A stretch of DNA of 64,000 bases. Origin: Bacillota bacterium. GTDB lineage: Bacteria; Bacillota; Clostridia; Christensenellales; UMGS416. Positions 1-64,000 of the stretch are shown here, piece after piece. Below the pieces are notes generated by a model that saw only the letters and a program-made list of their open reading frames with translations, had not been told where the DNA came from and did no database searches. The stretch is taken from positions 14,184 to 78,183 of the forward strand of contig JAEYPH010000062.1 of NCBI GenBank assembly GCA_023410875.1, read 5' to 3'. Positions within the stretch are counted from its first letter, which is position 1, and each line of letters begins with the position of its first letter. A program made the position numbers and the translations under genes.

Positions 1-1
1 C

Positions 2-379
2 CATGGTTCCATCAATCTTGGCAGGCAGACCTCCTCGACAAAGCTGATTCTGGATGCCGTCACAGAGCTGTTTGAGCGTATCGTTGACAAAAACCTTCTG
101 ATCAGAAGAGTCAACATCACAGCCAATCATGTTGTCGATGAGGCAAAGGTTCAGAATATGGGCAAGTTTGAACAGCTTGATCTTTTCACGGATTACGTGG
201 CTGCCCAGGCAAAAAAAGAGGAGGAAGAAGCCGCGTTTGCACGGGAAAACAGGATGCAAAAAGCAATGCTTCAGATAAAAAAGAGATATGGAAAGAACGC
301 CATTCTAAAGGGTATGAATCTGGAGGAGGGCGCTACCACAATAGACCGGAACAGGCAGATTGGAGGGCACAAGGCATGA
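2..379 (+). CDS. Y-family DNA polymerase (DinB/UmuC-like), C-terminal part; 5' end lies outside the window
   Basis: Frame is open from the window edge. HGSINLGRQTSSTKLILDAVTELFERIVDKNLLIRRVNITANHV..FEQLDLF..IKKRYGKNAILKG resembles the little-finger/C-terminal tail of Y-family polymerases. Stop overlaps the next start (ATGA 376-379). Confidence 0.6.
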   Translation, partial: HGSINLGRQTSSTKLILDAVTELFERIVDKNLLIRRVNITANHVVDEAKVQNMGKFEQLDLFTDYVAAQAKKEEEEAAFARENRMQKAMLQIKKRYGKNAILKGMNLEEGATTIDRNRQIGGHKA

Positions 380-804
380 CTGGAGCATATGACGATATCA
401 TCAATCTACCGCACCATGTCTCTGCGACGCGCCCCAGAATGACAGCTATGAACCGTGCAGCTCAGTTTTCCCCCTTCGCCGCACTGACTGGCTATGATGC
501 TGCCATCAAAGAAACCGCAAGACTGACTGACAAGAGATTAGAATTGGACGAGTACAGCAAGGACGCATTGAGCCATAGGCTGCAAACCGTAGCAGATCGG
601 ATCAAGGAGCGTCCCGAAATCGCAATCGCCTATTTTCTGCCGGATGCAAAGAAGAACGGCGGTGCTTATCTTGCTGCCGTTGGTTCTGTCAAAAAAATAG
701 ACGACTATGAACGGGTTGTCGTTATGACAGATGGCACAGCGATCCCCATCGATGAGATCATCAGCATAGAGGGGCAAGTATTTGAAACGACGTGCGACGG
801 ATAA
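376..804 (+). CDS. YolD-like protein (usual partner of Y-family polymerase genes)
   Basis: 142 aa. Motif RAAQFSPFAALTGYDAAIKETARL is typical of YolD-like proteins. Translationally coupled to the polymerase gene. Confidence 0.6.
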   Translation: MTGAYDDIINLPHHVSATRPRMTAMNRAAQFSPFAALTGYDAAIKETARLTDKRLELDEYSKDALSHRLQTVADRIKERPEIAIAYFLPDAKKNGGAYLAAVGSVKKIDDYERVVVMTDGTAIPIDEIISIEGQVFETTCDG

Positions 805-813
805 AGAACGCAG

Positions 814-837
814 AGGGAGCGCCATATGGCGCTCCCT
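814..837. terminator. GC-rich hairpin between convergent genes
   Basis: AGGGAGCGCC-ATAT-GGCGCTCCCT, a perfect 10-bp stem between the YolD-like stop and the gatB stop. No long U-tract. Confidence 0.4.
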
Positions 838-863
838 GTACTTGATATGTTGAGTTGAAAGGA

Positions 864-2318
864 TTACTCCTTGCCGCTCTCCTCCAGCAGCACCCGCTTG
901 GCCGTTTCCGGGTCGGCCTTGCCGCGGGTTTCCTTCATCATCTGCCCCATCAGGAAGCCAAACACCTTGGGGTTGCCTGCCTTGTGGTCGCGCACGGCGT
1001 CGGCATTGGCGGCGATGACACGGCGGGCGGCCTCGGCCAGCGCGCCGGTGTCGGACACCTTGGCCAGGCCGTGCTTCTCCACAATGGTCTTTGGGTCGCC
1101 TTCTCCTGAGAACATGCGTTCCAGCACGGCCTTGCCCGTGGTGCTGTTGATCGTGCCGCCCTCCAGCAGGTTCACAAGCTCGGCCAGCTGCGCCGGGGTG
1201 AAGGGCAGCGCGGCAAAGGTCGTGCTCTCGTCCTCCTTGACGCGGCGCAGGATGTCGCCCATAAGCAGGTTGCTGACGGCCTTGGCGCTGGCGGCGCCGG
1301 CGGCGGACTCTTCGAAGAAGCAGGCCATGGCCGGGTCGGTCGTCAGGATCGCAGCGTCATATTCCGGCAGGCCGTAGTCTCGCACATAGCGGGCGCGCTT
1401 GGCCTCGGGCAGCTCCGGCAGTGCCTCGGCCAGCCGGGTCATCCATTCGTCGTCCAGCACGATCGGCAGCAGGTCCGGGTCGGGGAAGTAGCGGTAGTCG
1501 TTGGCTTCTTCCTTGCTGCGCATGGCAATGGAGCGGCCCTTGTTGTCGTCCCAGCGGCGGGTCTCCTGCACCACGCGGCGGCCTTCTCCCAGCTGCTCTA
1601 TCTGGCGGGCTGCCTCGCTCTTGGCGGCGCGCACGATGGCCTTCAAGGAGTTGAGGTTCTTCATCTCCGTGCGGGTGCCCAGCGGGCCGCCCACAGGCCG
1701 CACGCTCAGGTTGATGTCGGCGCGCAGGTTGCCCTTTTGCATCTGGCATTCGCTGACGCCGGCAAACTGCAGGATGGCCCGCACGGTGTCCACGAAGGCG
1801 CCGGCCTCCTCGGCGGAGCGGATGTCCGGCTCGGTGACGATCTCGATGAGCGGCACGCCGCAGCGGTTGAAGTCCAGCAGCGTGGAGCGGCCGTAGGCGT
1901 CGTGCAGCGACTTGCCGGCGTCTTCCTCCAGGTGGATGCGGTTGATGCGCACCGCGCCCTCGCGGGCGTTGCCCTGCTCGTCGGTGTAGGCAAAGCGCAC
2001 CAGGCCGCCCTTGCACAGCGGCTGATAGAGCTGGCTGATTTGGTAGGCCTTGGGCAGGTCCGGGTAAAAGTAGTTCTTGCGGTCCATGTTGGCGTGGCGG
2101 TTGATCTCGCAACCCAGCGCCAGGCCGGCGGTCACGCACTTTTCCACGGCCTCGCGGTTGAGCACCGGCAGCGTGCCGGGCATGGCTGTGCACACCGGGC
2201 ATGTGTGGGTGTTGGGCTCGCCGCCGAACTCCGTGGAGCAGCCGCAGAACACCTTGGTTTTGGTGTTCAGCTCGCAATGGATTTCCAGACCGATGACGGT
2301 TTCGTATGCTGTACTCAT
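864..2318 (-). CDS. gatB: Asp-tRNA(Asn)/Glu-tRNA(Gln) amidotransferase subunit B
   Basis: 484 aa. N-terminus MSTAYETVIGLEIHCELNTKTKVFCGCSTEFGGEPNTHTCPVCTAMPGTLPVLN is the GatB signature. Lies 13 nt downstream of gatA. Confidence 0.95.
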   Translation of the reverse strand: MSTAYETVIGLEIHCELNTKTKVFCGCSTEFGGEPNTHTCPVCTAMPGTLPVLNREAVEKCVTAGLALGCEINRHANMDRKNYFYPDLPKAYQISQLYQPLCKGGLVRFAYTDEQGNAREGAVRINRIHLEEDAGKSLHDAYGRSTLLDFNRCGVPLIEIVTEPDIRSAEEAGAFVDTVRAILQFAGVSECQMQKGNLRADINLSVRPVGGPLGTRTEMKNLNSLKAIVRAAKSEAARQIEQLGEGRRVVQETRRWDDNKGRSIAMRSKEEANDYRYFPDPDLLPIVLDDEWMTRLAEALPELPEAKRARYVRDYGLPEYDAAILTTDPAMACFFEESAAGAASAKAVSNLLMGDILRRVKEDESTTFAALPFTPAQLAELVNLLEGGTINSTTGKAVLERMFSGEGDPKTIVEKHGLAKVSDTGALAEAARRVIAANADAVRDHKAGNPKVFGFLMGQMMKETRGKADPETAKRVLLEESGKE

Positions 2319-2331
2319 GGCGTTACCTCGC

Positions 2332-3787
<1,456 letters not shown>

Positions 3788-3801
<14 letters not shown>

Positions 3802-4438
3802 CGTCGGACTCCTGTACCTTGGATCGTTTTCTCAACACAACCGATTGAAAGGCGACGTTGTCGTCGGCCTCAATGACGGTGAACTCCACAATGTCGAAAT
3901 GCCGCTCCAGCACGGCCTTCAGGTGGTCGTGGGCGAAGAAGGAGAAGAACCGCTTGGGTTCGCAGACGTCCTCCTCGCGGACGCCCTCGAAATCTTTGCC
4001 GCCGTACACGCCCATGTGAAAAAGGCCGGCGGGGTTCAGCACGGCGTCGATCTGCCGCAGCACGGCGTCCAGATTGTCCTTGCGCACGTGCAGCAGGCAG
4101 TTCATGGACCACACGGCGTCAAAGGTTCTGTCCAGCTCATTCAGGTGGAAGAAATCCAGCACCTGGGCGCGCAGGCCCTTTTGCCTGCACAGCTCGACCA
4201 TGTTCGGCGACAGATCGGTGGCCGTCACGTCCAGCCCGTGGTCGGCGAAGAACCGGCTGTCCTTGCCGGGGCCCGCGCCGATCTCCAGCAGCGAGGTCTT
4301 GTTCTCCTTCAACAGCAGCTCAAGGAACGCCGATCTGGGGTGCAGCTTCCACGGCTGTATGTCGCCACTTTCCCTGTCCCGGGCGTTGGCGTCGTAGGAC
4401 AGGCGCAACGAAGCCTTAATATCTTCCTGCATGGTCAC
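3788..4438 (-). CDS. class I SAM-dependent methyltransferase, substrate unknown
   Basis: 216 aa. Motif I LLEIGAGPGKD followed by the acidic loop VTATDLS. Its stop overlaps the gatA start by 14 nt, and it lies between gatC and gatA. Confidence 0.8.
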
Positions 4439-4471
4439 CTCTTAACGGTTTTCTTGGGGGCAATGTGCCGC

Positions 4472-4759
4472 TTACTCGATCACCTTGGGCACGGCAAAGC
4501 AGCCGTCCATCTGTTGTGGCGCGTTGGCCAGCAACGCTTCCCGTGCAAAGGGGGAGGGCTCGCCGTCGGCGCGCAGCACGTTCTGTATGGGCAGCACGTG
4601 CTCCATGGGGGCGACGCTGGAGGTATCCAGCTCGTTGATCTCCTGGGCAAAGCCCAATATGCTCTGCATGTCGGCGGCCATGGCCTCCAGCTCCTGCTGG
4701 TTGAAGCTCAGCTTGGCCAGCTTCGCGATGTATGCGGCGTGTTCGGTCGTGATGTCCAT
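4472..4759 (-). CDS. gatC: Asp-tRNA(Asn)/Glu-tRNA(Gln) amidotransferase subunit C
   Basis: 95 aa. MDITTEHAAYIAKLAKLSFNQQELEAMAADMQSILGFAQEINELDT is typical GatC. AAGGAGAG RBS present. Confidence 0.9.
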   Translation of the reverse strand: MDITTEHAAYIAKLAKLSFNQQELEAMAADMQSILGFAQEINELDTSSVAPMEHVLPIQNVLRADGEPSPFAREALLANAPQQMDGCFAVPKVIE

Positions 4760-4783
4760 ATGCTCTCCTTAGGGTTAACGCGC

Positions 4784-6106
4784 TCAGGGTTCCACGCGGT
4801 TCATGTCCCGGGGGAACAGCGCCGCCCAGCGCACGTTGTCCAGCCCCAGCAGTTGCATCGTCAGGCGCTCCAGGCCCAGGCCCAGGCCGCCGTGGGGCGG
4901 CGCGCCGTATTTGTGGGTCATCAGGTATCCTTCGAAATCCGCCGGGTCCAGGCCCATGCGGCGCATCTTGGCCACCTGCATGTCATAATCATGGATGCGC
5001 TGGCCGCCGGAGGTGATCTCCAGCCCGCGGAACAGCAGGTCGAAGCTCAGCGTGACCTCGGGGTTCTCCGGGTCTTCCATGACGTAGAAGGGCCGCGCCG
5101 ACGTGGGGTAGTGGGTCACGAACAGGAACGGGCAGCCCAGCTCCTCCTCGGCGTATTGGCACAGCAGCACTTCTTCCTGGGGCTCTATGTCGTTGTAAGA
5201 CGTGATCTTGCGGCCGTACTTGCTCTCCAGAACCGCCTTGGCTTCGTGGAAGGGGATGGACGGGATGCCATCCTCGCCGATGCGGGGCATCTTGACGTCC
5301 AGCACGCGCAGCTCCTCGGCATACTCGCGCTGCAGCAGGTCCAGCGTGTAGCGCAGCAGGCCGGTCTCCATGTTCATCACGTCGAACATGCCGTCGATGA
5401 AGCCCATCTCAAAGTCCATGCTCGTGTATTCGTTGAGATGGCGGCTGGTGTTGTGGCGCTCGGCGCGGAACACCGGGCCGATCTCGAACACGCGCTCGAA
5501 CACCGGCACCATGGCCTGCTTGTAGAACTGGGGGCTTTGGGCCAGAAACACCTTGCGGTCGAAGTATTGCAGTTTGAAGAGGTTGCTGCCGCCCTCTGCG
5601 CCGGCGCCCACGATCTTGGGTGAATGGATCTCGGTGAAATCCTGCGCCGTCAGATATTCGCGGAAGGCGCGGCTGAGCGCCTCCTGCACCTTGAAGGCCG
5701 CGCGCATGGCGGGGTTGCGCAGCGCAGCCGGGCGGTATTCCAGCGAGGCCTCTATGGAAATGTGGCTCTTGCGTTTGTTGATCGTAACAGGCAGCGGCTC
5801 GGCGAAGCGCGAGAGCACTTCCACGGAGCTTAAGCTGATCTCAAAGCCATAGGCGGCGCGCCCGTCGGCGCGCACGATACCCTGGGCGCGGATGCCGTAG
5901 CCTTCGCGCAGGTCCAGGCATTGGGCGGTCAGCGCCTCGTCGGCCACGCATTGCAGCACATAGCGCCCGGTGCGCAGCATGACGAAGGCGAAGGAGCCCA
6001 TATCGCGGATTTTATGCACAATTCCGCATATTGTTACGGGGCCATTGGCGTTTTTCAGGCCTTCCAAAGTGAGTTTCGGGGGGACCAAACCGGAGACGAC
6101 GGCCAT
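4784..6106 (-). CDS. aspS: aspartyl-tRNA synthetase, archaeal/type-2 form (probably non-discriminating)
   Basis: Class II aaRS motifs FRAERHNTSRHLNEYTSMDFE and GGLGLGLERL. About 440 aa. I moved the start to ATG 6106 (GGAGG 5 nt upstream) from the ORF-track start at 6157, which has no RBS. Operon with gatCAB supports a non-discriminating role (inference). Confidence 0.85.
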   Translation of the reverse strand: MAVVSGLVPPKLTLEGLKNANGPVTICGIVHKIRDMGSFAFVMLRTGRYVLQCVADEALTAQCLDLREGYGIRAQGIVRADGRAAYGFEISLSSVEVLSRFAEPLPVTINKRKSHISIEASLEYRPAALRNPAMRAAFKVQEALSRAFREYLTAQDFTEIHSPKIVGAGAEGGSNLFKLQYFDRKVFLAQSPQFYKQAMVPVFERVFEIGPVFRAERHNTSRHLNEYTSMDFEMGFIDGMFDVMNMETGLLRYTLDLLQREYAEELRVLDVKMPRIGEDGIPSIPFHEAKAVLESKYGRKITSYNDIEPQEEVLLCQYAEEELGCPFLFVTHYPTSARPFYVMEDPENPEVTLSFDLLFRGLEITSGGQRIHDYDMQVAKMRRMGLDPADFEGYLMTHKYGAPPHGGLGLGLERLTMQLLGLDNVRWAALFPRDMNRVEP

Positions 6107-6188
6107 AAAAACCTCCAAACCCGCGGATTTGCCGATCTCCGCGGGAAAATCTTTCATACACGCTTCATGATGGATGATAATTTATACA

Positions 6189-6218
6189 ATTATACTCCTT
6201 TTTGGCAGGGTCGTGCAA
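6189..6218 (-). promoter_or_regulatory. putative sigma-A promoter of the aspS-gatCAB operon
   Basis: Minus strand reads TTGCAC, an 18-nt spacer, then TATAAT, about 75 nt upstream of the aspS start. Confidence 0.35.
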
Positions 6219-6265
6219 GTAGACTTGCAAGGACGTCCATGGATCGATGCATCAAATTTTGTGGT

Positions 6266-6293
6266 TGCTTTTTGACTGTCCTTTTGCTATAAT
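6266..6293 (+). promoter_or_regulatory. putative promoter of tRNA-Thr
   Basis: TTGCTT, a 16-nt spacer, then TGcTATAAT (extended -10), ending 27 nt before the tRNA 5' end. Confidence 0.4.
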
Positions 6294-6319
6294 ACCTTTC
6301 GCACCGGACAAACAATTTT

Positions 6320-6395
<76 letters not shown>

Positions 6396-6437
6396 GAAAG
6401 CAAAAGCCCCACCGCAAGGTGGGGTTTTTGCTTTCTC
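6396..6437. terminator. rho-independent terminator after tRNA-Thr (possibly bidirectional)
   Basis: AGAAAGCAAAAGCCCCACC-GCAA-GGTGGGGTTTTTGCTTTCT. A long stem with a U-run on the plus strand and an A-run on the other side, facing the GntR gene end at 6467. Confidence 0.6.
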
Positions 6438-6466
6438 TTATTACCGCTTCATGAGAATCTGACCGC

Positions 6467-6844
6467 CTACTCCTGGGCATCGTAATGTCGGTTGATCGCC
6501 CGTACAACTTCCTCACGCGATATGCCATGCTCCTTGTAGTACGCAACGTCCTTGGCTATCTTTGCATCCAGCAGCACATGGAGCTTGTTGCGCAGATCGC
6601 GGGCGGTTACGTCAGCGACAAAACAGCCCCGGCCCACCATGGAATGGAGCAAGCCATCGCGTTCCAGCTCCTCCCACGCCTTCTTGATCGTAATCACACT
6701 GACGCGCAGCTGCTTGGCGACGGTGCGTATCGGCGGCAGCATCGTGCCGGGCGGCAGTTTGCCGCTCATGATCTGCGCGCTGAGCTGCTCGTAAATCTGC
6801 TGGTAGATCGGCATATCTGACGCGCCGGAGATGATGATGTTCAT
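6467..6844 (-). CDS. GntR family transcriptional regulator (YtrA subfamily)
   Basis: 125 aa. Winged-HTH PPIRTVAKQLRVSVITIKKAWEELERDGLLHSMVGRGCFV with a short C-terminal tail, typical of YtrA-type regulators encoded with ABC transporters. Confidence 0.85.
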   Translation of the reverse strand: MNIIISGASDMPIYQQIYEQLSAQIMSGKLPPGTMLPPIRTVAKQLRVSVITIKKAWEELERDGLLHSMVGRGCFVADVTARDLRNKLHVLLDAKIAKDVAYYKEHGISREEVVRAINRHYDAQE

Positions 6845-6847
6845 CGA

Positions 6848-7486
6848 TTATAGATCGACTTTCTCAAACCGTTTTACCGAAAGCCGGTAGGAAGCGACGG
6901 TAAACCCGAAGAACAGCGCGATCCCGACAGCCAGCACGCCCAGATGCAAACCGATGTGCTGCGTGCCGTCCAGCACCCGGGCGGCCGGCACAAGCAGGAC
7001 GAGCATTTCGATGCCCGCGGCGATCAGCATGACCACGGCGGTGGCTACAGTAATGGGGATAGCGGTCTTGTAGGCGGTCTTATAGAACATCGGGAGCATG
7101 ATCAGATTGAATATTCCGTAGATCATAAACCCAAAGCCGATGTATGCGATGTTGGCATCAAGCATGAAGCTGCCCTGGGGATAGATCGCCATATTGATCA
7201 GTACGAATGCGGCCGTCACCACTAGCTGCAACAGCTCGAGCAAAGCCATGCTGAGCACGCGCGCCTTCACGATGTCGCGTCGGCGCACCGGCAGCAGCGC
7301 GGTGAACATGAGGTCGTTCTGCGCCTTGGAGCCGGAGAAGATATTGGGCACGGAAAAGAAGAAGAAATACATCAGCGCGAAGAAATACAGCCACTGCGGT
7401 ATCAGCACCAGGGCGCCGAACAGCGACATCAGCAGGAACGATGGGTGTATCGTCAGGCGAAACTCCTTATACACCAAATTCTTCAT
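6848..7486 (-). CDS. ABC-2 type transporter permease / polytopic membrane protein
   Basis: 212 aa and strongly hydrophobic (about 6 TM). Start overlaps the upstream ATPase stop by 4 nt. Confidence 0.65.
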   Translation of the reverse strand: MKNLVYKEFRLTIHPSFLLMSLFGALVLIPQWLYFFALMYFFFFSVPNIFSGSKAQNDLMFTALLPVRRRDIVKARVLSMALLELLQLVVTAAFVLINMAIYPQGSFMLDANIAYIGFGFMIYGIFNLIMLPMFYKTAYKTAIPITVATAVVMLIAAGIEMLVLLVPAARVLDGTQHIGLHLGVLAVGIALFFGFTVASYRLSVKRFEKVDL

Positions 7487-8334
7487 GAAGCACGCTCCTT
7501 CTTGGCGTAATAGATCATGATGTCTTCTAGGCTGGGCGCCTCCACAGCGAGGCCCTCGCCGGCGTGCAGGTCGGCCGTCCGGATCAGCCCGGCGAAGCCA
7601 AACGCATTTTCCTTGCTGGAAATCAAGCGGCTCGTGAGCGTGGGCAGCTGCTCCTGTGTGCCCTTGACCACGCGGTAAGAGGCGATCAGGTCGTCCTTTG
7701 AGCGGCTTTCGATGATACGGCCGTTTTCAATATAGGTGATATAGTCGGCGCACTTCTCCAAGTCGCTCGTGATGTGGGTGGAGAACAGTATGCTTCTCTC
7801 ACCGTCCTCGATCAGCTCCTGGAAAAGCTCCAGCAGGTCATCGCGAGCCACGGGGTCCAGGCCGCTGGTCGGCTCGTCGAGCAACAGCAGCCTTGCGTGA
7901 TGGGACATAGCGAGTGCCAGCGAGTACTTCACGCGCATGCCGCTGGACAATTCGTCCACCCGTTTGTTTTCGTCCAGCGCGAAGCGGCGTATATAGGTGT
8001 TGTAAGTCTTGTCATCCCATCGCGGATAGAAGCGACGCACGACCTGTGTGATGTGTCCAATCCTGCTCTTTTTGTAGTAATCGACGCCACCAATCATTAG
8101 GCCGATCTGCTGCTTGAGTACGAGCTCGTTCTCCACGAAGTCCTGATCCAGTATGCGCACCGTGCCGCCGTCGTGGTGCACCAAATTAAGTATGCATTTA
8201 AGCGTCGTCGTCTTGCCTGCGCCATTGCTGCCGATGAACCCCATGATGTATCCGGTTTCGAGCGAGAACGACACATCGCGCAAGCTGAAACTTGGGTAAT
8301 GCTTGCAGAGCCCCTCCACTGACAATATGGACAT
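7483..8334 (-). CDS. ABC transporter ATP-binding protein
   Basis: Walker A GSNGAGKTT, signature LSSGMRVKYSLALAM, Walker B LLLLDEPTSGLD. Start set at MSILSVEGL (ATG 8334, AGAGAGG RBS) rather than the ORF-track start at 8376. Confidence 0.9.
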   Translation of the reverse strand: MSILSVEGLCKHYPSFSLRDVSFSLETGYIMGFIGSNGAGKTTTLKCILNLVHHDGGTVRILDQDFVENELVLKQQIGLMIGGVDYYKKSRIGHITQVVRRFYPRWDDKTYNTYIRRFALDENKRVDELSSGMRVKYSLALAMSHHARLLLLDEPTSGLDPVARDDLLELFQELIEDGERSILFSTHITSDLEKCADYITYIENGRIIESRSKDDLIASYRVVKGTQEQLPTLTSRLISSKENAFGFAGLIRTADLHAGEGLAVEAPSLEDIMIYYAKKERAS

Positions 8335-8355
8335 GATTAACCTCTCTTTCGGAGA

Positions 8356-8405
8356 TTGTGTATAAATGGTATGCACAATATACTATTTTCTCGGAAGCCT
8401 GTCAA
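8356..8405 (-). promoter_or_regulatory. putative promoter plus inverted-repeat operator of the ABC-permease-GntR operon
   Basis: Minus strand reads TTGACA, a 17-nt spacer, then TATATT, followed immediately by the inverted repeat TTGTGCATA-CCATT-TATACACAA (one mismatch). This placement fits YtrA-type autoregulation. Confidence 0.45.
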
Positions 8406-8494
8406 GCATGGTAAGGAGTTTGCAGGAGTTGTTTCTGCGAGCCGACCTTGCTTTATGACTCAGGATATAGTTCGATGTTTTTTGCTATATGGAT

Positions 8495-8562
8495 GCTGAT
8501 GTAGCTCAGGAGGGAGAACAGTAAGGACGAGGTCACCAGTTCGAATCTGTTTAAGAGCTCCA
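8495..8562 (+). pseudogene. decayed tRNA-Thr copy
   Basis: GTAAGGACGAGGTCACCAGTTCGAATCTGtTTAAGAGCTCCA matches the 3' 43 nt of the tRNA at 6320-6395 with one mismatch. The 5' part keeps only GCTnnnnTAGCTCAG. The anticodon-stem 5' half is missing and the acceptor stem has 2 mismatches. The upstream TTTTGCTATA matches the -10 region of the intact gene. Confidence 0.6.
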
Positions 8563-8568
8563 GTAAAA

Positions 8569-8616
8569 CCTCGGTTGAACGCTCACTTATGAGTGATTCA
8601 ATCGGGGTTTGTTTTT
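8569..8616 (+). terminator. rho-independent terminator after the tRNA remnant
   Basis: CCTCGGTTGAA...TTCAATCGGGG forms an 11-bp stem (two G-U pairs), followed by TTTGTTTTT. Confidence 0.5.
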
Positions 8617-8761
8617 GTACTCTGGACAACATAGCGAACCGAGTCGAGATCGCTTGGCAGAGGCTATCACTGCCTCTAGCTATGCGTTTTTATTCAGTTC
8701 CTTAGCCTTTGCCAGGTGTAGCACGACGAGCTACTCTGCCCCTTTGCTCATGTGATGCGGT

Positions 8762-8796
8762 GAAAAGAAAAGACCGCCCTCAGATGAAGGCGGCCT
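8762..8796 (-). terminator. rho-independent terminator of the 8812-9555 gene
   Basis: Minus strand reads GCCGCC-TTCATCTGAG-GGCGGTC followed by TTTTCTTTTC. Confidence 0.5.
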
Positions 8797-8811
8797 GCGA
8801 CGGATCGCATT

Positions 8812-9555
8812 TTAGTTGTTTTCAAATACCATGGTTATCTTTTCGTTGTTAAAGAAACTGAATGCCGCGGCGTCAAGATCAATCTGAATTTTCATCCAGC
8901 CTTTCGGCACCTCATATGCCAATTGACCACGCAGTTTCTTACCTGCTGCAATAGTACCGTCCATCGTCTTAATCGAGTCGTCTGCTATCTGTGCAGATAT
9001 GGATTCGTTCATTGCTAGATCATCAACGTAAGCGTCAAACATAATCATAGAGCTGAAACTAACCTCTGAATCAGATGTGTTTTCGGCCAAAAGGACGATT
9101 TGGACAAACTCCTTACCATCTTCGGGTTTGTTGTATTCGTCTCCTTTAACTTTTTTAAAGCTTTCTATTGTCAGTTTAAACTCAGACGCTTGAATGACAT
9201 CCCCGGTGGTGAAGGTCTGGACGCTCGGAGACGACGACGCATCCTGTCCGGGCTCGCCTGAGGTCTTGCCTACTAACGAGGGAGGAGTCGCGGTAGCGCT
9301 TAGCGCGTCTGATACGGACGACATGCAGGATACGAAGACAATGATCACGATAATGATTATGACACCCAGTGCGATCAAGGATGCGATCAAGCAGCCCCTT
9401 TTCTTCTTTTGGGGTGGGTTTTGAACCACGTAAACGGGGGAGGGCTGCGGAGCTTGCGAGGATTGTGCTGGCGCTACGCCGGAAAGGGCTTGCCCGCACT
9501 TTTGACAAGAGATTGCTTTGTCGTCGTTCTGAGCACCACATTTGTTGCAATACAT
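8812..9555 (-). CDS. zinc-ribbon, single-pass membrane protein with extracytoplasmic beta-rich domain (DUF4352-like, from memory)
   Basis: 247 aa. N-terminal CxxC..CxxC (MYCNKCGAQNDDKAISCQKCG), a PQ-rich linker, a TM segment (LIASLIALGVIIIIVIIVFV), then a soluble domain. AT-rich gene. Confidence 0.6.
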   Translation of the reverse strand: MYCNKCGAQNDDKAISCQKCGQALSGVAPAQSSQAPQPSPVYVVQNPPQKKKRGCLIASLIALGVIIIIVIIVFVSCMSSVSDALSATATPPSLVGKTSGEPGQDASSSPSVQTFTTGDVIQASEFKLTIESFKKVKGDEYNKPEDGKEFVQIVLLAENTSDSEVSFSSMIMFDAYVDDLAMNESISAQIADDSIKTMDGTIAAGKKLRGQLAYEVPKGWMKIQIDLDAAAFSFFNNEKITMVFENN

Positions 9556-9635
9556 AGTCGATCCTCCTCATATTCTGGCGTGTATATCCAAACTATCATA
9601 TACTACCTGCGAAGATTGTCGAATGGTGCCAGATC

Positions 9636-10220
9636 TTATTCTATAGTCAAGATTTTGCTTACTTTTATTTTGCCGCGAGAAGCCATAACCTCAACCGTAA
9701 GGTCTGAGGCATCTCCCGCTTTATAGGCGCAGAATACCTTTTGTATGGCTCCGGGCTGCACTTTGTTTGAGGATGAAGCGTAATCGATTTCTGTATTTCC
9801 TATAATAAAGAACTGGCTGAGTTGCACGCCGTTCTGGTAAACTGTCGTATCAAATTCAGAACTGAAGGTAGTCACTTCGTCACCTTTATTTGTCCATTCG
9901 TAAACGATAATGACCAATTCTGTGTCGCCGAAAGATTCTCCCGTAATTGCTTCGAGTATTTTTACGTCGTGGCTGCCCGGCATTTCCGGTTTAACTGTCT
10001 GGGTTAGAACTGGATATTCAGTGGATGTTGCAATATAGCCGATAAGAGCCGGAACTATGATTACGACAACACCTAAAAAGAGAACGCCGAATGTGACCAA
10101 TCCAGCGATTAAGCACCCTGATGTTTTCTTTTTAACCGGTATCTTGGGTACGGGTGCGCCGCATTTCGTGCAATAATCCGCTCCTGCCATGAGAGGACTG
10201 CCACATCTTCTACAGTTCAT
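9636..10220 (-). CDS. zinc-ribbon, single-pass membrane protein (same architecture as 8812-9555)
   Basis: 194 aa. MNCRRCGSPLMAGADYCTKCG, a TM segment, then an extracytoplasmic domain. AT-rich. Confidence 0.55.
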   Translation of the reverse strand: MNCRRCGSPLMAGADYCTKCGAPVPKIPVKKKTSGCLIAGLVTFGVLFLGVVVIIVPALIGYIATSTEYPVLTQTVKPEMPGSHDVKILEAITGESFGDTELVIIVYEWTNKGDEVTTFSSEFDTTVYQNGVQLSQFFIIGNTEIDYASSSNKVQPGAIQKVFCAYKAGDASDLTVEVMASRGKIKVSKILTIE

Positions 10221-10365
10221 GTCGCGCTCTCCAGTGGTGCCTACAGTATCTTACGGGTAAGGCCATGACGAAGGAGGCATTATAGTAATCGCCTGGATTA
10301 TACCAATTCATCCATGTGTTATCAATAAAAACTGCAAAAAGTTGCCGAAGAATGCCGTTTTCACA

Positions 10366-11151
10366 TCACCTGTGCAGGTCTGCCTCCCGTTCGAGGACAC
10401 CCTCCCAATCGTCTTTCACCTTCTGATAGCCCATCTCATTCATGAACACAAACATGGCATCCAACAGCCTTAGTTGATCCTCCGCATTAGCATCTTTCGC
10501 GATGCGTTCCATAATGATTAGCAGTTCGCCATCGGGCAGCGGCTTTCTAATCAGCATGTGGAGCAGGTATGGCGCCCGATTGAGGAATGGCGCAACAAAT
10601 CCGTTGGCTGCCCACAAGGTTTCCACAAGGAATTCCATAGACCGTGCGGCCATTTGATACATGCCGAAGGTAAATCCGTGCCTGCGGCACTTGAGGGAGC
10701 GAAATACACCGTCATAATAGCTGTCCAGCTTTGCGGATATGATGCCGCCCAGTTCACACTGCGGGTAGCGAATTATTTCCCTCACGATATGCTCAAGCCT
10801 ACCATGGTCATCCAGCACATACATTGCATGCAGCAATTCGCGCACATCCGGGCCGCCGCGTGCATAGGCTTCAAGCTCAGATTCGGACGTTGCCCAGCAA
10901 TCCACATGTCGGCGCAGCTTGATGTGGGGCTCACGGTATTCCGGATGCCTTTTGAGCGCTTCATCGGTGAACACGACTTGTATGTCGTAGTCCGATGTTT
11001 CGTCGTCCATGCCTGCCGATATGGAACCAAGCAACATCGCTCCAACAAGCCCATCAAAGCCGTAGAGTTGCTTTGTCAACTCCCGGCGAATATATTCGAG
11101 TTCAGTCAAAATAGGATAGCCTCCCTCAATCAATGGGGATATGTGCCTCAA
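10366..11151 (-). CDS. nucleotidyltransferase-domain protein (KNTase/aminoglycoside-NTase-like fold)
   Basis: 261 aa. Minimal NTase motif LLGSISAGMDDETSDYDIQVVF (GS...D.D) plus a helical C-terminal domain. Substrate not inferable. Confidence 0.5.
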   Translation of the reverse strand: MRHISPLIEGGYPILTELEYIRRELTKQLYGFDGLVGAMLLGSISAGMDDETSDYDIQVVFTDEALKRHPEYREPHIKLRRHVDCWATSESELEAYARGGPDVRELLHAMYVLDDHGRLEHIVREIIRYPQCELGGIISAKLDSYYDGVFRSLKCRRHGFTFGMYQMAARSMEFLVETLWAANGFVAPFLNRAPYLLHMLIRKPLPDGELLIIMERIAKDANAEDQLRLLDAMFVFMNEMGYQKVKDDWEGVLEREADLHR

Positions 11152-11157
11152 ACAGTA

Positions 11158-12543
11158 TCAGCCCTTATTAACCCACACCGCAACCGCCGGCAAAACAAGC
11201 TTATTCCGCTCATACAAAGCGGGAATCTCTCTTTCCTGCAGCGGCGCATCCTGGCAGCCGACCTCCACGGTCACAGAAGGGATGCCCCCATGGGCCATCG
11301 CCCAGTCCTTGAACCCGCCGGCCTCCAGCTCATCATCCTTTGTCGGCGCATATCCGGTTACATCCTGAATGGCCCGAGCAAGGTCATAAGATTGCTTCAC
11401 GACACTTACATCGTCGCCGTAGTCATAGTACAGCATGGAGCCCGTAGCGTGGTAGCTGACCGTCGCCGCGAAGGAATGCTTTTGTGCGTATTGCGCCAAG
11501 GCCCGGCTCTCGCTCTGATCCACCGGCGCGGCCCCTTTGTAGCGCTCGGACGAGGGCTGATCCCGTATGTCCAGCTCGTCCCACGAAGCATCGAAGTTCC
11601 TATTCAGGTCTACGCCCCGCGCGTTGGCCTTCCATAGAGCTGCATACTCATCGGGGCTGCTTTTCGTGTACCTATTGGCCTTGTCACTCTCGTATATCGC
11701 CATCTGCTGTTCCGACAGCACACGCTGCTGGCTGATCTTGACGCCGTCGGGGTTGCTCATGGGTATGATGTGGAAGCTCACGTCCTCCAGCGCCTCTTTG
11801 ATCGAGCCGCCCATGAAGTCGCGGCTGCCGGATGCAAGCATGTACTCCGCCTGGGCCATGACCAACCAGACGGTCGCGTGTTCCCGCCCATGCATGGCCC
11901 CCTGCACGAGCACCTGATGCTTGGCGTCCGGGTTCCCGACGATCATGACCGGGATATCCGCGCCCTCCTCGCTACGGCCTATGCTGCCCAGCGTCACCTT
12001 GGAGGGATACTTCTTCTTGAGCTTCTCCATGTCGTCCAGCATTTGTTCGTAGCTGTAGTTCTCCACCGGGCGCACGATGCGCAGCTCGCTCTCGAACCCG
12101 CCGGACGCGGGCTTCACATAGCTCGAGAGGATATAGCCTTCCAGTGAGCCGTATTTGACCTTTGCAAACACCCCTATGAACCCGAGGACTTCCACGGATT
12201 CTCCCTTGAGCACCTTGCGGATGGACTTGGCTCCATAGTCCGGCGCTTCGCGCAGGGATACGGATTCATCACAGTTGGCCAACCACTCCGCTGCGCCGGC
12301 GTTGGGGGCAAGAACATTGGTGGGCGTAGGCTCAAACCGGCTATGGGCGGTTGCGCCGGCGGTGTTCATCGGCTGGCCCTCCTGGCGCTTGCCGGCTGTG
12401 ACGTCGGGATCGGCAGGCATTCCCCAGGCGGCGGGCGGCTCGAAGTGAGCCATCTGGCCCAGAAAGACGCCTATACCCGAACAGGCGCTCAAAAGCAGGA
12501 CGCACAGCGCCGGCAGCAAGATTGTGATTTTATTGTATTTCAT
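11158..12543 (-). CDS. M14-family metallocarboxypeptidase lipoprotein with SH3-like domain
   Basis: Lipobox LLLSAC. An SH3b-like segment (SVSLREAPDYGAKSIRKVLKGESVEVL). M14 zinc motif HGREHAT. Start set at MKYNK (12543) instead of 12594; the RBS is weak, so the start is uncertain. Confidence 0.7.
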   Translation of the reverse strand: MKYNKITILLPALCVLLLSACSGIGVFLGQMAHFEPPAAWGMPADPDVTAGKRQEGQPMNTAGATAHSRFEPTPTNVLAPNAGAAEWLANCDESVSLREAPDYGAKSIRKVLKGESVEVLGFIGVFAKVKYGSLEGYILSSYVKPASGGFESELRIVRPVENYSYEQMLDDMEKLKKKYPSKVTLGSIGRSEEGADIPVMIVGNPDAKHQVLVQGAMHGREHATVWLVMAQAEYMLASGSRDFMGGSIKEALEDVSFHIIPMSNPDGVKISQQRVLSEQQMAIYESDKANRYTKSSPDEYAALWKANARGVDLNRNFDASWDELDIRDQPSSERYKGAAPVDQSESRALAQYAQKHSFAATVSYHATGSMLYYDYGDDVSVVKQSYDLARAIQDVTGYAPTKDDELEAGGFKDWAMAHGGIPSVTVEVGCQDAPLQEREIPALYERNKLVLPAVAVWVNKG

Positions 12544-12681
12544 GGTTTCGTTCGCTAAGCTCCGTTTTTCTTTTGTTGCGGCGATGCGGCACAAAGCGCG
12601 GCAATCTCCGGTTGTGCGACAACTCTTAGACTCGCGAACCCGGAGAAACGTTCCACGCGCGCTTGCCTCAGTCCAGAGCTT

Positions 12682-12987
12682 TCAGCCCCTCATCAGCGCA
12701 ACCCGGTAGGGGAACAGTTCCGCGCTCATGATCCCCTCGGCCACCGCCGGGTCATCGCCCATGATCGCCAGAGCTTGCTCCTCCGATTCGGCCTCCAGTA
12801 TCACGATGCCGAATGTCTTTTCATCCTGCCCCGCAGTTTTTCCAGCCAGTATCAGGCGCTCCCCCGCCAGCAGCGCCTGCAGATGGGCGAAGTGCCTGCC
12901 GACGATTTGATTCTCCCGCTCTGTCCAGTTCTCTTCCTTCCATAACGGCGGTATCAACTTCAACATGTATAGAAATTGCTTTGCCAT
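12682..12987 (-). CDS. YciI family protein
   Basis: 101 aa from MAKQFLYMLKL... The pattern ..GRHFAHLQALLAGERLILAGKT..FGIVILEA.SEEQA..IM..DPAV is typical of YciI-like proteins. Start trimmed from the ORF-track start at 13056. Confidence 0.65.
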   Translation of the reverse strand: MAKQFLYMLKLIPPLWKEENWTERENQIVGRHFAHLQALLAGERLILAGKTAGQDEKTFGIVILEAESEEQALAIMGDDPAVAEGIMSAELFPYRVALMRG

Positions 12988-13136
12988 CGTATGTATCCTT
13001 TCATTGGCATGGGACCATGGTATCACCGTATCATGGCGCTGCCAAGCGTTCGGCACGCGATTCTGATGGGTCGCTCAGTCTATGGTATAATGCGCCGGTG
13101 AAGCCGTTTCGTCTAGGACGGAAAAAGGAGGAATCC

Positions 13137-13568
13137 ATGGATCGCGTCAAGTTTCCCGTAGCCGTGCATCTCTTTCTAGTGCGTGGGCAGCAGGTTCTGC
13201 TGCTCAGGCGATACAACACCGGCTATGAGGACGGCAATTTCAGCGTGGTCGCCGGCCATCTGGATGGCGCAGAGGACGTCTACACCGCCATGATCCGCGA
13301 GGCCAGGGAGGAGGCGGGTATCGATATCGACGTGCGGGATCTGGAGATCGTGCAGGTCATGCACCGGAAAAAGGCCGATGAGGAACGCATCGACTATTTC
13401 CTGCGCTGTGAGCGCTGGAGCGGTGAAATCCGCAACATGGAACCCCACAAGTGCGATCTGCTGGTGTGGCACCGGCTGGAAAGCCTGCCGGACAACACGA
13501 TCGATTACATCCGCGAGGCCATCCAAAACTACAGAAGTAAAGTGAATTTTTCTGTTTTCGGCTGGTGA
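13137..13568 (+). CDS. NUDIX hydrolase
   Basis: Nudix box GHLDGAEDVYTAMIREAREEAGI. AAAGGAGG RBS precedes ATG 13137. The upstream part of ORF 12813-13568 is antisense shadow. Confidence 0.85.
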   Translation: MDRVKFPVAVHLFLVRGQQVLLLRRYNTGYEDGNFSVVAGHLDGAEDVYTAMIREAREEAGIDIDVRDLEIVQVMHRKKADEERIDYFLRCERWSGEIRNMEPHKCDLLVWHRLESLPDNTIDYIREAIQNYRSKVNFSVFGW

Positions 13569-13718
13569 GAGGATGCTCACCCTCCAACTCTTCCCACCGT
13601 CTGGCTTGTCAGGCATCAATTCTACTGTTTCTCCTGTAATAGCACACAAACCTCATTTGTGATTATCCCATTTACCTTGTATTGTATAAGTATCATAAAT
13701 GGAAGGGGAGGCCGACAA

Positions 13719-13967
13719 TTGGATAAAAGAGGAGTTGGAGCACTGTTTTGTCTGACGGCAGGCATACTGTTTTCCGCCAGATATTTGACCGCCGCCGTGT
13801 TTATGTCGGGTGTTTCATCGTGGGGCGGAGATTTGTTTGCCGCTGGACTGGAGTATGTAGGCGCACCCTTGCTCACCCTTAGCATCGTCAGTCTTTTGGT
13901 CGGCGTTTGCTACTTGGTGTGGGCTGAGCTTTCTGACAAAGAGAACAGACGCAATAAAATTGAATAA
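13719..13967 (+). CDS. small hydrophobic protein, hypothetical
   Basis: 82 aa if TTG 13719 is used (GGAAGGGGAGG lies 7 nt upstream). Two to three predicted TM segments. No recognisable family. Confidence 0.3.
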   Translation: MDKRGVGALFCLTAGILFSARYLTAAVFMSGVSSWGGDLFAAGLEYVGAPLLTLSIVSLLVGVCYLVWAELSDKENRRNKIE

Positions 13968-14111
13968 GTATAATCTGTAAGTGGCTACCAACATTTATTG
14001 ATGGCTATTTTGGGCTTATCGCCCGGCGATAATGCGGGCGATAAGCCAGGAGCTATAACAAGTCGTCTGAATCGCAGATGATGCTACAGCATCATCTGCG
14101 AAAATGTGGTA

Positions 14112-14867
14112 TTACTTGCAATAGATTGCCACCGCGTCCCTTAAGAATTCCGCGCACCCCGGCGCGATCTTGTCATAGTATTCGGTGAAGCGGGGATCGT
14201 CCACATACATCTGCGTGACACCCAGATGGGCCTCGCGGCTGTAGCTATCCCAAAAGAAGCACAGCCACCGCTTGTGCAGCTCGCAGGCCTTTTGCGCCAG
14301 CTCGCTGGCCGGGTCGCCCTGGGCGAAGGCAGCCTTGAGCGTGTCGTTAAGCTCCTGGGTGAGGGCCTCCATACGGGCATATTGCTCGCGGGTCATGCCC
14401 ATAACCTTGGCATTGGACTTGTTCACGGCGTCGTCGCCGAACTTGGTGCGCGCCTCGGCCCCAAACTGCCTTTCGTTCTCGTCGATCGTTTCTTGCTTAA
14501 AGCACTCGAACTTTTCCTTGTCACTCATATCAATTTCTCCTTTCATGTCTTGCAGTGTGCGCTCCAACGTGCCCAGTAGCCGCTGCAGCCGCTGGATGCG
14601 CTGGTTGAGCAGCTCGCGCTGCTGCATGAGCGCCTGCTCGCGGTTAAAGTCGGGGCTATCCAGCAGCGTGGATATTTCCTCCAGCGGGAAATCCAACTCC
14701 CGCAGGAAGAGGATTTGCTGCAGACGCTCCAGCTCCGCCGGCCCGTAGAGCCGATAGCCCGCGTCGGTGCGCCCGCCAGGTCGCAGCAGGCCGATGGCGT
14801 CATAGTGGTGCAGCGCCCGCACGGTGACGCCGGAGAGTTTTGCCAGCTGCTGTACGGTGTAGGTCAT
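14112..14867 (-). CDS. MerR family transcriptional regulator, TipAL/Mta class
   Basis: N-terminal MTYTVQQLAKLSGVTVRALHHYDAIGLLRP..AGYRLYG MerR HTH, a coiled coil, and a C-terminal TipAS-like domain. AAGGAGG RBS precedes ATG 14867. Confidence 0.85.
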   Translation of the reverse strand: MTYTVQQLAKLSGVTVRALHHYDAIGLLRPGGRTDAGYRLYGPAELERLQQILFLRELDFPLEEISTLLDSPDFNREQALMQQRELLNQRIQRLQRLLGTLERTLQDMKGEIDMSDKEKFECFKQETIDENERQFGAEARTKFGDDAVNKSNAKVMGMTREQYARMEALTQELNDTLKAAFAQGDPASELAQKACELHKRWLCFFWDSYSREAHLGVTQMYVDDPRFTEYYDKIAPGCAEFLRDAVAIYCK

Positions 14868-14892
14868 TGGGAGGCCTCCTTTTGACAACGCC

Positions 14893-14923
14893 AGTGTAAA
14901 CCATCACGCTGCGTCAGGGTCAA
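14893..14923 (-). promoter_or_regulatory. MerR-type promoter with 19-bp spacer and internal dyad
   Basis: Minus strand reads TTGACC, then ctgacgcagcgtgatggtt (19 nt), then TACACT. The spacer contains the imperfect dyad TgACGC-A-GCGTgA. The over-long spacer is the hallmark of MerR-regulated promoters. Confidence 0.5.
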
Positions 14924-14958
14924 GCATTTTCTATAAAGTTTTTTGTCGGTTGTTCGGA

Positions 14959-14987
14959 TTGATGCATGGCGGGGGATGCTGTATGAT
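14959..14987 (+). promoter_or_regulatory. putative promoter of the ATP-grasp pair
   Basis: TTGATG, a 17-nt spacer, then TATGAT, divergent from the merR promoter. This places the transcription start downstream of the ORF-track start 14950 and favours ATG 15028. Confidence 0.35.
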
Positions 14988-15027
14988 GGAAGGAACAAAC
15001 CGCGATTTCATCGCCATCGGGAGCGCA

Positions 15028-15915
15028 ATGAGTTCACTGACCACCTGGTTGATATACAACGGTTCCCTGCAGACGCCCAAGTTCGCCGAGCTCGTGCAGT
15101 GGCTGTGCCGCAGCCTGCAAGACCATGATGTGCACCCCGAGGCCCTGAGCAACACGCAGGTGGCCGCGGTCATCGACGGCGGCAGCATCGCCCTGCGGGC
15201 GGAGTTGCCGGATTTCGTACTGTTCTGGGACAAGGACATCCGCCTGGCGCTGCAACTGGAGGCGCTGGGCCTGCGGCTTTTTAACCGGTCACAGGCCGTG
15301 GCCACGTGCGACGACAAGGCGCTCACGCACATCGCTTTGAGCAACCGCGGCATCGCGATGCCCCGCACGCTGGTGGCGCCGCTGGTGTTCCCGGGGCACA
15401 GCGAGCATGACGGGCGCTTTGTGCAGCGGGCCATGGATGAGCTGGGTTTCCCGATGGTCGTCAAGGAGTGCTTCGGCTCCTTTGGCGCGCAGGTGTATTT
15501 GGTGCACAATGAGAAGGAACTCGATGACTTGCATCGCCGGTTGATGCATACGCCCCATCTGGCGCAGGAATTCATCGCCTCGAGCTGCGGGCGGGACGTG
15601 CGCTTGCAGGTTGTGGGTGACCGTGTGGTGGCCTCGGTGCTGCGTGTGAGCGACCACGATTTCCGCGCCAACGCCAGCAACGGCGGCGCGATGCACCCCT
15701 TCGACGCGCCGCGGGAGTTCGTGGACATGGCGGTGCGCTGCTGCGACATCCTGGGTGCGGACTTCGCCGGCGTGGATTTGCTCTTTGGGCCGGAGGATCA
15801 ACCGCTGCTGTGCGAGGTCAATTCCAACGCCCATTTCAAGAACCTGTACCACTGCACCGGCGTGGACGTGGCGGACGCCATGGCCCGCCACATGCGAGAG
15901 GTGATGTTGCGATGA
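15028..15915 (+). CDS. RimK-family ATP-grasp ligase (alpha-L-glutamate-ligase-like), paralog 1
   Basis: ATP-grasp core PMVVKECFGSFGAQVYLV, EFI....GRDVRLQVVGDRVV, RimK-like DFRANASNGGAM, and GADFAGVDLLF...LLCEVNSNAHF. Start uncertain (15028 preferred; the ORF is open from 14950). Confidence 0.75.
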   Translation: MSSLTTWLIYNGSLQTPKFAELVQWLCRSLQDHDVHPEALSNTQVAAVIDGGSIALRAELPDFVLFWDKDIRLALQLEALGLRLFNRSQAVATCDDKALTHIALSNRGIAMPRTLVAPLVFPGHSEHDGRFVQRAMDELGFPMVVKECFGSFGAQVYLVHNEKELDDLHRRLMHTPHLAQEFIASSCGRDVRLQVVGDRVVASVLRVSDHDFRANASNGGAMHPFDAPREFVDMAVRCCDILGADFAGVDLLFGPEDQPLLCEVNSNAHFKNLYHCTGVDVADAMARHMREVMLR

Positions 15916-16730
15916 AGCGCGGCTGGCTGCTGTATGCCCGCGCGGAATACCTGCGCAACCGTCCTTTTGCGGATTTGTTCGTGCACATGGGCGGCTCATA
16001 CGGGCTGGATGTCGCCCTCAAGCTCAGCGAAGAGCTGACGCTGCCGCTGGGCGATTGGGCACAACCGGAGTTTGTCATCAACCGCACCCGCGACGCGGGG
16101 TTGGCGGCGCTGCTGCAGGATATGGGCTGCCGCGTGTTCAACCCAGCGGCCACGGCGCTGTGCGGCAACGACAAGGCCCATGCGCTGGCGCTGGCCCGGC
16201 GGCTGGGGCTGCCGGTTCTGCCCTCGGTCCTGTGCGCCAATTCGCCTGAGGCGCTGGTGCGCCACGGCCTGGGCTACCCCGTGGTGGCCAAGGACCCGGC
16301 AGGTCACGGCGGCAGCGCCGTGTTCCTGGCCCGCGATGAGGACGCGCTGCTGGGCTGCGCGCTGCGCATCCCCGGCAACCGGGTGCTGGTGCAGCGGTTG
16401 AGCGACGAGCCCGGTGTGGATGTGCGCTTTTATGTGATCGGCGGCGAGGTGCTCCAGTCCGTGCGCCGCAGCAGCCGCACGGATTTTCGCGCCAATGTCT
16501 CTTTGGGCGGCACGGCGGAACTCTACGAGCCAATGGCGCAAGAACTTGCCATGGTACGCCGGATGTGCGGGGCACTAACGCTGGATTATGCCGGTGTGGA
16601 CTTCATCCGCCACGGCGGCGCTTTGTGCTTCAACGAGCTGGAGGACATGGTGGGCAGCCGTGCGCTGTTTCAGCTGGGCCACAACCCCGTACCCGATTTC
16701 CTGGCCCATATTCAGCGCGTTTTGGCGTAG
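15912..16730 (+). CDS. RimK-family ATP-grasp ligase, paralog 2
   Basis: YPVVAKDPAGHGGSAVFLA, VLVQRL....GVDVRFYVIGGEVL, DFRANVSLGGTA, and LDYAGVDFI....CFNELEDMVG. Start overlaps the paralog-1 stop (ATGA 15912-15915). Confidence 0.75.
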   Translation: MKRGWLLYARAEYLRNRPFADLFVHMGGSYGLDVALKLSEELTLPLGDWAQPEFVINRTRDAGLAALLQDMGCRVFNPAATALCGNDKAHALALARRLGLPVLPSVLCANSPEALVRHGLGYPVVAKDPAGHGGSAVFLARDEDALLGCALRIPGNRVLVQRLSDEPGVDVRFYVIGGEVLQSVRRSSRTDFRANVSLGGTAELYEPMAQELAMVRRMCGALTLDYAGVDFIRHGGALCFNELEDMVGSRALFQLGHNPVPDFLAHIQRVLA

Positions 16731-16814
16731 AGGAGACAGAATTTTACAACTCGGTCAAGACAGGGCCATATAAACGGGGTATAATAAACCCGTATATGCG
16801 TCCGGGAGGAATCG

Positions 16815-17720
16815 ATGGATATCCACAATGAACAAAAGCTGGCCGTGCTCATAGACGCGGAGAACGTTTCCTATGGCTGGGTGAAGCCCATCATGGCGGA
16901 GATCGCCCGCTATGGCAACCCGACCATCAAGCGCATCTACACCGACTGGACGCAGCCCGCCGCCGGCGGCTGGAAGAATGTGCTGCTGGAATACGCGATC
17001 ACGCCGATCCAGCAATACCGATACACGTCCGGCAAGAATTCCTCGGATTCAGCGATGATCATCGACGCCATGGATCTTCTCTATTCCCAGAAGGTGGACG
17101 GCTTCGTGATCGTCAGCTCCGACAGCGATTTTACGCGGCTGGCCCAGCGCCTGCGCGAGGCCGGCATGCGCGTCATAGGCATAGGCGCCAAAAAGACCCC
17201 CGTGCCCTTCAAGGCCTCCTGCGAGCGCTTCATCTACATAGAGAACCTCAAGGAGGGCAACGGCGAGCCCCCTGTGGCCGTGGTGGCCCCGGCGGCGCCG
17301 GCGGCCGCGCCGGCCAGCGCTTCTGTTGCGGCCAACCAGCAGGCCCACCCGCCCAAGAGCGGCAACGGCAAGGCCGCGCAGAACGCCCAGGCAGTGCAGG
17401 CCGCCCAGGCCGCTGCGGCGGCTGCAGCCGCCATCGTGGCCGCTGCCACCGCGCCCGACCCGCAAGACGACGAGTCCTTCACGGTGGACAAGCTCACCAA
17501 GATCCTGCAGACGACAATTGCCGACGTGGCCGAGGAATCCGGGTGGGCATCGCTATCCGACGTGGGCAGCCTGCTGGCCAAAAAGATGCCCGACTTCGAC
17601 ACCCGCAACTATGGTCACCGTACGCTTACGCCGCTCATCGAATCGCTAAGCGCCTTCGAGGTGGACAAGCGCCAGACCGGCCGGCCCAATATTTGGCACG
17701 TATACATCAAGAACAAGTAA
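16815..17720 (+). CDS. NYN-domain (LabA-like) protein with C-terminal OST-HTH/LOTUS domain
   Basis: N-terminal KLAVLIDAENVS...GKNSSDSAMIIDAMDLLY..VDGFVIVSSDSDFTRLAQRLREAGMRVIG (NYN). An Ala/Gln-rich low-complexity linker. C-terminal ..LSDVGSLLAKKMPDFDTRNYGHRTLTPLIESL.. (OST-HTH-like). Confidence 0.8.
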   Translation: MDIHNEQKLAVLIDAENVSYGWVKPIMAEIARYGNPTIKRIYTDWTQPAAGGWKNVLLEYAITPIQQYRYTSGKNSSDSAMIIDAMDLLYSQKVDGFVIVSSDSDFTRLAQRLREAGMRVIGIGAKKTPVPFKASCERFIYIENLKEGNGEPPVAVVAPAAPAAAPASASVAANQQAHPPKSGNGKAAQNAQAVQAAQAAAAAAAAIVAAATAPDPQDDESFTVDKLTKILQTTIADVAEESGWASLSDVGSLLAKKMPDFDTRNYGHRTLTPLIESLSAFEVDKRQTGRPNIWHVYIKNK

Positions 17721-17728
17721 CGAATATC

Positions 17729-17762
17729 AGGTACGACGCATTGCGCCGTACCTTTATTTTGC
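17729..17762 (+). terminator. rho-independent terminator
   Basis: AGGTACGaCGCA-TT-GCGCCGTACCT followed by TTATTTT. Confidence 0.55.
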
Positions 17763-17777
17763 TCAAGGGAGTGCAAC

Positions 17778-19742
17778 ATGGAGAACAAGACGAGCAACCC
17801 GCTGCCCCTCAAGGATGTCAAGATTCGCGACGGCTTCTGGAGCCGCTATCAGGACTTGGTGCGCGAACAGGTGCTGCCGTACCAGTGGGAGGCGCTCAAT
17901 GACCGCATCCCCGGCGCGGAGCCCAGCCATGCCATGCACAATTTGCGCGTGGCCGCCGGCCTGGACAAAGGGGAGTACGAGGGCCTGGTGTTCCAGGACA
18001 GCGACGTGGGCAAGTGGCTGGAGGCCGTGGGCTACAGCCTGCAGACCAAGGCCGACCCTAAGCTGGAGGCACTGCTGGACGAGGTGGCCGCCGTGCTGGA
18101 AAAAGCCCAGGGCGAGGATGGATATCTGAACTCCTACTTCCTCGTCAAGGAGCCCAAGGGCCGCTGGACCAACCTGTGGGAGTGCCACGAGCTCTACTGC
18201 GCCGGCCACCTGATCGAGGGGGCCATCGCGTGCTGGCAGGCCACGGGCAAGCGCAAGCTGCTGGACATCGTGCGCCGTTATGCCGATTACATCGACAAGA
18301 CTTTTGGCCCCAACAAAGGCCAGATTCGCGGCTACGACGGCCACGAGGAGATCGAACTGGCGCTGGTCAAGCTGTACCGCGCCACCGGCGAAAAGAAGTA
18401 TTTGAAGTTGGCGAACTTCTTTGTGGAGGAGCGCGGCAAGCAGCCCTATTTCTTCGATATCGAATGGGAGAAGCGGGGCAAGACCGGCCACTGGGCCAAG
18501 GGGCCTGTGCCCGCGCCGGGGCTCAGCGCCGCCTATAACCAGGCCCACGCGTCGGTGCGCGAGCAGACCAGCGTGGAAGGGCACTCGGTGCGCGCCGTGT
18601 ATCTGCTGACCGCCATGGCCGACCTGGCGCTGGAGAACAAGGACGAAACGCTGCTGGAGGCCTGCCGCACGCTGTGGGACAACGTGACCCGGCGGCGCAT
18701 GTACGTGACCGGCGGCATCGGCTCCACGGCCCACGGCGAGGCCTTCACGATGGATTTTGACCTGCCCAACGACACCATTTACGCTGAAACATGTGCCTCC
18801 ATCGGGCTCATCTTCTTCGCCCAGCGCATGCTGCGCCTGCAGCCCAAGGGTGAATACGCCGACATCATGGAGCGGGCGCTGTATAACACCGTGCTGGCCG
18901 GCATCGCCCAAGACGGCAAGCGCTTCTTTTATGTGAACCCGCTGGAGGTATGGCCGGAGGCGGGGCTTAAGAACCCCAGCCGCCGCCATGTGCTCACGCA
19001 GCGGCCGCCGTGGTTCGGGTGCTCGTGCTGCCCGCCCAACGTGGCGCGCTTGCTGGCTTCACTGGGCGATTACGCGTTTACCCAGGGCGGAGACACCGTG
19101 TATTGCCATCTGTATGTGGGCGGGCGCGTGCAGCTGGACGTGGCTGGTGGCCCGGTGCTGCTGGCGACCACGTCGGAGCTGCCCTGGAACGGCGCTGTTG
19201 GCATGAAGATCACGACGGCCCAGCCCCGGCAATTCACGCTGGCGCTGCGCATCCCGGCGTGGTGCGCCAACCCCAAGCTGCGCATCAATGGCGAGGAGCA
19301 GATGCTGCTGGGCCTCGTGCGGGACGGCTATGCCTATGTGCGCCGCATCTGGAAGGAAGGCGACACGCTGGAGCTGGACCTGCCCATGCGCCCGGTGCGT
19401 GTGCGCGCCACACCGGCGATACGAGCCGACATCGGCAAAGTCGCCGTGCAGTGCGGTCCCATCGTCTACTGCCTGGAGGAAGAGGACAACGGCGACGAGC
19501 TTCACGAGGTTGTGCTGCCTGCGGGCAATGCCTTGAAGCTGGAATACGATGAGGAACTGCTGGGCGGGTGCAACGTCGTCTGTGCCGACGGCCTGCGGCC
19601 CAACGCCGCCGCGTGGGGCGAGGAGCCCTATCTGGCCGACGTCCCCAACACCTATTACCAGACCAAGCTGCTGTTTATTCCGTACTATTTGTGGGCCAAC
19701 CGCGATCCAGGTGAAATGCTCGTGTGGGTGCGCGAGGGCTGA
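17778..19742 (+). CDS. glycoside hydrolase family 127 (beta-L-arabinofuranosidase-like, DUF1680)
   Basis: 654 aa. The N-terminus ..LKDVKIRDGFWSRYQDLVREQVLPYQWEALND.. and the Cys-rich ..CSCCPPN.. motif are typical of the GH127 HypBA1 family. Confidence 0.85.
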   Translation: MENKTSNPLPLKDVKIRDGFWSRYQDLVREQVLPYQWEALNDRIPGAEPSHAMHNLRVAAGLDKGEYEGLVFQDSDVGKWLEAVGYSLQTKADPKLEALLDEVAAVLEKAQGEDGYLNSYFLVKEPKGRWTNLWECHELYCAGHLIEGAIACWQATGKRKLLDIVRRYADYIDKTFGPNKGQIRGYDGHEEIELALVKLYRATGEKKYLKLANFFVEERGKQPYFFDIEWEKRGKTGHWAKGPVPAPGLSAAYNQAHASVREQTSVEGHSVRAVYLLTAMADLALENKDETLLEACRTLWDNVTRRRMYVTGGIGSTAHGEAFTMDFDLPNDTIYAETCASIGLIFFAQRMLRLQPKGEYADIMERALYNTVLAGIAQDGKRFFYVNPLEVWPEAGLKNPSRRHVLTQRPPWFGCSCCPPNVARLLASLGDYAFTQGGDTVYCHLYVGGRVQLDVAGGPVLLATTSELPWNGAVGMKITTAQPRQFTLALRIPAWCANPKLRINGEEQMLLGLVRDGYAYVRRIWKEGDTLELDLPMRPVRVRATPAIRADIGKVAVQCGPIVYCLEEEDNGDELHEVVLPAGNALKLEYDEELLGGCNVVCADGLRPNAAAWGEEPYLADVPNTYYQTKLLFIPYYLWANRDPGEMLVWVREG

Positions 19743-20428
19743 TGCTCATAGACGGGTTGCAGGACGCGGTGTTCCTGCGCCGGGACAACCGCTTTGCCGC
19801 GCGGGTGCTGTGGAATGGGCGGGAGGCGCTGTGCCATGTGCCCAACTCCGGCCGGCTGGCCGAGCTGCTGATGCCCGGCGTCGCGGTGCGCGTGCGACCC
19901 GCACCCGAGGGCCGTCGCACGGCGTGCTCGCTGCTCATGGTGCATAATCTGGGTTGCTGGGTCGTCATCAACGCCCACCTGGCCGAGGTCGTGGCTTGGG
20001 ATGCCATCTGCGAGGGCCTGGTGCCGGGGCTTGCCGATGTGCGCGCCTTGCGCCGTGAGGTGGCCCACGGCGACAGCCGCTTCGATATGTCTTGCACCGT
20101 GGACGGGCAGACGCAGTACATCGAGGTCAAGTGCGCCACGCTGCAGCGCAATGGTGTGGCCATGTTCCCCGACGCGCCCACCGAGCGGGGCCGCAAGCAC
20201 CTGCGGGGCCTGGCAGCGCTGGCGGGTCAGGGCGTGGGCTGCCATGTGCTCTTCGTGCTGCAGCATCCTGCCGCCCAGTCCTTCGCTCCCAACACCGCCA
20301 CCGACCCGGAGTTTGCCCGGCTGCTGGGTGAGGCCATCGCCGCCGGTGTGCGGGTGCAGGGGCTCATCTGCCGCGTGGATGAGGATCACATCGAGGCTAC
20401 GGAGGCTTTCCCGATCACCGGCGTTTAG
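19742..20428 (+). CDS. sfsA: sugar fermentation stimulation protein SfsA
   Basis: RRDNRFAARV..CHVPNSGRLAELL.. and YIEVKCATL...AMFPDAPTERGRKHLRGL match SfsA. Start overlaps the GH127 stop (TGATG). Confidence 0.85.
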   Translation: MLIDGLQDAVFLRRDNRFAARVLWNGREALCHVPNSGRLAELLMPGVAVRVRPAPEGRRTACSLLMVHNLGCWVVINAHLAEVVAWDAICEGLVPGLADVRALRREVAHGDSRFDMSCTVDGQTQYIEVKCATLQRNGVAMFPDAPTERGRKHLRGLAALAGQGVGCHVLFVLQHPAAQSFAPNTATDPEFARLLGEAIAAGVRVQGLICRVDEDHIEATEAFPITGV

Positions 20429-21012
20429 TGGGGGAGAAAGAGCGACACCGCGCAGTACACCAGCAGCAGCGCCATAATCGTGTTGACGATGCGGGCGTGC
20501 CGCTGGAACAGCCGTTGAAACAAGGAACCGCCCAGCGCCCAGCATGCCGTGGATATAGCGCCCAAAGCGGCCAGGAACACGACGATACCCGCCAGAGCCG
20601 GCAAGCTGAACGCATCGGGCTGCAGGAACGTCGTAGCGATCGTGATGCCATAGAGGATGCCCTTGGGGTTGACGAACTGCAGCGCCATGGCCGTGAAGAA
20701 GCCCAAATGCGTCTTTTCCTCGCCATGATTGCCGGGCTTGCTGCGCCACACCTTCCACGCCAGCCACAGCATGTAGGCTGCGCCCAGCGCGGTCATCACT
20801 GGCTGCACCTTGGGCAGCGCCCTGTACAGCGCCGCGCTGAAGGCAACGCACGCGCCCAGAATCAGCAGGAAACCTGCGCCCACGCCGAAACAGAACGGAA
20901 GGCTGCGCCGGAAACCGTGCTTGCCGGCGTTGGTCATGGCCATGATGTTGTTGGGCCCCGGCGTAAACGTCGTGACCAGCGCATAGGTCAAAAAGGCGGC
21001 CAGATTGTGCAA
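20425..21012 (-). CDS. LysE/RhtB family amino-acid exporter
   Basis: 195 aa. N-terminal FLTYALVTTFTPGPNNIMAMTNAGKHGFRRSL is the family signature. Six hydrophobic segments. Confidence 0.85.
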   Translation of the reverse strand: MHNLAAFLTYALVTTFTPGPNNIMAMTNAGKHGFRRSLPFCFGVGAGFLLILGACVAFSAALYRALPKVQPVMTALGAAYMLWLAWKVWRSKPGNHGEEKTHLGFFTAMALQFVNPKGILYGITIATTFLQPDAFSLPALAGIVVFLAALGAISTACWALGGSLFQRLFQRHARIVNTIMALLLVYCAVSLFLPH

Positions 21013-21122
21013 GGGGCTTCCTCCTCCCGAATGTGTGATATAATGGTTGAGATGTGCAGGATACTGATTCGTGCAACATCATGATATGATTCGTGCAGTA
21101 TATTGTCAATGGGAGTATTAGC

Positions 21123-21674
21123 GTGGACAGCCTGAACAGCATCATTGCGGAAAATCTCAAGCGTTTACGGGAAGAGCGCAAGCTGAGCCTGGATACGCTG
21201 GCGCGTATGAGCGGCGTCAGCAAGAGCATGCTGGGCCAGATCGAGCGCGGCGAGGTCAACCCGACGGTGGCCACCGTGTGGAAGATCGCCAATGGCCTCA
21301 AGATCAGCTTCACGGCGCTGATGAGCCGGCCGGAGCAGGACATTGAGCTCGTGGAGCGCGACCAGGTGCAGCCCTTCGTGGAGGATGACGGCAAGTTCCG
21401 CAACTATCCTCTGTTTCCCTTCGACGAAACCCGACGGTTCGAGATGTATTCGGTGGAAATAGACCCCGGCGGCGCCTTGAGCGCCGAGGGCCACCTGCAG
21501 GGCAGCCAGGAGTTTCTGACCGTGTCGCAAAGCGCGGTCACCGTGCGCGTGGAGGACGTGGACTACGTCGTGCAGCCCGGCAACGCGCTGCGCTTCAAGG
21601 CCGACCGGCCCCACAGCTACCGCAACGACAGCGCGCAGCAGGCGCTGGTCAGCATGATCATCTACTATCCGTGA
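21123..21674 (+). CDS. XRE-family HTH regulator with C-terminal cupin domain
   Basis: LKRLREERKLSLDTLARMSGVSKSMLGQIERGEVNPTVATVWKIANGL plus a cupin beta-barrel. Divergent from the LysE exporter. GTG 21123 preferred as start (GGGAG upstream). Confidence 0.8.
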   Translation: MDSLNSIIAENLKRLREERKLSLDTLARMSGVSKSMLGQIERGEVNPTVATVWKIANGLKISFTALMSRPEQDIELVERDQVQPFVEDDGKFRNYPLFPFDETRRFEMYSVEIDPGGALSAEGHLQGSQEFLTVSQSAVTVRVEDVDYVVQPGNALRFKADRPHSYRNDSAQQALVSMIIYYP

Positions 21675-21688
21675 CAGGAGTGTGGCCC

Positions 21689-23041
21689 ATGAGCAACGAA
21701 CATTTCCCGGAAATCCTTGAGAGCGCCCTAGCTGTGCGCCCCTCGCCGCGGCAGCTGGCGTGGCAGCGCATGGAGTTCTACGGCTTTGCCCACTTCGGCG
21801 TCAATACGTTCACCAACCGCGAATGGGGCCTGGGCGATGAAGACCCGGCGATCTTCAACCCCACGGAGTTCGACGCCCGCCAGTGGGTGCGCGCGTGCAA
21901 GAGCGCCGGCATGACCGGGCTGATCCTCACATGCAAGCACCACGACGGCTTCTGCCTGTGGCCCAGCAAGTATACGGAGCACTCGGTGAAGAACAGCCCC
22001 TGGCGCGGCGGCCGCGGCGACATGGTCGCCGAAGTGGCTGCCGCCTGCCGCGAGGGCGGCCTGCGCTTCGGCGTCTATCTTTCGCCGTGGGACCGCCACG
22101 AGCCATCTTATGGCCACGGCGACGCGTACAACCGCTACTATCTGAACCAGCTGGAAGAGCTGCTGACCAACTATGGCGACGTGTTCTGCGTGTGGCTGGA
22201 CGGCGCCTGCGGCGAGGGAAGCAATGGCAAGCGCCAGATGTACGATTGGGACGCATGGTTCGCGCTGATCCGCCGGCTGCAGCCGGGAGCGGTCATCTCC
22301 ATCTGCGGGCCGGACGTGCGCTGGTGCGGCAATGAGGCCGGCCGCTGCCGGCCCAGCGAATGGAGCGTGGTGCCCGCCAGCCTGCGCGACGCCGAGCGGA
22401 CCGCCGAGAAGAGCCAGAAGGCCGACGACGGCGCCTTCTCCCGCCGTGTGGACACGACCGACGACGACTTGGGCAGCCGCGAGGCCATTGCCGGGGCGGG
22501 GGAGCTGGCTTGGTATCCCGCCGAGGTCGATACGTCCATCCGCCCCGGCTGGTTCCATCACCCCGAGGAAAACGACAAAGTGCGTACCTGTGACGAGCTG
22601 CTGCACATCTATGAGAATGCCGTGGGTGGCAACGCCGCGCTGCTGCTGAACATCCCGCCGGACCGGCAGGGGCTGTTCCACGAGGCCGACGTCGCCGTGT
22701 TGGCGGAATTGGGTGACAGAATCCGGGCAATTTATGGCAGTGATCTGGCTGCTGGCGCAATGCCTGGGCAGGAGACGGAGGAGTTGCTGTTGCCGCAGCC
22801 TGTGGTCATCGATACGGTGATGCTGATGGAGAACGTCGAACAGGGCCAACGGGTGGAATCTTTCACGCTGGATGCGCTTGTCGATGGCGCTTGGCAACAG
22901 GTATTCACTGGAACTGTCATAGGATATAAGAAGATCTGCCGATTTGGGCCGGTGCTGACCGCTGGGCTGCGATTGACGGTCACCCAGGCGCGGGCTTGCC
23001 CGCAGATCGCACACATGAGCGCCCACCGGCACGCTGAGTAG
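21689..23041 (+). CDS. alpha-L-fucosidase, GH29
   Basis: PSPRQLAWQRMEFYGFAHFGVNTF, LILTCKHHDGFCLWPS, and FGVYLSPWD are typical of GH29. Start at MSNEH (AGGAG upstream). Confidence 0.85.
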   Translation: MSNEHFPEILESALAVRPSPRQLAWQRMEFYGFAHFGVNTFTNREWGLGDEDPAIFNPTEFDARQWVRACKSAGMTGLILTCKHHDGFCLWPSKYTEHSVKNSPWRGGRGDMVAEVAAACREGGLRFGVYLSPWDRHEPSYGHGDAYNRYYLNQLEELLTNYGDVFCVWLDGACGEGSNGKRQMYDWDAWFALIRRLQPGAVISICGPDVRWCGNEAGRCRPSEWSVVPASLRDAERTAEKSQKADDGAFSRRVDTTDDDLGSREAIAGAGELAWYPAEVDTSIRPGWFHHPEENDKVRTCDELLHIYENAVGGNAALLLNIPPDRQGLFHEADVAVLAELGDRIRAIYGSDLAAGAMPGQETEELLLPQPVVIDTVMLMENVEQGQRVESFTLDALVDGAWQQVFTGTVIGYKKICRFGPVLTAGLRLTVTQARACPQIAHMSAHRHAE

Positions 23042-23053
23042 GGAGGGAACCCA

Positions 23054-23203
23054 ATGGCTCGCATCAACCGCTTGAGCCTGCTGCGCGCGGCGCTCCTGCT
23101 GGCGGCCGTCGCGTTCATCGCCATCGGCGTGGCGCGCGGCGAGGTGCTGGAGGTGTTCCGTAAGGCCGCGACGCTGTGCCTGCAATGCATCGGCATCGGT
23201 TAG
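23054..23203 (+). CDS. 49-aa membrane mini-protein with C-terminal CxxC (CD1871A-like family, name from memory)
   Basis: Below the ORF-track size cutoff; translated by hand. MARINRLSLLRAALLLAAVAFIAIGVARGEVLEVFRKAATLCLQCIGIG. GGGAGGG RBS 6 nt upstream. Ends 10 nt before the polyferredoxin gene. Confidence 0.55.
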   Translation: MARINRLSLLRAALLLAAVAFIAIGVARGEVLEVFRKAATLCLQCIGIG

Positions 23204-23213
23204 GGGTTCTGCG

Positions 23214-24077
23214 ATGAATCGTATCAAGCGCATATGGGTGCAGGCCCTGGCCGCTCTGGCCGCCAACGCCAATCTGGGCGGATTCGCAGATGGCACGATC
23301 TATCGGGGAAAAAGCAAGTCCGTGTGCCTGCCGGGCTTCAACTGCTACAGCTGCCCCGGCGCGCTGGCCGCATGCCCCATCGGTGCGCTGCAGGCGGTGC
23401 TGGGCAGCGCCCGTTATCAGTTCACGTGGTATGTGCTGGGCACGCTGCTGCTGTTCGGCCTGATCGCCGGGCGGTGGATCTGCGGCTGGCTGTGCCCCTT
23501 CGGGCTGTTCCAGGACCTGCTGCACCGCATCCCCACGCCCAAGTGGAAGGTGCCGCGCCGCCTGCGCTGGCTGCGGTATACCAAATATGTGCTGCTGGCC
23601 GTGCCGGTGGTGCTGCTGCCGATGTTCTTCGTGGGCCCCACGGGCATCGGGGAGCCGTGGTTCTGCAAGGTCATCTGCCCCAACGGCACGATCTTCGGCG
23701 CACTGCCGCTGATGGCGGTCAGCGACGCTCTGCGCCAATCGGTGGGGTTGCTGTTCTTCTGGAAGCTGGGTCTGGCGCTGGCCATCGTGGCGCTGTGCGT
23801 GGTGCTGTACCGCTTCTTCTGCCGTTTTCTGTGCCCGCTGGGGGCCATCTACGGCCTTTTCAACCGCATCGCCTTTGTGCACATGTCCGTGGACCGCCAC
23901 CGCTGTACCAACTGCCGGGCCTGCGCCCGCGCCTGCAAGATGGATGTCGAGCCGCACAAAACGCCTAACTCGCCGGAGTGCATCCGCTGCGGTGACTGCC
24001 GTAAGGCGTGCCCCCATGGGGCGATATCCATGGGAGTGACTGCCGGGGAGAAGAAGAAAGAAGCGCCGACACAATAA
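23214..24077 (+). CDS. membrane-bound 4Fe-4S binding protein (NapH/MauN-like polyferredoxin)
   Basis: 287 aa. N-terminal CYSCPGALAACP, several TM segments, and C-terminal CTNCRACARAC / CIRCGDCRKACP ferredoxin motifs. Confidence 0.8.
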   Translation: MNRIKRIWVQALAALAANANLGGFADGTIYRGKSKSVCLPGFNCYSCPGALAACPIGALQAVLGSARYQFTWYVLGTLLLFGLIAGRWICGWLCPFGLFQDLLHRIPTPKWKVPRRLRWLRYTKYVLLAVPVVLLPMFFVGPTGIGEPWFCKVICPNGTIFGALPLMAVSDALRQSVGLLFFWKLGLALAIVALCVVLYRFFCRFLCPLGAIYGLFNRIAFVHMSVDRHRCTNCRACARACKMDVEPHKTPNSPECIRCGDCRKACPHGAISMGVTAGEKKKEAPTQ

Positions 24078-24529
24078 TGTTTATGGAGAACAACATGATC
24101 AAGCATAAGGTATGGGTGCTTATTCTGGTTATTCTCGCGTTTCTGCTAGGAGTATCGTTATGCTTGGTTGGAATTCTAGTTGTTGTTCATCCCACGAACA
24201 GAGTGATTGAAACGTGGAAACAACCGGATGACATTGCGTACAACGATTTTGGACCATACTATTTATCCGTTGTGGAAAGCAGCCTGGATATAAGCCATTT
24301 GCCGTTTGCGGTGGAGAGACAATACTATTTATACGTAGGAGCCGACAGCGGCAAGCCAGTGTATGGACACGTTATTGACTTCTCTTTTCATCCTGACACA
24401 TCACATCTCTATGATTTAGAAGAGTTTATCAAGATGTCAAATGTCACTTGGTCCAGCGAAGGTGTTACATTCGAAGAGGCCTCAGGGCACAAGCTTTATA
24501 TCCCTAGAAGCATGCTTAACGCAAGATGA
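24077..24529 (+). CDS. hypothetical membrane-anchored protein (AT-rich orphan gene)
   Basis: About 150 aa with an N-terminal TM (VWVLILVILAFLLGVSLCLVGILVVV). Markedly lower GC than its neighbours. Alternative starts at 24083 and 24095. Confidence 0.45.
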   Translation: MFMENNMIKHKVWVLILVILAFLLGVSLCLVGILVVVHPTNRVIETWKQPDDIAYNDFGPYYLSVVESSLDISHLPFAVERQYYLYVGADSGKPVYGHVIDFSFHPDTSHLYDLEEFIKMSNVTWSSEGVTFEEASGHKLYIPRSMLNAR

Positions 24530-24566
24530 GCCAGTAGTGAAGGGCTCGATCCTATAATTTGTGAAT

Positions 24567-24732
24567 AAAAGGGGCTGTCACACTAGCCACATATTGTCAT
24601 ACTCATACAAAAGATTGGGCCGAAGGTTTCCAAAGGGCGATCGGAAAGCCCTTTGGTCGCGCCTGGAGGCGCGAAATTTTCCTCGCATTGTATAAAGTAT
24701 ATACTATGTGCTTAGTGCGACAGGCCCTTTTG
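24567..24732 (+). repeat. structured intergenic element, copy A (long closing stem plus conserved two-hairpin core)
   Basis: The core at 24619-24663 is identical to 27477-27521. Local hairpins are CCAAAGGGC/GCCCTTTGG and TCGCGCC/GGCGCGA. The outer arms at 24567-24612 and 24686-24732 are mutually complementary (read by eye). Confidence 0.6.
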
Positions 24733-24742
24733 TAAGTGACGC

Positions 24743-25690
24743 TTATTTCAGCCACCTCTCCAGCAACTCCACACCCCGTTGCTCCGCCTCATATGCCCTG
24801 AGAATGTTGCCGTGTAGCGCGTCCAGCAGCTCAGGAGTGGGGAAGGCCGGGTTCAGCCGGACCAGATAGAGCGCAGCCCGCAGTTCGCCCGCGACCTGCG
24901 CGTATGCCGCGGCCGCGGGGGTCAGAGTTGCGTCGCCGGCGGCCACGCCCCGCAGCCAGATGGCCGCGCCCCGGCGCAGCGACGCATAGGTGGCAATGTA
25001 ATACAACGACGGGAAGCCTGCTTGGTCGACATTGCGCACGAGGTTGGCCCAGTGGGGGTAGGCGGCCAGGCCGTTTTCATAGTTGGGCCGGTCCTCCCAC
25101 TCGCGGCCCCGGGCGTGGTCAACGGCGACTTGTATCGTGCGCCGCGCCAGCTCCGCGGGGGTTGCACCCGAGGGCTTGCCGGGCACCGTGACCGACAAGA
25201 TCGGGATTTCCCGCTTTCCCAATTGCGCGTAGGGCAGCGTCTGGCGCTCGTTCCGTATGCTCAGCGTGTCGTAGGCCTGGGCGTCGTCGTCATACCCAAT
25301 GACGACACCCCACTCGGGGATGCCGATGTCCCACACGACCGGCGCGACGCCGCTGTCTATGGCCTCCACGATGGCGCGGTGGGCCTGCTCGCAGCGCTCG
25401 GCCTCCTGCGCTTCCTCGTGCCACAGGCGGGAGATGTACGTGCAGTCATAGCCGTTCAGCTCCACGCCGGTCTTCAGCAGGTTGAAATCGAAGATGCTCG
25501 TGGCGCTGGGGCAGTTGGCCTTGGTGTCCACCCAGATGCGAAAGGCGAAGGCGCTGGCGCCGGTGACCGATTCCCGGCTTACGGCGTATCCCGCGTACGT
25601 CAGAGACGAGGCCAGCATGTGGGTGAAGGAGAAGGGAATCTCGCCGGGTTCAGTGGGCAGCATCGTGAAGTGTTGCAACTGGTTTTTCAT
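24743..25690 (-). CDS. hypothetical protein (possibly BtrH-N/peptidase-C39-like fold, weak)
   Basis: 315 aa from MKNQLQHF (AAAGGAGG RBS). No firm motif recognised. Its start lies inside the 3' end of the AraC gene (41-nt overlap). Confidence 0.5.
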   Translation of the reverse strand: MKNQLQHFTMLPTEPGEIPFSFTHMLASSLTYAGYAVSRESVTGASAFAFRIWVDTKANCPSATSIFDFNLLKTGVELNGYDCTYISRLWHEEAQEAERCEQAHRAIVEAIDSGVAPVVWDIGIPEWGVVIGYDDDAQAYDTLSIRNERQTLPYAQLGKREIPILSVTVPGKPSGATPAELARRTIQVAVDHARGREWEDRPNYENGLAAYPHWANLVRNVDQAGFPSLYYIATYASLRRGAAIWLRGVAAGDATLTPAAAAYAQVAGELRAALYLVRLNPAFPTPELLDALHGNILRAYEAEQRGVELLERWLK

Positions 25691-26552
25691 GGTCGGCCTC
25701 CTTTTGCTTGATCGGCATATAGATTCTCTCAATGAATGTACGGCTCTTCTCGCAGTAGGTCTCAAAGCTGGGCCTTGCTGTGTCCATGCGGTAGGTTGAG
25801 TGGGGCAGCCAATGGCCGATGGCGTGGTCCCACGTGCGGTGGATGGTCTCCACGAAGGTCAGCGCGTCGGCGGGCGGTGTCGCGAAGACGGCATAGAGCC
25901 CCGGCGGGATGGGAACCAGCTCGCTGCCAGGTGGACCGGCCCGGTCGCTCCACAGGCCGCAGACGTAGCGCCAGGAGCCGTCGGCCGCCCTGGGCAGGCT
26001 GCATCCCACGTCGTCATACCACCCATCGTTAGGGCAGCCGGGCAGCGTGAGCGCCAGCCCTTGGGCATGATAGCGGTTCCAGAACTGGGGCACCAGGCCA
26101 TGCCTGGCATCGGTTGGCACGGCCAGCCCATAGCCGCACACCGTGCCGCCGGGGAAGGCGGCAACTTCCGGGTCAGCGATGGGCATAGGCTCGCTGTGCA
26201 GCCGGAAGGGCTCGGTCACATGCAGGCTGATGCCGCTGCCCCGGTAGCGCCCGGGCGTGATGCCGTGCTCCGCGGCGAAGGCCCGCAGGAAGGTTTCCGT
26301 GGACTCGAACCCCCACCGGAATGCAATGTCCACCAGCGGCTCCGTGCCGGCGGCGATGTCCGCCCCGGCGCGGGCCAGCCGCCGCTTGCGTACATAGTCC
26401 ATGGGCGCCAGGCCTGTCACGCTGTGGAAGATGCGGCAGAAGTGGTAGGGGGAGTAGCCCGCCGCCGCGGCGCAGCGCTCCAGCGTGAGCTCTTGCTGCA
26501 GGTGCGCCTCGATGAAGTCCAGCGCCCGCTGGATGTGCTCCTGATACCGCAT
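25650..26552 (-). CDS. AraC-family regulator with GyrI-like effector-binding domain
   Basis: N-terminal ..LTLERCAAAAGYSPYHFCRIFHSVTGLAPMDYVRKRRL...IAFRWGFESTETFLRAFAAEHGITPGRYR (double HTH), followed by a GyrI-like C-terminal half. Start at MRYQEH (GGAAGGAGAG RBS). Confidence 0.85.
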   Translation of the reverse strand: MRYQEHIQRALDFIEAHLQQELTLERCAAAAGYSPYHFCRIFHSVTGLAPMDYVRKRRLARAGADIAAGTEPLVDIAFRWGFESTETFLRAFAAEHGITPGRYRGSGISLHVTEPFRLHSEPMPIADPEVAAFPGGTVCGYGLAVPTDARHGLVPQFWNRYHAQGLALTLPGCPNDGWYDDVGCSLPRAADGSWRYVCGLWSDRAGPPGSELVPIPPGLYAVFATPPADALTFVETIHRTWDHAIGHWLPHSTYRMDTARPSFETYCEKSRTFIERIYMPIKQKEADHEKPVATLHDAAH

Positions 26553-26695
26553 GCGCCGCTCTCCTTCCCACAGCGGCAGTATATCATGGCTATGTGGGGA
26601 TATGTTTGACGATTCTTGCGCATTGTGCGTGCCTGCTGCAGATTGTATAATGGAGCAAACGGACGGCGCGAGCCTCCAGATCAATGCGAGGAACC

Positions 26696-27241
26696 ATGGC
26701 AGACCCGATCATCGTGACGCCCTATGACGAGCGCTGGCCCGCGGAATTCCAGAAGGTGGGCCAGAGCATCCGTGCGGTGCTGGGGGAGCTAGCGCTGCGC
26801 ATCGATCACATTGGCTCCACGGCCATCCCCGGCCTGGCGGCCAAGCCCGTCATCGATGTGCAGGTGTCGCTGAAGTCCTTTGACCAGATCGACGTCATCG
26901 CGCTGGGCATGCGCTCCATCGGCTTCGCCTTCCGGCCGGACAACCCCGACAAGACGCAGCGATACTTCCGTGAGCTGCCCGGCAACCGGCGCACCCATAT
27001 CCATATGCGCCGCTCCGGCAGCTTTCAGGAGGCATTCTCGCTGCTGTTCCGCGACTATCTGCGCCAGCACCCCGAAGACGCCCGCGCCTATGAGGATAAC
27101 AAATACGAACTCTCGCTGATCCACAAGGACAACCGCCTGAACTATGTGGACGGCAAGGGGCCGCTGATCTGGCAGATCATCATGCGCGCCAACCGCTGGA
27201 GCCAGTCCACGGGCTGGCACCCAGGCCCCAGCGACGCTTAG
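26696..27241 (+). CDS. GrpB family protein
   Basis: IIVTPYDERWPAEFQKVGQSIRAVLGELALRIDHIGSTAIPGLAAKPVIDVQV is the GrpB (UPF0157) signature. Confidence 0.85.
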   Translation: MADPIIVTPYDERWPAEFQKVGQSIRAVLGELALRIDHIGSTAIPGLAAKPVIDVQVSLKSFDQIDVIALGMRSIGFAFRPDNPDKTQRYFRELPGNRRTHIHMRRSGSFQEAFSLLFRDYLRQHPEDARAYEDNKYELSLIHKDNRLNYVDGKGPLIWQIIMRANRWSQSTGWHPGPSDA

Positions 27242-27258
27242 AAGAGGAGTATATAAAG

Positions 27259-27420
27259 ATGGAAAAGAAGCAAGAGCAACCGTTGCTTTATGACCCGGCG
27301 CAGTGCCCGTGCTCCAACGCCAAGTGCGAGCGCAACCGCAACTGCGAGGCGTGCCAAAGTTTCCACCACGCCAGGGGCGGCCTTACCCGGTGCGAGCGCC
27401 GGGCGAAGAAGGAAAACTAA
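27259..27420 (+). CDS. 53-aa cysteine-rich mini-protein, hypothetical
   Basis: Below the ORF-track cutoff; translated by hand. MEKKQEQPLLYDPAQCPCSNAKCERNRNCEACQSFHHARGGLTRCERRAKKEN. GAAGAGGAG RBS. Six Cys plus HH, which suggests metal binding. Confidence 0.45.
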   Translation: MEKKQEQPLLYDPAQCPCSNAKCERNRNCEACQSFHHARGGLTRCERRAKKEN

Positions 27421-27424
27421 GAGG

Positions 27425-27594
27425 AAAGGGCTGTCGTGTTCGTCACATAACTGCATAATCATTCATAGTAATTGGTGCCGAAGGTTTCCAAAGGGCGATC
27501 GGAAAGCCCTTTGGTCGCGCCAACAGGCGCGAAATCCCTTCCCATTGAATGAATTATGCACTTTATGCGCTTAACGCGGCAGCCCCTTGGTTTT
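27425..27594 (+). repeat. structured intergenic element, copy B
   Basis: Same 45-nt core (27477-27521) followed by GCGCGAAAT. The arms GGGCTGTCGTG..CACATAACTGCATAATCATTCA and TGAATGAATTATGCACTTTATGCG..CGCGGCAGCCC differ from copy A but pair with each other. Confidence 0.6.
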
Positions 27595-27602
27595 GTTATA
27601 AG

Positions 27603-29867
27603 TTATTTAGTGCCTTCCACCACATAATCCGGTGCGTCCTTGGCCGGCAGGAAGGTTGATATCACTCCATCTCCTCCCTTGTACTTGATGAACACAACAT
27701 AGCCGCCTTCGCTGGCGAGGAACAGGCTGCGCGAGCGGGACAGCACCTCCTGCTGCTGCGCCTTGTCGGTCAGGAAGAGCTTCAGGCCATCGCGCTCCTT
27801 ATATCCTTCAATATCCTGCTGCGCCCCGAACCCGCTGTAGAACATCGGGAAGGAGTGCAGCGCATTGTAGTCGTAGGAGTGGCTTATCTTGCTGTAATCC
27901 AGCAGGCTGACATACTCAATCTCTGCGGTGTTCTGTATCGCGTCCATCCAACCGTTTTCCCGCAGGTAGGCCAGCGTTTCGGTGAACTGCTCCGTGACGT
28001 ATACAAATCCGCCCTCGTAGCCGGCGTCTTCCAACGTGCTGCCCTGCGCTGTGAACGCCAGGATGCACGTCTCCGGCTTTGCCGGCAGATAACGGTCCTC
28101 CGGCGTCTGGGCGGCCAGGTCGTTGGCGATGCAGTTCAGCAGATCTTTACGCCGCCGCTCCACAAGTTGAAGTCCCTCGATGGCACTAAAAAACGGCGCG
28201 CACAGATAAACGTTGCCAGCGCGATAGGGCGCGGTGTCCAAGCCAGGCTGTTCGTCCTCGTCCGACAGCAGATAGTCGCGATAGGCCTTTTTCACCGCCG
28301 CAGTGTTGTCCAGCGCCATCATGGCCCTGATCAGGTCCGGCGTCAGCGCTTGGTAGGCGCGGGTCACGGTGCTGCCGTTTGCCATCGTGTAGGTGATCTG
28401 GGTGGCAGCGCCATACGCCCGGCCGCCGTCCACTTTCATGGTCCGGTTCAGCAGGCCCACCTGTGTCAGCGCGCGGTGAACCTCAATCGCCGCGGCGATG
28501 TCTGCTTTGTCCACCAACGTAATGTCATTTTGAAAACTCATGTCCGGCACGAGCCCGCCCTGACCGCCACCGCCATTGTTGGGCATGTAGAAGTCCAGCC
28601 CGTTGTAGGTCATCTTTATGCTCTTCACGGCGTCGGCAGCCGGCACGAATCCGCTAAAGCCCAACCCGCCGGAAAGGAACCCCCCCGCCAGCGCCAGCAT
28701 GGCGGCCAGGCCTGCGCCCAAGGGCAGCAGGCCCTTCCACACCCGGCGGCGCAGCAGCCGCAGCGGGAGCGCCGCCGCCAGCATCACGCCGCCGGCTGAC
28801 GCCGCCGCGATGGACAGCATGGCGCCGGTGGAAAGCTTCATCGTGGTATACAGCGGCAGCATGTACACAAGCCCGAAGGCGAAGAAGCCGACGGTCAGCA
28901 TGCTGGCGTAGGCGGTGGCCTTGCCCGCGCCCAGCACGCCGGTGTGCTCCACACCGGTCTTCAGGAAGACCCGGTGGGCGAACCACAGCAGCGCGCCCGT
29001 GGCCGCCAGCCAACCCGGTATCAGTGCCCAGCGGATGGGCAGCGGGGGCAGGCTGGCCAGGTATTCCTGATAGCCGGTGACGAGTTTCGACTCGTGACTG
29101 AAGCGGCTGATATATTGGCTCATGAAGATCAGCGGATTCCAGTCCGACAGTTCGCGAACCAACGAGGTGTTCCAGCTGTAGTAGAGCGTATCTGAAAGGC
29201 CAAAGCCGTTGCCGGGCAGCAGGTGCAGCAGCAGCCCGTTCAGGCTCATCCCAAGCAGGGTGGGCAGCGCCATCAGGATCAACGAATAGGCGATGCCTTC
29301 TGCCAGCGTCTTGCAGGCGCAGCACACGAGCACGACTACGCTGTATAGTGCCAGTATCTGCAGGCCCATGCCCAGCGTAAAGAAGGCGATCCGCGCCAGC
29401 GCCAGCCCCACATCGGCGAACAGCACCAGGTTGACCGCCAGCGAAGCCAGCATTGTGACAACCAGTGGCAGCAGTGCGCCTGCGGCTCCCGCCGCGTAGC
29501 GCGAGCAGAACAGCTCATGGCGCGAAAGCCCCATGCCGAACCACGCGTTGGCGGCGCTGCGGTTGAAAAGGAAGCGGAAGGCCATCACGCCCTGCAGCAA
29601 TGCGGACAGCAGCGCCAGCGCCGGGAAAAACAGGCTCAGCGTCGAGCCGTCGAACAAGCAATACTTTATGGAGTTGTATGGGGCTTCGCCCTGCCCGTTG
29701 AGCGAGGTTATTATCACGATGATGGGCAGCACGATCACCGCCAGAAAGAGGATGGTGCACAGTATCGTCAGCAGCATGCCTTCGCCGATGGCCTGCCAGA
29801 AGGAGTGGGCCCACGGGCGGTACCGCCGCACCCTGCTATTCGCCGTCAAAGAGACCTGAGAAGTCAT
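27603..29867 (-). CDS. large polytopic membrane protein with about 330-aa C-terminal soluble domain (putative permease partner of the adjacent ABC ATPase)
   Basis: 754 aa. About 12 hydrophobic segments in the first 420 aa, then a non-hydrophobic domain with no motif I recognise. Overlaps the ATPase stop by 32 nt (start uncertain). Confidence 0.6.
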   Translation of the reverse strand: MTSQVSLTANSRVRRYRPWAHSFWQAIGEGMLLTILCTILFLAVIVLPIIVIITSLNGQGEAPYNSIKYCLFDGSTLSLFFPALALLSALLQGVMAFRFLFNRSAANAWFGMGLSRHELFCSRYAAGAAGALLPLVVTMLASLAVNLVLFADVGLALARIAFFTLGMGLQILALYSVVVLVCCACKTLAEGIAYSLILMALPTLLGMSLNGLLLHLLPGNGFGLSDTLYYSWNTSLVRELSDWNPLIFMSQYISRFSHESKLVTGYQEYLASLPPLPIRWALIPGWLAATGALLWFAHRVFLKTGVEHTGVLGAGKATAYASMLTVGFFAFGLVYMLPLYTTMKLSTGAMLSIAAASAGGVMLAAALPLRLLRRRVWKGLLPLGAGLAAMLALAGGFLSGGLGFSGFVPAADAVKSIKMTYNGLDFYMPNNGGGGQGGLVPDMSFQNDITLVDKADIAAAIEVHRALTQVGLLNRTMKVDGGRAYGAATQITYTMANGSTVTRAYQALTPDLIRAMMALDNTAAVKKAYRDYLLSDEDEQPGLDTAPYRAGNVYLCAPFFSAIEGLQLVERRRKDLLNCIANDLAAQTPEDRYLPAKPETCILAFTAQGSTLEDAGYEGGFVYVTEQFTETLAYLRENGWMDAIQNTAEIEYVSLLDYSKISHSYDYNALHSFPMFYSGFGAQQDIEGYKERDGLKLFLTDKAQQQEVLSRSRSLFLASEGGYVVFIKYKGGDGVISTFLPAKDAPDYVVEGTK

Positions 29868-30741
29868 ATTCTCCTACCTCCATTTCATCCAGAAACAACT
29901 CTTCCAACGTCATGGGCAGCTTTTCCACCAGCACCGGGGACAGCGCCGCCAGCATACCGTCTATCGTCGCTTCGTCGCCGCGGGAGAGGAACGTGGCCAC
30001 CCGCCCGCTGAGCTTGAGCTTGGCGCAGGAGATTGGCGTGAAGTCTTCCTCTTTGGCGTCGGCGGGTAGTATCACGCGGTATTGGCAGCGGGAGCTTCGC
30101 AGGTCGTGGATGGAACTGTTATAGACGATGTGCTGGCGGTTGATGACGCCGATGTGGTCGCAGAGGTCCTCCAGCTCCCGCAGGTTGTGGGAGGAGAGGA
30201 TCACCGTCGTGTCATGGCCGGAGATGATCTCCATCAGCAGCTGGCGCACAAGATTGCGCACCACCGGGTCCAGACCGTCGAACAGCTCATCCAGCAGCAG
30301 ATACTTGGGATGTGTGGACAGCGCCACTATGATGGCCGCCTGCTTCTGCATACCCTTGGAGAAACCGTTGATGCGCTTGTCGGGGTCCAGCTGAAACACT
30401 TTGGTCAGCTTGTCGAAGGTGCTCTGGTTCCAGCACGGGTAGAAGCCCCGGTAGAACCGCGCCATGCGCGCCATCGTGGCCTGCGGCAGAAAGAACACGT
30501 CGTCGGGCACGAAAAACATGTCCCTCTTTCTCTGGGCGTTGTCGAACACGTCCTCGCCCTCCACGAGCACCTTGCCCTCCTCGGGCTTGTACATGCCGAT
30601 GGCGCATTTGAGCAGCGTGGTTTTGCCCGCGCCGTTGTAGCCCACCAGCCCATAGACCGAGCCGCGCTCAGCCCGCAGGGAAAGACCCTGCAAAGCGGTG
30701 AAGTCGCCGTAGCGCTTGGTCAGGTTCTTGACCTCGATCAC
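29836..30741 (-). CDS. ABC transporter ATP-binding protein
   Basis: Walker A GYNGAGKTT, signature FSKGMQKQAAIIVAL, Walker B LLLDELFDGLD. Start overlaps the GntR stop by 4 nt. Confidence 0.9.
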   Translation of the reverse strand: MIEVKNLTKRYGDFTALQGLSLRAERGSVYGLVGYNGAGKTTLLKCAIGMYKPEEGKVLVEGEDVFDNAQRKRDMFFVPDDVFFLPQATMARMARFYRGFYPCWNQSTFDKLTKVFQLDPDKRINGFSKGMQKQAAIIVALSTHPKYLLLDELFDGLDPVVRNLVRQLLMEIISGHDTTVILSSHNLRELEDLCDHIGVINRQHIVYNSSIHDLRSSRCQYRVILPADAKEEDFTPISCAKLKLSGRVATFLSRGDEATIDGMLAALSPVLVEKLPMTLEELFLDEMEVGEYDFSGLFDGE

Positions 30742-31124
30742 GTACGATCATCCCTTTCTTCATTTTCTACGTACACATCTTGCAAGATGGCGCGCGCCTG
30801 CGCCGGTGTCAGCCCACTGGCCCGGGCGGCCTGCAGTGCCGTCCTGAGCTCCTCGGTGGCGCGTTTTTTCAACTGATCGCCGCCCAGCGCGTTGTCGGAC
30901 ACAAAGCTGCCGCGGCCAATCAGCGAATAGATGACGCCGTCGGCCTCCAGATCCTGGAACGCTTTTTTGACCGTGTTAACGTTGAGCTGGAGCTCCCGTG
31001 CCAGCTCCCGTATGGAGGGCAGCTGCTGGTGGGGCTGCAGCGCGCCCAGCAGGATCAGCTCCATGGTCTGGTTTTTGATCTGCTCATAGATCGGCACGCG
31101 GCTGCGCAAATCGATGGTGAACAA
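30738..31124 (-). CDS. GntR family transcriptional regulator (YtrA subfamily)
   Basis: 128 aa. PIYEQIKNQTMELILLGALQPHQQLPSIRELARELQLNVNTVKKAFQDLEADGVIYSLIGRGSFV. Confidence 0.85.
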   Translation of the reverse strand: MFTIDLRSRVPIYEQIKNQTMELILLGALQPHQQLPSIRELARELQLNVNTVKKAFQDLEADGVIYSLIGRGSFVSDNALGGDQLKKRATEELRTALQAARASGLTPAQARAILQDVYVENEERDDRT

Positions 31125-31157
31125 CGGGATGCCTCCTTCCGGGGCAAGTGTGATATC

Positions 31158-31201
31158 TGTGCTAGCACAATTAATATAGCCTCGCCATTCATCGCTGTCA
31201 A
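31158..31201 (-). promoter_or_regulatory. putative promoter plus perfect 12-bp palindromic operator of the GntR-ABC operon
   Basis: Minus strand reads TTGACA, a 17-nt spacer, then TATATT. The perfect palindrome TGTGCTAGCACA (31158-31169) lies 3 nt downstream of the -10. Confidence 0.5.
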
Positions 31202-31459
31202 GAGGGTTGTTATAAGACTATCTGCAAACTTAGTGGTAGAAAATAAAATGCAGAGCCGACCGCCGATTAATTCGGCGGGAGGAAACCGAATACAAAGCGA
31301 GAAACGGCACCATACCCGCCCACAGGCGTCTTCGTCTCCAAACAACAATGTATGTGCAAAATAAGTTGAGGAATCGCCCGACGACCGTCATCGTCGGGCG
31401 ATATACGTCCATTGTGACAAGATGTCTGAATCGCCAAGGCGCAACAGCGCCGCAGGCGA

Positions 31460-31490
31460 AAAAAGGCCCCGATCCTCGGATCGGAGCCTT
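31460..31490 (-). terminator. rho-independent terminator of tyrS
   Basis: Minus strand reads GGCTCCGATCC-GAG-GATCGGGGCC followed by TTTTTT. Confidence 0.6.
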
Positions 31491-31508
31491 CAATACGCGT
31501 AGTCGCTT

Positions 31509-32735
31509 TCATCCATTGTCTGTGTCCTCTATGAGCCGCACCGCCCGCAGCCGGCCACTCTGCAGGATGTCGCCGCTGCGCCAAGTGAGCTGTGGGCCGC
31601 TCTGGCGCTGGCCGTTGAGCCGCACCGCGCCCTGGGCGATCAGCCGCCGGGCCTCGCTTAAGGATGGTGCGAGGCCCGCTGCCAGCAGCAGCCTGGCCAA
31701 ATCCGCGCCATCTGGGCCGCATAGGGAAGGGGGCACGGCGAACGACGGCGCGTCCTGGGGCAGCTCCCGGCGGGAGAAGCGGCTTTCGAAGCGCTCCCGG
31801 GCATCGCCGGCGGCTTGGGCGCCATGGTAGAGCGTCGTCACGTCCACGGCCAGGCGCATCTTGGCGTCGCGGGGGTTCAGCGTGCCGGCGGTCAGGCCGT
31901 CGCGCATCTTGGCCAGCTCGTCAGGGTGGATGTCGGTGACCAGCTCGAAGTAGCGGGAGATCAGCCCGTCGGGGATGCTCATAAGCTTGCCCAGCATGTC
32001 GTCGGGGCTCTCATCCACGCCCACATAGTTGCCCAGGCTCTTGCTCATCTTCTCGCGGCCGTCCAGCCCTTCCAGCAGCGGCATGAAGATCGCGCACTGG
32101 GCATCCTGGCCGTAGGCGCGCTGCAGGTCCCGCCCGCAGAGGATGTTGAAGCGCTGGTCGGTGCCGCCCAACTCTACGTCGGCGTGCAGGTGCACCGAGT
32201 CGTAGGCCTGCATCAAGGGGTACAGCAGCTCGTGCACGCCGATGCTCTGCTGGGCGGTGAAGCGGTTGTGGAAGTCGTCGCGCTCCAGAATACGGGCCAC
32301 GGTGCTCTTGGCTGCCAGCCCCACGACGTCGGCGAAGCGCAGCTCTCCCAGCCATTCGCCGTTGAAGCGCAGTTCGGTCTTGGCCGGGTCCAGCACCCGC
32401 AAGAGCTGGCGCTCGTAGGTGCGGGCGTTCTCCAGCACATGTTCGGCGGTCAGAGCTGGCCGCGTGCGGCTGCGGCCGGTGGGGTCTCCGATGCGGCCGG
32501 TGAAATCGCCGATGATCAGTACCGCCCGGTGGCCCAGGTTTTGGAACTGGCGGATCTTGCGCAGCACCACCGTGTGCCCCAGGTGGATGTCCGGCGCCGA
32601 GGGATCCAGCCCCAATTTCACGGTCAGCGGCCGGCCCTCCCGGTCGGCGCGCAGCAGCTTGTCGCGCAGCTCGCCGGGGCTCACGATCTCCTGCGTGCCC
32701 TGTTCGAGTATGCGCATCTGTTCCTGGATGTCCAT
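31509..32735 (-). CDS. tyrS: tyrosyl-tRNA synthetase
   Basis: 408 aa. HIGH-type motif DIHLGH, KMSKS present, C-terminal S4 domain. AAGGAGG RBS. Confidence 0.95.
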   Translation of the reverse strand: MDIQEQMRILEQGTQEIVSPGELRDKLLRADREGRPLTVKLGLDPSAPDIHLGHTVVLRKIRQFQNLGHRAVLIIGDFTGRIGDPTGRSRTRPALTAEHVLENARTYERQLLRVLDPAKTELRFNGEWLGELRFADVVGLAAKSTVARILERDDFHNRFTAQQSIGVHELLYPLMQAYDSVHLHADVELGGTDQRFNILCGRDLQRAYGQDAQCAIFMPLLEGLDGREKMSKSLGNYVGVDESPDDMLGKLMSIPDGLISRYFELVTDIHPDELAKMRDGLTAGTLNPRDAKMRLAVDVTTLYHGAQAAGDARERFESRFSRRELPQDAPSFAVPPSLCGPDGADLARLLLAAGLAPSLSEARRLIAQGAVRLNGQRQSGPQLTWRSGDILQSGRLRAVRLIEDTDNG

Positions 32736-32765
32736 GTCTGCCTCCTTTTTGCTTTTCGGGAATAT

Positions 32766-33058
32766 AAAAAGCCCGCCCTCTGAAATTCAGAGGGCGGGCC
32801 ATTATTACAGCCTCGCGGTACCACCTCGGTTTGCTTGCGCCTCGCGGCGAAAGCCTTGACGGGAACGGCGGCATGCCGCGATTCCCCAGCGCTGTAACGG
32901 GCGCTCCCCGTCGGATGCCTACTGGGCCAGTACGATGGCCGTTTGGTCCGCCGCTCCGGGATGTATTCCGCTTCACCGCCCATCTCCCTTTCACCAGCCG
33001 GGAGCTCTCTGCGTGGGCTGGGCCAACCGTACTCTTTCCCATCGACGCTTTGCTGTTT
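32766..33058 (-). promoter_or_regulatory. T-box riboswitch leader, Tyr specifier (UAC)
   Basis: Minus strand shows stem I elements AGAGAGCTCC..GCTGGTGAAAGGGAG. The specifier loop GAA-UAC-A places the codon at 32963-32965. The T-box sequence AAACCGAGGTGGTACCGCGAGG is at 32811-32832. The terminator GCCCGCCCTCTGAATTTCAGAGGGCGGGC plus TTTTT is at 32766-32800. Confidence 0.9.
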
Positions 33059-33064
33059 TCGCAC

Positions 33065-33093
33065 ATTCTATCAGCGAGCCATGGTACTGTCAA
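33065..33093 (-). promoter_or_regulatory. sigma-A promoter of the tyrS T-box leader
   Basis: Minus strand reads TTGACA, a 17-nt spacer, then TAGAAT, immediately upstream of the leader. Confidence 0.6.
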
Positions 33094-33113
33094 GCCACTA
33101 TATTTTATGTTTT

Positions 33114-33929
33114 CTATAGCAAAACGGTATCCGCCGCTACAGCCTTGCGCCGCAGCGCTGCTGCCAGGCGGCCGGGCAGCCCGCCTGGCACGGGTAGCAG
33201 CGCACCTTCGGGGCACACATCCACGCAACGCATACACCGCAGGCATGCGTCGCCGTCGATGTCCACGTCGGGCATAGAGATGGCCGCCGTGGGGCAGCCC
33301 TGGGCGCACAGGCCGCAGCCGGTGCACGCCAGCGTGACCTCTGGCACCGGCAGCAGACGCCGGGGGCTCACGGCCCGCAGCGTGCCCAGCGGCCAGCCCC
33401 GCTGCGGCAGGCACGGCGCGCGCCGGCTGGGCTGGCTCTGTTGCATCGGCATGGCCGCACCGCGTTCCAGCCGGAAGCGCGCGTCGAAGCCCAGCTCTCG
33501 GGCGGTTGCCAAGTCACCTTCGCCGGGTCGTGGGTTGCCGCGGCATGGCCACAGCGGGTGCTCCGAGGGGAAGAGGCCGGCCGCCACCGGGCGCAGCCGC
33601 GCCTTGGTGGCCACAGCGTGCAGATCGCGCAGCGCGCTGCCGCAGCCCAAGCCGCCGTAGGTCGCGCACAGCACCGCCGGCTGGCCCACGGCCCACAGCC
33701 GCGACAGTGCCTGTGCCAGCGCCTGCGGCAGCGCGCCGTCGTGCACCGGCGCGCCCAGCAGCACGACGTCCTCCTCGCACAGGCCGCTGAAATCCGCCCG
33801 GGCCGGAGGCAGCGTCAGGTCCACCTCGCGGCAGTCTATGATGCCCATGCCCCGGGCTGTGGCGCGCACCACGGCGGCCGTGGATCCCGTCGGCGAGAAA
33901 AAGATCATCACCGCGCTGTACAGCCGCAT
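33114..33929 (-). CDS. flavodoxin-like protein fused to a 2x[4Fe-4S] ferredoxin domain
   Basis: N-terminal VMIFFSPTGSTAAV (flavodoxin-like). C-terminal CTGCGLCAQGCP and CLRCMRCVDVCP. Confidence 0.75.
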   Translation of the reverse strand: MRLYSAVMIFFSPTGSTAAVVRATARGMGIIDCREVDLTLPPARADFSGLCEEDVVLLGAPVHDGALPQALAQALSRLWAVGQPAVLCATYGGLGCGSALRDLHAVATKARLRPVAAGLFPSEHPLWPCRGNPRPGEGDLATARELGFDARFRLERGAAMPMQQSQPSRRAPCLPQRGWPLGTLRAVSPRRLLPVPEVTLACTGCGLCAQGCPTAAISMPDVDIDGDACLRCMRCVDVCPEGALLPVPGGLPGRLAAALRRKAVAADTVLL

Positions 33930-34053
33930 GGGTCCACCTCCGCATTTCTCAAAGGACTCCCCTCATACATATGCGATACGGAAGGCTTTCCATAACCGAT
34001 TGCACAGACCGAACACCCATGGTATACTTGCGAAAATCTTCGGAGGGACATAT

Positions 34054-34851
34054 ATGTCCGATGTCGTAGAGCGCTATTACGATGAGATCTGCGAGGACGA
34101 GTGGAACCGCCTGGTGCGCCACCGCCTGGAATTCGAGATGACCAAGGCGCTGCTGCTCCCCAAGCTGCCCCATGGCGCAGCGGTGCTGGATGTAGGCGGC
34201 GGGCCGGGGCGCTACAGCATCTGGCTGGCAGGCCTGGGCCACGACGTGACACTCGTGGATTTGAGCGCGCAGAACGTACGCCAAGCGCAGCAGGAGGCGG
34301 CCGCAGCCGGCGTGAGCATACGAGCGCTGCACGGCAACGCGCTGGCGCTGGGCGCACTGCCGCTGGGCCAATACGACGCCGTGCTGTGTATGGGCCCGCT
34401 GTATCACCTGAACGAGGAGGCCCAGCGCGCGCTGGCCATGGAGCAGTGCCTGGACCGCCTGAAGCCCGGCGGCCTGCTGGCGGCTAGCTTCATCAGTGCC
34501 TTCGCGCCGATCATCGACGCGCTCAAGAAATACCCCCACATCATCGACGAATACGACGCTCGCTTCCGCCAGTGGCTGCGCGATGGCCGCGGCCTGGCCA
34601 GCGGCGGGAGCTTCACCGACGCTTATTACATCCGCCCCGAGGAGGCCCGCGCATTTATGGAGGGCTTCGGCCTGCGCGACGGCACGCTGTATGCTACGGA
34701 ATGCCTGGGCGCGGCGGGGGAGGCCGCGCTGATGGCGCTGCCGGCAGAGCAGTTTGAGCGCTGGGTGTCGCTGCTGGCGACCATCGCCGCCGAGACCACC
34801 GTGCTGGGCTGCTGCGAGCATCTGCTTTATATGGGGCATAAGGCCAACTAA
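34054..34851 (+). CDS. class I SAM-dependent methyltransferase
   Basis: VLDVGGGPGRYSIWLAGLGHDVTLVDLS (motif I plus acidic loop). GGAGGG RBS precedes ATG 34054. The upstream part of ORF 33838 is shadow. Confidence 0.8.
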   Translation: MSDVVERYYDEICEDEWNRLVRHRLEFEMTKALLLPKLPHGAAVLDVGGGPGRYSIWLAGLGHDVTLVDLSAQNVRQAQQEAAAAGVSIRALHGNALALGALPLGQYDAVLCMGPLYHLNEEAQRALAMEQCLDRLKPGGLLAASFISAFAPIIDALKKYPHIIDEYDARFRQWLRDGRGLASGGSFTDAYYIRPEEARAFMEGFGLRDGTLYATECLGAAGEAALMALPAEQFERWVSLLATIAAETTVLGCCEHLLYMGHKAN

Positions 34852-34920
34852 TCAGACTACTAGATTGAATTTGAAAATAACGCAAAAAGAATCTGGCTCT
34901 ATGGACGCCAGTAAATCGGG

Positions 34921-34949
34921 GAGCTGCCAGCCAGGCGGCTCTTTTTCTG
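34921..34949 (+). terminator. rho-independent terminator
   Basis: GAGCTGCC-AGCCA-GGCGGCTC followed by TTTTTCTG. Confidence 0.55.
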
Positions 34950-35043
34950 TGTGCGCCACATCCACAAGCCATCATGCCGCCTCTCACGGACGACCCTTCG
35001 CGTTCATAAAGTGTAGTGTCATCAATGAGAAGAGGGTGGTTTC

Positions 35044-35880
35044 ATGTCCTCTGACGCGAGAAGTGTGCTTCTGATCGGCGGCGACCGGCGCAACATATAT
35101 CTCTACGAGTACTTAAAGAAGAATCCAGACATAGAGCTGCATGCGTTCGGCCTGCCCGTGGCCGACCGATCCCTGGCGGACATCTCCCGGGCCACCGGCG
35201 AGGCGGACGTCATCGTGCTACCGATGCCCAGCGAGCGCAACGGCATGGTGCCGCTGCAATCGATGGACACGGCTTATCCGCTGGACGTCATATTGCATGA
35301 TATGCGCGACGGCGCGTGGCTGGTGGGCGGTTTTCTTTCCAAGGAGCCTGAACGGGCGGGCGTACATGTGGTGAACCTGCTGGCCAGCGAGCGTTTCGCC
35401 CAGGCCAACGCCTGGCCCACTGCCGAGGGCGCCATCCGCGTGGCGCTGGAGCGCACCGAGCGTACGCTCAAGGGCTCGCAGTGCACGGTGCTGGGCTATG
35501 GCCGCATCGGCAAGGATCTGGTCAAGCTGCTCAAGGCCTTCGGCGCCGATGTTATCGCCACCGCCCGCCGAAAGGAGCAGTTGGAGGACATCGCCGCCAT
35601 GGGCGTCATCTCGGTGCACACCAACAACATTTCAGAAGCCTGCCGCGACAGCAACTTCATCTTCAACACCATTCCCAGCGTGCTGCTGACCGAGGACAAG
35701 CTGCGCGGCCTTCGCCGTGACGTCGTCATCATCGATCTGGCATCCAGCCCCTTCGGTGTGGACTTTAACGCTGCCGCCCGGCTCAAGCTGGACGCTCAGC
35801 CATACCAAAGCCTGCCCGGGCGCATGTTCCCGCGCACTGCGGCGGAAATCATCTACAACTGCATTAAGGAATTGCTTTAA
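35044..35880 (+). CDS. dpaA: dipicolinate synthase subunit A
   Basis: 278 aa. NAD-binding TVLGYGRIGKDLVKLLKAFGADV. Followed by dpaB and an aspartokinase, as in the Bacillus spoVF-dapG arrangement. Confidence 0.85.
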   Translation: MSSDARSVLLIGGDRRNIYLYEYLKKNPDIELHAFGLPVADRSLADISRATGEADVIVLPMPSERNGMVPLQSMDTAYPLDVILHDMRDGAWLVGGFLSKEPERAGVHVVNLLASERFAQANAWPTAEGAIRVALERTERTLKGSQCTVLGYGRIGKDLVKLLKAFGADVIATARRKEQLEDIAAMGVISVHTNNISEACRDSNFIFNTIPSVLLTEDKLRGLRRDVVIIDLASSPFGVDFNAAARLKLDAQPYQSLPGRMFPRTAAEIIYNCIKELL

Positions 35881-35902
35881 CGTTAAGGACGGAGGGAAAT
35901 CC

Positions 35903-36499
35903 ATGGAATTGACCGGCAAACGCATCGGGTTTTGCCTGACTGGCTCGTTCTGTATGATCGAAGCGGTGCTTCCTGCCATAGAGCAGATGCGTGCCGAAGG
36001 CGCGGACCTGATCCCCATATTCTCCACCAGTGTCTACGAATGGGACACGCGGTTCTTCAAGGCCAAGGACCTGATCGAGCGCGTGTACGATCTCACCGGC
36101 AAGCTGCCCCTGCACACCGTCGTGGATACCGAGCCCATCGGCCCCAAGCGCATGCTGGACATGGCGGTCGTGGCGCCCTGCACGGGCAACACGATGGCCA
36201 AGCTGGCGCTGGGCATCGTGGATACGCCGGTGCTGATGGCCGTGAAAGCCCACCTGCGCAACGGCGGCCCGGCGGTGCTGGCGCCCAGCACCAACGACGG
36301 CCTGACCAACTCCATGAAGAACATCGGCATGCTTTCCACGATGCGCAACATCTACATGGTGCCCTATGAGCAGGACAACTACCAGGGCAAGCCCAACTCG
36401 CTGGTGGCCCGCATGGAGCTCATCGTGCCCACGGTGAAGCAGGCTTTTGAAGGCCGCCAGATTCAACCCGTATTGTATAAAACCGGTGAAATGATATAA
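35903..36499 (+). CDS. dpaB: dipicolinate synthase subunit B
   Basis: 198 aa flavoprotein-like. KRIGFCLTGSFCMIEAVLPAIEQM...VVAPCTGNTMAKLALGI. GGAGGG RBS. Confidence 0.85.
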   Translation: MELTGKRIGFCLTGSFCMIEAVLPAIEQMRAEGADLIPIFSTSVYEWDTRFFKAKDLIERVYDLTGKLPLHTVVDTEPIGPKRMLDMAVVAPCTGNTMAKLALGIVDTPVLMAVKAHLRNGGPAVLAPSTNDGLTNSMKNIGMLSTMRNIYMVPYEQDNYQGKPNSLVARMELIVPTVKQAFEGRQIQPVLYKTGEMI

Positions 36500-36544
36500 T
36501 AACGGAAAACATCGGACACCCTAAGGGAGGCAAGGAGCCGCAAG

Positions 36545-37759
36545 ATGAGGATTTTGGTACAGAAATTCGGTGGAACTTCGGTGCGCACGCCGGAGGCCCG
36601 CGCCATGGCGATCGACAAGGTGATAGCCGCCAAGAAGAGCGGCTATGCGCCTGTCGTCGTCGTGAGCGCCATAGGCCGCTCCGGCGAACCATATGCCACC
36701 GATACGCTGCTGCAATTTGCCTTTGAGGCGGCCGGCGCGGAGATCAACCCCAGAGACAAGGACTTGTTGATGTCCTGCGGAGAGACGATCTCCGCAGTGG
36801 TCATGGCCGGCGCTTTTGAGGCCCGCGGGTACGCCGCCCGCGCCCTGACCGGCTGGCAGGCCGGCATCTTTACAAACGACCGTTTTGGCAACGCATCCTA
36901 TTATGAAGTGGACACCGCACGGCTGTACGAGCTGCTCAATACCGGCGTGATACCGGTCGTTACGGGCTTTCAAGGCATTACCCGCAGCGGCGACGTGACC
37001 ACGCTGGGCCGCGGCGGCAGCGACACCTCCGCCGCCATCCTGGGCTCAGCGCTCAAGGCCGAAGCCATAGAGATCTACACCGATGTGGACGGCATCATGA
37101 CCGCCGACCCCAGGCTGCTGCCCGAGGCGCGGGTGCTGCCGGACATCAGCTACAACGAGATGTTCCAGATGGCCGACCACGGGGCCAAGGTCATCCACCC
37201 CAAGGCCGTGGAGATCGCCATGCGCGGCAACGTGCCGCTGATCGTGCGCAACACGATGAGCGACCATGCCGGCACCCGCATCTCCGCCGAGGCGCCCGAA
37301 GGCATGCTGCACGGCGCCGACGTGCTTTCCTCCATCGCCAGCATCGGCGCGCGAACGCAGGTCAAGGTGGAGCGCGCAACGCCGGAGATCGAGAACCGCT
37401 TGCTGCGCGGACTGGCCGATGCCGACATCAGCATCGACCTGATCAATCTGTTCCCGGATTCCATCGTCTTCACGATAGACGACGACCGCGCCGTGCGTGC
37501 CCGGCAGGTGCTGGACGCCATCGGCTGCACCTATACGCTGCTGACAGGCTGCTGCAAGGTGTCCGCCATAGGCAGCCGCATGCGGGGCGTGCCCGGCGTT
37601 ATGGCGCGCATCATAAGCGCGCTGGCCGACGAGGGCGTCACCGTGCTGCAGACGGCGGACTCCCACATGACGATCTCCTGCCTGATCCGCTCAGAGGACG
37701 CCCAGCGGGCGGTGCGGGCTCTGCATGAAGAATTCCGGCTGTCTAAAAGCGGCGGCTGA
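36545..37759 (+). CDS. dapG: aspartate kinase (DapG-type, monofunctional)
   Basis: 404 aa. MRILVQKFGGTSV, GRGGSDTSAA, and C-terminal ACT domains. Same length and layout as Bacillus DapG (from memory). Confidence 0.9.
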   Translation: MRILVQKFGGTSVRTPEARAMAIDKVIAAKKSGYAPVVVVSAIGRSGEPYATDTLLQFAFEAAGAEINPRDKDLLMSCGETISAVVMAGAFEARGYAARALTGWQAGIFTNDRFGNASYYEVDTARLYELLNTGVIPVVTGFQGITRSGDVTTLGRGGSDTSAAILGSALKAEAIEIYTDVDGIMTADPRLLPEARVLPDISYNEMFQMADHGAKVIHPKAVEIAMRGNVPLIVRNTMSDHAGTRISAEAPEGMLHGADVLSSIASIGARTQVKVERATPEIENRLLRGLADADISIDLINLFPDSIVFTIDDDRAVRARQVLDAIGCTYTLLTGCCKVSAIGSRMRGVPGVMARIISALADEGVTVLQTADSHMTISCLIRSEDAQRAVRALHEEFRLSKSGG

Positions 37760-37823
37760 GTAAGTAACATATGAAACTAAGGGCCGACGTTACCGGCTCT
37801 TGGTTTATCAATAAACAAAATAC

Positions 37824-37962
37824 TGTTGACTTGCCTTCCCCTGGAGGGGAAGGTGGCGCGAAGCGCCGGATGAGGTGTTAAAGCTGGAAATACCACCTCA
37901 TCAGTCGCCTACGGCGACAGCTTCCCCTCCGAGGGGAAGCCATGAAGGCTACTTTGTCAACA
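37824..37962. repeat. palindromic five-hairpin mosaic element
   Basis: Terminal inverted GTTGAC...GTCAAC. Internal hairpins are CTTCCCCT/GGGGAAG, GGCGC/GCGCC, GGATGAGGTG/CACCTCATC, GTCGCC/GGCGAC and CTTCCCCT/AGGGGAAG, arranged symmetrically. Confidence 0.55.
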
Positions 37963-37966
37963 CGCT

Positions 37967-37992
37967 GAGAGCCGGCCATCCGGCTCTTTTTT
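37967..37992 (+). terminator. rho-independent terminator of dapG
   Basis: GAGAGCCGG-CCAT-CCGGCTCT followed by TTTTT. Confidence 0.65.
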
Positions 37993-38119
37993 CTTGGCCA
38001 AGATGCCGACGTCCTTTAGACATTTTTCCACATTTCTTTTACCAAGACAAAATGCGATGTTCCGTATCTGCTATCCGTGGTATCATAGGGTCCGTGGCAT
38101 TTTGCCCTCAGGAGAAATC

Positions 38120-38605
38120 ATGGCCCTGAACATCGTACTCGTGGAGCCGGAGATTCCACAGAACACCGGCAACATCGCCCGCACCTGTGCCGCCACCGGC
38201 GCGCGGCTGCACCTGGTGGAGCCGTTGGGCTTTTCCATAGACGACCGGTATCTCAAGCGAGCAGGGCTGGACTACTGGCCGCTGCTGGACGTGCAGCTGT
38301 ACCCGGATCTGGAGGCGCTGTTTGCGCGCAACCCCGGGCGCTATTTCTTCTGCAGCACCAAGGCCAAGCACAGCCACGCGGACATCGCCTATCGGGACGG
38401 CGACTATCTGGTGTTCGGCCGGGAGACGCGGGGCCTGCCCGAGGCGCTGTTGGCTCAGCACTACGAAAACGCGCTGCGCATCCCCATGATCGACGAGGCG
38501 CGCTCGCTGAACCTGAGCAACGCTGTGGCCATCGTCGTGTATGAGGCGCTGCGGCAGCTGGGCTTTCCGGATATGAAGCTGGGGGGGAGCCTGCGGGAAT
38601 ACTGA
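38120..38605 (+). CDS. trmL: tRNA (cytidine/uridine-34 2'-O)-methyltransferase TrmL (SpoU family)
   Basis: 161 aa. LNIVLVEPEIPQNTGNIARTCAATGARLHLVEPLGF and LVFGRETRGLP...RIPM....RSLNLSNAVAIVVYEALRQ. Confidence 0.9.
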   Translation: MALNIVLVEPEIPQNTGNIARTCAATGARLHLVEPLGFSIDDRYLKRAGLDYWPLLDVQLYPDLEALFARNPGRYFFCSTKAKHSHADIAYRDGDYLVFGRETRGLPEALLAQHYENALRIPMIDEARSLNLSNAVAIVVYEALRQLGFPDMKLGGSLREY

Positions 38606-39576
38606 TGAACGATTTGACGCAACAGGTATTGATCCTGATCCTGATGATGGCGCTGGGGTTCGGCCTGGCGCTGGGAAAGGTCATCAACGACGATGGGCGG
38701 GCACTGCTGACGAAGATCGTCATCCACGTGACCGCTCCGCTGCTGGTCATCAAGAGCTTTCAGATGGAATTTGAAACCCATTTGCTCATCAACATGGGCA
38801 TCATGGCAGCCTTCGGTTTTCTCTCGATGTTCGCGTTCTATCTGCTGGGCAGGCTGTGGCCGATCAAAGATATGGGCAAGAAGAAGGTGCTGTGGGAAGC
38901 TACTGTGTTCAGCAACTGCGGCTTCATGGGCTATCCGTTGCTCTTCAGCCTCCTGGGTGAAACCGGCGTGGTCTACGGCTCCGTGTATGTCATGGCGTTC
39001 ACCGTGTATCAATGGACCATCGGCGTCAGCATCTATGCCGGCAAAAGCGGCAGCATCAGGGAAGTCCTTAAGCAGCCGGGCCTGATCGCCGTGTTCATCG
39101 GCCTTGCGCTGTTTGTGACCGGCTGGCAGCTGCCGGGTTTTGTCAACGGCGCCATCAATTATGTGTCTGCGATGAATACGCCGCTGGCCATGATGATCGT
39201 GGGCGTGCTGGTGGCCGAAGGAGATTTCAAGCTGGTGCTGCGGGAGGGGCTGGCCTTCGTGGGGGCGGCGGTGCGCCTGGTGGCGCTGCCGGCGCTGGCT
39301 CTGCTAACCTTCTGGGCGCTGTGGGCGCTGGGTGTGCCCGGCGTGCCGGCCTTGGGCAGCGATACCGTGGCGGCTTGCGTGCTCATCACTGCTATGCCTG
39401 TGGCCGCTAACGTGGCCATTTTCGCCTCTATGTTCGGCGTGCGGCCACAGTTCGCCGCGCAGACGGTGCTGGTCAGCACGCTGCTCAGCGTGGTCACGGT
39501 GCCGCTGTGGATGTTCCTGCTTCAGATGCTCGTCAAGGCTGTGTCTGCGATTGGAGGCGGTGGCCCGACAGGCTGA
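38605..39576 (+). CDS. AEC (auxin efflux carrier) family transporter
   Basis: 323 aa and about 10 TM. Family-typical N-terminus with ..LLTKIVIHVTAPLLVIKSF. Start overlaps the trmL stop (TGATG). Confidence 0.8.
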   Translation: MNDLTQQVLILILMMALGFGLALGKVINDDGRALLTKIVIHVTAPLLVIKSFQMEFETHLLINMGIMAAFGFLSMFAFYLLGRLWPIKDMGKKKVLWEATVFSNCGFMGYPLLFSLLGETGVVYGSVYVMAFTVYQWTIGVSIYAGKSGSIREVLKQPGLIAVFIGLALFVTGWQLPGFVNGAINYVSAMNTPLAMMIVGVLVAEGDFKLVLREGLAFVGAAVRLVALPALALLTFWALWALGVPGVPALGSDTVAACVLITAMPVAANVAIFASMFGVRPQFAAQTVLVSTLLSVVTVPLWMFLLQMLVKAVSAIGGGGPTG

Positions 39577-40045
39577 GTACCAGGTGGGGCTCGGCCTTGG
39601 CCTGTGCCGAGGGGATGAAGCGCCCCTGGCGGTTGATGAACAGGCCGTCCAGCACGAAGCTGGCCTTCTGCATGCGCACTGGGCGCTGGCTGTAGATGGC
39701 CAGCAGGGCGTTCTCTTCCAAACCACCGGTGCGCTCCAGTATGCGCCGCTGGGCCTCAGAAGCCAGCGCCTGCGCCACACCGCAGCCTATAAAGGGTTCA
39801 AACACGACAAAATCCAATACTTCCGGCAGCAGATCCTCGGCCTGCTCGGCGCCGAACCACCCAACGCGGGCGAACCCCGCCGGCTGGCTGGCCACTTCCA
39901 CGACCAGCAAATCCACCTCGCCGCTGCGCGCCAGCACGAACCAGCGTTCCAGCGCCGCCGTGCCCAGGTCGCGCCCCTGGCGGCGGAAGGCTTCCGACAG
40001 CCCATGGTAATCCGACGGTAGCATGCTGCGCACGATGATGCCCAT
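39533..40045 (-). CDS. GNAT-family N-acetyltransferase (weak)
   Basis: 170 aa. A beta4-alpha3-like segment VVFEPFIGCGVAQALASEAQRRI. The 3' end overlaps the AEC gene convergently by 44 nt. Confidence 0.55.
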   Translation of the reverse strand: MGIIVRSMLPSDYHGLSEAFRRQGRDLGTAALERWFVLARSGEVDLLVVEVASQPAGFARVGWFGAEQAEDLLPEVLDFVVFEPFIGCGVAQALASEAQRRILERTGGLEENALLAIYSQRPVRMQKASFVLDGLFINRQGRFIPSAQAKAEPHLVLSLSGHRLQSQTQP

Positions 40046-40167
40046 GGCGTTCTCCTGTACCGATTATAAGCCCATTCTATGCGACAGTGAACAAAGGGGC
40101 AACCGGGGAAAGCTGCCGTTCCTTGACGAGTTTTGTTGGTTATGGGCCGGTGGGATTGTTCGCTATG

Positions 40168-40698
40168 CTAACTAAATTTATTAACTATATCAACTGTAGG
40201 ATATCCTAACACTCTTGCTGCATTATAGGCAATTAAATAGAAGTTGCTGTTATAAAGACTATGTAGAATTTTATTGATATCTTCATCGTTAAAATCAGGA
40301 AGTAGATAGATAACATCAATAAGTTGATATTCAGTCTTAGGTAGTTGTTTTGTCAACAGTAAGGTTGTTTTTTTTGCCTCCTCTAGCATTTTCTCGTCCT
40401 TATTAATAGAAAAAACAGCATGCGCTATTGCAATCCTGATAAAGCCATTGCTTCCCGGTAATAGATTATATAAATATGGCAATGACGAGAAAGACCTGAT
40501 ATGACCTAATCCTCTGATAGGCCATGAATCGTCTAAACTCAACGCATCTATTAACTCACTTTCTGCGATTTTCAAATCATCGGCTGAGAGCTCATCTAAA
40601 AGATTAAGTGGAACACCATCTTTTCTCTGTGCCCAGGTTTTGGCATTTAAAAATTCAGAACGGAAAATATTTAGGCTTTCTGATGGCTGAGAGTCCAT
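40168..40698 (-). CDS. hypothetical protein, helical-repeat-like (AT-rich islet)
   Basis: 176 aa. No motif recognised. About 32% GC in a hand-counted line. Confidence 0.45.
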   Translation of the reverse strand: MDSQPSESLNIFRSEFLNAKTWAQRKDGVPLNLLDELSADDLKIAESELIDALSLDDSWPIRGLGHIRSFSSLPYLYNLLPGSNGFIRIAIAHAVFSINKDEKMLEEAKKTTLLLTKQLPKTEYQLIDVIYLLPDFNDEDINKILHSLYNSNFYLIAYNAARVLGYPTVDIVNKFS

Positions 40699-40797
40699 AT
40701 CGACATTACCTTTCTTAGCAAAAAAATCCTCAGTCCAATATTAATAATCTTGAATAGATTTATCATCTTCCACCTCATAAGAGCATACGCACTTCAG

Positions 40798-41613
40798 CTA
40801 TTTTTTCTGCGCCATAAACATGCCGTACTCTCTGGGGAAATAAATGATTCCATGCTCATCCTTACATGAGTCGAAAAAATCCTGCAAACAGCCGACTCGT
40901 GACCTGTCAAAACCAGCCATTGCAGTTGAGGACAGTGCATACTCTACCAAGTCCGCCGAATCCGTTACCTCCAGAAAATCGGCATACAGATACAGTACGA
41001 CATCCTCAAAATTCTTTCTTAGCGGTTCTCGGGCAGTCTGCATCGTGAGGGGATAGTCGCTTTCTTTATAGACATCCAGGGATGGGTCAAACTCCTGCAG
41101 TTTCTCCCGCAGGAATCGGATTGCGCCATTTTTACCGAAGGTAAATGCATAAAAGATGCCTTGCGGCTTAAGCACGCGGTAAACCTCAGCAATTGCTTTC
41201 TGGATGTCTGGAACATGCTGCAACACAAGGATGGCAATGATCACATCGTAAGAATTGTCCGCCGCGTCTATGCTTTGGATATCCAGTTCACGGGCAGTAA
41301 CATTCGCAATATGACCAAACTTGCCTCGAACAATGTCAACCATCGCCGGTGAAAAGTCCGTCAGCTCCAGGGTTGCGCCCTCCGGCAGGGTCTCGATTCG
41401 CCCTTCCCACAGAGAGCCAGTTCCGCAACCTACCTCCAGAATGCGGCAGCCCTCAAAGAAATGATAATTCTCGAATGCCCAGTGCGCCCACTTCTTGTTC
41501 GTGTCATATTTCTGATGCAAGTTCCTGCGTGTGGCAAGATTGTCCTGTGTTTTGTATTGCTCCTGAACTGTACTGGGATTACTGATCTCCGGCATATACC
41601 AAAATCCTCCCAT
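40798..41613 (-). CDS. class I SAM-dependent methyltransferase (AT-rich islet)
   Basis: ILEVGCGTGSLWEGRIETLPEGATLELTDFSPAMV. Alternative start at 41595. Confidence 0.75.
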   Translation of the reverse strand: MGGFWYMPEISNPSTVQEQYKTQDNLATRRNLHQKYDTNKKWAHWAFENYHFFEGCRILEVGCGTGSLWEGRIETLPEGATLELTDFSPAMVDIVRGKFGHIANVTARELDIQSIDAADNSYDVIIAILVLQHVPDIQKAIAEVYRVLKPQGIFYAFTFGKNGAIRFLREKLQEFDPSLDVYKESDYPLTMQTAREPLRKNFEDVVLYLYADFLEVTDSADLVEYALSSTAMAGFDRSRVGCLQDFFDSCKDEHGIIYFPREYGMFMAQKK

Positions 41614-41869
41614 AGTATAAATCCGCAGTCAAAACTCACCCGTTTATTAGTCGATATTAATTATAGCATAAAAGATTGTGATTTTTTGGGTCGCGTGAAT
41701 ATTGCCTGCATCTTTCAATACGGCGAAGCGGTGCCATTGAGAGGCCGTATGCAATACGGCCCTACGAAATTGCGTAAGAAACTGGCAAGCGTTGCCACAA
41801 ACAAAAAAACCGCTTCACCCACCTACTAAACTTCGGCGGCAAAGCGGCTGACAAAAGAGGTTGGCGAAT

Positions 41870-43675
41870 TTAAACTGCTTTCATAAAGCGGTACTGCGCC
41901 TCGCAGAGCTCGTAATAAGCGCCCTTCTGTTCCATGAGTTCCTCGTGGCGGCCGGCTTCTATGATCTTGCCCTGATCCACAACCATGATGCAGTCGGCCT
42001 TGCGGATCGTGGAAAGCCGGTGGGCGATGACGAAGGACGTGCGGCCCTTGAGCACGCGCTCCAGCGCCTTCTGTATCAGCACCTCGGTGCGGGTGTCGAT
42101 GGAGGCGGTGGCCTCATCGAGGATCAGGATGCGCGGATCGGCCAGCAGCGCCCGGGCGAAGGAGATCAGCTGCTTCTGCCCGGTGGACAGGCGGCTGCCG
42201 CGTTCGCGCACTTCGGTCTGGTAGCCGTTCTCCATCTGCATGATGAACTCGTGGGCGTGCACGGCGCGGGCGGCCTCTATGACTTCCTCGTCGGTAGCGT
42301 CCAGCCGGCCGTAGCGCAGGTTGTCCATGATCGTGCCGGAGAAGATGAAGCTATCCTGCAGCATGATGCCCATCTGGGAGCGCAGCGAGTGCAGCTCCAC
42401 GTCGCGGATGTCGTGGCCGTCGATAAGCACGCGGCCCTTATTCACATCATAGAAGCGGCTTATGAGGCTGACAACCGTGGACTTGCCCGCACCGGTGGGG
42501 CCTACCAGCGCCACGGTCATGCCCGGCTTCACTTCAAAACTCACGTCGTCCAGCACAATCTGCCCGTCCTCATAGTCATAGCCGAAGGTCACATGATCGA
42601 AGGACACATGGCCGGTGATGGGGGGCAGGGGCTGCGCGCCTTCCTTGCTATGTATGATAGCCGGCGTATCCATGATCTCGTAGATGCGCTCCAGCGAGGC
42701 CATGGCCGAGAGAATTTCGTAATAGATGTTGGAGATCTGGTTTAGCGGGTCCCAGAAGCGGCCCAGGTACCACGTCATCGCGAACAGCGTGCCCATGGAG
42801 ATCGGGTCCACCGGCGCGTTGATCCAGCGCACGCCGAAATAGTAGATCAGGCATGTGCCCACGGAGCTTACGAGCTCGAAGGCGGGGAAGAAGGCCGCGC
42901 CCAGCTTGATCGCCTTCATCCACGTGCGGCGGATTTCACTGTTGGCGCCGCGGAAGATCCTGGAATTTTCCTCTTCCCGGGTGAAGGCCTGTGTCACGCG
43001 CATGCCGGCCAGGCTCTCGTGCAAATAGGCGTTCATCGTGCTGGACTTCCAGCGCACCTCGCGCCACGCCGAGCGGATGTGGGGCTTGAGCACGAACACG
43101 ATGATCAGCAGCAGCGGCACCACCGCGAAGGCCACCAGCGCCAGCCGCCAGTTGATGACCAGCATGATGGTGGCGATGGCAACCAGCGACAGTGCGTTGG
43201 TCAGCATGTTGACGATGCCCTGGGAAAACAGGCCCAGCAGCGAATCCACGTCGTTGATGACGCGCAGCATGATCTTGCCAGCCGGGCGGGAATCGAAGAA
43301 ATCAAAGCCCAGCGTCTGGATGTGGGTGAAAAGCTCCTCGCGCAGCGTGGCCAGCGCCCGGCGGCCGGTCACGTTCATCAGCCGCACCTTGGTGCGCAGC
43401 ATCACGGAGCCCAGCGCCGCCGCGCCAAGGATGGCCGCCACGATCCACGGCAGCAGAGAATAATCGCCGCCTGTGATGCTGCGGTCCAGCGCCAGGCTAA
43501 TCATGTAGGGCGACACCAGGCCGCACAGCATGTTGATGACCATCGCGACGATGCTCAAGGCCACCAAGCCCCTGTAAGGCTTCAGGTAGCTCAGCACCCG
43601 CAGGAAATAGTGGGTATTGAAGGAGCTTACAAACTTCTCATCGTCCAGCAGCAGCGCCCGTCTCGCTCTAGGCAT
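41870..43675 (-). CDS. ABC exporter, fused permease/ATPase (MdlB/type-I exporter), subunit 2
   Basis: 601 aa from MPRARRALLLDDEKF. Six-TM domain followed by GPTGAGKST, LSTGQKQLISFARAL and ILILDEATA. Start overlaps the upstream stop by 8 nt. The ORF-track N-terminal extension to 43828 is rejected. Confidence 0.9.
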   Translation of the reverse strand: MPRARRALLLDDEKFVSSFNTHYFLRVLSYLKPYRGLVALSIVAMVINMLCGLVSPYMISLALDRSITGGDYSLLPWIVAAILGAAALGSVMLRTKVRLMNVTGRRALATLREELFTHIQTLGFDFFDSRPAGKIMLRVINDVDSLLGLFSQGIVNMLTNALSLVAIATIMLVINWRLALVAFAVVPLLLIIVFVLKPHIRSAWREVRWKSSTMNAYLHESLAGMRVTQAFTREEENSRIFRGANSEIRRTWMKAIKLGAAFFPAFELVSSVGTCLIYYFGVRWINAPVDPISMGTLFAMTWYLGRFWDPLNQISNIYYEILSAMASLERIYEIMDTPAIIHSKEGAQPLPPITGHVSFDHVTFGYDYEDGQIVLDDVSFEVKPGMTVALVGPTGAGKSTVVSLISRFYDVNKGRVLIDGHDIRDVELHSLRSQMGIMLQDSFIFSGTIMDNLRYGRLDATDEEVIEAARAVHAHEFIMQMENGYQTEVRERGSRLSTGQKQLISFARALLADPRILILDEATASIDTRTEVLIQKALERVLKGRTSFVIAHRLSTIRKADCIMVVDQGKIIEAGRHEELMEQKGAYYELCEAQYRFMKAV

Positions 43676-45464
43676 CCAGAGCCATCCCCCTTTCGCCCAG
43701 CGCTTCTTCGAAGTCGCGGTATTGGTCCATGTAGATGCCCCAGTACAGGCCCCGCTTTTGCAGCAGGTCGCTGTGGGCGCCGCGCTCGGCGATGGCGCCG
43801 TTCTCCAGCACCAATATCTCGTCGGCATCCTTCACGGCGGAGATGCGGTGGGATATGAGCAGCGTGGTGCGCTGCGCGGCGCGCTTGGCCAGCGCCTGTT
43901 GTATTGCGTATTCGGTCTCCATGTCCACGGCGCTGGTCGCGTCGTCGAACACCAGGATGCTCGGGTTGTAGCACAACGCCCGGGCGATGGCGGCGCGCTG
44001 CTTCTGCCCTCCGGACAGGCCCATGCCGCGTTCGCCCACGATGGTGTTGTAGCCGTCTTCCAGCTTGGAGACGTATTCGCTGGCGCAGGCGGCCTCGCAG
44101 GCGGCGTCCAGCTCCTCGGGCGTGGCGTCGGGGTTGCCGAAGGCAATGTTGTTCTCCAGCGTCTCGCTGAACAGGAAGGTCTCCTGCATCACATAGCCGA
44201 TGCGGCGGCGCAGTTCCTTGAGCTTGTATTGCTTGACGTCGATGCCGTCCACGAGCACGGCGCCTTCGCCGCAATCATAGAAGCGGCCCAGCAGGTTCAC
44301 GATGGTCGTCTTGCCGGAGCCCGTGGCGCCCATGATGGCCAGCGTCTGGCCGGGCTTTACCTTGAAGTTGATGTGGCGCAGCACAGGCTCGTCCTCATAA
44401 CGGAACGTCACATCGCGGAACTCCACGAGGCCGGTGAAGGTCTCGGGCGCGCGGGCGTCTTCGGGTTCGCGAATCTCGGAGCCGAAGTCCAGATAATAGA
44501 ACAGGCGGTCGCCGGAGCTGATGGCCTGGGTGACCATATTGACGGTGTTGGCCAGGTTGCGCAGCGGCATCATGATCATCCAGATGTAGCCGATGGCGGC
44601 GATGAGCATGCCCGGCGTCACGATGCCCTGAGCAGCCAGGTGCCCAGCCATCATCAGCACCAGCACGCTGGGCAGCGCGCCCACGAAATCCAGCGCCGAG
44701 TTGAAGTTGGCGTTGGTGCGGGTGATGTTGATGCCGATGTCCAGGTGCTTGCTGTTCTGCTCGTTGAATGCTTCGACCTCGTGGTCCTCGCGGGCGTAGG
44801 CCTTCACGACGCGCACACCGGAGATGTTCTCCTGGGCGCGGGTGTTGAGCACGGCGTTCTGCTCGCGAATCTCCCGCTGCTGGGGCCGGGCGGTGCGGTC
44901 GAACTTCCACGCCAGAAAGGCTGTCACCGGCATCACGGCCGTGACGACCAGCGCAAGGCGCCAGTCCAGCGTAAACATCGCGATCAGCGAACCCACCAGG
45001 AAGATGCCGTGCTCGGCGATGACGGGCAGGCCGCCGGCCAGCAGCATGCGCACGGCATCCATGTCGCCGGTCATGCGGCTCATGATCTCGCCGATGCGGT
45101 GGTTGTCGTAGAAGCGGTAGGGCAGTTCGTGCAGATGGTCGTAGAGGCTCTGCCGGAAATCGAAGATGATGTTCTGGGAGATGCGCTCAAAGGTGACGCC
45201 GCGCACAAAGGCCCCCAGCGCGCGGGACATGGACAGCCCGATCAGCAGGCCCAGCACGCCGATCAGATACTCGGTGTGACCGCCCTTGATGACCTCGTCC
45301 ACAAGGAATTTTGACACATAGGGGCCGGCGATGAACGTGGCGACGAACACGAGGGTAAGCGACATTGCGAAGATGAACTTGCCACGATAGGGCTTGATTA
45401 ACCTAAGGATGCGCTTGAAACTATCCAATGCAACTCTCTCCGGCAGGGAAGTCCGGAATAGCAT
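43668..45464 (-). CDS. ABC exporter, fused permease/ATPase, subunit 1
   Basis: 598 aa. GATGSGKTT, LSGGQKQRAAIARAL, ILVFDDATS. Forms a heterodimer pair with the downstream gene. Confidence 0.9.
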   Translation of the reverse strand: MLFRTSLPERVALDSFKRILRLIKPYRGKFIFAMSLTLVFVATFIAGPYVSKFLVDEVIKGGHTEYLIGVLGLLIGLSMSRALGAFVRGVTFERISQNIIFDFRQSLYDHLHELPYRFYDNHRIGEIMSRMTGDMDAVRMLLAGGLPVIAEHGIFLVGSLIAMFTLDWRLALVVTAVMPVTAFLAWKFDRTARPQQREIREQNAVLNTRAQENISGVRVVKAYAREDHEVEAFNEQNSKHLDIGINITRTNANFNSALDFVGALPSVLVLMMAGHLAAQGIVTPGMLIAAIGYIWMIMMPLRNLANTVNMVTQAISSGDRLFYYLDFGSEIREPEDARAPETFTGLVEFRDVTFRYEDEPVLRHINFKVKPGQTLAIMGATGSGKTTIVNLLGRFYDCGEGAVLVDGIDVKQYKLKELRRRIGYVMQETFLFSETLENNIAFGNPDATPEELDAACEAACASEYVSKLEDGYNTIVGERGMGLSGGQKQRAAIARALCYNPSILVFDDATSAVDMETEYAIQQALAKRAAQRTTLLISHRISAVKDADEILVLENGAIAERGAHSDLLQKRGLYWGIYMDQYRDFEEALGERGMALDA

Positions 45465-45634
45465 TCCCCGCTCTGCGAAAACTAGTTTGGCGCTGCGGCA
45501 AAAAAGAGTGAAACCGCGTCTATTTTACTCATGTCGCCACCGTAATGCAACAAAAACCGCCCGAATTGTGGATTTGAATGAGAACATTTGTGGGAAGCTC
45601 TAAAAACAGGAAAGGTTCCCGCGGCGTGGCCGGC

Positions 45635-46792
45635 ATGTCGGCGTACTTCTTCCTGTTCGCCGCCAGCCTGAGCGCGTACACGAGCTTTGTGAGCCTGTGG
45701 CAGAGCCGGGCCTTGGGCCAGGGGCCCATGCTCATCGGCATATTGAGCGCCAGCAGCGCACTGGCGGCCTTTGTGGCGCAGCCGGCCCTTAGCCTGTTGG
45801 CCGACCGCAGCCGCACCAAAAACACCGTGCTGTGGGCGCTGCTGGCGGCGCAGGCTGCTGCTGCGCTGCTGCACCTGTGGGCGCGCCACTGGGCGGCGGT
45901 GGCGGCGGTCATGGCGGCATATACGGCGGTGCAGGGCGCGGCGCTGGCGCTCTCCAACGCGGTGATACTGGACAACCTGCGCAGGGACGACGCCGTGGAG
46001 CGCTTCGGCGCGGTGCGCCTGAGCTATTCCTGGGGCTTCGCGCTGTCGGCGGCGCTGGCGGGCGTGCTGGCGGGCCGCAGCATGAATCTTGTGTTTGTGC
46101 TGTGTGCGGCGGTCAGCCTGGCTGCGCTGCCCGCAAGCCGGCTCATGGGCCGGGTGCCCGGCGCGCAGAGGGCCAAGGGCCGCCGCATGGGCCTGCGTGC
46201 GCTGCTGCGCTACCGCCAGTTCTGGTTTTTTGTAACTTTCAGCCTGTGTCTGCACATCACCCACAGCCTGTCCATCTGCTTTCTGCCGCTCTACTTCGCC
46301 GACCTGAACGCCCCCAGCTGGGTGTACGGCTTGGGCATCTTTGCCATGGCCGCGGCAGAGACGCCCTTTCTGCTGGGCAGCGGAAAGATCATGAAACGCC
46401 TGAGCGTGCGCAAGGTGCTGCTGCTGCCGGGCTTGGCGTTCGTGCTGCGCTGGGCACTCACGGCGCTGTGCAACACGTGGGTTCAGCTGCTGCCGCTGTA
46501 TGTGCTGCATGGCGGCGGCATCATCGTCGTGTACTTTGCATTGTCCCGCTATGTCAGCGACGAGCTGCCCGAGGAGCTCTCGGCCACGGGCCAGGCCGTC
46601 GTGAATTCCGCGGTGGTCAGCCTCTCCAGGGTTGTGGGCGCGCTGCTGGGCGGCGCGCTCTCCGGCTCCATCGGCATGCGCAACACGTTCTGGTGCATGG
46701 CGGGCCTAAGCGCCGTGGCCACGGCGGCGCTGCTGGTCAGCGTATTCAGAAATAAAGAGCGGGAAACAGAGCCAAGGAACAATATGCTTTGA
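45635..46792 (+). CDS. MFS transporter
   Basis: About 385 aa with 12 hydrophobic segments. Loop motif LLADRSRTKN. Start set at MSAYFF (uncertain; the ORF is open from 45578). Confidence 0.75.
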   Translation: MSAYFFLFAASLSAYTSFVSLWQSRALGQGPMLIGILSASSALAAFVAQPALSLLADRSRTKNTVLWALLAAQAAAALLHLWARHWAAVAAVMAAYTAVQGAALALSNAVILDNLRRDDAVERFGAVRLSYSWGFALSAALAGVLAGRSMNLVFVLCAAVSLAALPASRLMGRVPGAQRAKGRRMGLRALLRYRQFWFFVTFSLCLHITHSLSICFLPLYFADLNAPSWVYGLGIFAMAAAETPFLLGSGKIMKRLSVRKVLLLPGLAFVLRWALTALCNTWVQLLPLYVLHGGGIIVVYFALSRYVSDELPEELSATGQAVVNSAVVSLSRVVGALLGGALSGSIGMRNTFWCMAGLSAVATAALLVSVFRNKERETEPRNNML

Positions 46793-46886
46793 TAACAATT
46801 CGCTTACATCCCGATGATCTTTTCATGAAACGGCCAGTATACAATAAATCTATTTGTTACTATTACAAATGATATCGGGAGGGGCC

Positions 46887-47549
46887 ATGGCGAACAGGAT
46901 TCTCATCGTCGAAGACGACCGGGCAATATCGGACTTCATCGCCAGCAACCTGCAATACACAGGATATGAATACGCCGTGTTTGCCGACGGGCTGGAGGTG
47001 GCTCAGTCCTTGCAACGGGACCATGGCTTTGATTTGGCGCTGCTGGACGTGATGCTGCCGGGCATGGATGGCTTTGAGCTCATGGAGTTGGTTGGGAAAT
47101 ATAACATACCGGTGATCTTCGTGACGGCCAGGGCCGACATCTCCTCCAAGATCAAGGGTCTGCGGGATGGCGCCGAGGACTACATCGTGAAGCCCTTCGA
47201 AGTGCTGGAGCTGCTGGTGCGCATCGAGAAAATACTGGACCGCCTGGGCAAACGCAACAGCATGCTGCATTTTCGGGACATCACCGTGAACCTGGAGGAT
47301 CGCGCGGTGTCGCTGGCCGGCGAGGCGGTGGCGCTCAAGCCGCTGGAATTCGATCTGCTGGTCATGCTCGTCAAATACAAGAACCGTACCATTCCCCGGG
47401 ACCGCCTGCTCAACGAGATATGGGGCGTGGATTTTGTCGGCGGCACCCGAACGGTGGACGTACACGTGGCCAACCTGCGCAGGAAGCTCAACCTGCACGA
47501 GGAACTCAAAGGCATATCCAAGATCGGCTACCGTCTGGAGGGGCAATGA
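46887..47549 (+). CDS. OmpR-family response regulator
   Basis: Receiver ILIVEDD...LALLDVMLPGMDG...KPF plus a winged-helix C-terminus ..RTVDVHVANLRRKL..IGYRL. Confidence 0.9.
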   Translation: MANRILIVEDDRAISDFIASNLQYTGYEYAVFADGLEVAQSLQRDHGFDLALLDVMLPGMDGFELMELVGKYNIPVIFVTARADISSKIKGLRDGAEDYIVKPFEVLELLVRIEKILDRLGKRNSMLHFRDITVNLEDRAVSLAGEAVALKPLEFDLLVMLVKYKNRTIPRDRLLNEIWGVDFVGGTRTVDVHVANLRRKLNLHEELKGISKIGYRLEGQ

Positions 47550-48928
47550 AGCTGTGGCTCAAGCTGTCGCTGATCTGCACCGTGCTGTTGTTCTTGATCG
47601 TAGGCATAAGCACTGCGCTGCTGTTGGCGGATTCCCGCGAACAGATCCTGCGCCTCACTGTCGAGAGCTCCATGAAGGAACTGGACAACCTGAACATATC
47701 GTTGTCCAATATGGTCGGCTATTATGGCAAGGAGAATACGCAGTCCATCGTGCAAAGCTCGCTGGTTCGATACTGTTTCTCCCGCCTGGCCGGCAAAACT
47801 GCGGCCCTGTATCAGGGGAAGGAGCCATTGCAATCCAATCTGGTATTCGAACCCGGCGAGCTGCTGTCGCTGGATTCTCTGCGGGCAGGGGAATCCACCC
47901 ATAAGCTCAGCACCGTCGCCGGCACAAGAATTCTGCTGACCGGCTGCAAAACCAAGCTGCTTTCACAGGAATATCGTATCTATCTGGTGAGTGACATTAC
48001 CGATGTGTACTACGGCATTTCTAAAATGGTCATAGAGTTCATCACCATCGCAACTGCCGTAATTCTGGCAGGGTCTGCGCTGATCGTGCTGCTTGTCCGC
48101 CTGGCTACCCGGCCGCTTAAGGACTTGAGCCAATCGGCCAGAAGGATTGCCCAGGGTGAATATGATCAGAGGGCAGACGTACACACGCGGGACGAGGTGG
48201 GGGAGCTGGCGCAGGATTTCAACGCCATGGCCGAAGCGGTGCAGACCCACTTCCAACGGCAGAAGGAGCTCATGCAGCGCCAGCAGCTTTTCATCAGCGG
48301 CCTCACCCACGAGTTCAAAACACCGCTGACGTCGGTGATCGGCCACTCCGAAACCCTGCTCTACACCAAAATGCCCGAGGATGTCGCCGCCAACTCCCTG
48401 GTGCACATCCATGAGCAATGCCGCTGGCTGGAACGGCTGACGCAAAAGCTGCTCCGGCTGGTTGCTCTGCAGGATGAGATCGAGCTCAAGGATGAATCGG
48501 TGGAGGCCCTGCTGGAGGCGGCCAGGGACAGTGTGGCGGAGACGCTGGATCAGCGGGGCGTCGCACTGAGCGTCTCCTGCGGCGTCGATACGCTGCCGAT
48601 GGATTATGACTTGATGATGAGTCTGGTAATTAATCTGGTGGATAACGCATCCAAGGCTTCCGCCCGTGGGCAAACCGTCGATGTGCTGGCCTATGACGGG
48701 ACTATCGAGGTGCGCGACCGCGGCATCGGCATCGCCGCAGAAGAACTGGATAAAATCACCGAACCCTTCTATATGGTTGACCGCTCCCGCAGCAAGCGCC
48801 TGGGCGGCTCCGGGCTGGGTCTGGCGCTGGTACGGGCCATTGCCGATGCCCACGGCGCCCGCCTGCACATCCAAAGCACGCCCGGACAGGGCACGTCGGT
48901 CATGGTCATATTCTCCGATAACAATTGA
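47546..48928 (+). CDS. sensor histidine kinase
   Basis: Two TM segments flank a sensor loop of about 150 aa. HAMP, H-box FISGLTHEFKTPLTS, and HATPase N/G boxes (NLVDNASKA, DRGIGI, GGSGLGLALV). ATGA-coupled to the response regulator. Confidence 0.9.
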   Translation: MKLWLKLSLICTVLLFLIVGISTALLLADSREQILRLTVESSMKELDNLNISLSNMVGYYGKENTQSIVQSSLVRYCFSRLAGKTAALYQGKEPLQSNLVFEPGELLSLDSLRAGESTHKLSTVAGTRILLTGCKTKLLSQEYRIYLVSDITDVYYGISKMVIEFITIATAVILAGSALIVLLVRLATRPLKDLSQSARRIAQGEYDQRADVHTRDEVGELAQDFNAMAEAVQTHFQRQKELMQRQQLFISGLTHEFKTPLTSVIGHSETLLYTKMPEDVAANSLVHIHEQCRWLERLTQKLLRLVALQDEIELKDESVEALLEAARDSVAETLDQRGVALSVSCGVDTLPMDYDLMMSLVINLVDNASKASARGQTVDVLAYDGTIEVRDRGIGIAAEELDKITEPFYMVDRSRSKRLGGSGLGLALVRAIADAHGARLHIQSTPGQGTSVMVIFSDNN

Positions 48929-49005
48929 TTTACATTTTCGTGACCTTTTTTCCGCCGGTTTGTAGGAAGATGGGAAGCACAAAGACGAATGAGGAAGGAG
49001 CACCC

Positions 49006-50577
49006 ATGAAGAAAGTCTTTTTGCTTGCCGCCTCGGCCCTGCTGGTGCTTAGCCTGTCAGCCTGCCAGCCGACGCCCAGCGAGAGCATCGTGAAGGGCAA
49101 AGACCTCGACAAGATGATTGAAAGCGCAACCAAGACCAAGCCCCCGACAGGAGCAACCGGCACGGCTGGTGAAACCGCCGCTCCTGCCGGCTCGATGATC
49201 GCCCAGCAGATGGGGGTGCAGCCCAAATACGTCAAGGAGCTCTCGGACGCCGCAGGCAAGGTGAAGATCCATGTAAACGCCGATGTCGTGGTGCCCGACG
49301 CCAAGGGCGTCACCGTGCAGCGGGTGCTGCCCCAGCCACTTACCCAGGCTACCGTGGATACGCTGATCGCCGGTCTGGTCAAGGGAAGGGCGCAGATGTT
49401 TGATGGGGATAGCTATAAACTATCCAAGAGCGAACTTCAGGAGCAGATTTTCAACTTCGAAGCGGCCATGACACAACTGAGCACCCAGGACGACGAGAAG
49501 GTGAATCCGAAATTAAGGGGGGAGGCGGGAAAGGCAGCCTTACAGAGCCAGCTGGATGACTTGAAGAAGCAGCTGGAAACCGCCCCGGATACGGCCACCA
49601 AAACGCCCAGTGAAGGCAAACTGCATGCGGATACCGATGGAGGCGCAGGCGAATCGCTGTATGCACTGGCCCAGAGCGAGCAAGGTGGATATGAGAGCTT
49701 CTGGACGATCAATGATCCATCGAGTAACGTCGCCTTTGTCCGCTATACATCCGAAAAGAATTCCTATTCCAAAAACATGGGCTACTTCTATTCCAAGACC
49801 GCGCTAGAGCAGGCTGAGGCCAGCGGCTATCGCATGGATGTCAGTTTGGCGGAGGTCGCACAGATTCCGGATGTTACGTTGACCGAGGAGGAGGCCAGGG
49901 ACAAAGCACAGCAGCTGCTTCAGGCGCTGGGTATCAATAACATGGTGTGCTATTCCGCCGAGAAGCAATACGGTGGCAGCAGTGAAACCACGATGGGAGG
50001 GACATTTGGAAGACTCTATGGCGATACTCCTTTCGTCAACCCGCGCAAAGCTGTCTGGTACTTGCGCTATGTTCGTGGCGTCAATGGTATCCCCACCACC
50101 TACACGGTGTGGGATTGCATGAAGACAGAGGAAGATTCCCCGGCTGCGCCGTGGTCCTATGAGGATATGACCTTTGCCATAGACGACAGCGGCATCGTAG
50201 GCTTCGAGTGGCGCTCGCCCTATCAGGTGACCGATACGGTCACGGAGAACTCCAATGTGATGTCCTTTGCCGAAGCGATGAACGTTTTTGACACGATGTC
50301 GCTGGCTGTGAACGCGTGGGACGGATATGCCGATGGCAGCCCCAACCTGAAGGGTATCGAGATCGACGTCACCGAGATCCGTTTTGGGCTGACGCGAATC
50401 ACCGAGCAGGACAAGCGCAACTCCGGACTGCTGGTGCCGGCGTGGGACTTCTTAGCGAACGTGACTTACATCATGGAGACCGATGGCAAGACCAAAAGGA
50501 TGACGGACGGTCCCGTGCCCATCCTGACGGTCAACGCCATCGACGGCAGCATCATCAACCGCAGTCTGGGCTATTGA
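49006..50577 (+). CDS. large lipoprotein, hypothetical
   Basis: 523 aa. Signal peptide with lipobox LVLSLSAC. AGGAAGGAG RBS. No catalytic motif recognised. Confidence 0.6.
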   Translation: MKKVFLLAASALLVLSLSACQPTPSESIVKGKDLDKMIESATKTKPPTGATGTAGETAAPAGSMIAQQMGVQPKYVKELSDAAGKVKIHVNADVVVPDAKGVTVQRVLPQPLTQATVDTLIAGLVKGRAQMFDGDSYKLSKSELQEQIFNFEAAMTQLSTQDDEKVNPKLRGEAGKAALQSQLDDLKKQLETAPDTATKTPSEGKLHADTDGGAGESLYALAQSEQGGYESFWTINDPSSNVAFVRYTSEKNSYSKNMGYFYSKTALEQAEASGYRMDVSLAEVAQIPDVTLTEEEARDKAQQLLQALGINNMVCYSAEKQYGGSSETTMGGTFGRLYGDTPFVNPRKAVWYLRYVRGVNGIPTTYTVWDCMKTEEDSPAAPWSYEDMTFAIDDSGIVGFEWRSPYQVTDTVTENSNVMSFAEAMNVFDTMSLAVNAWDGYADGSPNLKGIEIDVTEIRFGLTRITEQDKRNSGLLVPAWDFLANVTYIMETDGKTKRMTDGPVPILTVNAIDGSIINRSLGY

Positions 50578-50612
50578 TCCAACAGAATATGCACCAAATA
50601 TAACACAAACGA

Positions 50613-50655
50613 CCGAGGACAGGCTGTGAGGCGCAGCCCCGCAGCCTGTCCTCGG
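50613..50655 (+). terminator. strong hairpin / probable terminator after the lipoprotein gene
   Basis: CCGAGGACAGGCTG...CAGCCTGTCCTCGG, a perfect 14-bp stem. Only a weak U-tract (ACTTTT) lies 9 nt downstream. Confidence 0.45.
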
Positions 50656-50711
50656 CGTGCCCACTTTTCACACTCCGCACTGGATGTGCGATCAATAGAA
50701 ACGGATCAACG

Positions 50712-51479
50712 ATGAAAACAGACACCATGGCCTCCGACATCCGGCGAGCCCTGGCGGCAAAGGGTTTCGCTTCCGGCGTTGCCGCAATGACGCTTATGTT
50801 GGCTATAGCGTCGATCGAGACTTTGATTTCCGGATTGAGCGCAAAGCAACCCCTGCCCAATGGGTTTCACACGCAGCTGATTCTTTCGGCGCTGGCCAGC
50901 GACGACGTGGCGCTGGCGCTGCCCATTCTGTGCGCGCTGCCCTTCACGACGGCCTTTGTGGACGACATCAAGAGCGGCTACATCCGGCAATACCTGCCCA
51001 GAGCCGGCGTTCGCGGGTACATCCTGGGCAAGCTCATCGCCTGCGGCCTTTCCGGCGGGCTGGTTCTGGTGGCGGGCCTGGCGGCGGCCTACGGCCTGGC
51101 GGCGCTGGGGCTCACGCCCATGGAGCTGGCTCCGCTGCCTGACGCTGTAGTGCAACCCGTCTGGCCGGAGCTGACGCTGAACGCGCTGATCCTCTTTTGT
51201 TCCGGCGCACTGTGGTCGCTGGTGGGTTTTACGCTGGCCTCGCTGACGATGAGCCGCTACATTGCCTACGCGTCGCCGTTCGTCGTCTATTACGTGCTGA
51301 TCATACTGCACGAGCGGTATTTCAAGCAGTTTTTCGTGCTGTACCCCAAGGAGTGGTTGGTCCGCTCCCACGACTGGATGCTGAACGGCTATGGGATACC
51401 GCTGCTGCTGTTGGAGCTGGCGGCCATTATGGGCCTGGCCTGCGCACTGGTTATAAAGAGGAGGCTGGAGCATGTATAG
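50712..51479 (+). CDS. ABC-2-type membrane protein (permease 1)
   Basis: 255 aa with about 6 TM. First gene of a translationally chained set. Confidence 0.6.
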   Translation: MKTDTMASDIRRALAAKGFASGVAAMTLMLAIASIETLISGLSAKQPLPNGFHTQLILSALASDDVALALPILCALPFTTAFVDDIKSGYIRQYLPRAGVRGYILGKLIACGLSGGLVLVAGLAAAYGLAALGLTPMELAPLPDAVVQPVWPELTLNALILFCSGALWSLVGFTLASLTMSRYIAYASPFVVYYVLIILHERYFKQFFVLYPKEWLVRSHDWMLNGYGIPLLLLELAAIMGLACALVIKRRLEHV

Positions 51480-52368
51480 GGTTGCGCAAGCGTTCGCCGT
51501 AGCCAGGTACAACTTCCGGCTGTGGCACAAAAATCCACGGGTGATACTGACCTTCGCGCTGGCTTTCATACTGTGCTTTCTGCTATCAGACAAGGTGGTG
51601 CGGTTCGCGGCGGAATACAAGACCACGATGCAGATCGTGGAGGCCTTCGTGTGGACATTTGGTGACAGCACATCCATCCTGCTGTGCTCGCTGCTGCTGC
51701 TGCTGCTGTTTGCGGACATGCCGTTCATCAGCCCCGGCACGCCGTTCTTCCTGGTGCGCATCGACCGGCGGACGTGGATCGCCGGCCAGGCGCTGTACGT
51801 CGCCATGGCCACCGCGCTGTATATGGCGTTCATACTGGTTTCCACATCCCTGGTGTGCATGAGCAGCTCCTTCACCGGCAACATGTGGAGTGCCACAGCG
51901 GCCATTCTCGGGTATTCCGGCGCAGGCAAGGCTGTTGCGCTGCCGGCCTCGGTCAAGACGCTGGAGATGAGCACACCCTACGCGTGCATGGTCACAATCT
52001 TCCTGCTGATGCTGCTGTACGCGCTGCTGGTCGCCTTCCTGATGCTGTTGTGCAACATGCGGTTCGGGCACAGGGCGGGGGCGGTCAGCGTGTTCGTCTT
52101 CAATCTGTACGGGCTGGTGCTGAATCCGGAGTTCATCCGCACGGTGTTCCATTTGCCGGAGCGCCTGCAGTACAAGGCCAACGTCGCCGCGGGGTGGCTT
52201 TCACCGCTGAACCACGCGACATATTACATGCACAATTTCGGCTATGATCTGCTGCCACGGCTGTGGCAGACGTACGCGATCTTTGGTTTTCTGATCGTCC
52301 TGTGCTTCGTGGCGGCGCTCTGGGTCGCAAGGGGCTACAATTTCCACTTTGCCGGTACTGAACCATGA
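51472..52368 (+). CDS. polytopic membrane protein (permease 2)
   Basis: 298 aa with about 7 TM. Start overlaps the upstream stop by 8 nt. Confidence 0.6.
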   Translation: MYRVAQAFAVARYNFRLWHKNPRVILTFALAFILCFLLSDKVVRFAAEYKTTMQIVEAFVWTFGDSTSILLCSLLLLLLFADMPFISPGTPFFLVRIDRRTWIAGQALYVAMATALYMAFILVSTSLVCMSSSFTGNMWSATAAILGYSGAGKAVALPASVKTLEMSTPYACMVTIFLLMLLYALLVAFLMLLCNMRFGHRAGAVSVFVFNLYGLVLNPEFIRTVFHLPERLQYKANVAAGWLSPLNHATYYMHNFGYDLLPRLWQTYAIFGFLIVLCFVAALWVARGYNFHFAGTEP

Positions 52369-52394
52369 GACCGGAGGGATTGGAGGGAGTCGCG

Positions 52395-53036
52395 ATGGAT
52401 GCGGTGATCCGCGTGGAAGGCCTGAGCAAGAGCTTTGGCGAGGAACCGGTGCTCAAGGAGGTGACCCACGCCTTTGAGCAGGGCAGGATCCATGGAATCG
52501 TGGGCAACAACGGCAGCGGCAAGACCGTGCTGATGAAATGCATCTGTGGCTTTCTGCGGCCTTCCACCGGACGGGTGCTGGTGGGCGGCAGAGAAGTGGG
52601 CCGGGACATGGACTTTCCCGATGACATCGGCATCATCATCGAGACGCCGGGCTTCTTGCCGGGCCTCTCGGCCATGAAGAACCTGTCCATACTGGCCTCC
52701 CTGCGCAAGCGGATCGACGCGCAGACCATCGCCAGCACGATCCGCCTGGTGGGGCTGGACCCAGCCATGCACAAGCCGGTGGGCAAATTTTCTTTGGGCA
52801 TGCGCCAGCGCCTGGGCATCGCCCAGGCCATCATGGAGGACCCGTCGGTCCTCGTGCTGGATGAGCCCTTCAACGGCCTGGACAAGAGCGGCCAGGCCCA
52901 TATCCGCTCGCTCATCAAAAGTCTGCGGGCCGGCGGCAAGACGATATTGTTGGCCAGCCACAACCAGGTGGATATCGACGAGCTGTGCGACACCGTGTGC
53001 GAGATGGACGCCGGCGTGCTGACGGTGGTGCGATGA
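52395..53036 (+). CDS. ABC transporter ATP-binding protein, BcrA/lantibiotic-immunity type
   Basis: GNNGSGKT, FSLGMRQRLGIAQAI, VLVLDEP, LASHN. GGAGGGAG RBS precedes ATG 52395; the alternative start 52365 overlaps the upstream stop. Confidence 0.9.
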   Translation: MDAVIRVEGLSKSFGEEPVLKEVTHAFEQGRIHGIVGNNGSGKTVLMKCICGFLRPSTGRVLVGGREVGRDMDFPDDIGIIIETPGFLPGLSAMKNLSILASLRKRIDAQTIASTIRLVGLDPAMHKPVGKFSLGMRQRLGIAQAIMEDPSVLVLDEPFNGLDKSGQAHIRSLIKSLRAGGKTILLASHNQVDIDELCDTVCEMDAGVLTVVR

Positions 53037-53701
53037 TGGACGATCTGATCTGCCTGCAAGACGTGGACGTGAACCTGCGGGACGGCGCACGGGCGCTGCG
53101 CGGGGTTACGCTGCGCATCCGCTCCGGCGAGACGGCGGCCTTCCTGGGCGGCCCGGCGCAGGCCCGGGAGGCGCTCATGGGCGTGGTCGCCGGCATGGCG
53201 CCGGCCCGCGCCGGCGTCGTCCGCGTGGCAGGATATGAGTTGAGTACACTGAGCCCCGAAGCCGCGGCGGATTTCCGCGCTGCCCACATCGGGTATGTAC
53301 CCGCCGAGCCGTATTTCCTGCAAGGCCTAACGGCGCTGGAAAACGCGGCACTGCCGCTGAGCGTGCGCGGCATTGGGCGAGCCACGCGGGAGAAGGCGGC
53401 GATGGAGCTGCTGGAGAAAACCGGCCTGCGCCCCATGGCGTTTGCCCGTCCGGCCCGGCTCACGCGGCAGGAGCGGCTGCGGCTGGCACTGGCGCGGGCG
53501 CTGGCGGCGCAGCCGGACATCCTGCTGCTGGACGACCTGGCGGCAGGCGCAATGGCGGCGGAGCTTGCCCGCTTGCGCAGCATACTGGAGCAGCATCGGG
53601 TTGGGCGGACCATCCTGCAATTCGCGCAGGACGACGCCGTGCTTGCGCCGGACCGCACATTCCGAATCATTCATGCAGAAATGAGGGAGGATCCACGATG
53701 A
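53033..53701 (+). CDS. ABC nucleotide-binding-domain homolog (MacB/LolD-like fold) with all catalytic motifs degenerate
   Basis: 222 aa and alignable to LolD/MacB NBDs. At the Walker A position it reads GGPAQAREA. At the Q-loop it reads GYVPA. The signature is LTRQERLR, Walker B is ILLLDDL, and the H-loop is FAQD. Confidence 0.7.
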   Translation: MMDDLICLQDVDVNLRDGARALRGVTLRIRSGETAAFLGGPAQAREALMGVVAGMAPARAGVVRVAGYELSTLSPEAAADFRAAHIGYVPAEPYFLQGLTALENAALPLSVRGIGRATREKAAMELLEKTGLRPMAFARPARLTRQERLRLALARALAAQPDILLLDDLAAGAMAAELARLRSILEQHRVGRTILQFAQDDAVLAPDRTFRIIHAEMREDPR

Positions 53702-55185
53702 AAAAGATATGCCTTGCGACGGTGCTGATACTGGGCTTGCTCCTGGCGCCGGCTGTGGCGCTGGCCGCGGGGGCAACGGCCCAAACCACGCCCACACCCA
53801 CACCAACGCCTACATCCACGGTTACGCCCACGCCGACACCTACGCCCATTGCCAGCCAGGCGCCCCAGGAAACGCCGGAGCCGGCGGACGTCGGGTTCAC
53901 CGTGGACAACCAGAATGTCTACGAAGGCATGGACAAGGCCTATCAGCAGGGGTACACGCCCACCGTGCGCAATGGCAAGGCGGTCGTAATACTGCCGCTG
54001 ATCGCCAGCGGCGAGATGCGGGGGAATTCGCTGACGGCGGTCCCCAACCTGGGGGCCACCGGCGGCTCGCCGTTCGCGTTTCGCAACATCCAGGCCACGG
54101 TCAAGAAAAAGGACTGCGCCGTCAATGACGCAAAGAAGGTTGTCTCGGCCTATCTGATCCGCTTTGATCTGCCGCTGGTATCGGGCAGGGTCAACGGCGT
54201 CTATCCGGTGCAGATCGACGTGCAGGCGAAATCCGCCGGCGGCACGGCCATACAGCAGAGCTTTACGACCTATGTCACGATCCGGGATGGCAAAGACCCC
54301 AACAAAGTGGAGGCGCCGCCGAGCACGCCCAAGCCAGACTCGCAGCCCAAGGTGCTCGTCGAGAGCTACAAGGTGCAGCCCACGCCCATTGAGGCCGGCG
54401 CGGAATTCACGGCGACGGTGACGCTGCGGAACACCAACGAGAAGAGAGCCGTGCAGAACATGACCGTCATGGTGTCCGCGGACAGCCCCAACCTCACGCT
54501 GCTCAATGAGAGCAGTTCCTTTTTCATCCAGAAACTGGGCAAGAGCGAAACCGTGGATCTGGAGCTCAAGTTCCGTAGCGACCTGAACACGCCGCCGCAG
54601 CGCTACACGGTCACGCTGAGCATGGATTATGACAACGACGAGGCCGTGGCGCTGGCCAGCGCCGGCGCCTTCCCGGTGGAGATCGGGCAGCCGCTGCGGG
54701 TGGAGATGGCCGCGCCGGAGCTGGTCTCCACGGTGAACGCCGGGGATACCTTCGCGATGGCGCTGCAGGTCATGAACCTGGGCCGCGGCGCGGTTTACAA
54801 TGTGCGCTGCGAGCTGAATGTGCCGGGGCTGGTGCCCAGCGGCGCGGCGTTCATCGGCAACATGGAGGCCGGGTCCGCCGCCTCGCAGAAGATCGACGTA
54901 TTTGTGGGCACCAGGGACATGGGGCCGGACAAGAACGTCGGGAAATATGGGCTGACCCAGGGCGTCGTCAAGCTGCTCTATGAGGATGGTGACGGCAAGG
55001 AGTACGCTCAGGAATTCCCGGTATCCACGACGATCCAGGAACTGGTCATCACCAAGACCGAGGAGCCGGAGGAGGAGAAGCCCAAGCTGACGGGGCAGTG
55101 GTGGATTTCCGCGCTGATCGCCGCGGGCGTCGTCGCGGCGCTGGTCATCGCACTGCTGGCCCGCCGGAGGCGGAGCGCCGCATGA
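53698..55185 (+). CDS. secreted, C-terminally membrane-anchored surface protein with CARDB/COG1361-like beta domains
   Basis: Signal peptide, a Thr-Pro linker (TTPTPTPTPTSTVTPTPTPTP), repeated beta-rich modules, and a C-terminal TM plus basic tail (WWISALIAAGVVAALVIALLARRRRSAA). Confidence 0.65.
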   Translation: MKKICLATVLILGLLLAPAVALAAGATAQTTPTPTPTPTSTVTPTPTPTPIASQAPQETPEPADVGFTVDNQNVYEGMDKAYQQGYTPTVRNGKAVVILPLIASGEMRGNSLTAVPNLGATGGSPFAFRNIQATVKKKDCAVNDAKKVVSAYLIRFDLPLVSGRVNGVYPVQIDVQAKSAGGTAIQQSFTTYVTIRDGKDPNKVEAPPSTPKPDSQPKVLVESYKVQPTPIEAGAEFTATVTLRNTNEKRAVQNMTVMVSADSPNLTLLNESSSFFIQKLGKSETVDLELKFRSDLNTPPQRYTVTLSMDYDNDEAVALASAGAFPVEIGQPLRVEMAAPELVSTVNAGDTFAMALQVMNLGRGAVYNVRCELNVPGLVPSGAAFIGNMEAGSAASQKIDVFVGTRDMGPDKNVGKYGLTQGVVKLLYEDGDGKEYAQEFPVSTTIQELVITKTEEPEEEKPKLTGQWWISALIAAGVVAALVIALLARRRRSAA

Positions 55186-56324
55186 AGACCGTGGACGTGC
55201 TGCGCATCGCCGCAAGGGGCGCTCTGGGCAAAGGGGGCCTGCTGCCCACCGTGGGGATTGCCGCGTGCGTGTGCTGCCTATGCTTCGCCGGTGCGGGCAT
55301 GGTCAACGTGCGTCAAGAGCAGGCCTTACCCTGCGAACTGACGGTGGCGGCCGGGCAGGTCGGCCTTTCCTCCTCATCATCAGCGCAGCTGGAGCAAATC
55401 CCCGGTGTTGTGGCCGTTACGCCCACCGTGCAGTTCCAGGCGAAGCTGACAGCCGGCGAATACACAGCGAACCTGACCGTGACCGGCCTGCGGGGAGACT
55501 ATGTGAACCAGACGCTGCGGGAAGGCGTCTTATTTCCCGAGAACGCGGCAATGCCCTATCTGCTGCTGAGCCGAGCGGCGTGCGAGCAATTCCGCAAAGG
55601 CACGCTGGAATTTGGGAATGAAGAGCCCGACATCCGCTGGCTGGGCACCGGGCTGATCCTGCAATTGGGCGAAGGAAACAGCGTGTCCGCCCGGGTGTGC
55701 GGCATTCTCGACGGCAAAGCCGAGGAACAGCCGCCGCTGGTGCTGACGGACTATGAAAACGCGCAGGCGCTGCTGCGATCCGTGGGCCAGCCCGTGGACC
55801 CCCAGCAGATTCTCGTGCGCGTGCGGGGCAGCAGCGTCGCGCAACAGGTTGCGGAAAAGATCACAGGGCTGGGATACGCGGTGGCGCAGCCAAATGAGGG
55901 AATGGAACAGATCTGGGCTGCAGCCCGGAAGGAAGCCGGCTATCTGACCCTGCTGGGCGTGCTCTCCCTTTGCCTGGCGGTGTTACAGATGCGCGGTGCG
56001 AGGAAGCTGGCTTTGTGCCGGGGCCAGGGCGTTCTGTATGCTCTGGACTGGCTGGGAATGCGCCGTTCCACGCTGCGGAGGATCAACCTGACACGCACCC
56101 TGCTGACCGCGCTGTACGGCAATGCCCTTGGCCTGGTATTCCTTTCCATCCCCGCAATGATACAGCAGGACGTTGTGGCGGGCACCAGCTTCGCCCTGCC
56201 GGTGCCATGGTGGGTGTGGAGCTCCGGCTTCGCGCTGTCGTCGGTGCTCTTCATTGCCGCCAGTCAGATGAAGCAAAGTACAAACCTGCATCCTTTATCG
56301 GTGGGGGGAGGGGAGTATCTATGA
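55182..56324 (+). CDS. FtsX/MacB-type ABC permease
   Basis: 380 aa. TM1, an extracytoplasmic domain of about 230 aa, then three C-terminal TM segments. ATGA-coupled to the upstream gene. Confidence 0.7.
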   Translation: MKTVDVLRIAARGALGKGGLLPTVGIAACVCCLCFAGAGMVNVRQEQALPCELTVAAGQVGLSSSSSAQLEQIPGVVAVTPTVQFQAKLTAGEYTANLTVTGLRGDYVNQTLREGVLFPENAAMPYLLLSRAACEQFRKGTLEFGNEEPDIRWLGTGLILQLGEGNSVSARVCGILDGKAEEQPPLVLTDYENAQALLRSVGQPVDPQQILVRVRGSSVAQQVAEKITGLGYAVAQPNEGMEQIWAAARKEAGYLTLLGVLSLCLAVLQMRGARKLALCRGQGVLYALDWLGMRRSTLRRINLTRTLLTALYGNALGLVFLSIPAMIQQDVVAGTSFALPVPWWVWSSGFALSSVLFIAASQMKQSTNLHPLSVGGGEYL

Positions 56325-57367
56325 TCGATGATGCGCTTCAAGACACTTATATGAGAATTGACAGTGCGGTGATCGCCGCAAATCTGGAGGCGCTAAGGCG
56401 CCGAACCGGCAGCCGCATCATAGCGGTACTCAAGAACAATGGCTATGGGCTGTCCCTTGTGGATTATGCGCAGCTGTTGCACAGCCTTGGCATCGATTTT
56501 TTCGCGGTGGGAAGCGCGCAAGAGGCGCTGTGCTTGCGGCAAAATGGGATCGAGGCCGATGTGCTGGTGCTGACGCCGGAAACCTCGTGCACCAGATTGG
56601 CGGAACTTGCCACGCAGCAAATCACGCTGACCATTGGCAGCCTGGAGCAGGCGCAAGCCGTTCTATCCCTGGCCCATGGAGGGGAACCGCCGCCGGTGCA
56701 TGTCATGATCGACACGGGAATGGGGCGCTACGGGTTCACCGGACGGGAACTATCCGAATCCATTGATGTGCTCAAAGCACTGCGGATAACCGGCGTCTAC
56801 ACACACTTTTCCTCTCCCTACCGCAAGCCCGGTGTAACTGCCAGACAGTATCATGATTTTCTTCTTGCGATAAAAATATTTCGAGCCAATGGCGTGGTGC
56901 CGGGGATGCTGCACTGCTGCGCGTCCGGCGCCATGCTGCGGCATCCGGCGATGCACCTGGACGCCGTACGCATCGGATCAGCCCTACTGGGCAGAGTGCC
57001 ACGGGCCCAAGCATATGCCCTGCGGGACGCCGTGTGCCTGGTCGCGCCGGTCGTCGAAACCAGGAGGATAACCGGCCGATGCCGGATGGGATACAACGGG
57101 GGAATCCGTATCAAAAGCCCGACGAAAATCGGGATCGTAAATGCCGGTGTCGTCCATGGATATGCCTGGCAGAAACGGTTTTTCGGGTTGCTGCCAGCAA
57201 AGCAGTATGCGGTTGTGGATGATCGGAGAGTACCCATTTTGGGACCGTTGGGCGCCAATGCGTTGGCGCTGGACCTCACGGACGTTGCCTGCGATGGGAG
57301 CGCGGCTGTCCGCCTGCCCGTCAACCCCATCTATTGCACACAAAATATTGACCGCAGGTTCGTATAA
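56321..57367 (+). CDS. alanine racemase-fold (fold-type III PLP) protein
   Basis: 348 aa. IIAVLKNNGYGLS aligns with the Alr PLP-lysine motif AVVKANAYGHG. Also HVMIDTGMGRYGF and GVYTHFS. ATGA-coupled to the FtsX-like gene. Confidence 0.7.
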   Translation: MIDDALQDTYMRIDSAVIAANLEALRRRTGSRIIAVLKNNGYGLSLVDYAQLLHSLGIDFFAVGSAQEALCLRQNGIEADVLVLTPETSCTRLAELATQQITLTIGSLEQAQAVLSLAHGGEPPPVHVMIDTGMGRYGFTGRELSESIDVLKALRITGVYTHFSSPYRKPGVTARQYHDFLLAIKIFRANGVVPGMLHCCASGAMLRHPAMHLDAVRIGSALLGRVPRAQAYALRDAVCLVAPVVETRRITGRCRMGYNGGIRIKSPTKIGIVNAGVVHGYAWQKRFFGLLPAKQYAVVDDRRVPILGPLGANALALDLTDVACDGSAAVRLPVNPIYCTQNIDRRFV

Positions 57368-57405
57368 CCCATCGTCAAAGCCGCCGTCCGGGCTTTCATC
57401 CGCCG

Positions 57406-58647
57406 TCAGCCCTCGCGCGCAGCCTTGCTCATCGCCGCGGTGCTGCTGTACCACTCCAGCGCATCCACATAGATATGCGCCACATCGTCCATGCACAGCT
57501 GCAGGCCTGCTGCCAGCGTCGCGGCTTCGTCGAATTCACCCTGCTCATAGTGGAGCATCAAGGCATAGGTTCTGCCCAGCGGAGAGGAGAGGTCGCCGCG
57601 GATCAGGATGGCCTTGATCGTATCGGAAAGATTCAGGCAGCCCAGCAGGCTTTGGAAGGTGCAGCCGGTCAGCGCATCCAGCAGCGAGAACAGGCCCAGC
57701 AGCGCGTACTCGGCGCTTTGCCCGGCTTGCCCGGCGCGCCGTGCCAACAGGTCCAGGAACGTGGAGCGGATCAGAGAATGGGAAATCAGCACGTCCGGCT
57801 TGTTCCTGGCCAGGCGGGACAGCACCGACATGTTGACCCATTTGCGCACGCCTTCCATCCCCAGCATCACCACGGCGTCCTTCACCGACGAGAGCTTGTT
57901 GCGCCGGGCGTAGTAGGCGGAATTGACGAGCTTGATCGTGTCCAGCGAGAAGGCCACATCGCTTTCTATGGCGCTGATGATCTTGCCGAAGTCCGGCGAG
58001 GGTTCGTGGATGGCCTGCATCAGCTGCACATAGGCCATCTTGGTGGGCTGCACGGCCTTGGCGCTCAACGTGACCGGCCGGGCAAAAAAATAGCCCTGGA
58101 ACAGGTCGTAACCCAGCTTCATCGCGTGGACGAATTCGGCCTCGGTCTCCACCTTTTCGGCCAGAAAGCACAGCTTTCTGCTGCGATAGCGCTCGATGAT
58201 GGCCTGCTGCTGGCCGGCGTCGTTGGCTCGGAAATCCACCTTGATGACATCGGCCAGCTCCACCAGCGCGTCATAGCCCGGCTGCAGCACGTAATCGTCC
58301 AGCGCCAGCGTGTATCCAGCGGCCTTGAGCGCCCGGCACGCGGTCAGCACCTCCTCGGTGGGCTCCACGGTCTCCAGAATTTCCACGACGACTTGCTCGC
58401 GGGGCAGCAGCATCGGCACACCCTGCACCAGCAGGCAGGCGGTGAAGTTGATATAGGCCATCGTGTCGTCGGCCAGCACGTCCAGCCCATAGGACAAAAA
58501 GGCGCTGGTGATGACGCAGGAGGTCGCGTAGTCGCCATCTTGGGCGGTGTAGGCGCAAGCCTCGGGGGATTCCCGGTGCAGCAGCTCATAGGCGACGATG
58601 CTCTTGCGCCTGTTGAAGATGGGCTGCCTGGCAACATGCAACTGCAT
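57406..58647 (-). CDS. EAL plus HDOD domain protein, paralog A (EAL metal ligands retained)
   Basis: 413 aa from MQLHVARQPIF (GAGGAG RBS). YELLHR, INFT, EILET, LALDDY, IKVDF, AEKVET, and FQGYFF, followed by an HDOD region. Confidence 0.8.
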   Translation of the reverse strand: MQLHVARQPIFNRRKSIVAYELLHRESPEACAYTAQDGDYATSCVITSAFLSYGLDVLADDTMAYINFTACLLVQGVPMLLPREQVVVEILETVEPTEEVLTACRALKAAGYTLALDDYVLQPGYDALVELADVIKVDFRANDAGQQQAIIERYRSRKLCFLAEKVETEAEFVHAMKLGYDLFQGYFFARPVTLSAKAVQPTKMAYVQLMQAIHEPSPDFGKIISAIESDVAFSLDTIKLVNSAYYARRNKLSSVKDAVVMLGMEGVRKWVNMSVLSRLARNKPDVLISHSLIRSTFLDLLARRAGQAGQSAEYALLGLFSLLDALTGCTFQSLLGCLNLSDTIKAILIRGDLSSPLGRTYALMLHYEQGEFDEAATLAAGLQLCMDDVAHIYVDALEWYSSTAAMSKAAREG

Positions 58648-58706
58648 GGGCGACTCCTCGCGATCTTCCGGCGCCATTGCCGGTTCTATTGTGTTTTGCT
58701 GTGAGA

Positions 58707-59948
58707 TCAGCCTGGCTGGTTGGCAGCCTGCTTGAGCCAAATGTGGTCGTTGTACCATCGCAGGGATTGGATATAGACATCGGCAACGGTGTCCATCGGC
58801 ACACCCAGCGCCTGCGCATAGGCGGCGGCGCCTTCCCAGTCTCCGCGCTCGTAGCTCTGCATCAGCGCATAGGCGCCGGCCATGGCAGAATTTTTCTCTG
58901 TCTGCAGCAGCACAGCCTTGACCTCTTCGGAGATGTTGAGGCTGGTCAGCATCTTGTCAAAGGGACAGCTGGTCAGAGCGTCCAGCAGCGAGAAAAGCCC
59001 CAGCATGTAGAACTCCGGCGCGCGCCGGTGCAAGCCCAGCGCGCGGGCCAGCAGCTCCAGGAATTTGGAACGGATCAGCGATGTGCTCACCAGCACGTCG
59101 GGCTTGTTCTTGCCCAGCTTGGTCAGCGTGGAAAGCGTGATCCATTTGCGCACGCCCTCTATGCCCAATGTCACGATGGCCTGTTTGACCGAATAGATCT
59201 TGTAGCGCCGGGCGAAGTAGGCTGAGTTCACGAGCTTGATGGTCTCCAGCGACATGGCAACGTCGTTCTCTATGGCCACGATGATGCTCTGGAAATCCGG
59301 TTGTTCCTCGTTGACCGCCCGGATAAGCTGGATGTAGCCCAATTTGCTGATCGGTATGGTGCTGGCGGTGTAGATGACCGGATGGGCGAAGAAATAGCCC
59401 TGAAACAGCGAATACCCCATGATTTGCGCCGCGTCGAAAGCCGCATCGGATTCCACGCGCTGCGCGAGGAAGCGGGTGCTGCCATGCCGGGCGGCCAAAA
59501 GAGCCCGTTGGTCAGCCAGCGAACAATGCTGCACGTTGACTTTGATGATGTCCGCCAGAGTGAGCAGCCGGCTTTGGCTGTGTTCGGCGGTGAAGTTGTC
59601 CAGCGCGATTGTGTAGCCGGCGGATTTCAGCTTGCAGGCGGCGTCGTAGGCATCATCACTCTGCAGCACATCGGGGGAGAGCTCTATGCCCAGCTGCTCG
59701 TGGGGAAGCAGCGTGGGGATGCCCTGGGTCAGCAGAAACGGCGTGAAGTTGACATAGGCCATCTTGCCCTCGGTCAGCATGTCCAGGCCCAGCGTCAGAA
59801 AGCCGCTGGTCAGCACGCTGGAGGTGGCCTGGTCGTCGTCTTCAGCCTCGTAACGATTGGTGTTCTGGCTGCCCCTGTGCAGCAGCTCATAGGCCACAAC
59901 GTTTCTGGAAGCATCAAAAATAGGCTGGCGCGCCACATGCAAGTCCAT
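58707..59948 (-). CDS. EAL plus HDOD domain protein, paralog B (EAL motifs partly degenerate)
   Basis: 413 aa from MDLHVARQPIF. YELLHR and VNFT are retained. The other motifs read IELSP (not ELTE-like), IALDNF (DD to DN) and IKVNV (KxD to KxN). Confidence 0.8.
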   Translation of the reverse strand: MDLHVARQPIFDASRNVVAYELLHRGSQNTNRYEAEDDDQATSSVLTSGFLTLGLDMLTEGKMAYVNFTPFLLTQGIPTLLPHEQLGIELSPDVLQSDDAYDAACKLKSAGYTIALDNFTAEHSQSRLLTLADIIKVNVQHCSLADQRALLAARHGSTRFLAQRVESDAAFDAAQIMGYSLFQGYFFAHPVIYTASTIPISKLGYIQLIRAVNEEQPDFQSIIVAIENDVAMSLETIKLVNSAYFARRYKIYSVKQAIVTLGIEGVRKWITLSTLTKLGKNKPDVLVSTSLIRSKFLELLARALGLHRRAPEFYMLGLFSLLDALTSCPFDKMLTSLNISEEVKAVLLQTEKNSAMAGAYALMQSYERGDWEGAAAYAQALGVPMDTVADVYIQSLRWYNDHIWLKQAANQPG

Positions 59949-60035
59949 AGGATACCCCTGATATGATTGCTTCCCTCTATATACCACGAAAGAATAGAGG
60001 TAAACCCATCAAACAGGAATTATCCTTTATAAGAA

Positions 60036-60066
60036 GAACCGGCCGTTCCAAGCGGAAGGCCGGTTC
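60036..60066. terminator. hairpin between the EAL paralog promoter side and the SPT-like gene end
   Basis: GAACCGGCC-13 nt-GGCCGGTTC, 18 nt beyond the stop at 60084. Confidence 0.4.
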
Positions 60067-60083
60067 CAATGAAAACAGTTGAT

Positions 60084-61259
60084 TTACACTTTGGCAAACA
60101 CGCGTTTGAAGGCTTCCACAGCCTCGTCCATCTGGGCGCGGGTGTGGGTCGCGGTGTAGCTGGTGCGCAGCATGCACTGGCCCTGGGGCACCGCCGGCGG
60201 GATCACCGGGTTCACATAAACGCCTTCGTCGAAGAGCATCTTCGTGATCAGGAACGTGCGGTTCATGTCGTAGGTGTATATGGGGATGATGGCGGTGTTG
60301 CCGTCTACGATCGGGATGCCTGCATCCTTGAGGCGGGCGCGCATATAGCTGGCGATGTCGATGAGGGCCTTGGCCCGCTGGGGCTCGCTGCGGATGATGC
60401 GCAGCGCCGCCAGCGCCGCCGCCGCGTTGGCCGGCGGGATGGAAGCGCTGAAGATGAAGGGCCGGCTCTTGTGCTTGATATAGTCGATGACTTTCCTGCT
60501 GGCGGCCACGCAGCCGCCCAGCGACGCCAGCGATTTCGAGAACGTCGTCATGATCAGGTCCACTTCGTCGTCCAGGCCGAAGTGGGAGGCCGTGCCACGG
60601 CCGCAGTCGCCCACCATGCCCACGCCGTGGGCGTCGTCCACCATGACGCGAGCGCCGTATTTGCGGGCGATGCGGATGATGTCCGGCAGCTTGGCCAGGT
60701 CACCGCTCATGGAGAACACGCCGTCGGTGATCACGAGCTTGCCGGCCTCCTCGGGCAGGCGGGCCAACGTCTCCTCCAGGTCGGCCATGTCGCTGTGGCG
60801 GTATTTCAGGCTCTTCTTTGCGAAGCTCAGGCGGCAGGCGTCCACGATGCTGGCGTGGTTTTCCTCATCGTTGATGATGTAATCATGCCAGCCCATCAGC
60901 GTGGACACGATGCCCAGGTTGGTCTGGAAGCCTGTGCTGTACGTCAGCGCCGCGTCCTTGTGAAAGAAGTCGGCCAGTTCCGTTTCCAGCTGCTCGTGGA
61001 GCACCAGCGTGCCGTTGAGGAATCGGGACCCAGAGCAGCCGGTGCCGTATTGGTCCAGCGCGTCCTTGGCGGCCTGCACCGTGCGCGGGTCATGGGTCAA
61101 GCCCATATAGTTGTTGGAGCCGATCATGATGATGCGCTTGCCGTCGATGACGACCTCGGTATCCTGGGCGGTTTGCAGCGCATGGAAATAAGGATACAGC
61201 CCGGACGCTCTGGCGTCCTCAGCCTCGGTGTAGTTGAAACAACGCTCGAAGATGTCCAT
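60084..61259 (-). CDS. alpha-oxoamine synthase, serine-palmitoyltransferase-like
   Basis: 391 aa from MDIFERC (AGGAGGAG RBS). GSNNYMGLTHDP, GCSGSRFLNGT, DEENHASI, VMVDDAHG and PLP-lysine TFSKSLASLGG. Closer by eye to SPT than to KBL or BioF. Confidence 0.75.
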   Translation of the reverse strand: MDIFERCFNYTEAEDARASGLYPYFHALQTAQDTEVVIDGKRIIMIGSNNYMGLTHDPRTVQAAKDALDQYGTGCSGSRFLNGTLVLHEQLETELADFFHKDAALTYSTGFQTNLGIVSTLMGWHDYIINDEENHASIVDACRLSFAKKSLKYRHSDMADLEETLARLPEEAGKLVITDGVFSMSGDLAKLPDIIRIARKYGARVMVDDAHGVGMVGDCGRGTASHFGLDDEVDLIMTTFSKSLASLGGCVAASRKVIDYIKHKSRPFIFSASIPPANAAAALAALRIIRSEPQRAKALIDIASYMRARLKDAGIPIVDGNTAIIPIYTYDMNRTFLITKMLFDEGVYVNPVIPPAVPQGQCMLRTSYTATHTRAQMDEAVEAFKRVFAKV

Positions 61260-61460
61260 GAAACTCCTCCTGATTGATGAAAGATGAATGATGCGGATAT
61301 TGAACGCATTATACCACAACAACCATGCAACACCAACAATACGGATGCGTTTGGGCGGAAAACACCTTGAATTTCGCCGATTGTCACCTTATCATGTGGG
61401 ATATTGTATATTGTGGCTTGCGGCGCGCGTATAACCGCCCGCGCCGCGGGGGAGGCAAGC

Positions 61461-62267
61461 ATGGAGAACAGGAGGGTTGCGCTGGTTACCGGCGCGTCCG
61501 GCGGCATCGGCCAGGCTGTGGCGCGGGGCATGGCGCGGGAGGGCTGGCGTGTGTACGGCACCTCGCGCGGCGTGGCCGTCGGCGAGGTCGTCGAGGGGAA
61601 CGGCATCGCGATGGTGCGTATGGATGTGACCGACGACGAATCGGTGTCGGCTGCCGTGGCCCTGGTCCTGGTCCGGGAGGGACGGCTGGACGCCGTGGTC
61701 AACAACGCCGGCAGCGGCATCGCCGGCGCCATAGAAGACACCAGCGCCGCCGAGGCCATCGCCCAGTTCGACGCCAATTTTTTTGGCGTCGTGCGGGTGT
61801 GCCGTGCCACGCTGCCTCATCTGAACAAGACCGGCGGCATCATCATTAACATCAGTTCCGTGGCGGCGGCCACGCCCATCGCCTATCAGGCCATGTACAG
61901 CGCCAGCAAGGCGGCGCTGGAGGCGCTGTCGGCGGCGCTGCGCATAGAGGTTGCCCCTCAGGGCGTGCGGGTGACCAGCGTGCTGCCCGGCGACACGCGT
62001 ACTGGCTTCACCATAGCCCGGCGGCTGACGGCCACAGTCAGCCCCCATCACGAGGCGCGGCTGCGCCGGTCCCTTAAGCGCATGGAGCATGACGAGCAGA
62101 ACGGCGCACCGCCGCAGGCTGTGGCCGCCGTCGTGTGCCGGATGGCCCGTCGCGGCCACCCGCCGGTTCGCGTGGCCGTGGGCGCGTTCTATAAGCTGGT
62201 GTTGTTTTTGAAGCGTCTGCTGCCCGACCGCACGTTCAACTGGATACTGGGGCTGCTCTATGGTTGA
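61461..62267 (+). CDS. SDR family oxidoreductase
   Basis: TGASGGIGQA cofactor motif, NNAG, and catalytic YSASKAAL. Divergent from the SPT-like gene. Confidence 0.85.
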   Translation: MENRRVALVTGASGGIGQAVARGMAREGWRVYGTSRGVAVGEVVEGNGIAMVRMDVTDDESVSAAVALVLVREGRLDAVVNNAGSGIAGAIEDTSAAEAIAQFDANFFGVVRVCRATLPHLNKTGGIIINISSVAAATPIAYQAMYSASKAALEALSAALRIEVAPQGVRVTSVLPGDTRTGFTIARRLTATVSPHHEARLRRSLKRMEHDEQNGAPPQAVAAVVCRMARRGHPPVRVAVGAFYKLVLFLKRLLPDRTFNWILGLLYG

Positions 62268-62277
62268 GGAGGTAAAC

Positions 62278-63465
62278 ATGCACAGAGTTCCGCGTGAGGA
62301 GCTGCAGCGGCATATGGCCGCTTTTTTGGCACAGATGGACGCCCGCTGCCCCGATTGGCAGGCGGCGCTGGTCACCAGCCGCGTCAACCAGTATTATCTG
62401 ACCGGCTGCATGCAGGATGGGCTGCTGGTCATCCGCCGGGGGGAGCAGCCGGTGTTCTTCGTGCGACGCAGCTTGGAGCGCGCCCGCGAGGAATCGTTCT
62501 TTGAGCCTATACTGCCCATGGAGAGCTACCGCGACGCCGCGGCGGCCGCGCCGCTGGGCGCGCAGGCCGTGCACATGGAGGTGGAGACCACGCCGCTGGC
62601 CATGGCGCAGCGGCTGCAGAAGGCCTTCGGTTTTGCCCAGGCGCTGCCCATGGACGCCGCTCTGAGCTATGCCCGTGCTGTGAAAACCCCTTATGAGCGC
62701 GAGCTCTTGGAACGCTCCGGCGCTATACACCGCCGGGTCATGGTGGAGCGTGTGCCGGCGTTGCTGCGCGAGGGCATCAGCGAGGCCGATCTGGCCATGG
62801 CCATCTATACGGAGCTTGTGGACGCCGGCCACCACGGCGTCAGCCGTTTCGGCATGTTCGGCGCGGAATTCGCCGTGGGACAGCTGGCCTTTGGGGAACA
62901 TTCGCTGGCCGGCACCAGCTTCAACGGCCCTGGCGGCTCGGTGGGCCTGACCACCGCGGCGCCGGTGCTGGGCAGCCGGGAGCGCCGCCTGCGCCGCGGC
63001 GATCTGGTGTTTATCGATGTGGGCTGCGGTGTGGAGGGCTACCATACCGACTGCACGATGACCTATGTGTTCGGCGGCAAGCCGCCGAGGCAGGCCGTGC
63101 AGGCCGACGCCGCCTGCGCCGCCATCGAGGAGCAGGTTGCCCGAATGCTGCGGCCGGGGCATACGCCCGAGGGCATCTACCGCGCCGTAATGTCCGGCCT
63201 GGATGAGGATTTCCAGCGCGACTTCATGGGCTTTGGCGCCCGGCGGGTCAAGTTCCTGGGCCACGGCGTGGGGCTGCTGATCGACGAGCTGCCGGTGCTG
63301 GCCGAGGGCTTCCGCGAGCCCATCCTGGCGGGCATGGCCTTCGCCGTGGAGCCCAAAAAGGGCATTGCTGGCTTTGGCATGGTGGGCCGGGAAAATACGT
63401 TTTTAGTGGGAAAAGATGAGACGCGCTGCCTGACAGGGCTGTCTGAAACGCTGATTGTTGTCTAG
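62278..63465 (+). CDS. M24-family metallopeptidase (Xaa-Pro aminopeptidase-like)
   Basis: 395 aa. Creatinase-like N-domain and pita-bread C-domain with DVGCGVEGYHTDCTMT, HGVGL and FAVEP. Confidence 0.8.
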   Translation: MHRVPREELQRHMAAFLAQMDARCPDWQAALVTSRVNQYYLTGCMQDGLLVIRRGEQPVFFVRRSLERAREESFFEPILPMESYRDAAAAAPLGAQAVHMEVETTPLAMAQRLQKAFGFAQALPMDAALSYARAVKTPYERELLERSGAIHRRVMVERVPALLREGISEADLAMAIYTELVDAGHHGVSRFGMFGAEFAVGQLAFGEHSLAGTSFNGPGGSVGLTTAAPVLGSRERRLRRGDLVFIDVGCGVEGYHTDCTMTYVFGGKPPRQAVQADAACAAIEEQVARMLRPGHTPEGIYRAVMSGLDEDFQRDFMGFGARRVKFLGHGVGLLIDELPVLAEGFREPILAGMAFAVEPKKGIAGFGMVGRENTFLVGKDETRCLTGLSETLIVV

Positions 63466-63624
63466 ACAGGAGTTCTGACTGCTTGTAATGCTGGGTGATT
63501 ATTGGGTATAAAAACGTTTACACGTTCAATGTTCATATATTGACCGTGGTTTCTTGCCTTTATGCACTTATGCGTTTATAATGGATGCGCTTACGTCCAT
63601 CTATCGTTGAAAGGGGTTCGCCAT

Positions 63625-64000
63625 ATGAACGCTGTCGCAAAGACGATAAAGGTTCTGTCGCTCCTCGTCGCGGCACTGCTGGTCGCTTCTATGACCGGCT
63701 GCCAGTACATCCTGCCCAAAGAGGAGAAGCTGCAGGCGCCTCCGCTGGTGGAGCCCAGGGACGTCACCTACTCCACGGTGGAAGTCAAGAAAGGCAGCAT
63801 CGTGGACGCCGTGGCCGGCACGGGCAAGTTCCAGTCGGTCTATCGCGAGGATGTCTATTACACCGCCGGCGGCGGCCGCATCAAAAAGATCAACGTCAAG
63901 ATCGGCGACATGGTCAAGAAGGGCGACGTGCTCATGGAGCTGACCAACGACGATCTGGCCATGAATCTGAAGATCGCCGAGCTGCGCATGGAGCAGCAGA
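63625..64000 (+). CDS. efflux transporter periplasmic adaptor (HlyD/MacA-like) lipoprotein, 3' end outside the window
   Basis: Lipobox LVASMTGC. Biotinyl/lipoyl-like hairpin GGRIKKINVKIGDMVKKGDVLMEL. Truncated by the window edge. Confidence 0.7.
   Translation, partial: MNAVAKTIKVLSLLVAALLVASMTGCQYILPKEEKLQAPPLVEPRDVTYSTVEVKKGSIVDAVAGTGKFQSVYREDVYYTAGGGRIKKINVKIGDMVKKGDVLMELTNDDLAMNLKIAELRMEQQ

Follow-up and report, generated by a model that had tools for sequence, protein, structure and literature searches.

A 64-kb stretch of genomic DNA from a Bacillota bacterium (the window) carries two adjacent genes for ATP-grasp ligases, A and B, with the gene of a MerR-family regulator divergent to them, and this layout raises two questions: what reactions the ligases perform, and whether the regulator controls them. 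RimK-family ligases modify ribosomal proteins, carrier proteins and cofactors; an earlier note on this DNA had proposed two successive ligations in a modification system inducible through a TipA-class MerR protein. Both parts of that proposal are considered here, together with the possible acceptors.

The two ligases

Ligase A (15028..15915, plus strand) is a RimK/LysX-clade ATP-grasp carboxylate-amine ligase of 295 aa. Its reading frame is open from 14950 to 15915, and the ATG at 15028, preceded by a GGGAG ribosome-binding site at 15019-15023, is the start that fits the N-termini of the homologues (MxxxxGWIIYNG); public gene calls use ATG 14983 (310 aa), an upstream codon that falls within the predicted -10 box of the A-B promoter. 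The protein scored 115 bits against PF08443 RimK in a Pfam search (cut-off 21) and 192 bits against NCBIfam TIGR00768 rimK_fam (cut-off 143.4), and it is thus a member of this subfamily. Its DFRAN...GG motif spans residues 211-220, and its AlphaFold2 model (pLDDT 93.8) matched RimK (5zct) and ArgX (3vpb) with a TM of 0.81 in Foldseek. The ATP-grasp set that was scored comprised the ATP-binding Lys, the Gly-rich loop, D-x-R, (R/K)-x-N..GG and the Mg ligands D...E-x-N; all of it is invariant in 71 ligase A orthologues, with K146, D190, R192, R213, N215, D250, E263 and N265 among the unvarying residues.

As for ligase B (15912..16730, plus strand; start ATG at 15912, stop codon at 16728-16730), it is a divergent RimK/LysX-clade ATP-grasp ligase of 272 aa that scored 66 bits against PF08443 (cut-off 21) and 98.5 bits against TIGR00768, below the cut-off of 143.4, which places it outside the curated subfamily. 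Its DFRAN...GG motif lies at residues 191-200, and its model (pLDDT 94.5) matched ArgX 3vpb with a TM of 0.85. The two ligases are 34% identical over 192 aa (E = 1e-22), and HMM score and predicted fold assign both to the Pfam RimK/ATP-grasp superfamily, so that the earlier description of two paralogous RimK-family ligases of 295 and 272 aa sharing DFRAN..GG was borne out.

The active sites differ in a consistent manner. Ligase B, whose C-terminal substrate loop also departs from that of A, has NE(I/L)EDxVGxR in place of the CEVNSNAHFKN of ligase A, and its last Mg-ligand Asn is an invariant Glu, giving E-x-E versus the E-x-N of A, a difference that makes two distinct ligations likely. Sixteen ATP-grasp signature positions are unvarying in 71 B sequences with a mean identity of ~42%, a constancy that indicates selection for catalysis; K127, G131, G133-134, Q161, D170, R172, N195, G199, D230, E242, E244, D245 and R250 are invariant, and within the ATP-grasp set only position 193 alternates, between Arg and Lys. 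Ligase B is therefore probably catalytic, as judged from these residues. The opposite reading, in which B is a regulatory or scaffolding paralogue and A the sole active ligase, would accord with the greater divergence of B, its score below the rimK_fam cut-off, the Asn-to-Glu change at the Mg site, the frameshift in the B gene of one locus (L087) and the eight loci (in Amphibacillus, Evansella and some Clostridia) that have A without B, from which it follows that A can work without B. It is set against the invariance of the ATP-binding Lys, the Gly-rich loop and the D/E Mg ligands among those 16 positions, and we regard it as very unlikely.

Transcription of the pair and the neighbouring MerR gene

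The stop and start codons of A and B overlap as ATGA at 15912..15915 on the plus strand (cgATGAag), and the arrangement, read from the sequence, is one of translational coupling, in agreement with the earlier note. Of the 73 loci with B downstream of A, 17 share this -4 overlap and 12 overlap in some other way. A promoter scan predicted a sigma-70/sigma-A promoter for the A-B operon at 14959..14987 on the plus strand (TTGATG, 17 bp, TATGAT), 35 bp from the -35 box of merR; there is no dyad in its 17-bp spacer, and its sequence is kept in the related locus L007. In other lineages, A stands behind ordinary sigma-A-like promoters, identified by eye, or directly after ftsK, valS or other genes. 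Sporulation-specific expression of the pair was considered and rejected in view of the sigma-A-like promoters upstream of A. Rfam scans of the window and eight diverse loci revealed no riboswitch or T-box ahead of A. The sole matches in these scans were valS T-boxes and one unrelated SAM riboswitch.

The divergent gene (14112..14867, minus strand; ATG after AAAGGAGG) encodes a MerR-family regulator of 251 aa with the Pfam domains MerR_1 (HTH), MerR-DNA-bind and a C-terminal TipAS (130 bits). Its HTH gave a PADLOC match to mad1 (46.6 bits) that is confined to residues 1-50. The promoter/operator of merR itself occupies 14893..14923 on the minus strand and consists of TTGACC (14923-14918), a 19-bp spacer with the dyad ACGCAGCGT, of the form ACGCnGCGT, and TACACT (14898-14893); the 19-bp-spacer, dyad-bearing promoter described earlier was hence confirmed. 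Position 14893, where the reported feature begins, is the outer edge of the merR -10 box. The pattern TTGACCN3ACGCNGCGTN7TAYACT occurs a single time in the 64-kb window and in none of 100 shuffles, even when up to 2 mismatches were tolerated, and the operator is also found ahead of the merR orthologues in L007 and L008. From its sequence, merR is probably autoregulated; the MerR HTH, the TipAS domain and the autoregulatory-looking 19-bp-spacer promoter with its internal dyad give the gene its likeness to TipAL/Mta-type MerR systems, a likeness confined to this neighbour, as no operator faces the ligase operon.

Activation of the divergent A-B operon by the TipA-class MerR, as an antibiotic-inducible modification, would be in keeping with the divergent layout across a merR/A intergenic region of 160 bp, the TipAS domain, the 19-bp-spacer promoter and the position of merR in L008 (ligase A 64% identical), still upstream and divergent. 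However, neither a second operator nor a long-spacer promoter faces A in the window; the only 19-bp-spacer promoter points into merR, and A-B has a standard 17-bp-spacer promoter of its own. Moreover, in L008 merR diverges not from A but from a TrmH-like gene that separates the two, and merR is near A-B in just 2 of 80 genome loci (L007, adjacent; L008, ~1 kb away), being missing from the other 78. The operator sits inside the promoter of merR and accompanies that gene in relatives, which weakens the MerR-A-B link, and the MerR/TipAS gene appears to be a neighbour and not a regulator of A-B. The inducible system put forward in the earlier note was not supported by these comparisons; we judge it highly improbable, and for this window it is gene adjacency from which the antibiotic-inducible picture was drawn.

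Downstream of B, a gene for an NYN ribonuclease-like protein with OST-HTH/LOTUS (16815..17720, plus strand) is preceded by a promoter-like site at 16757-16785 and is syntenic with A-B in close relatives only, for which reason it was not counted in the A-B module. An anti-phage defence system was also considered and rejected, with no PADLOC matches for A, B or the NYN protein.

Pairing, gene contexts and relation to known ligases

Ligase A is encoded in 80 genome loci of Bacilli and Clostridia, among at least 598 matching stretches, and the carriers of the pair include soil Bacilli and gut Lachnospiraceae and Oscillospiraceae. In 72 of 82 loci its partner follows within 250 nt; the pair was found across ~30 gene contexts in Bacilli and Clostridia, so the prospect that it might be absent or unlinked in relatives was not realised. 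Pairwise identities of A and of B run together (r = 0.84, 2415 locus pairs), a sign of co-evolution of the two families, and natural A-B fusion proteins exist (P0241, P0242 and P0243, 575-582 aa); two of them, P0241 and P0243, are 53% identical, meaning that the fusion has persisted through considerable divergence. Different active sites, co-inheritance, coupling and fusion in the A-B order make two consecutive ligations on one acceptor most likely, and the two successive ligations of the earlier note fit this pairing, the fusions and the retained catalytic residues of B. A literature search found no published work on the A-B pair.

Regarding the acceptor, neighbour genes were clustered across the 82 loci and ~60 were annotated with Pfam or NCBIfam; this gene-neighbourhood survey, which the earlier note had suggested, found stable A-B pairing and no single conserved partner beyond lineage synteny. 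Similarly, no conserved small ORF was present from -3 to +4 kb of A-B in these loci (5368 small ORFs clustered), the only clusters being shadow ORFs of A, B and ftsK, which means that neither a LysW-like carrier nor a RiPP precursor is linked to A-B. Four themes recur near the pair (folate, translation, cell wall and sporulation), each too weak for significance. As for folate, folC adjoins A-B in 8 Bacillaceae loci and follows it with a 16-nt gap in the order valS-A-B-folC of L045; folC and a folT-looking gene lie 2 kb downstream in L008; in 23 Lachnospiraceae loci the pair has fhs beside it or nearby, and in L093 fhs stands directly 3' of the fusion gene; and purU is two genes upstream in L030. 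The association amounts to ~4 of ~30 contexts, with P ~0.02-0.03 as a rough post-hoc estimate, and translation, cell-wall and sporulation genes are equally common near A-B.

In two loci of distant lineages, Paenibacillus (L030) and a Lachnospiraceae MAG (L076), the pair is flanked by a formylglutamate-amidohydrolase-like (FGase-like) gene (PF05013, 42.8 bits) and a gene for a membrane-anchored partner, and the ligase A proteins of these loci are just 44% identical. A 33-aa remnant is present upstream of A in L016, and in L099 the FGase-like and membrane-partner genes are fused and stand beside a third, divergent RimK-like ligase. Metagenome scans gave no matches with the FGase-like protein and four loci with the membrane-anchored partner.

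Placement among the characterised ligases was judged by NCBIfam equivalog scores, and no orthology to a characterised two-ligase pathway, a relation that would have told against the earlier note, was found. RimK is the ribosomal protein S6:L-glutamate ligase that glutamylates the S6 C-terminus. Proteins of this type (4iwx, 5zct, 5zk6, 7qyr) have in common with A and B the PF08443 domain, a three-domain ATP-grasp fold of ~290 aa and the DxR, FRxN..GG and D..ExN signature residues; yet identity is ~25%, RimK of E. coli and Pseudomonas is a single gene where A-B is a paralogue pair or fusion of Bacillota, and A and B reached 80.4 and 48.6 bits on RimK proper (NF007764, cut-off 331). LysX and ArgX are ligases that act on the amino-group carrier protein LysW; structures of this group (1uc8, 3vpb, 3vpd, 5k2m) include ArgX, the best structural match of B, and their model TIGR02144 (cut-off 275.6) is the top-scoring equivalog for A, at 148.6 bits, with 67.3 bits for B. 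The EVNHTMEFKN of LysX also resembles the EVNSNAHFKN of ligase A, whereas no LysW-like carrier or lysine or arginine biosynthesis genes are linked to A-B in the 82 loci.

MptN and CofF, two alpha-L-glutamate ligases of methanogens, cap tetrahydromethanopterin and F420-gamma-Glu2. Scores on their models were 94.6 (A) and 40.4 bits (B) for MptN (NF040720, cut-off 350) and 75.4 and 20.0 bits for CofF (TIGR04443, cut-off 300), all below the cut-offs. Addition of Glu to the tail carboxylate of a cofactor by RimK-family enzymes is nevertheless the analogy behind the folate-tail idea discussed below, even though the hosts of MptN and CofF are methanogens and those of A-B are not. The JGI label 'gamma-F420-2:alpha-L-glutamate ligase' on A-B-type proteins is doubtful for the same reason, and it is probably an automatic annotation transfer. 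For graspetide maturases, ligase A scored 47.6 on TIGR04187 (cut-off 350), 22 on TIGR04184 (475) and 18 on TIGR04185 (425), and the small-ORF clustering across the 82 loci showed no adjacent precursor peptide; for glutathione synthetase GshB (cut-offs 272-299), A and B scored 21.7 and 24.9 bits on NF003573, and B 19.9 bits on TIGR01380, again below the cut-offs.

A precedent for the layout comes from linked ATP-grasp ligases that work in series (PMC4431377, PMC8141765). MyfA and MyfB, two ATP-grasp Glu ligases, build the polyglutamate chain of methylofuran (PMC8141765); compared by description, they resemble A-B in that two different ATP-grasp ligases act in sequence on the Glu tail of one cofactor and MyfB is RimK/MptN-like, and they differ in that MyfA is MfnD-like and no RimK paralogue, and in their hosts, methylotrophic Proteobacteria.

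Proposed function and alternatives

The A-B module is widespread in endospore-forming Bacillota, and its acceptor is not encoded alongside. On the basis of the predicted folds, catalytic-residue conservation, pairing, fusion and promoter/operator geometry, we hold it rather probable that A-B is a self-contained housekeeping module of two RimK/LysX-type ligases that performs two consecutive ligations from its own promoter, without regulation by MerR. From the chemistry of the family, each ligase would use ATP to convert a carboxylate into an acyl-phosphate, on which an amino acid would then attack through its amino group; L-glutamate is the most probable amino acid, a choice that we infer from family membership and the FGase-like neighbour only. 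A and B would catalyse different ligations, one after the other, on one acceptor, be it initiation followed by extension or the addition of two different residues; they would probably act as a complex and be expressed from the predicted sigma-A-type promoter. The acceptor is presumably a common cell component; the analogy with MptN, CofF and MyfA/MyfB points, if weakly, to a cofactor such as folate, whose glutamyl tail would be the leading candidate.

That the pair performs a two-step remodelling of such a tail, which would be new to Bacillota, is a tentative and on balance unlikely reading. The most attractive version, drawn from the same analogies, would be folylpolyglutamates capped or extended with an alpha-glutamyl residue or another amino acid, and the FGase-like amidohydrolase with its membrane-anchored partner would then make the modification reversible in some lineages. 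We know of no alpha-glutamylated folate in Firmicutes. A protein acceptor, S6 or another, also seems unlikely: RimK (among its structures the RimK-RpsF complex, 5zk6) and two LysW-modifying enzymes, ArgX and LysX, are indeed the closest solved folds, translation neighbours are frequent (valS, asnS, prfA-prmC, ABC-F, TrmH-like and NYN genes), and the hydrolase partners are reminiscent of the RimB logic of Pseudomonas (PMC11957791). Still, both ligases score far under the RimK cut-off (80 and 49 bits against 331), E. coli RimK works singly, no target gene is linked, and translation genes are so common that their presence nearby is not significant.

That the pair makes a free di- or tripeptide, or a short poly-amino acid, in two steps with a glutathione-like logic is quite unlikely. 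This reading agrees with the score of B on Pfam GSH-S_ATP, just over the cut-off (24.1 vs 23), with the lack of a linked acceptor gene, with the housekeeping-looking promoter, and with the polyglutamate that RimK and MyfB form from free glutamate in vitro (PMC8141765). Against this, the glutathione synthase equivalog scores are 20-25 bits versus 272-299, and the pair lacks a consistently linked gene for an exporter or a consumer. The known L-amino-acid ligases are, to our knowledge, larger and of another ATP-grasp subfamily, which also counts against a free peptide.

A peptidoglycan acceptor (a precursor or stem peptide, modified for example by a branch or an alpha-carboxyl substitution) is suggested by an LD-carboxypeptidase gene directly after B in five loci (L021, L052, L057, L086 and L092), blaI and a blaR1-LytR fusion inserted between A and B in L017, S11 carboxypeptidases in L006 and L089, uppP near the pair and an SH3-domain M14 peptidase inside the 64-kb window. 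Cell-envelope genes are numerous, though, and their enrichment near A-B is not clear; the ATP-grasp peptidoglycan enzymes that we know of (Ddl, D-Asp ligase) fall into other subfamilies, and among the host genera are taxa whose peptidoglycan has plain, direct meso-DAP cross-links. Such an acceptor is very doubtful.

In conclusion, the probable two-enzyme housekeeping module consists of two distinct RimK-family subfamilies that are conserved as a pair or fusion in at least several hundred Bacillota genomes. Naming its acceptor could bring to light a new modification, of a cofactor or a protein, in one of the major bacterial phyla; the automatic labels 'gamma-F420-2:alpha-L-glutamate ligase' and 'S6 modification protein', which are widespread, would be corrected as well.

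The two ligase genes and their products

Gene A, the upstream member of the ligase pair, lies in a plus-strand frame open over 14950-15915, and gene B, the downstream member, in one open over 15810-16730 on the same strand (ORF scan), with its ATG at 15912 and a product of 272 aa. Regarding the start of A, public gene calls place it at ATG 14983 (310 aa); the N-termini of its homologues (consensus MxxxxGWIIYNG), taken with a ribosome-binding site (GGGAG, 15019-15023) and the promoter-like site described below, point to ATG 15028, giving a predicted protein of 295 aa. The ATG of B overlaps the TGA of A (cgATGAag), and both products match Pfam RimK (115 bits for A, 66 bits for B), so that the earlier note was correct in describing RimK-like ligases joined by an ATGA overlap. 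A passes the NCBIfam rimK_fam model (192 bits; cut-off 143 bits) and B fails it (98.5 bits); the two are 34% identical over 192 residues. AlphaFold2 predicts both with high confidence (pLDDT 93.8 and 94.5), and the models superpose on RimK, ArgX and LysX with TM of 0.81-0.85.

In family A (71 sequences), the conserved residues are K146, the GSFG loop, Q180, D190-x-R192, D-F-R-A-N..GG, D250 and E263-x-N265. Family B, with a mean identity of only ~42% (71 sequences), keeps K127, G131-H-G-G, Q161, D170-x-R172, F-(R/K)-x-N195..GG and D230, together with an invariant E242-x-E244-D245..G248-x-R250. The last Mg ligand is thus Asn in A and Glu in B, and the loop after it is also different; on these grounds, B is probably not a dead paralogue but a distinct enzyme with activity of its own.

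Spread of the pair and natural fusions

Relatives of A are encoded in at least 598 stretches in the genome scan; the best 80 of them are all from Bacillota, save two MAGs labelled Desulfovibrionaceae, and include Gracilibacillus, Peribacillus, Virgibacillus, Terribacillus, Paenibacillus, Heliorestis, Lachnospiraceae and Oscillospiraceae. In 72 of 82 non-redundant loci B follows A within 250 nt: the two genes overlap by 4 nt (-4) in 17 and by some other length in 12, and spacings are 0-20 nt in 14, 21-60 nt in nine and 61-250 nt in 20. Pairwise identity among the A proteins correlates with that among the B proteins (r = 0.84, 70 loci). At one further locus (L017, 7977-12335, Mobilisporobacter senegalensis) 2.6 kb separate A from B, the insert comprising blaI and a blaR1-LytR fusion gene; in the genome GCA_002797295 (L089, 7001-14538) the insert is a GerA/GerAC/spore-permease germinant-receptor cluster. 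No B occurs in the flank of A in nine of the 82 loci, one of which ends at the contig end; A stands alone in eight loci and so can function without B. In L087, whose A is a 64% identical relative, B is split over two frames (7890-8740), either a frameshift/pseudogene or an assembly error.

Natural A-B fusions form three database clusters (P0241-P0243, 575-582 aa), with an N-terminal A-type half (CEVNSNAHFKN) and a C-terminal B-type half (NEIEDVVGARMLY). P0241 and P0243 share only 53% identity; the fusion has thus been maintained while the sequences diverged considerably. Fusion genes occur in L093 (6654-8381), L094 and L095, that of L093 being flanked by ftsK and the gene for formate-tetrahydrofolate ligase. 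This is classic Rosetta-stone evidence, from which A and B would be expected to work together, in A-then-B order.

The MerR neighbour and the rest of the window

The divergent gene merR (14112-14867, minus strand) encodes a MerR HTH and a TipAS domain by domain search, and its promoter, 5' of the RBS and ATG on the minus strand, reads TTGACC, 19 bp (CTGACGCAGCGTGATGGTT), TACACT, with the dyad ACGCAGCGT inside the spacer; the TipA-class regulator and 19-bp spacer of the earlier note are therefore confirmed. The promoter/operator pattern has one match in 64 kb and none in 100 shuffles, two mismatches allowed; among 99 fetched loci it occurs only 5' of merR orthologues (L001, L002, L007 and L008), L001 and L002 being public copies of the window's own locus. 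The L008 MerR is only 41% identical to that of the window, and its gene diverges from a gene resembling a TrmH-like methyltransferase, not from A. The long-spacer promoter reads into merR itself; in tipA and mta, such a promoter likewise drives the regulator's own gene.

As for A-B, a promoter-like site, TTGATG-17-TATGAT, is found at 14959-14987 on the plus strand (promoter scan), its -35 box 35 bp from that of merR, and no dyad or long-spacer promoter faces A in this region. The neighbourhood survey bore out the pairing of A and B and not the tie to the regulator: only 2 of 80 related genome loci have a MerR homologue close to A-B. The MerR-controlled inducible system of the earlier note is not upheld, and we conclude that the reading as an "inducible modification system" derives from adjacency alone, the MerR/TipAS regulator being most plausibly a neighbour under its own control.

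Downstream of B, 16815-17720 encodes an NYN ribonuclease-like and OST-HTH/LOTUS protein with an Ala/Pro/Gln-rich low-complexity linker (promoter-like site 16757-16785), a gene kept downstream of A-B in the close relatives L003, L007, L008 and L087; L084 has an unrelated NYN-domain gene upstream of A. Three genes from A-B, and not conserved with the pair, is a gene (11158-12594, minus strand) for an M14 carboxypeptidase that carries an SH3_3 domain and is secreted or lipid-anchored; the protein has a weak MpaA-like match and is reminiscent of gamma-D-Glu-meso-DAP peptidases. Two tandem paralogues with a zinc-ribbon and DUF5067/DUF4352 (8812-10220) occupy a stretch of lower G+C (0.47 vs ~0.6 elsewhere), by an ABC-2 transporter pair (6848-8376). 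A low-G+C island (40001-42000; 0.44), which may have been horizontally acquired, has on its minus strand a 176-aa ORF lacking any Pfam match (40168-40698) and a gene for a class I methyltransferase (40798-41613). A putative 754-aa ORF in high-G+C sequence (27603-29867, minus strand) has no Pfam match at E <= 1e-4, and the window's only Rfam match at gathering threshold is a tRNA gene at 6320-6392 on the plus strand (RF00005, 69.8 bits).

Candidate acceptors and proposed function

The gene contexts of A-B are very diverse (~30 types). Peribacillus has the order valS-A-B-folC on one strand, with a B-folC gap of 16 nt in L045; in Bacillus sp. OV322, a Peribacillus sp. (L077) and Virgibacillus, A-B is inverted, with valS on one side and folC on the other, and in Terribacillus it adjoins folC. 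L008 has folC and a folT-looking gene 2 kb downstream of A-B; 23 Lachnospiraceae loci have fhs 0-4 genes downstream, and in L093 it comes directly after the fusion gene; purU is two genes upstream in Paenibacillus thermotolerans. By a rough, post hoc count, folate genes appear in 4 of ~30 independent contexts vs ~1 expected (P ~0.02-0.03), a suggestive link.

A second lead is a conserved two-gene unit, X-Y, that flanks A-B in a Paenibacillus (L030, purU-X-A-B-Y; genes at 7291-7998 and ~9763-11442) and in a Lachnospiraceae MAG (L076, X-Y-A-B; 6132-6719 and 6732-7949), whose A proteins are only 44% identical and each group with their own class. X is an N-formylglutamate amidohydrolase family protein (PF05013; 42.8 bits in L076), and Y combines a double-psi-barrel-like region with a C-terminus that is hydrophobic and probably spans the membrane. 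In L016 (Peribacillus kribbensis), a 33-residue stretch exactly 5' of A (7865-7963) is 42% identical to the C-terminal part of X, a weak match (E = 0.036, small local database) that may be a decayed remnant of it. A metagenome scan with Y found X adjoining it in four of four matches (L096-L099): L099 has a 620-aa X-Y fusion next to an ABC exporter and a third RimK-like ligase, itself divergent, and L096 and L097 have X-Y without any ligase, beside a glutaminase-A-like gene. X and Y are both absent from the window. An N-acyl-glutamate-type amidohydrolase beside the ligases would fit reversible glutamate addition.

A and B fall far under the cut-offs of every characterised equivalog scored: 75 and 20 bits (A and B, respectively) vs 300 for CofF, 95 and 40 vs 350 for MptN, 80 and 49 vs 331 for RimK, 149 and 67 vs 276 for LysX, 22 and 25 vs 272 for glutathione synthase NF003573, and, for graspetide maturases, 18-48 for A and no hit for B (cut-offs 350-475). 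The labels "S6 modification protein" and "gamma-F420-2:alpha-L-glutamate ligase" are probably automatic transfers. A small-ORF search around the pair found no LysW-like carrier or precursor peptide. Of the acceptors weighed, a glutamyl-tailed cofactor such as folate, to which the folate genes point, is a possible if rather unlikely one, a protein C-terminus such as that of S6 is unlikely, and a peptidoglycan precursor is the most improbable; a free peptide as product is doubtful. Translation genes are frequent neighbours of A-B, as are cell-wall and sporulation genes, though no more so than expected, since these genomes have many of them. Rfam scans of the window and eight diverse loci found no riboswitch or T-box 5' of A, PADLOC no defence-system match for A-B, and a literature search no paper describing the two ligases.

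Serial action by linked ATP-grasp ligases has precedents (PMC4431377), as with MyfA/MyfB (PMC8141765). In the mechanism proposed here, A-B would be a housekeeping two-enzyme ATP-grasp system, in which both enzymes would activate a carboxylate as an acyl-phosphate and join it to an amino acid, probably L-glutamate; A and B, probably in physical association, would catalyse two distinct ligations in succession on a common cellular acceptor. In conclusion, A-B represents a widespread, uncharacterised RimK-type module that is made up of two subfamilies, of which B is the distinctive one, and that also occurs as natural fusions; it makes a good target for the discovery of enzyme function.

Follow-up and report, generated by a model that had tools for sequence, protein, structure and literature searches.

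The structured element at positions 24567-24732 (plus strand; copy A) of the window, the whole 64,000-nucleotide stretch of Bacillota DNA that was analyzed, belongs to a very large family of dispersed repeats and is not a discrete gene. Searching for its core in relatives to count copies, as the preliminary description had proposed, retrieved more than 250 loci in MAGs of Clostridia, in gut and rumen metagenomes and in phage contigs; an alignment was built from them, and covariation is supported. In our judgement, the element is probably a REP/MITE-like dispersed repeat, whose two-hairpin and probably pseudoknotted core is recognized as a single strand by some factor, and which lies here within a terminator-like hairpin.

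In Proteobacteria, dispersed palindromic repeats (REP/RAYT, BIME, Correia) are well known and influence how transcription terminates, how stable mRNAs are, where genomes rearrange and where assemblies break, and no catalogued equivalent was found for the dominant Clostridia of gut and rumen. For the window, the result means that its two long hairpins are members of one repeat, with termination of convergent transcripts as their predicted effect.

Fold of the window copies and extent of the conserved module

The minimum free energy (MFE) fold of copy A reproduced what had been read by eye, namely an imperfect closing stem of approximately 45 pairs with two hairpins at its apex. Folded as RNA, the plus strand reached -77.4 kcal/mol (z -7.1) and the minus strand -76.7 kcal/mol (z -8.6), none of 200 shuffles being as stable in either case, while DNA parameters gave -42.6 kcal/mol (z -7.9). 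With z-scores of about -7 to -9, as RNA or DNA and on either strand, the hairpin is real and far from chance. On the plus strand, the 5' arm (24567-24619) is composed of an A-run, the GC-rich foot AAAGGGGCTGTC and an AT-rich inner arm. It is followed by the conserved module (24620-24682), which comprises a base termed S (24620), CGAAGG (24621-24626), hairpin 1, hairpin 2 and a pyrimidine-rich tail, and by the 3' arm (24683-24732), which ends in the foot GACAGGCCC and then TTTT. In the MFE fold, hairpin 1 (24630-24656) has a 9-bp stem formed by the arms CCAAAGGGC (24630-24638) and GCCCTTTGG (24648-24656), enclosing the nonamer loop GATCGGAAA (24639-24647). Hairpin 2 (24657-24674) has a 7-bp stem, in which TCGCGCC (24657-24663) pairs with GGCGCGA (24668-24674). 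Both stem lengths agree with those first described, but the second loop is TGGA, of 4 nt, rather than TGGAG.

Gene calls around the window copies were taken from L151, an independent assembly of the same locus, and they confirmed that copy A lies between convergent genes. A 150-aa ORF of low GC content and without a Pfam match (24077-24529, plus strand) precedes it, and a 315-aa gene on the minus strand (24743-25690) has its stop codon 10 nt from the element. An alternative call extends the latter gene to 340 aa (24743-25765), with a different start. When a covariance model of the core was run over the 64-kb window, exactly two matches were obtained, copy A with 65.1 bits and copy B with 64.3 bits, the next best reaching 14 bits. 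Copy B spans approximately 27425-27590 on the plus strand (module 27478-27540, hairpin 1 27488-27514, hairpin 2 27515-27532) and also sits between convergent genes, namely a Cys-rich 53-aa ORF (27259-27420, plus strand) and a 754-aa gene (27603-29867, minus strand), the stop codon of which is 12 nt from the element and which served as the probe for orthologous loci. GrpB and GyrI/Cass2-like genes were also observed as neighbours of the window copies. Between copies A and B, the 59-nt core differs at three bases only, all of them in the loop of hairpin 2. The arms have strongly diverged, yet those of each copy still pair with each other; the mean column identity of 83% in the whole-element alignment has the identical core counted in.

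Across the family, the module starts with 5'-S-CGAAGG and, after a linker, continues with hairpin 1, whose loop reads GAnCGS'AAA, with hairpin 2, the loop of which is usually CGCA, and with GAAAyCCC-3'; it is approximately 66-70 nt long, asymmetric and embedded in unrelated flanks. Among 63 non-redundant contexts, all carriers of the core variant found in the window, conservation is at background directly 5' of CCGAAGG and about 8 nt past hairpin 2, where the right edge reads ...GGCGCGAAAyCCCt. These sharp edges indicate that the conserved unit is a discrete module of approximately 66-70 nt. The earlier picture of a long stem with a conserved core was therefore right as to the core, but the 165-nt hairpin is not the unit that is conserved. 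Unpaired nucleotides of the module are strongly conserved as well, and in some copies an additional hairpin of variable size interrupts the hairpin-1 loop on its 5' side, with the core kept. Since the patterns used for retrieval prescribed several of the conserved positions, it is only the scan of viral contigs that is unbiased for loop and box. In that scan, the pattern fixed the 9-bp stem of hairpin 1 and left the loop free; approximately 29 of the 33 loci retrieved share the loop GA[TCG]CG[GC]AAA and the upstream box (C/G)CGAAGG, while the other four are unrelated hairpins with neither. It is thus unbiased evidence for the conservation of both features.

The claim of a structured element was borne out by covariation over many sequences, which extends to both hairpins and to the foot of the long stem. 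Hairpin 1 occurs with 75 different stem sequences of 4-12 bp (mode 9), and 98% of its paired cells are complementary (alignment A2, ungapped, 68 sequences); its covariation score was 0.342, as compared to 0.119 for column shuffles, none of which reached it in 500 trials, and at most 0.152 for slid controls. Of 198 instances, 129 have hairpin 2, for which 60 stem sequences were counted; its loop is CGCA in 79. As for the long-stem foot, its 18 bp show double-sided changes at five positions among eight elements from at least six species; the inner arms of these eight elements align too poorly for scoring. A CsrA-type GGA-loop site was also considered and discarded, as a quarter of the copies have CGCAAA loops without GGA.

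A further pair links the extreme 5' end of the module to an internal loop. Among 168 distinct instances taken from genomes, S, the base before CGAAGG, is complementary to S', position 6 of the hairpin-1 loop, in 163 (C-G in 124, G-C in 39, other combinations in 5), with both positions left free by the retrieval pattern. Both states occur within eight stem classes and within four single loci, so that the pair is not a two-clade artefact, and such a base pair makes sense only in a folded single strand. Together with the invariant CG neighbours, it suggests a possible 3-bp pseudoknot between SCG and CGS'; in copy A, this candidate would join CGG in the loop (24642-24644) to CCG at the left edge (24620-24622). 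As just one of the three pairs varies, the helix is suggested but unproven, and a pattern relaxed at the two invariant pairs retrieved variants that were too rare and ambiguous in register.

Distribution, arrangement and rearrangement of the family

Species-representative genomes contained at least 117 loci when a looser oriented pattern was used, and the carriers among the genome matches listed were nearly all gut and rumen MAGs of Clostridia, assigned to Oscillospiraceae, Ruminococcus, Lachnospiraceae, Faecalibacterium or unclassified Clostridia. One alphaproteobacterial match (L073) was clearly due to chance. At least 120 metagenome loci, from human gut, from rumen and from other animals, contain an exact match to the 44-nt core of the window variant, and the covariance model gave 163 matches in the 728 kb of the first 100 loci. 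Contigs often carry several copies, contig ends are frequent, and some of the viral carrier contigs encode portal, capsid and baseplate proteins. With a covariance model of the module, hundreds of intergenic sites could be annotated in genomes and MAGs of Oscillospiraceae and Ruminococcaceae, and the family may explain some assembly breaks and local inversions.

The proposed covariance search against Rfam returned no family for the interval, at gathering or permissive thresholds, in agreement with the initial statement that the element does not look like a tRNA, T-box, 6S, SRP or RNase P RNA. For the whole window, the sole match to Rfam 15 at gathering thresholds was a tRNA at 6320-6392, and for the region 24450-24850 at E<=10 the best match was Xoo1, with 20.5 bits against a gathering threshold of 70. 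A further 148 kb of motif-rich loci gave just T-box and 5S rRNA matches, both located elsewhere, and 39 kb searched at E<=0.05 gave none. None of the small ribozyme classes of Rfam was matched by the module in these motif-rich loci, approximately 190 kb in all. A literature search by sequence and by kind of element found no matching publication, and the element may have been described beyond the literature searched.

Module copies are found as head-to-head inverted pairs approximately 120 nt apart (RGIG2676, SIG372, L081, L113) and as tandem arrays (L102, with a 90-nt period, L043, L064 and L091). The inverted-pair composites of RGIG2676 are sharply delimited and carry terminal inverted repeats, and the sequences that flank them look like imperfect duplications of 8-9 bp (AAATTTTC/AGATTTTC and ATTCTTTTG/ATTCCTTTG, with 7/8 and 8/9 matches), which were seen in few copies and which microhomology deletion would resemble. 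True copies of the GGyTCTTCACGG class are too few for a test of target-site duplication; none was evident at copies A or B, and no unambiguous case was found in the family. A flank BLAST among 273 loci yielded length polymorphisms only, with no clean empty site. It is from distribution and polymorphism, hence, that we infer the module to be mobile. L242 and L245 are a case in point: their flanks are 96-98% identical, and L242 carries an extra inverted unit of approximately 135 nt bounded by TGATTTT direct repeats, while the resident copy has a simple 9-nt loop in L245 and one expanded with a mini-hairpin in L242.

Comparison with a related species (L152) was informative for both window sites. 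Copy A and the adjacent 150-aa ORF are both absent there, and an unrelated palindromic repeat fills the intergenic space, which represents wholesale replacement of the segment and gives no junction information. This repeat contains CTGATGAG, and a hammerhead considered in it was discarded, as the bases involved are the arms of an inverted repeat and no Rfam match was obtained. Site B is orthologous in L152/L153, as the 754-aa protein is 87% identical and gene order is kept, and the L152 element (4365-4543) is inverted through both arms: its alignment with copy B scored 177.5 when flipped and 91 when unflipped. Only the outermost 10 nt or so on each side match better unflipped, a pattern expected of recombination or template switching between the arms. 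Orientation was otherwise kept in 320 orthologous comparisons, mostly between near-identical contigs, so inversion is occasional and not a fast switch. Overall, copies are gained, lost, converted and occasionally inverted.

Comparison with known mobile and palindromic elements

The family behaves like the REP/BIME/REPIN repeats of Proteobacteria, with their RAYT enzymes, and like structured MITEs (Correia, ERIC, bcr1, RUP). As with the former, copies are short, extragenic, hairpin-forming and numerous in a genome; they stand singly or in clusters, or two of them in inverted orientation make up a larger hairpin; they are often found at the 3' ends of genes and beside unrelated genes; and their stems change in sequence while pairing is kept. 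The numbers are in line with this comparison, as approximately 120 of 137 scorable copies are clearly intergenic. However, the module is longer and asymmetric, with an SCGAAGG head, a conserved 9-nt loop and a pair between its 5' end and that loop; its core is common to several bacterial families and to phages, whereas REPs are lineage-specific, and no RAYT was found with it. According to PMC3733652, a REP is a single imperfect palindrome of 20-40 nt with a GTAG or CGTC head, while the module has approximately 66-70 nt, two hairpins and the head S-CGAAGG. With regard to MITEs (Correia of Neisseria, ERIC of enterobacteria, bcr1 of Bacillus cereus, RUP/BOX of pneumococci), the shared traits are a non-coding unit of 100-350 bp, terminal inverted repeats in some module subfamilies (GGGGCTGTCA... 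and GGyTCTTCACGG...), and, for the structured ones, long intergenic hairpins with a probable effect on the 3' ends of transcripts. Nevertheless, the module is conserved at its internal apex and not at its termini, unrelated arm families carry one core, target-site duplication is only suggested, and no parent IS was found for the module. Terminal inverted repeats are present in the long-stem subfamilies and absent from the asymmetric core unit; MITE-like features are seen in some subfamilies only.

A resemblance to the attC sites of gene cassettes also deserved attention. Such sites are, like the element, imperfectly palindromic, located after small ORFs and presumably active as single strands, and a small ORF precedes each window copy, so that the 150-aa and 53-aa ORFs would be the cassettes of an attC-like recombination system. 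The joint absence of the 150-aa ORF and copy A in the related species, the inversion at site B and the GrpB and GyrI/Cass2-like neighbours, of kinds often found in cassettes, would all fit. However, the core sites R'' (RYYYAAC) and R' (GTTRRRY) are absent from the ends, which read AAAGGGGCTGTC... and ...GACAGGCCCTTTT. Moreover, attC sites have conserved ends and a variable centre, the reverse of what is found here, as had already been pointed out; the genes beside family members are ordinary housekeeping genes, with the repeats in any orientation, and neither an integrase context nor a recurrent recombinase was seen near them. We therefore regard the attC-like reading as highly improbable.

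The PATEs of IS200/IS605 elements come closer in some respects, as they too have asymmetric ends without inverted repeats, hairpins near both ends, stems of Watson-Crick pairs only and a base pair involving the extreme end. A specific version of our preferred explanation would make the module the end structure of single-strand transposition by a Y1 HUH enzyme (IS200/IS605 or RAYT), PATE- or REP-like and moved as ssDNA by cut-and-paste, which we consider unlikely. The sharp edges, the two subterminal hairpins and the Watson-Crick stems speak for it, as do the inverted-pair composites, which resemble REPINs, and the insertion of an IS200 element next to a copy in L105. In IS608, recognition of the cleavage site is DNA-guided, and the pairing of the extreme 5' end of the module with an internal loop is reminiscent of it. 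In the module, however, the covarying partner lies in the hairpin loop and not at the foot, and there is no left-junction target tetranucleotide: in 63 contexts, no conserved 4-5-nt target was found 5' of the left end, and information was approximately zero at positions -1 to -4. The orientation bias expected of lagging-strand targeting is missing too, though inversions could erase one, and so is the GTAG/CGTC head that PMC3733652 gives for REP superfamilies.

The search for a partner enzyme bears on the same question. All-against-all clustering of ORFs within 1.5 kb of the copies grouped just syntenic phage contigs and MatE; the ORFs between inverted pairs are housekeeping genes, with no transposase; and a Pfam census of 150 flanking ORFs revealed neither an enriched family nor a recurring transposase or recombinase. 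An IS200 TnpA sequence, used as a probe only, retrieved one Y1_Tnp ORF (PF01797, E 1e-31) in L105, within an IS200 element directly beside a module copy. This gene has an internal stop, and its own LE/RE hairpins are of the CCACCAGC/GCTGGTGG type, unrelated to the module. It was thus rejected as the parent, and is either a chance neighbour or a hairpin-targeted insertion. It was the sole Y1 gene in approximately 2 Mb of loci, none being flanked by modules or having matching ends, and no RAYT flanked by repeats was found in approximately 1.1 Mb of loci. RAYT-type genes are single-copy, and with a few kb sampled per genome one could easily be missed.

A point against a REP-like repeat is the near-invariance of the loop and the CGAAGG box, as such conservation across bacterial families is unusual for REPs. 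It could instead be due to a function that cells have retained, be it at the RNA level or otherwise. It is also possible, albeit with a low probability, that the module, with its nonamer loop and the pair between 5' end and loop, is what an undescribed system recognizes or cleaves, one that would act in Clostridia and their phages on single strands in folded form. Such a system could be a REP-like repeat with a new mobilizing or domesticated enzyme or, less likely, a small self-processing RNA whose processing site is the 5' edge of the module.

Strand symmetry and the probable local role of the long stems

We then considered whether the module acts as RNA or as DNA. Among approximately 1,700 stem pairs, G:T was no commoner than A:C (2 versus 6 of 843 pairs in hairpin 1, 5 versus 6 of 867 in hairpin 2), so that pairing is equally good on the opposite strand; the strand-specific tolerance of structured RNAs, which accept G-U and not A-C, was found in neither hairpin. 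In addition, the element folds equally well with DNA parameters. In co-directional gene contexts, 44 copies were in sense and 42 in antisense orientation, counts that rely on an imperfect, codon-usage-based gene caller, by which some window genes were mis-called; copies called inside genes mostly reflect over-extended starts. Modules lay in 23 convergent and 11 divergent contexts; as background, the intergenic regions of the same loci were tandem in 605 cases, and convergent and divergent in 111 each. From 150 non-redundant flanking ORFs, 165 Pfam families were obtained, each at most four times, and the module is accordingly without a regulon. The fixed orientation upstream of a recurrent gene class that characterizes cis-regulatory RNAs was thus not observed, and no promoter-like signal above chance was detected at the window copies.

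Several independent observations point away from a function as sense-strand RNA. The structured RNA implied by the preliminary description is consequently not favoured, given strand-symmetric pairing, random orientation, unrelated neighbours and an orthologous site at which either orientation is tolerated. Nevertheless, transcription or an effect at the RNA level may occur, as both strands are transcribed in convergent contexts. A multicopy structured RNA, for instance a family of small RNAs, a small self-processing RNA, or a 3'-UTR element that binds protein or confers stability, with the hairpins and the pseudoknot formed in transcripts, would agree with the two covarying stems and the pseudoknot-type pair, next to which the A-rich segment of the loop could lie in the minor groove. 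The strong conservation of unpaired nucleotides is in its favour, and the variable peripheral hairpins in the hairpin-1 loop, which leave the core intact, are as in many RNA families. Moreover, long-stem copies lie in 3' regions, which are certainly transcribed, and copies are also carried by phage contigs, in which RNA motifs and small ribozymes are frequent. Taking these points with the lack of a G-U excess, of an orientation bias, of an associated gene family, of promoter-like signals at the window copies and of any Rfam match, including all known small ribozyme classes, we hold an RNA-level function to be rather unlikely.

In the REP/MITE-like explanation that we prefer, the unit that is copied would be the asymmetric module of approximately 66-70 nt, as selfish or domesticated DNA. 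Folded as a single strand, more likely of DNA than of RNA, it would constitute the recognition structure of a putative trans-acting protein, which would spread or maintain the repeat. The module could serve as bait for the protein that recognizes it, and the near-invariant core common to bacterial families and phages, with its end-to-loop pair, offers a handle on a possible new repeat-and-enzyme system.

In the window, the module stands at the tip of arms of approximately 45 bp, in which the A-run, the GC-rich foot and the T-run would constitute an intrinsic terminator on both strands. In copy A, the foot GGGGCTGTC/GACAGGCCC is followed by TTTTGT, and AATAAAA upstream of it provides the T-run of the other strand; a terminator consensus scan missed copies A and B, since the loop is far longer than 8 nt. 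Judging by this layout, copies A and B would act as bidirectional terminators or 3'-end protectors of the convergent genes, and the local effect would most likely be that the two convergent transcripts are terminated and protected at their 3' ends. The early remark that the element exceeds what an intrinsic terminator needs holds, as the stem of approximately 45 bp carries a structured apex of 100 nt; nonetheless, the foot does resemble that of bidirectional Rho-independent terminators, with an A-run, a GC-rich stem and a T-run between convergent genes. A simpler account, in which the element is merely an overlong bidirectional intrinsic terminator and the likeness of copies A and B is due to local duplication, could draw on this foot, and on short hairpins that have a similar foot without the core and look like ordinary terminators. 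However, hundreds of unrelated loci and species share the apical 59-70 nt in near-identical form but have different arms, most family members lack the long stem, its foot and the T-run, and a terminator needs neither a conserved nonamer loop nor the S/S' pair. As a full explanation, this account is contradicted, and we give it very little chance; it survives as the local role of the foot.

Elsewhere in the window, the foot itself, searched as GGGCTGTC, shows no excess, with 25 matches where 31 would be expected. Long closing stems are confined to some subfamilies, and many copies have none. The window type, with the foot GGGGCTGTCA.../...TGACAGCCCC, comprises copies A and B, L152, L038, L041, L056, L083 and L109; a GGyTCTTCACGG type was found in L045, L149 and the inverted-pair composites of MAG RGIG2676, and a type with AT-rich arms in L087 and L089, from low-GC genomes. 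All eight elements of the window subfamily have a purine- or A-rich 5' flank, the covarying GC-rich 18-bp foot and a T-rich 3' flank. Every long-stem element with callable flanks has one or more stop codons at a distance of 3-150 nt, and none lies in a divergent region.

Variation in the loop of hairpin 1 and its setting

Hairpin 1 has a modified loop in six copies of the dispersed two-hairpin module (L016 5054-5154 and 3883-3987, L043 4131-4235, L061 330-388, L081 4148-4206 and L242 ~10330-10390). The usual 9 nt are either joined, on their 5' side, by an additional inserted hairpin of 10-60 nt, or have their AAA segment exchanged for a CAGAC...GTCTG mini-hairpin. The L242/L245 pair of loci, whose flanks are 96-98% identical, shows that simple and expanded forms of the loop are able to swap at one locus. 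Moreover, a comparison between L020 71-97 and L016 8509-8551, both from the viral contig IMGVR_UViG_3300031867_005611, revealed one copy with the 9-nt loop flipped in place, while its flanks were not (GACCGCAAA versus TTTGCGGTC). This represents either a small template-switch inversion inside the hairpin or an assembly artefact.

Within each single viral contig (L028, L006, L001, L005 and L021) the module copies are co-oriented, with all seven copies of L028 on the plus strand and all four of L006 on the minus strand. Between different phages the shared orientation varies, being sense to the genes in some and antisense in others. In addition, the motif copy at L105 4991-5020 (minus strand) directly adjoins an inserted IS200-type element, whose Y1 transposase gene (4339-4851) is interrupted by an in-frame stop, and which carries its own LE/RE hairpins, CCACCAGC-TCT-GCTGGTGG and CCACCGGC-TAC-GCCGGTGG.

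Site A and a second palindromic repeat family

Next to copy A, a 150-aa ORF (window 24077-24529), with GC below that of its surroundings and without a match in Pfam, is missing in the related species L152, where a different repeat directly follows the Fer4 gene. Site A of L152 (7223-7414) is occupied by the same kind of sequence as a palindromic repeat at window 37833-37940, GCCTTCCCCTGGAGGGGAAGG...GGATGAGGTG...CACCTCATCAGTCGC...GCTTCCCCTCCGAGGGGAAGC, which had no match in Rfam. This repeat is unrelated to the two-hairpin module, so GC-rich hairpin repeats of two or more families are present in these genomes.

Other repeats in the window

The 3' end of the tRNA gene at 6320-6392 is directly repeated 2.1 kb downstream (8521-8566; 46 nt, 96% identical), and beyond the repeat GC is low over a stretch at ~8-11 kb. 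The tRNA end and its repeat resemble a pair of att sites belonging to a small integrated element or to a remnant thereof. Lastly, 57604-59300 comprises two diverged segments in tandem (72-74% identity, 1304-nt spacing), a sequence arrangement indicating putative tandem paralogous genes.

Follow-up and report, generated by a model that had tools for sequence, protein, structure and literature searches.

A dispersed intergenic repeat of gut Clostridia whose conserved tip appears to form a pseudoknot with a short triple helix

Two copies of a palindromic element between convergent genes

The 64-kb window, which is the whole stretch of DNA that was analyzed, contains two complete copies of a long palindromic element (copies A and B; Table 1). 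Copy A lies between genes at 24077–24529 (+) and 24743–25690 (−), and copy B between genes at 27259–27420 (+) and 27603–29867 (−), which confirms the same orientation (+) and the convergent gene ends given in a preliminary description of this DNA. The 45-nt core noted there (27477–27521 versus 24619–24663) matches base for base, and the GGCGCGAAAT that follows it is the same in both copies. The stem of the second hairpin (H2) is likewise unchanged, with the loop going from TGGA in copy A to AACA in copy B. Over the apex module the copies are 93% identical, the differences being confined to the H2 loop. With up to 3 mismatches allowed, the 45-nt core matches nothing else in the window (shuffles with any match, 0/100), and a covariance-model search of the 64 kb with filters off returned only the two copies, the next match scoring 15 bits. 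At the Rfam 15 gathering thresholds, the sole match in the whole window is a tRNA at 6320–6392; at E values up to 10, positions 24400–27800 give chance-level matches of 13–20 bits (for example, Xoo1 versus H2).

Table 1. Features of copies A and B in the window
Feature	Position	Strand	Description and basis
Copy B, complete long-arm palindromic element	27428..27586	+	GGGCTGTCG...CGGCAGCCCC; ends from 12-copy alignment; fold z
Copy B 5´ arm	27428..27476	+	Lineage-specific; pairs with 27536–27586; 65% identical to the copy A arm
Copy B conserved apex module (core)	27477..27535	+	92.4 bits to covariance model R1
Copy B pseudoknot 5´ strand, CCG	27478..27480	+	Pairs with CGG 27500–27502 in the H1 loop; position 8/32 counts
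Copy B linker GGTTT, proposed third strand	27483..27487	+	Mirror repeat of AAAGG 27490–27494, H1 purine strand
Copy B hairpin H1	27488..27514	+	CCAAAGGGC-GATCGGAAA-GCCCTTTGG; covarying pairs
Copy B hairpin H2	27515..27532	+	TCGCGCC-AACA-GGCGCGA; both-side changes in all 7 pairs
Copy B 3´ arm	27536..27586	+	Fold and long-arm alignment
Copy A, complete long-arm element	24571..24727	+	GGGGCTGTCAC...GCGACAGGCCC
Copy A apex module	24619..24677	+	87.0 bits to R1; pseudoknot 24620–24622/24642–24644; H1 24630–24656; H2 24657–24674

Each copy folds into a single long, imperfect hairpin that bears two smaller hairpins at its apex, and the arm pairing proposed earlier is supported by these folds. With RNA parameters, the folding energies are −74.9 kcal/mol (z = −7.9) for copy B and −73.2 kcal/mol (z = −7.3) for copy A, and the reverse strands are as stable as the forward strands (−76.3 and −75.3); for copy B, DNA parameters give −44.9 (z = −7.5) on the plus strand and −42.8 (z = −6.5) on the minus strand. 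The arms of A and B have diverged to 65% identity over 111 aligned columns and remain complementary. Among the 36 base pairs in register in both folds, 3 differ at both bases and 2 at a single base, giving G.U, so that the compensation is genuine but modest. The complementary arms do not in themselves point to an RNA: across 191 copies the arm mismatches comprise 174 G.U and 255 A.C, with no G.U excess on the sense strand, both strands fold equally well and orientation is random.

The ends of the long-arm form were defined by alignment of 12 copies from different genomes, in which similarity begins at GGGGCTGTC and stops at GACAGCCCC. These sequences form terminal inverted repeats around an element with no coding capacity, and the copies start after an A-run and finish before a T-run (AAAAGGGGCTGTC...GACAGCCCCTTTT). 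A short target-site duplication of fixed length was not seen in the long-arm alignment, and a search for an empty-site pair for this form found none. The pair A/B had been presented as a self-contained element; it belongs instead to a long-arm sub-family of a dispersed repeat, of which the ~60-nt apex alone is common across lineages.

Covariation within the conserved apex

Conservation is limited to ~60 nt of the form CCG-AAGGNNU-[H1]-[H2]-AAA, whereas the arms of different sub-families cannot be aligned, so that consensus folding of the long arms across sub-families failed. Sequence comparison shows this apex, rather than the arms, to be the functional unit. As a single strand, it is predicted from the covariation shown below to comprise a variable outer stem, a 3-bp CCG/CGG pseudoknot, a 7-nt linker, and the hairpins H1 and H2. 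In alignments of H1, H2 and the pseudoknot, 94.8% of cells are paired, compared with 84.1% in shuffles and 26–55% in slid controls, and double changes occur in 13 of 19 pairs. H1 alignment pairs 22–26 covary from A-U to G-C in 31–37 of 119 copies, with 98–99% of cells paired. Two-sided changes affect 7/7 pairs of H2 across the family (pair 139–175, for example, is CG in 51 copies and GC in 46), and the H2 loops are mostly C(GNA)G. At the pseudoknot, positions 8 and 32 are C:G in 184, G:C in 102, U.G in 1, G/G in 2 and C/A in 1 of 290 copies. The covariation counts given here and below take no account of phylogeny, and the G8:C32 state could reflect a few large clades. An independent scan that fixed G8 alone found C32 in 96 of 99 copies. 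Optional insertions of 60–70 nt are confined to the GAU position of the H1 loop. A kissing loop through the self-complementary CGAUCG was rejected, as position 29 is free to be U, C or G.

The last five linker bases, GGNNU, form a mirror repeat of the H1 purine strand (GGNNU-CC-ANNGG). Linker position 16 and H1 pair 21 obey the purine-motif rule in 290/290 copies, and linker position 15 and pair 22 are consistent with it in 280/290 (U.A-U 177, A.A-U 54, G.G-C 49, exceptions 10). When only distinct types are counted, 55 of 66 triples fit the rule, compared with 38 ± 3.4 in shuffled data, and none of 5000 shuffles reached 55. The linker also shortens with H1 length. The linker thus covaries with H1 as G.G-C, A.A-U and U.A-U triples, a pattern from which we infer a triplex. 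Since it would run antiparallel to the purine strand, the triples would be of the reverse-Hoogsteen purine-motif type. The observed covariation is not followed by either of two Watson-Crick alternatives for the linker (GGUUU with the AAACC after H2, or a CCGAAGG mini-hairpin).

The literature accepts purine-motif triplexes in DNA and disputes or denies them in RNA (PMC7583470; PMC4666352), and folded RNAs commonly use parallel pyrimidine-motif triples (PMC7583470). The pseudoknot and the triplex-type covariation, both absent from the preliminary description, are the most informative features of the repeat and lean towards DNA; the tip appears to combine a pseudoknot and a short triple helix, and this fold is more probable for single-stranded DNA than for RNA. 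As a separate observation, pseudoknots with major-groove triples are classic RNA folds, which counts against a DNA reading. The main rival reading makes the core a structured RNA that acts in transcripts as an H-type pseudoknot with a triple helix; we consider it possible but somewhat unlikely. A covarying pseudoknot, coupling between linker and helix, and an optional inserted domain are all typical of functional RNAs, and U.G wobbles occur at the pseudoknot in three cases. On the other side stand the antiparallel purine-motif geometry of the triples, the arms without a G.U excess and the lack of an Rfam match even at E = 10.

Distribution, placement and instability of the family

Among the matches listed, more than 108 genome stretches carry the core; they come from the genomes of at least 30 Clostridia species, most of them assigned only to Clostridia or Clostridiales, with a few placed in Christensenellales or Oscillospiraceae. 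It is also present in more than 120 gut-metagenome contigs, in 9 IMG/VR contigs, some of which carry terminase and portal genes, and in 8 fecal phage records; a plasmid search gave no match. A covariance-model search returned 207 matches in 721 kb. The further copies that the preliminary description had thought worth seeking are therefore widespread in other genomes, metagenome contigs and phages, and the host range is gut Clostridia, mainly Christensenellales, plus their phages. Contig ends frequently fall inside the repeat, which indicates many near-identical copies. A full-text literature search with core sequence words retrieved unrelated primers only, and keyword searching retrieved nothing specific; the family is large, unannotated and previously undescribed, without an Rfam or literature match.

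These numbers bear on the simplest account of the window, namely that the hairpins are mere bidirectional intrinsic terminators, or the product of chance or a recent local duplication. Both copies do lie between convergent genes, and long-arm copies do have an A-run before and a T-run after them. The same core in hundreds of copies and at least 30 species is, however, decisive against this account, which we regard as barely credible. The window core is identical where the arms are at 65%, the conserved loop and junction bases are needless for a terminator, the family has no general T-tract after the arms, and a consensus scan called only H2 of copy A terminator-like. The earlier proposal that the apex is under selection on structure and is not a residue of recent duplication is borne out by its conservation in hundreds of copies and dozens of genomes and by its covarying stems.

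With genes called by a codon-model caller validated on locus L001, convergent spacers hold 42% of copies where 12% would be expected, and divergent spacers 4.5% where 13% would be, so that the placement between convergent gene ends extends to the family as a preference. Orientation is neutral: co-directional spacers hold 36 sense and 35 antisense copies, solitary copies divide 24 versus 17 (p = 0.35), and orientation relative to the majority gene strand is 55 versus 53. If the core acted as RNA, it might serve as a nuclease-resistant stabilizer in 5´- or 3´-UTRs, a processing site, a self-cleaving ribozyme, a protein-binding decoy or a small RNA, spread by carriage on mobile repeats with the sense-transcribed copies alone functional. 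Co-transcription is possible for the 74% of copies that lie downstream of a co-oriented gene, although placement alone gives a neutral expectation of 69%. About 30 copies, phage contigs included, stand in sense orientation 20–100 nt upstream of a ribosome-binding site and ATG. Against an RNA are the missing orientation bias where it is testable, the functionally unrelated genes downstream and the lack of a conserved promoter, there being no conserved −35/−10 at the copies. A riboswitch or other 5´-leader was rejected on the same two grounds of neutral orientation and unrelated downstream genes.

The sub-families are lineage-specific and sharp-ended, have terminal inverted repeats, and form tandem arrays and clustered doublets, such as the convergent doublets in L030 with a 280-bp period. 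In the Egerieenecus sub-family, the terminal inverted repeats are TCAGACTGYTGAAAAAG / CTTTGTCAACNGTCTGA, and at least 8 of 14 copies are flanked by direct repeats of 18–37 bp, each of which is an entire local hairpin. Occupancy differs among relatives of the window. In the orthologous contig L110 (87% amino-acid identity), element B is wholly inverted and element A is absent, and a relative at 45% identity has neither A nor B. Between window copy B and the orthologous site in L110, the core is conserved and the arms are 65–80% identical, which suggests purifying selection on the core at this site and rests on this single pair; that the core is still conserved in an inverted copy argues against an RNA. 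From the lineage-specific sub-families with terminal inverted repeats, the presence, absence and inversion among close relatives, and the phage copies, we infer that the family behaves as unstable or mobile DNA.

A different DNA reading takes the core as a host-maintained structural site, a BoxC/PIT-like intrastrand triplex with a cruciform that is ancient, vertically inherited and not mobile. The cell would use or tolerate it, and it could bind a nucleoid, topoisomerase or repair protein, make replication or transcription pause, or act as a recombination hotspot. The match to TM-ECO/BoxC in intergenic location, absence of strand bias, extreme identity, opposite-strand A+B pairs and local instability (PMC4666352) speaks for it, as does the conserved core between diverged arms at the orthologous site. 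The sharp ends, terminal inverted repeats, flanking direct repeats and tandem arrays of the sub-families, the copies in phage genomes, the presence or absence between close relatives and the many near-identical copies at contig ends speak against it, and we think it distinctly improbable.

No recurrent transposase, recombinase or other protein family was found within the 8-kb loci. All-against-all clustering of 651 predicted neighbor proteins recovered only ABC ATPases, MATE-type and similar transporters as recurrent families. A tblastn search of ~0.9 Mb of loci with IS200 TnpA, IS608 TnpA and the E. coli RAYT (approximate queries) gave nothing below E = 0.4. There is no sign that the element is merely the inverted-repeat end of a known mobile element: no known IS, transposase or Rfam family was found at the sampled loci.

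A model for the repeat and its comparison with known systems

The choice set out in the preliminary description, a structured RNA or a DNA structure recognized by a protein, is still the right one. The reading that we favor, at about even confidence, is that of a structured intergenic repeat that acts at the DNA level and is probably mobile. The fold would act in DNA, as extruded or replication-exposed single strands, because the copies are orientation-neutral, the arms carry no RNA-strand signature and the linker has the antiparallel purine motif. The apex would most likely be a recognition or structure module for spread or maintenance by a trans-acting enzyme, which is hypothetical since the loci yielded neither a recurrent protein family nor a Y1 match. 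HUH/Y1 transposases cut and join single-stranded DNA, and the apex would work like their folded substrates, or like REP and BoxC/PIT repeats. At the window sites, the hairpin of 157–159 bp together with the A-run and T-run is probably a two-way transcription barrier between convergent genes; this putative terminator role is limited to the long-arm form because a T-tract after the arms is not general across the family.

We offer a further proposal as speculative and unlikely: that the apex is a natural single-stranded DNA pseudoknot with a purine-motif triplex, by which a new class of non-autonomous mobile elements of gut Clostridia and their phages is recognized, elements that insert at extruded terminator hairpins and duplicate the whole hairpin, or, should RNA be the active form, that it is the first widespread natural RNA pseudoknot of antiparallel purine-motif triples.

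Dispersed intergenic repeats (REP, BoxC/PIT, MITEs) are common, and their active structures are rarely defined. Here, natural variation alone defines a fold of ~60 nt in hundreds of copies from uncultured gut Clostridia, which provides a testable model. If the DNA reading is true, the repeat would be the best comparative evidence yet for a selected intrastrand purine-motif DNA triplex in bacteria and would point to an enzyme that reads the triplex; if the RNA reading is true, a further abundant class of RNA, unusual in its triplex chemistry, would be added to those known. In either case, the repeat breaks metagenome assemblies, with many copies at contig ends, marks unstable intergenic sites, and is worth masking or annotating in MAGs.

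Several known classes were compared with the repeat and set aside. The ends GGGGCTGTC / GACAGCCCC lack the R''/R' sites (RYYYAAC / GTTRRRY) of integron attC sites, and the center is conserved rather than the ends. The likeness of H2 (GTCGCGCC-CGCA-GGCGCGAAAC) to a type I-C CRISPR repeat was judged a coincidence, as the 'spacers' of the tandem arrays are repeats in their own right and not unique sequences. Retron, Y RNA, 6S, hammerhead, HDV-like, pistol and twister RNAs gave no Rfam match, and the topology was judged wrong by inspection for retron, hammerhead, HDV-like and pistol.

Bacterial MITEs (Correia/NEMIS, RUP, ERIC, bcr1) have conserved termini that match a parent IS. Like them, the repeat is non-coding, 150–250 bp long, bounded by terminal inverted repeats, folded into long hairpins, dispersed between genes and variable between relatives, with compensatory changes as in some MITEs. 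Unlike them, it has lineage-variable termini and an invariant center; no parent IS was found and no transposase family is enriched near copies in the sampled loci, and there is no short fixed target-site duplication, the Egerieenecus form duplicating a whole local hairpin of 18–37 bp.

REP, BIME and REPIN sequences are short structured extragenic repeats whose folded single-stranded DNA is recognized by RAYT (Y1 HUH) transposases. REPs have secondary roles in transcription termination and mRNA stability and carry a conserved 5´ GTAG beside an imperfect palindrome of 20–40 nt. The present repeat shares with them the tens to hundreds of extragenic copies, the preference for 3´ gene ends and convergent spacers, the occurrence in both orientations and the common inverted doublets. 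In contrast to REPs, no GTAG stands at the base of H1, of H2 or of the arms in the 114 copies aligned, the sampled DNA (~0.9 Mb of loci, approximate queries) yielded no RAYT, and conservation falls on the tip of a long hairpin instead of on two arms. REPs are species-specific, whereas this core is conserved across many species-level genomes and has an additional pseudoknot and triplex.

The apex also resembles the H-type RNA pseudoknots of telomerase RNA, the SAM-II and preQ1-II riboswitches and ENE elements (PMC7583470) in its predicted topology of a stem 1, a loop 1 in the major groove of stem 2 and an A-rich loop 3, and in the covariation of loop 1 with stem 2. In the H-type RNAs, the triples belong to the parallel pyrimidine motif (U.A-U, C+.G-C) and lie on a purine-rich 3´ strand (PMC7583470). 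Here the purine strand is 5´, so that loop 1 would be antiparallel and follow the purine-motif rule; the repeat is, moreover, multi-copy and without orientation bias relative to transcription.

The BoxC/PIT/TM-ECO repeats of E. coli, Synechocystis and H. influenzae are intrastrand purine-motif triplex repeats (Hoyne et al., 2000; Holder et al., 2015, PMC4666352) with the consensus CCCTCNCCC-N3-6-GGGNGAGGG-N3-GGGNGAGGG (PMC4666352). Both families are multi-copy and strictly intergenic, lack strand bias, show extraordinary identity between copies, have frequent opposite-strand pairs, and are associated with local rearrangement. Both also have a mirror-repeat purine segment fit for G.G-C-rich antiparallel triples within one strand; for the present repeat, the triplex itself is suggested by covariation. 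The sequences are unrelated, however, as the core CCGAAGGTTTCCAAAGGGCGATCGGAAAGCCCTTTGG does not fit the BoxC/PIT consensus, and the strand order is reversed here (third strand, purine, pyrimidine), with ~5 triples compared with 9. The repeat described here further differs in its extra 3-bp pseudoknot, second hairpin and long variable arms, and in its host range of gut Clostridia and their phages.

The two window copies and their family

According to the preliminary description, the core of copy B (27477-27521) repeats that of copy A (24619-24663) base for base, the next stretch is shared, and the second hairpin (H2) keeps its stem and changes its loop. All of this is borne out: the cores agree at every base, GGCGCGAAAT follows in both, and the H2 loop is TGGA in copy A and AACA in copy B. 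Both copies fold as a single long, imperfect hairpin whose apex carries two hairpins, which upholds the proposed arm pairing (-74.9 kcal/mol with z = -7.9 for copy B, -73.2 kcal/mol with z = -7.3 for copy A). On the reverse strands, B and A are equally foldable (-76.3 and -75.3), and DNA parameters gave a like result (z = -7.5 on the plus strand and -6.5 on the minus strand). Identity between the copies is 65% in the arms and 93% in the core, with all four core differences within the H2 loop; of 36 in-register pairs common to both, three changed on both sides and two on one. Both copies do lie between convergent genes. At up to three mismatches the core matches only copies A and B in the 64 kb and nothing in shuffles, and a covariance model run with filters off over the whole window detected no third copy.

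A perfect TATAAT hexamer is found 13 nt ahead of where copy A begins; it has no matching -35, and no equivalent hexamer precedes copy B. Directly 5' of copy B is a cysteine-rich ORF (CPC...C...C..C...C) of 53 aa, and an 87%-identity relative has a called gene of equal length at the same position; the precomputed annotation lists no Pfam entry for the called gene.

The search for further copies proposed in the preliminary description yielded many, and the core characterizes a widespread family beyond the window pair; the window itself belongs to a gut-metagenome scaffold in ENA. The H1 21-mer AAGGGCGATCGGAAAGCCCTT matches more than 108 species-representative genome stretches; carriers among the matches listed comprise at least 30 species, nearly all of them Clostridia MAGs of gut origin, animal or human, with Christensenellales, Ca. 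Egerieenecus and some Oscillospiraceae among them. Matched contigs frequently hold several copies, frequently at contig ends. The 124 complete copies extracted share a conserved stretch of only ~60 nt, with the consensus YCCGAAGG-NNU-H1 (CCAAAGGGC GAUCGGAAA GCCCUUUGG)-H2 (UCGCGCC NNNN GGCGCGA)-AAY and lineage-dependent flanks. Run over 721 kb of core-bearing loci, a covariance model built on H1 and H2 finds 207 copies, on both strands. Fixed words seeded the scans of genomes and metagenomes, which makes some positions invariant by construction; copy totals are lower bounds. Rfam 15 holds no family for the element even at E = 10, the plasmid collection has no match to the core, and full-text literature searches (core sequence, keywords) returned no description of the repeat. 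The sole non-Firmicutes match among the genome records listed, CAVEOA010000026.1 (labelled Alloprevotella sp.), could stem from mis-binning or from horizontal transfer.

Features of the window and of the repeat-bearing loci (L-numbers)
Feature	Location	Strand	Remark
Copy A	window 24571-24727	+	
Copy B	window 27428-27586	+	
TATAAT hexamer	window 24553-24558	+	
53-aa ORF	window 27259-27420	+	
53-aa gene, relative	L110:4544-4705		
tRNA gene	window 6320-6392	+	69.8-bit Rfam match, sole Rfam match in the 64-kb window
H1-loop insertions	L003:4102-4239, L030:5947-6079, L086:1188-1327, L099:3697-3836		one insert common to L086 and L099
Alternative second hairpin	L009:577-652, L084:5391-5463; L024, L039, L072, L082, L091, L095		
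Other long-arm members	L110, L009, L024, L039, L072, L082, L091, L059, L098		
Egerieenecus-type copies with hairpin flanks	L065:1-480; L008, L041, L064, L093, L094, L102		
SIG372 doublets	L030:185-1056; L029, L036, L075, L095		
Mirror-image element pairs	L064:234-1244 and 5539-6549		both ends of a 6.8-kb contig
Intergenic IMG/VR copies	L116:3817, L117:3486, L119:13038, L114:537		L118:6870 is the same element as L116:3817

Covarying apex and candidate triple helix

The conserved apex consists of two covarying hairpins and a covarying pseudoknot pair. H2 covaries at all seven pairs (at one, CG in 51 copies and GC in 46), and two H1 pairs swap A-U for G-C in about one third of copies. The pseudoknot, which came to light through variants found with the model, joins CCG 5' of the linker to CGG of the H1 loop. 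With H1, H2 and the pseudoknot taken together, 94.8% of cells are paired, where shuffles reach 84.1% and slid controls 26-55%, and double changes occur in 13 of 19 pairs, pseudoknot included. For an independent test, metagenomes were scanned with G fixed at position 8 (family-alignment numbering) and its partner, position 32, left free: among at least 99 distinct copies, position 32 is C in 96, G in three and never A or T. The 290 pooled copies give C:G 184, G:C 102, U.G 1, G/G 2 and C/A 1; these counts, like the others across the family, span kindred, phylogenetically non-independent copies and do not equal numbers of events. Position 29, between the pseudoknot strands, varies freely (U, C or G), which excludes a self-complementary kissing loop. 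In four copies, an insertion of 60-70 nt that varies among genomes replaces just the GAU that opens the H1 loop and leaves the core otherwise intact.

Between the pseudoknot and H1 runs the linker, which behaves like a third strand. Counted after GAAGG, it shrinks in step with H1, measuring 3, 2 and 1 nt where H1 has 9, 8 and 7 bp. Position 16 is U with A-U at pair 21 in 189 copies and G with G-C in 101, with no exception; position 15 and pair 22 form U.A-U in 177, A.A-U in 54 and G.G-C in 49, with 10 exceptions. Of the 66 triples in 22 distinct linker/H1 types, 55 keep the purine-motif rule (motifs as defined in PMC7583470); shuffles keep 38 ± 3.4 and reached 55 in none of 5000. GGNNU-CC-ANNGG is a mirror repeat, for which no Watson-Crick alternative for the linker accounts. 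The purine strand of H1 is its 5' strand, and the linker would run antiparallel to it in the proposed topology; the triples would therefore be of the reverse-Hoogsteen, purine-motif kind, as judged from this geometry. Some copies have H2 swapped for another hairpin, CGGGG-NNN-GGGGC-ARA-GCCCC, which combines a mirror repeat with a hairpin and is thus a second candidate intrastrand G.G-C triplex.

Placement and strand neutrality

The repeat is orientation-neutral and prefers convergent spacers. Genes around 203 copies were called with a purpose-written codon-model caller that was checked against the L001 gene calls, and the calls are approximate; 55 copies fall in convergent spacers, 36 and 35 in co-directional spacers in sense and antisense, and six in divergent ones. 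The 98 solitary copies give 26, 24, 17 and six, respectively, and sense does not differ significantly from antisense (p = 1.0 for all, 0.35 for solitary copies). Against the spacers of the same loci (12% convergent, 13% divergent, 75% co-directional), convergent placement is 3.4-fold enriched and divergent placement 2.8-fold depleted. Scored against the majority gene strand, which serves as a proxy for replication direction, orientations split 55 versus 53.

In the main rival reading, mobile repeats carry a structured RNA. According to a review, pyrimidine-motif triples are the common type in folded RNAs, and the evidence conflicts on whether RNA can supply the third strand of a purine-motif triplex (PMC7583470); Holder et al. 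state that RNA cannot form such triplexes (PMC4666352). Arm mismatches carry no sense-strand G.U excess (G.U 174, A.C 255), and neither a conserved promoter across copies nor a general terminator signal across the family was found. In most copies the H2 loop is C(GCA)G, C(GUA)G, C(GAA)G or GUGA. C(GNA)G loops form exceptionally stable DNA mini-hairpins. Orientation, arms, H2 loops and triplex chemistry jointly favour a structure at the DNA level, and singly none is decisive. The fold would then act in single-stranded DNA, and in the long-arm form, to which copies A and B (157-159 bp) belong, the whole hairpin probably also blocks transcription between convergent genes.

Instability, mobility and known systems

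The element is inverted or absent among relatives. The contig of the 87%-protein-identity relative is syntenic with the window across the region, and its site B element is inverted as a whole, arms and core, with respect to the genes on either side: the model matches on the opposite strand, and the arm beside the 53-aa gene matches the reverse complement of the window 3' arm over CGCATAAAGTGCATA. The two cores differ at a single non-loop base; the arms, by eye, are visibly more diverged, the 5' arm more than the 3' arm. Site A of this contig has no element and also a different gene content, and a 45%-identity relative has none beside the homologous gene.

Arms are lineage-specific. Long-arm similarity starts abruptly at GGGGCTGTC and ends at GACAGCCCC, mostly with an A-run before and a T-run after, and the aligned copies show no short target-site duplication. 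The sub-family of Ca. Egerieenecus and relatives measures 222-229 bp, with 17-bp terminal inverted repeats (TCAGACTGYTGAAAAAG / CTTTGTCAACNGTCTGA). At least eight of its 14 copies have an 18-37-bp direct repeat on both sides, which is a complete, locus-specific GC-rich hairpin with its loops alike in orientation, as though an entire terminator-like hairpin had been duplicated upon insertion. One locus (L102) reads hairpin-element-hairpin-element-hairpin. Another (L064) carries two elements with flanks as exact mirror images, either a large inverted duplication or a repeat-caused assembly artefact. In the SIG372 genome, two core types (CCAAAGGGC with linker UUU, CCAGGGGGC with linker GGU) alternate on opposite strands as convergent doublets that recur about every 280 bp; tandem arrays are found elsewhere.

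The repeat is also present in phage contigs. In eight faecal 'Bacteriophage sp.' records, none of them annotated, the match is confined to the core. Nine IMG/VR contigs match as well, some with intergenic copies and with ORFs that we take, by eye, to resemble terminase, portal and outsized tail proteins; the repeat is thus present in phages of these hosts, which could help to disperse it. Clustering of 651 predicted neighbouring proteins yielded no associated protein, the only recurrent families being ABC ATPases and MATE-type and similar transporters, and tblastn with three Y1 transposase queries (approximate sequences) gave no match. We favour a family that is mobile or otherwise actively maintained by a putative apex-reading enzyme; the second rival is a host-maintained, BoxC/PIT-like DNA site without mobility.

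Among known systems, REP/RAYT elements and MITEs fit partially in placement, copy number and terminal inverted repeats, but here the centre is conserved, not the ends. In the sampled loci, neither GTAG nor a RAYT was found, nor a short target-site duplication or parent IS. The nearest match in behaviour is the BoxC/PIT/TM-ECO intrastrand triplex repeat, which is intergenic, strand-unbiased and nearly invariant, with opposite-strand pairs and local instability (PMC4666352). The present repeat shares all of these traits, and the SIG372 doublets resemble the A+B opposite-strand pairs of E. coli BoxC/TM-ECO. However, consensus, strand order and architecture are all unlike, which places the present repeat outside the BoxC/PIT/TM-ECO family.
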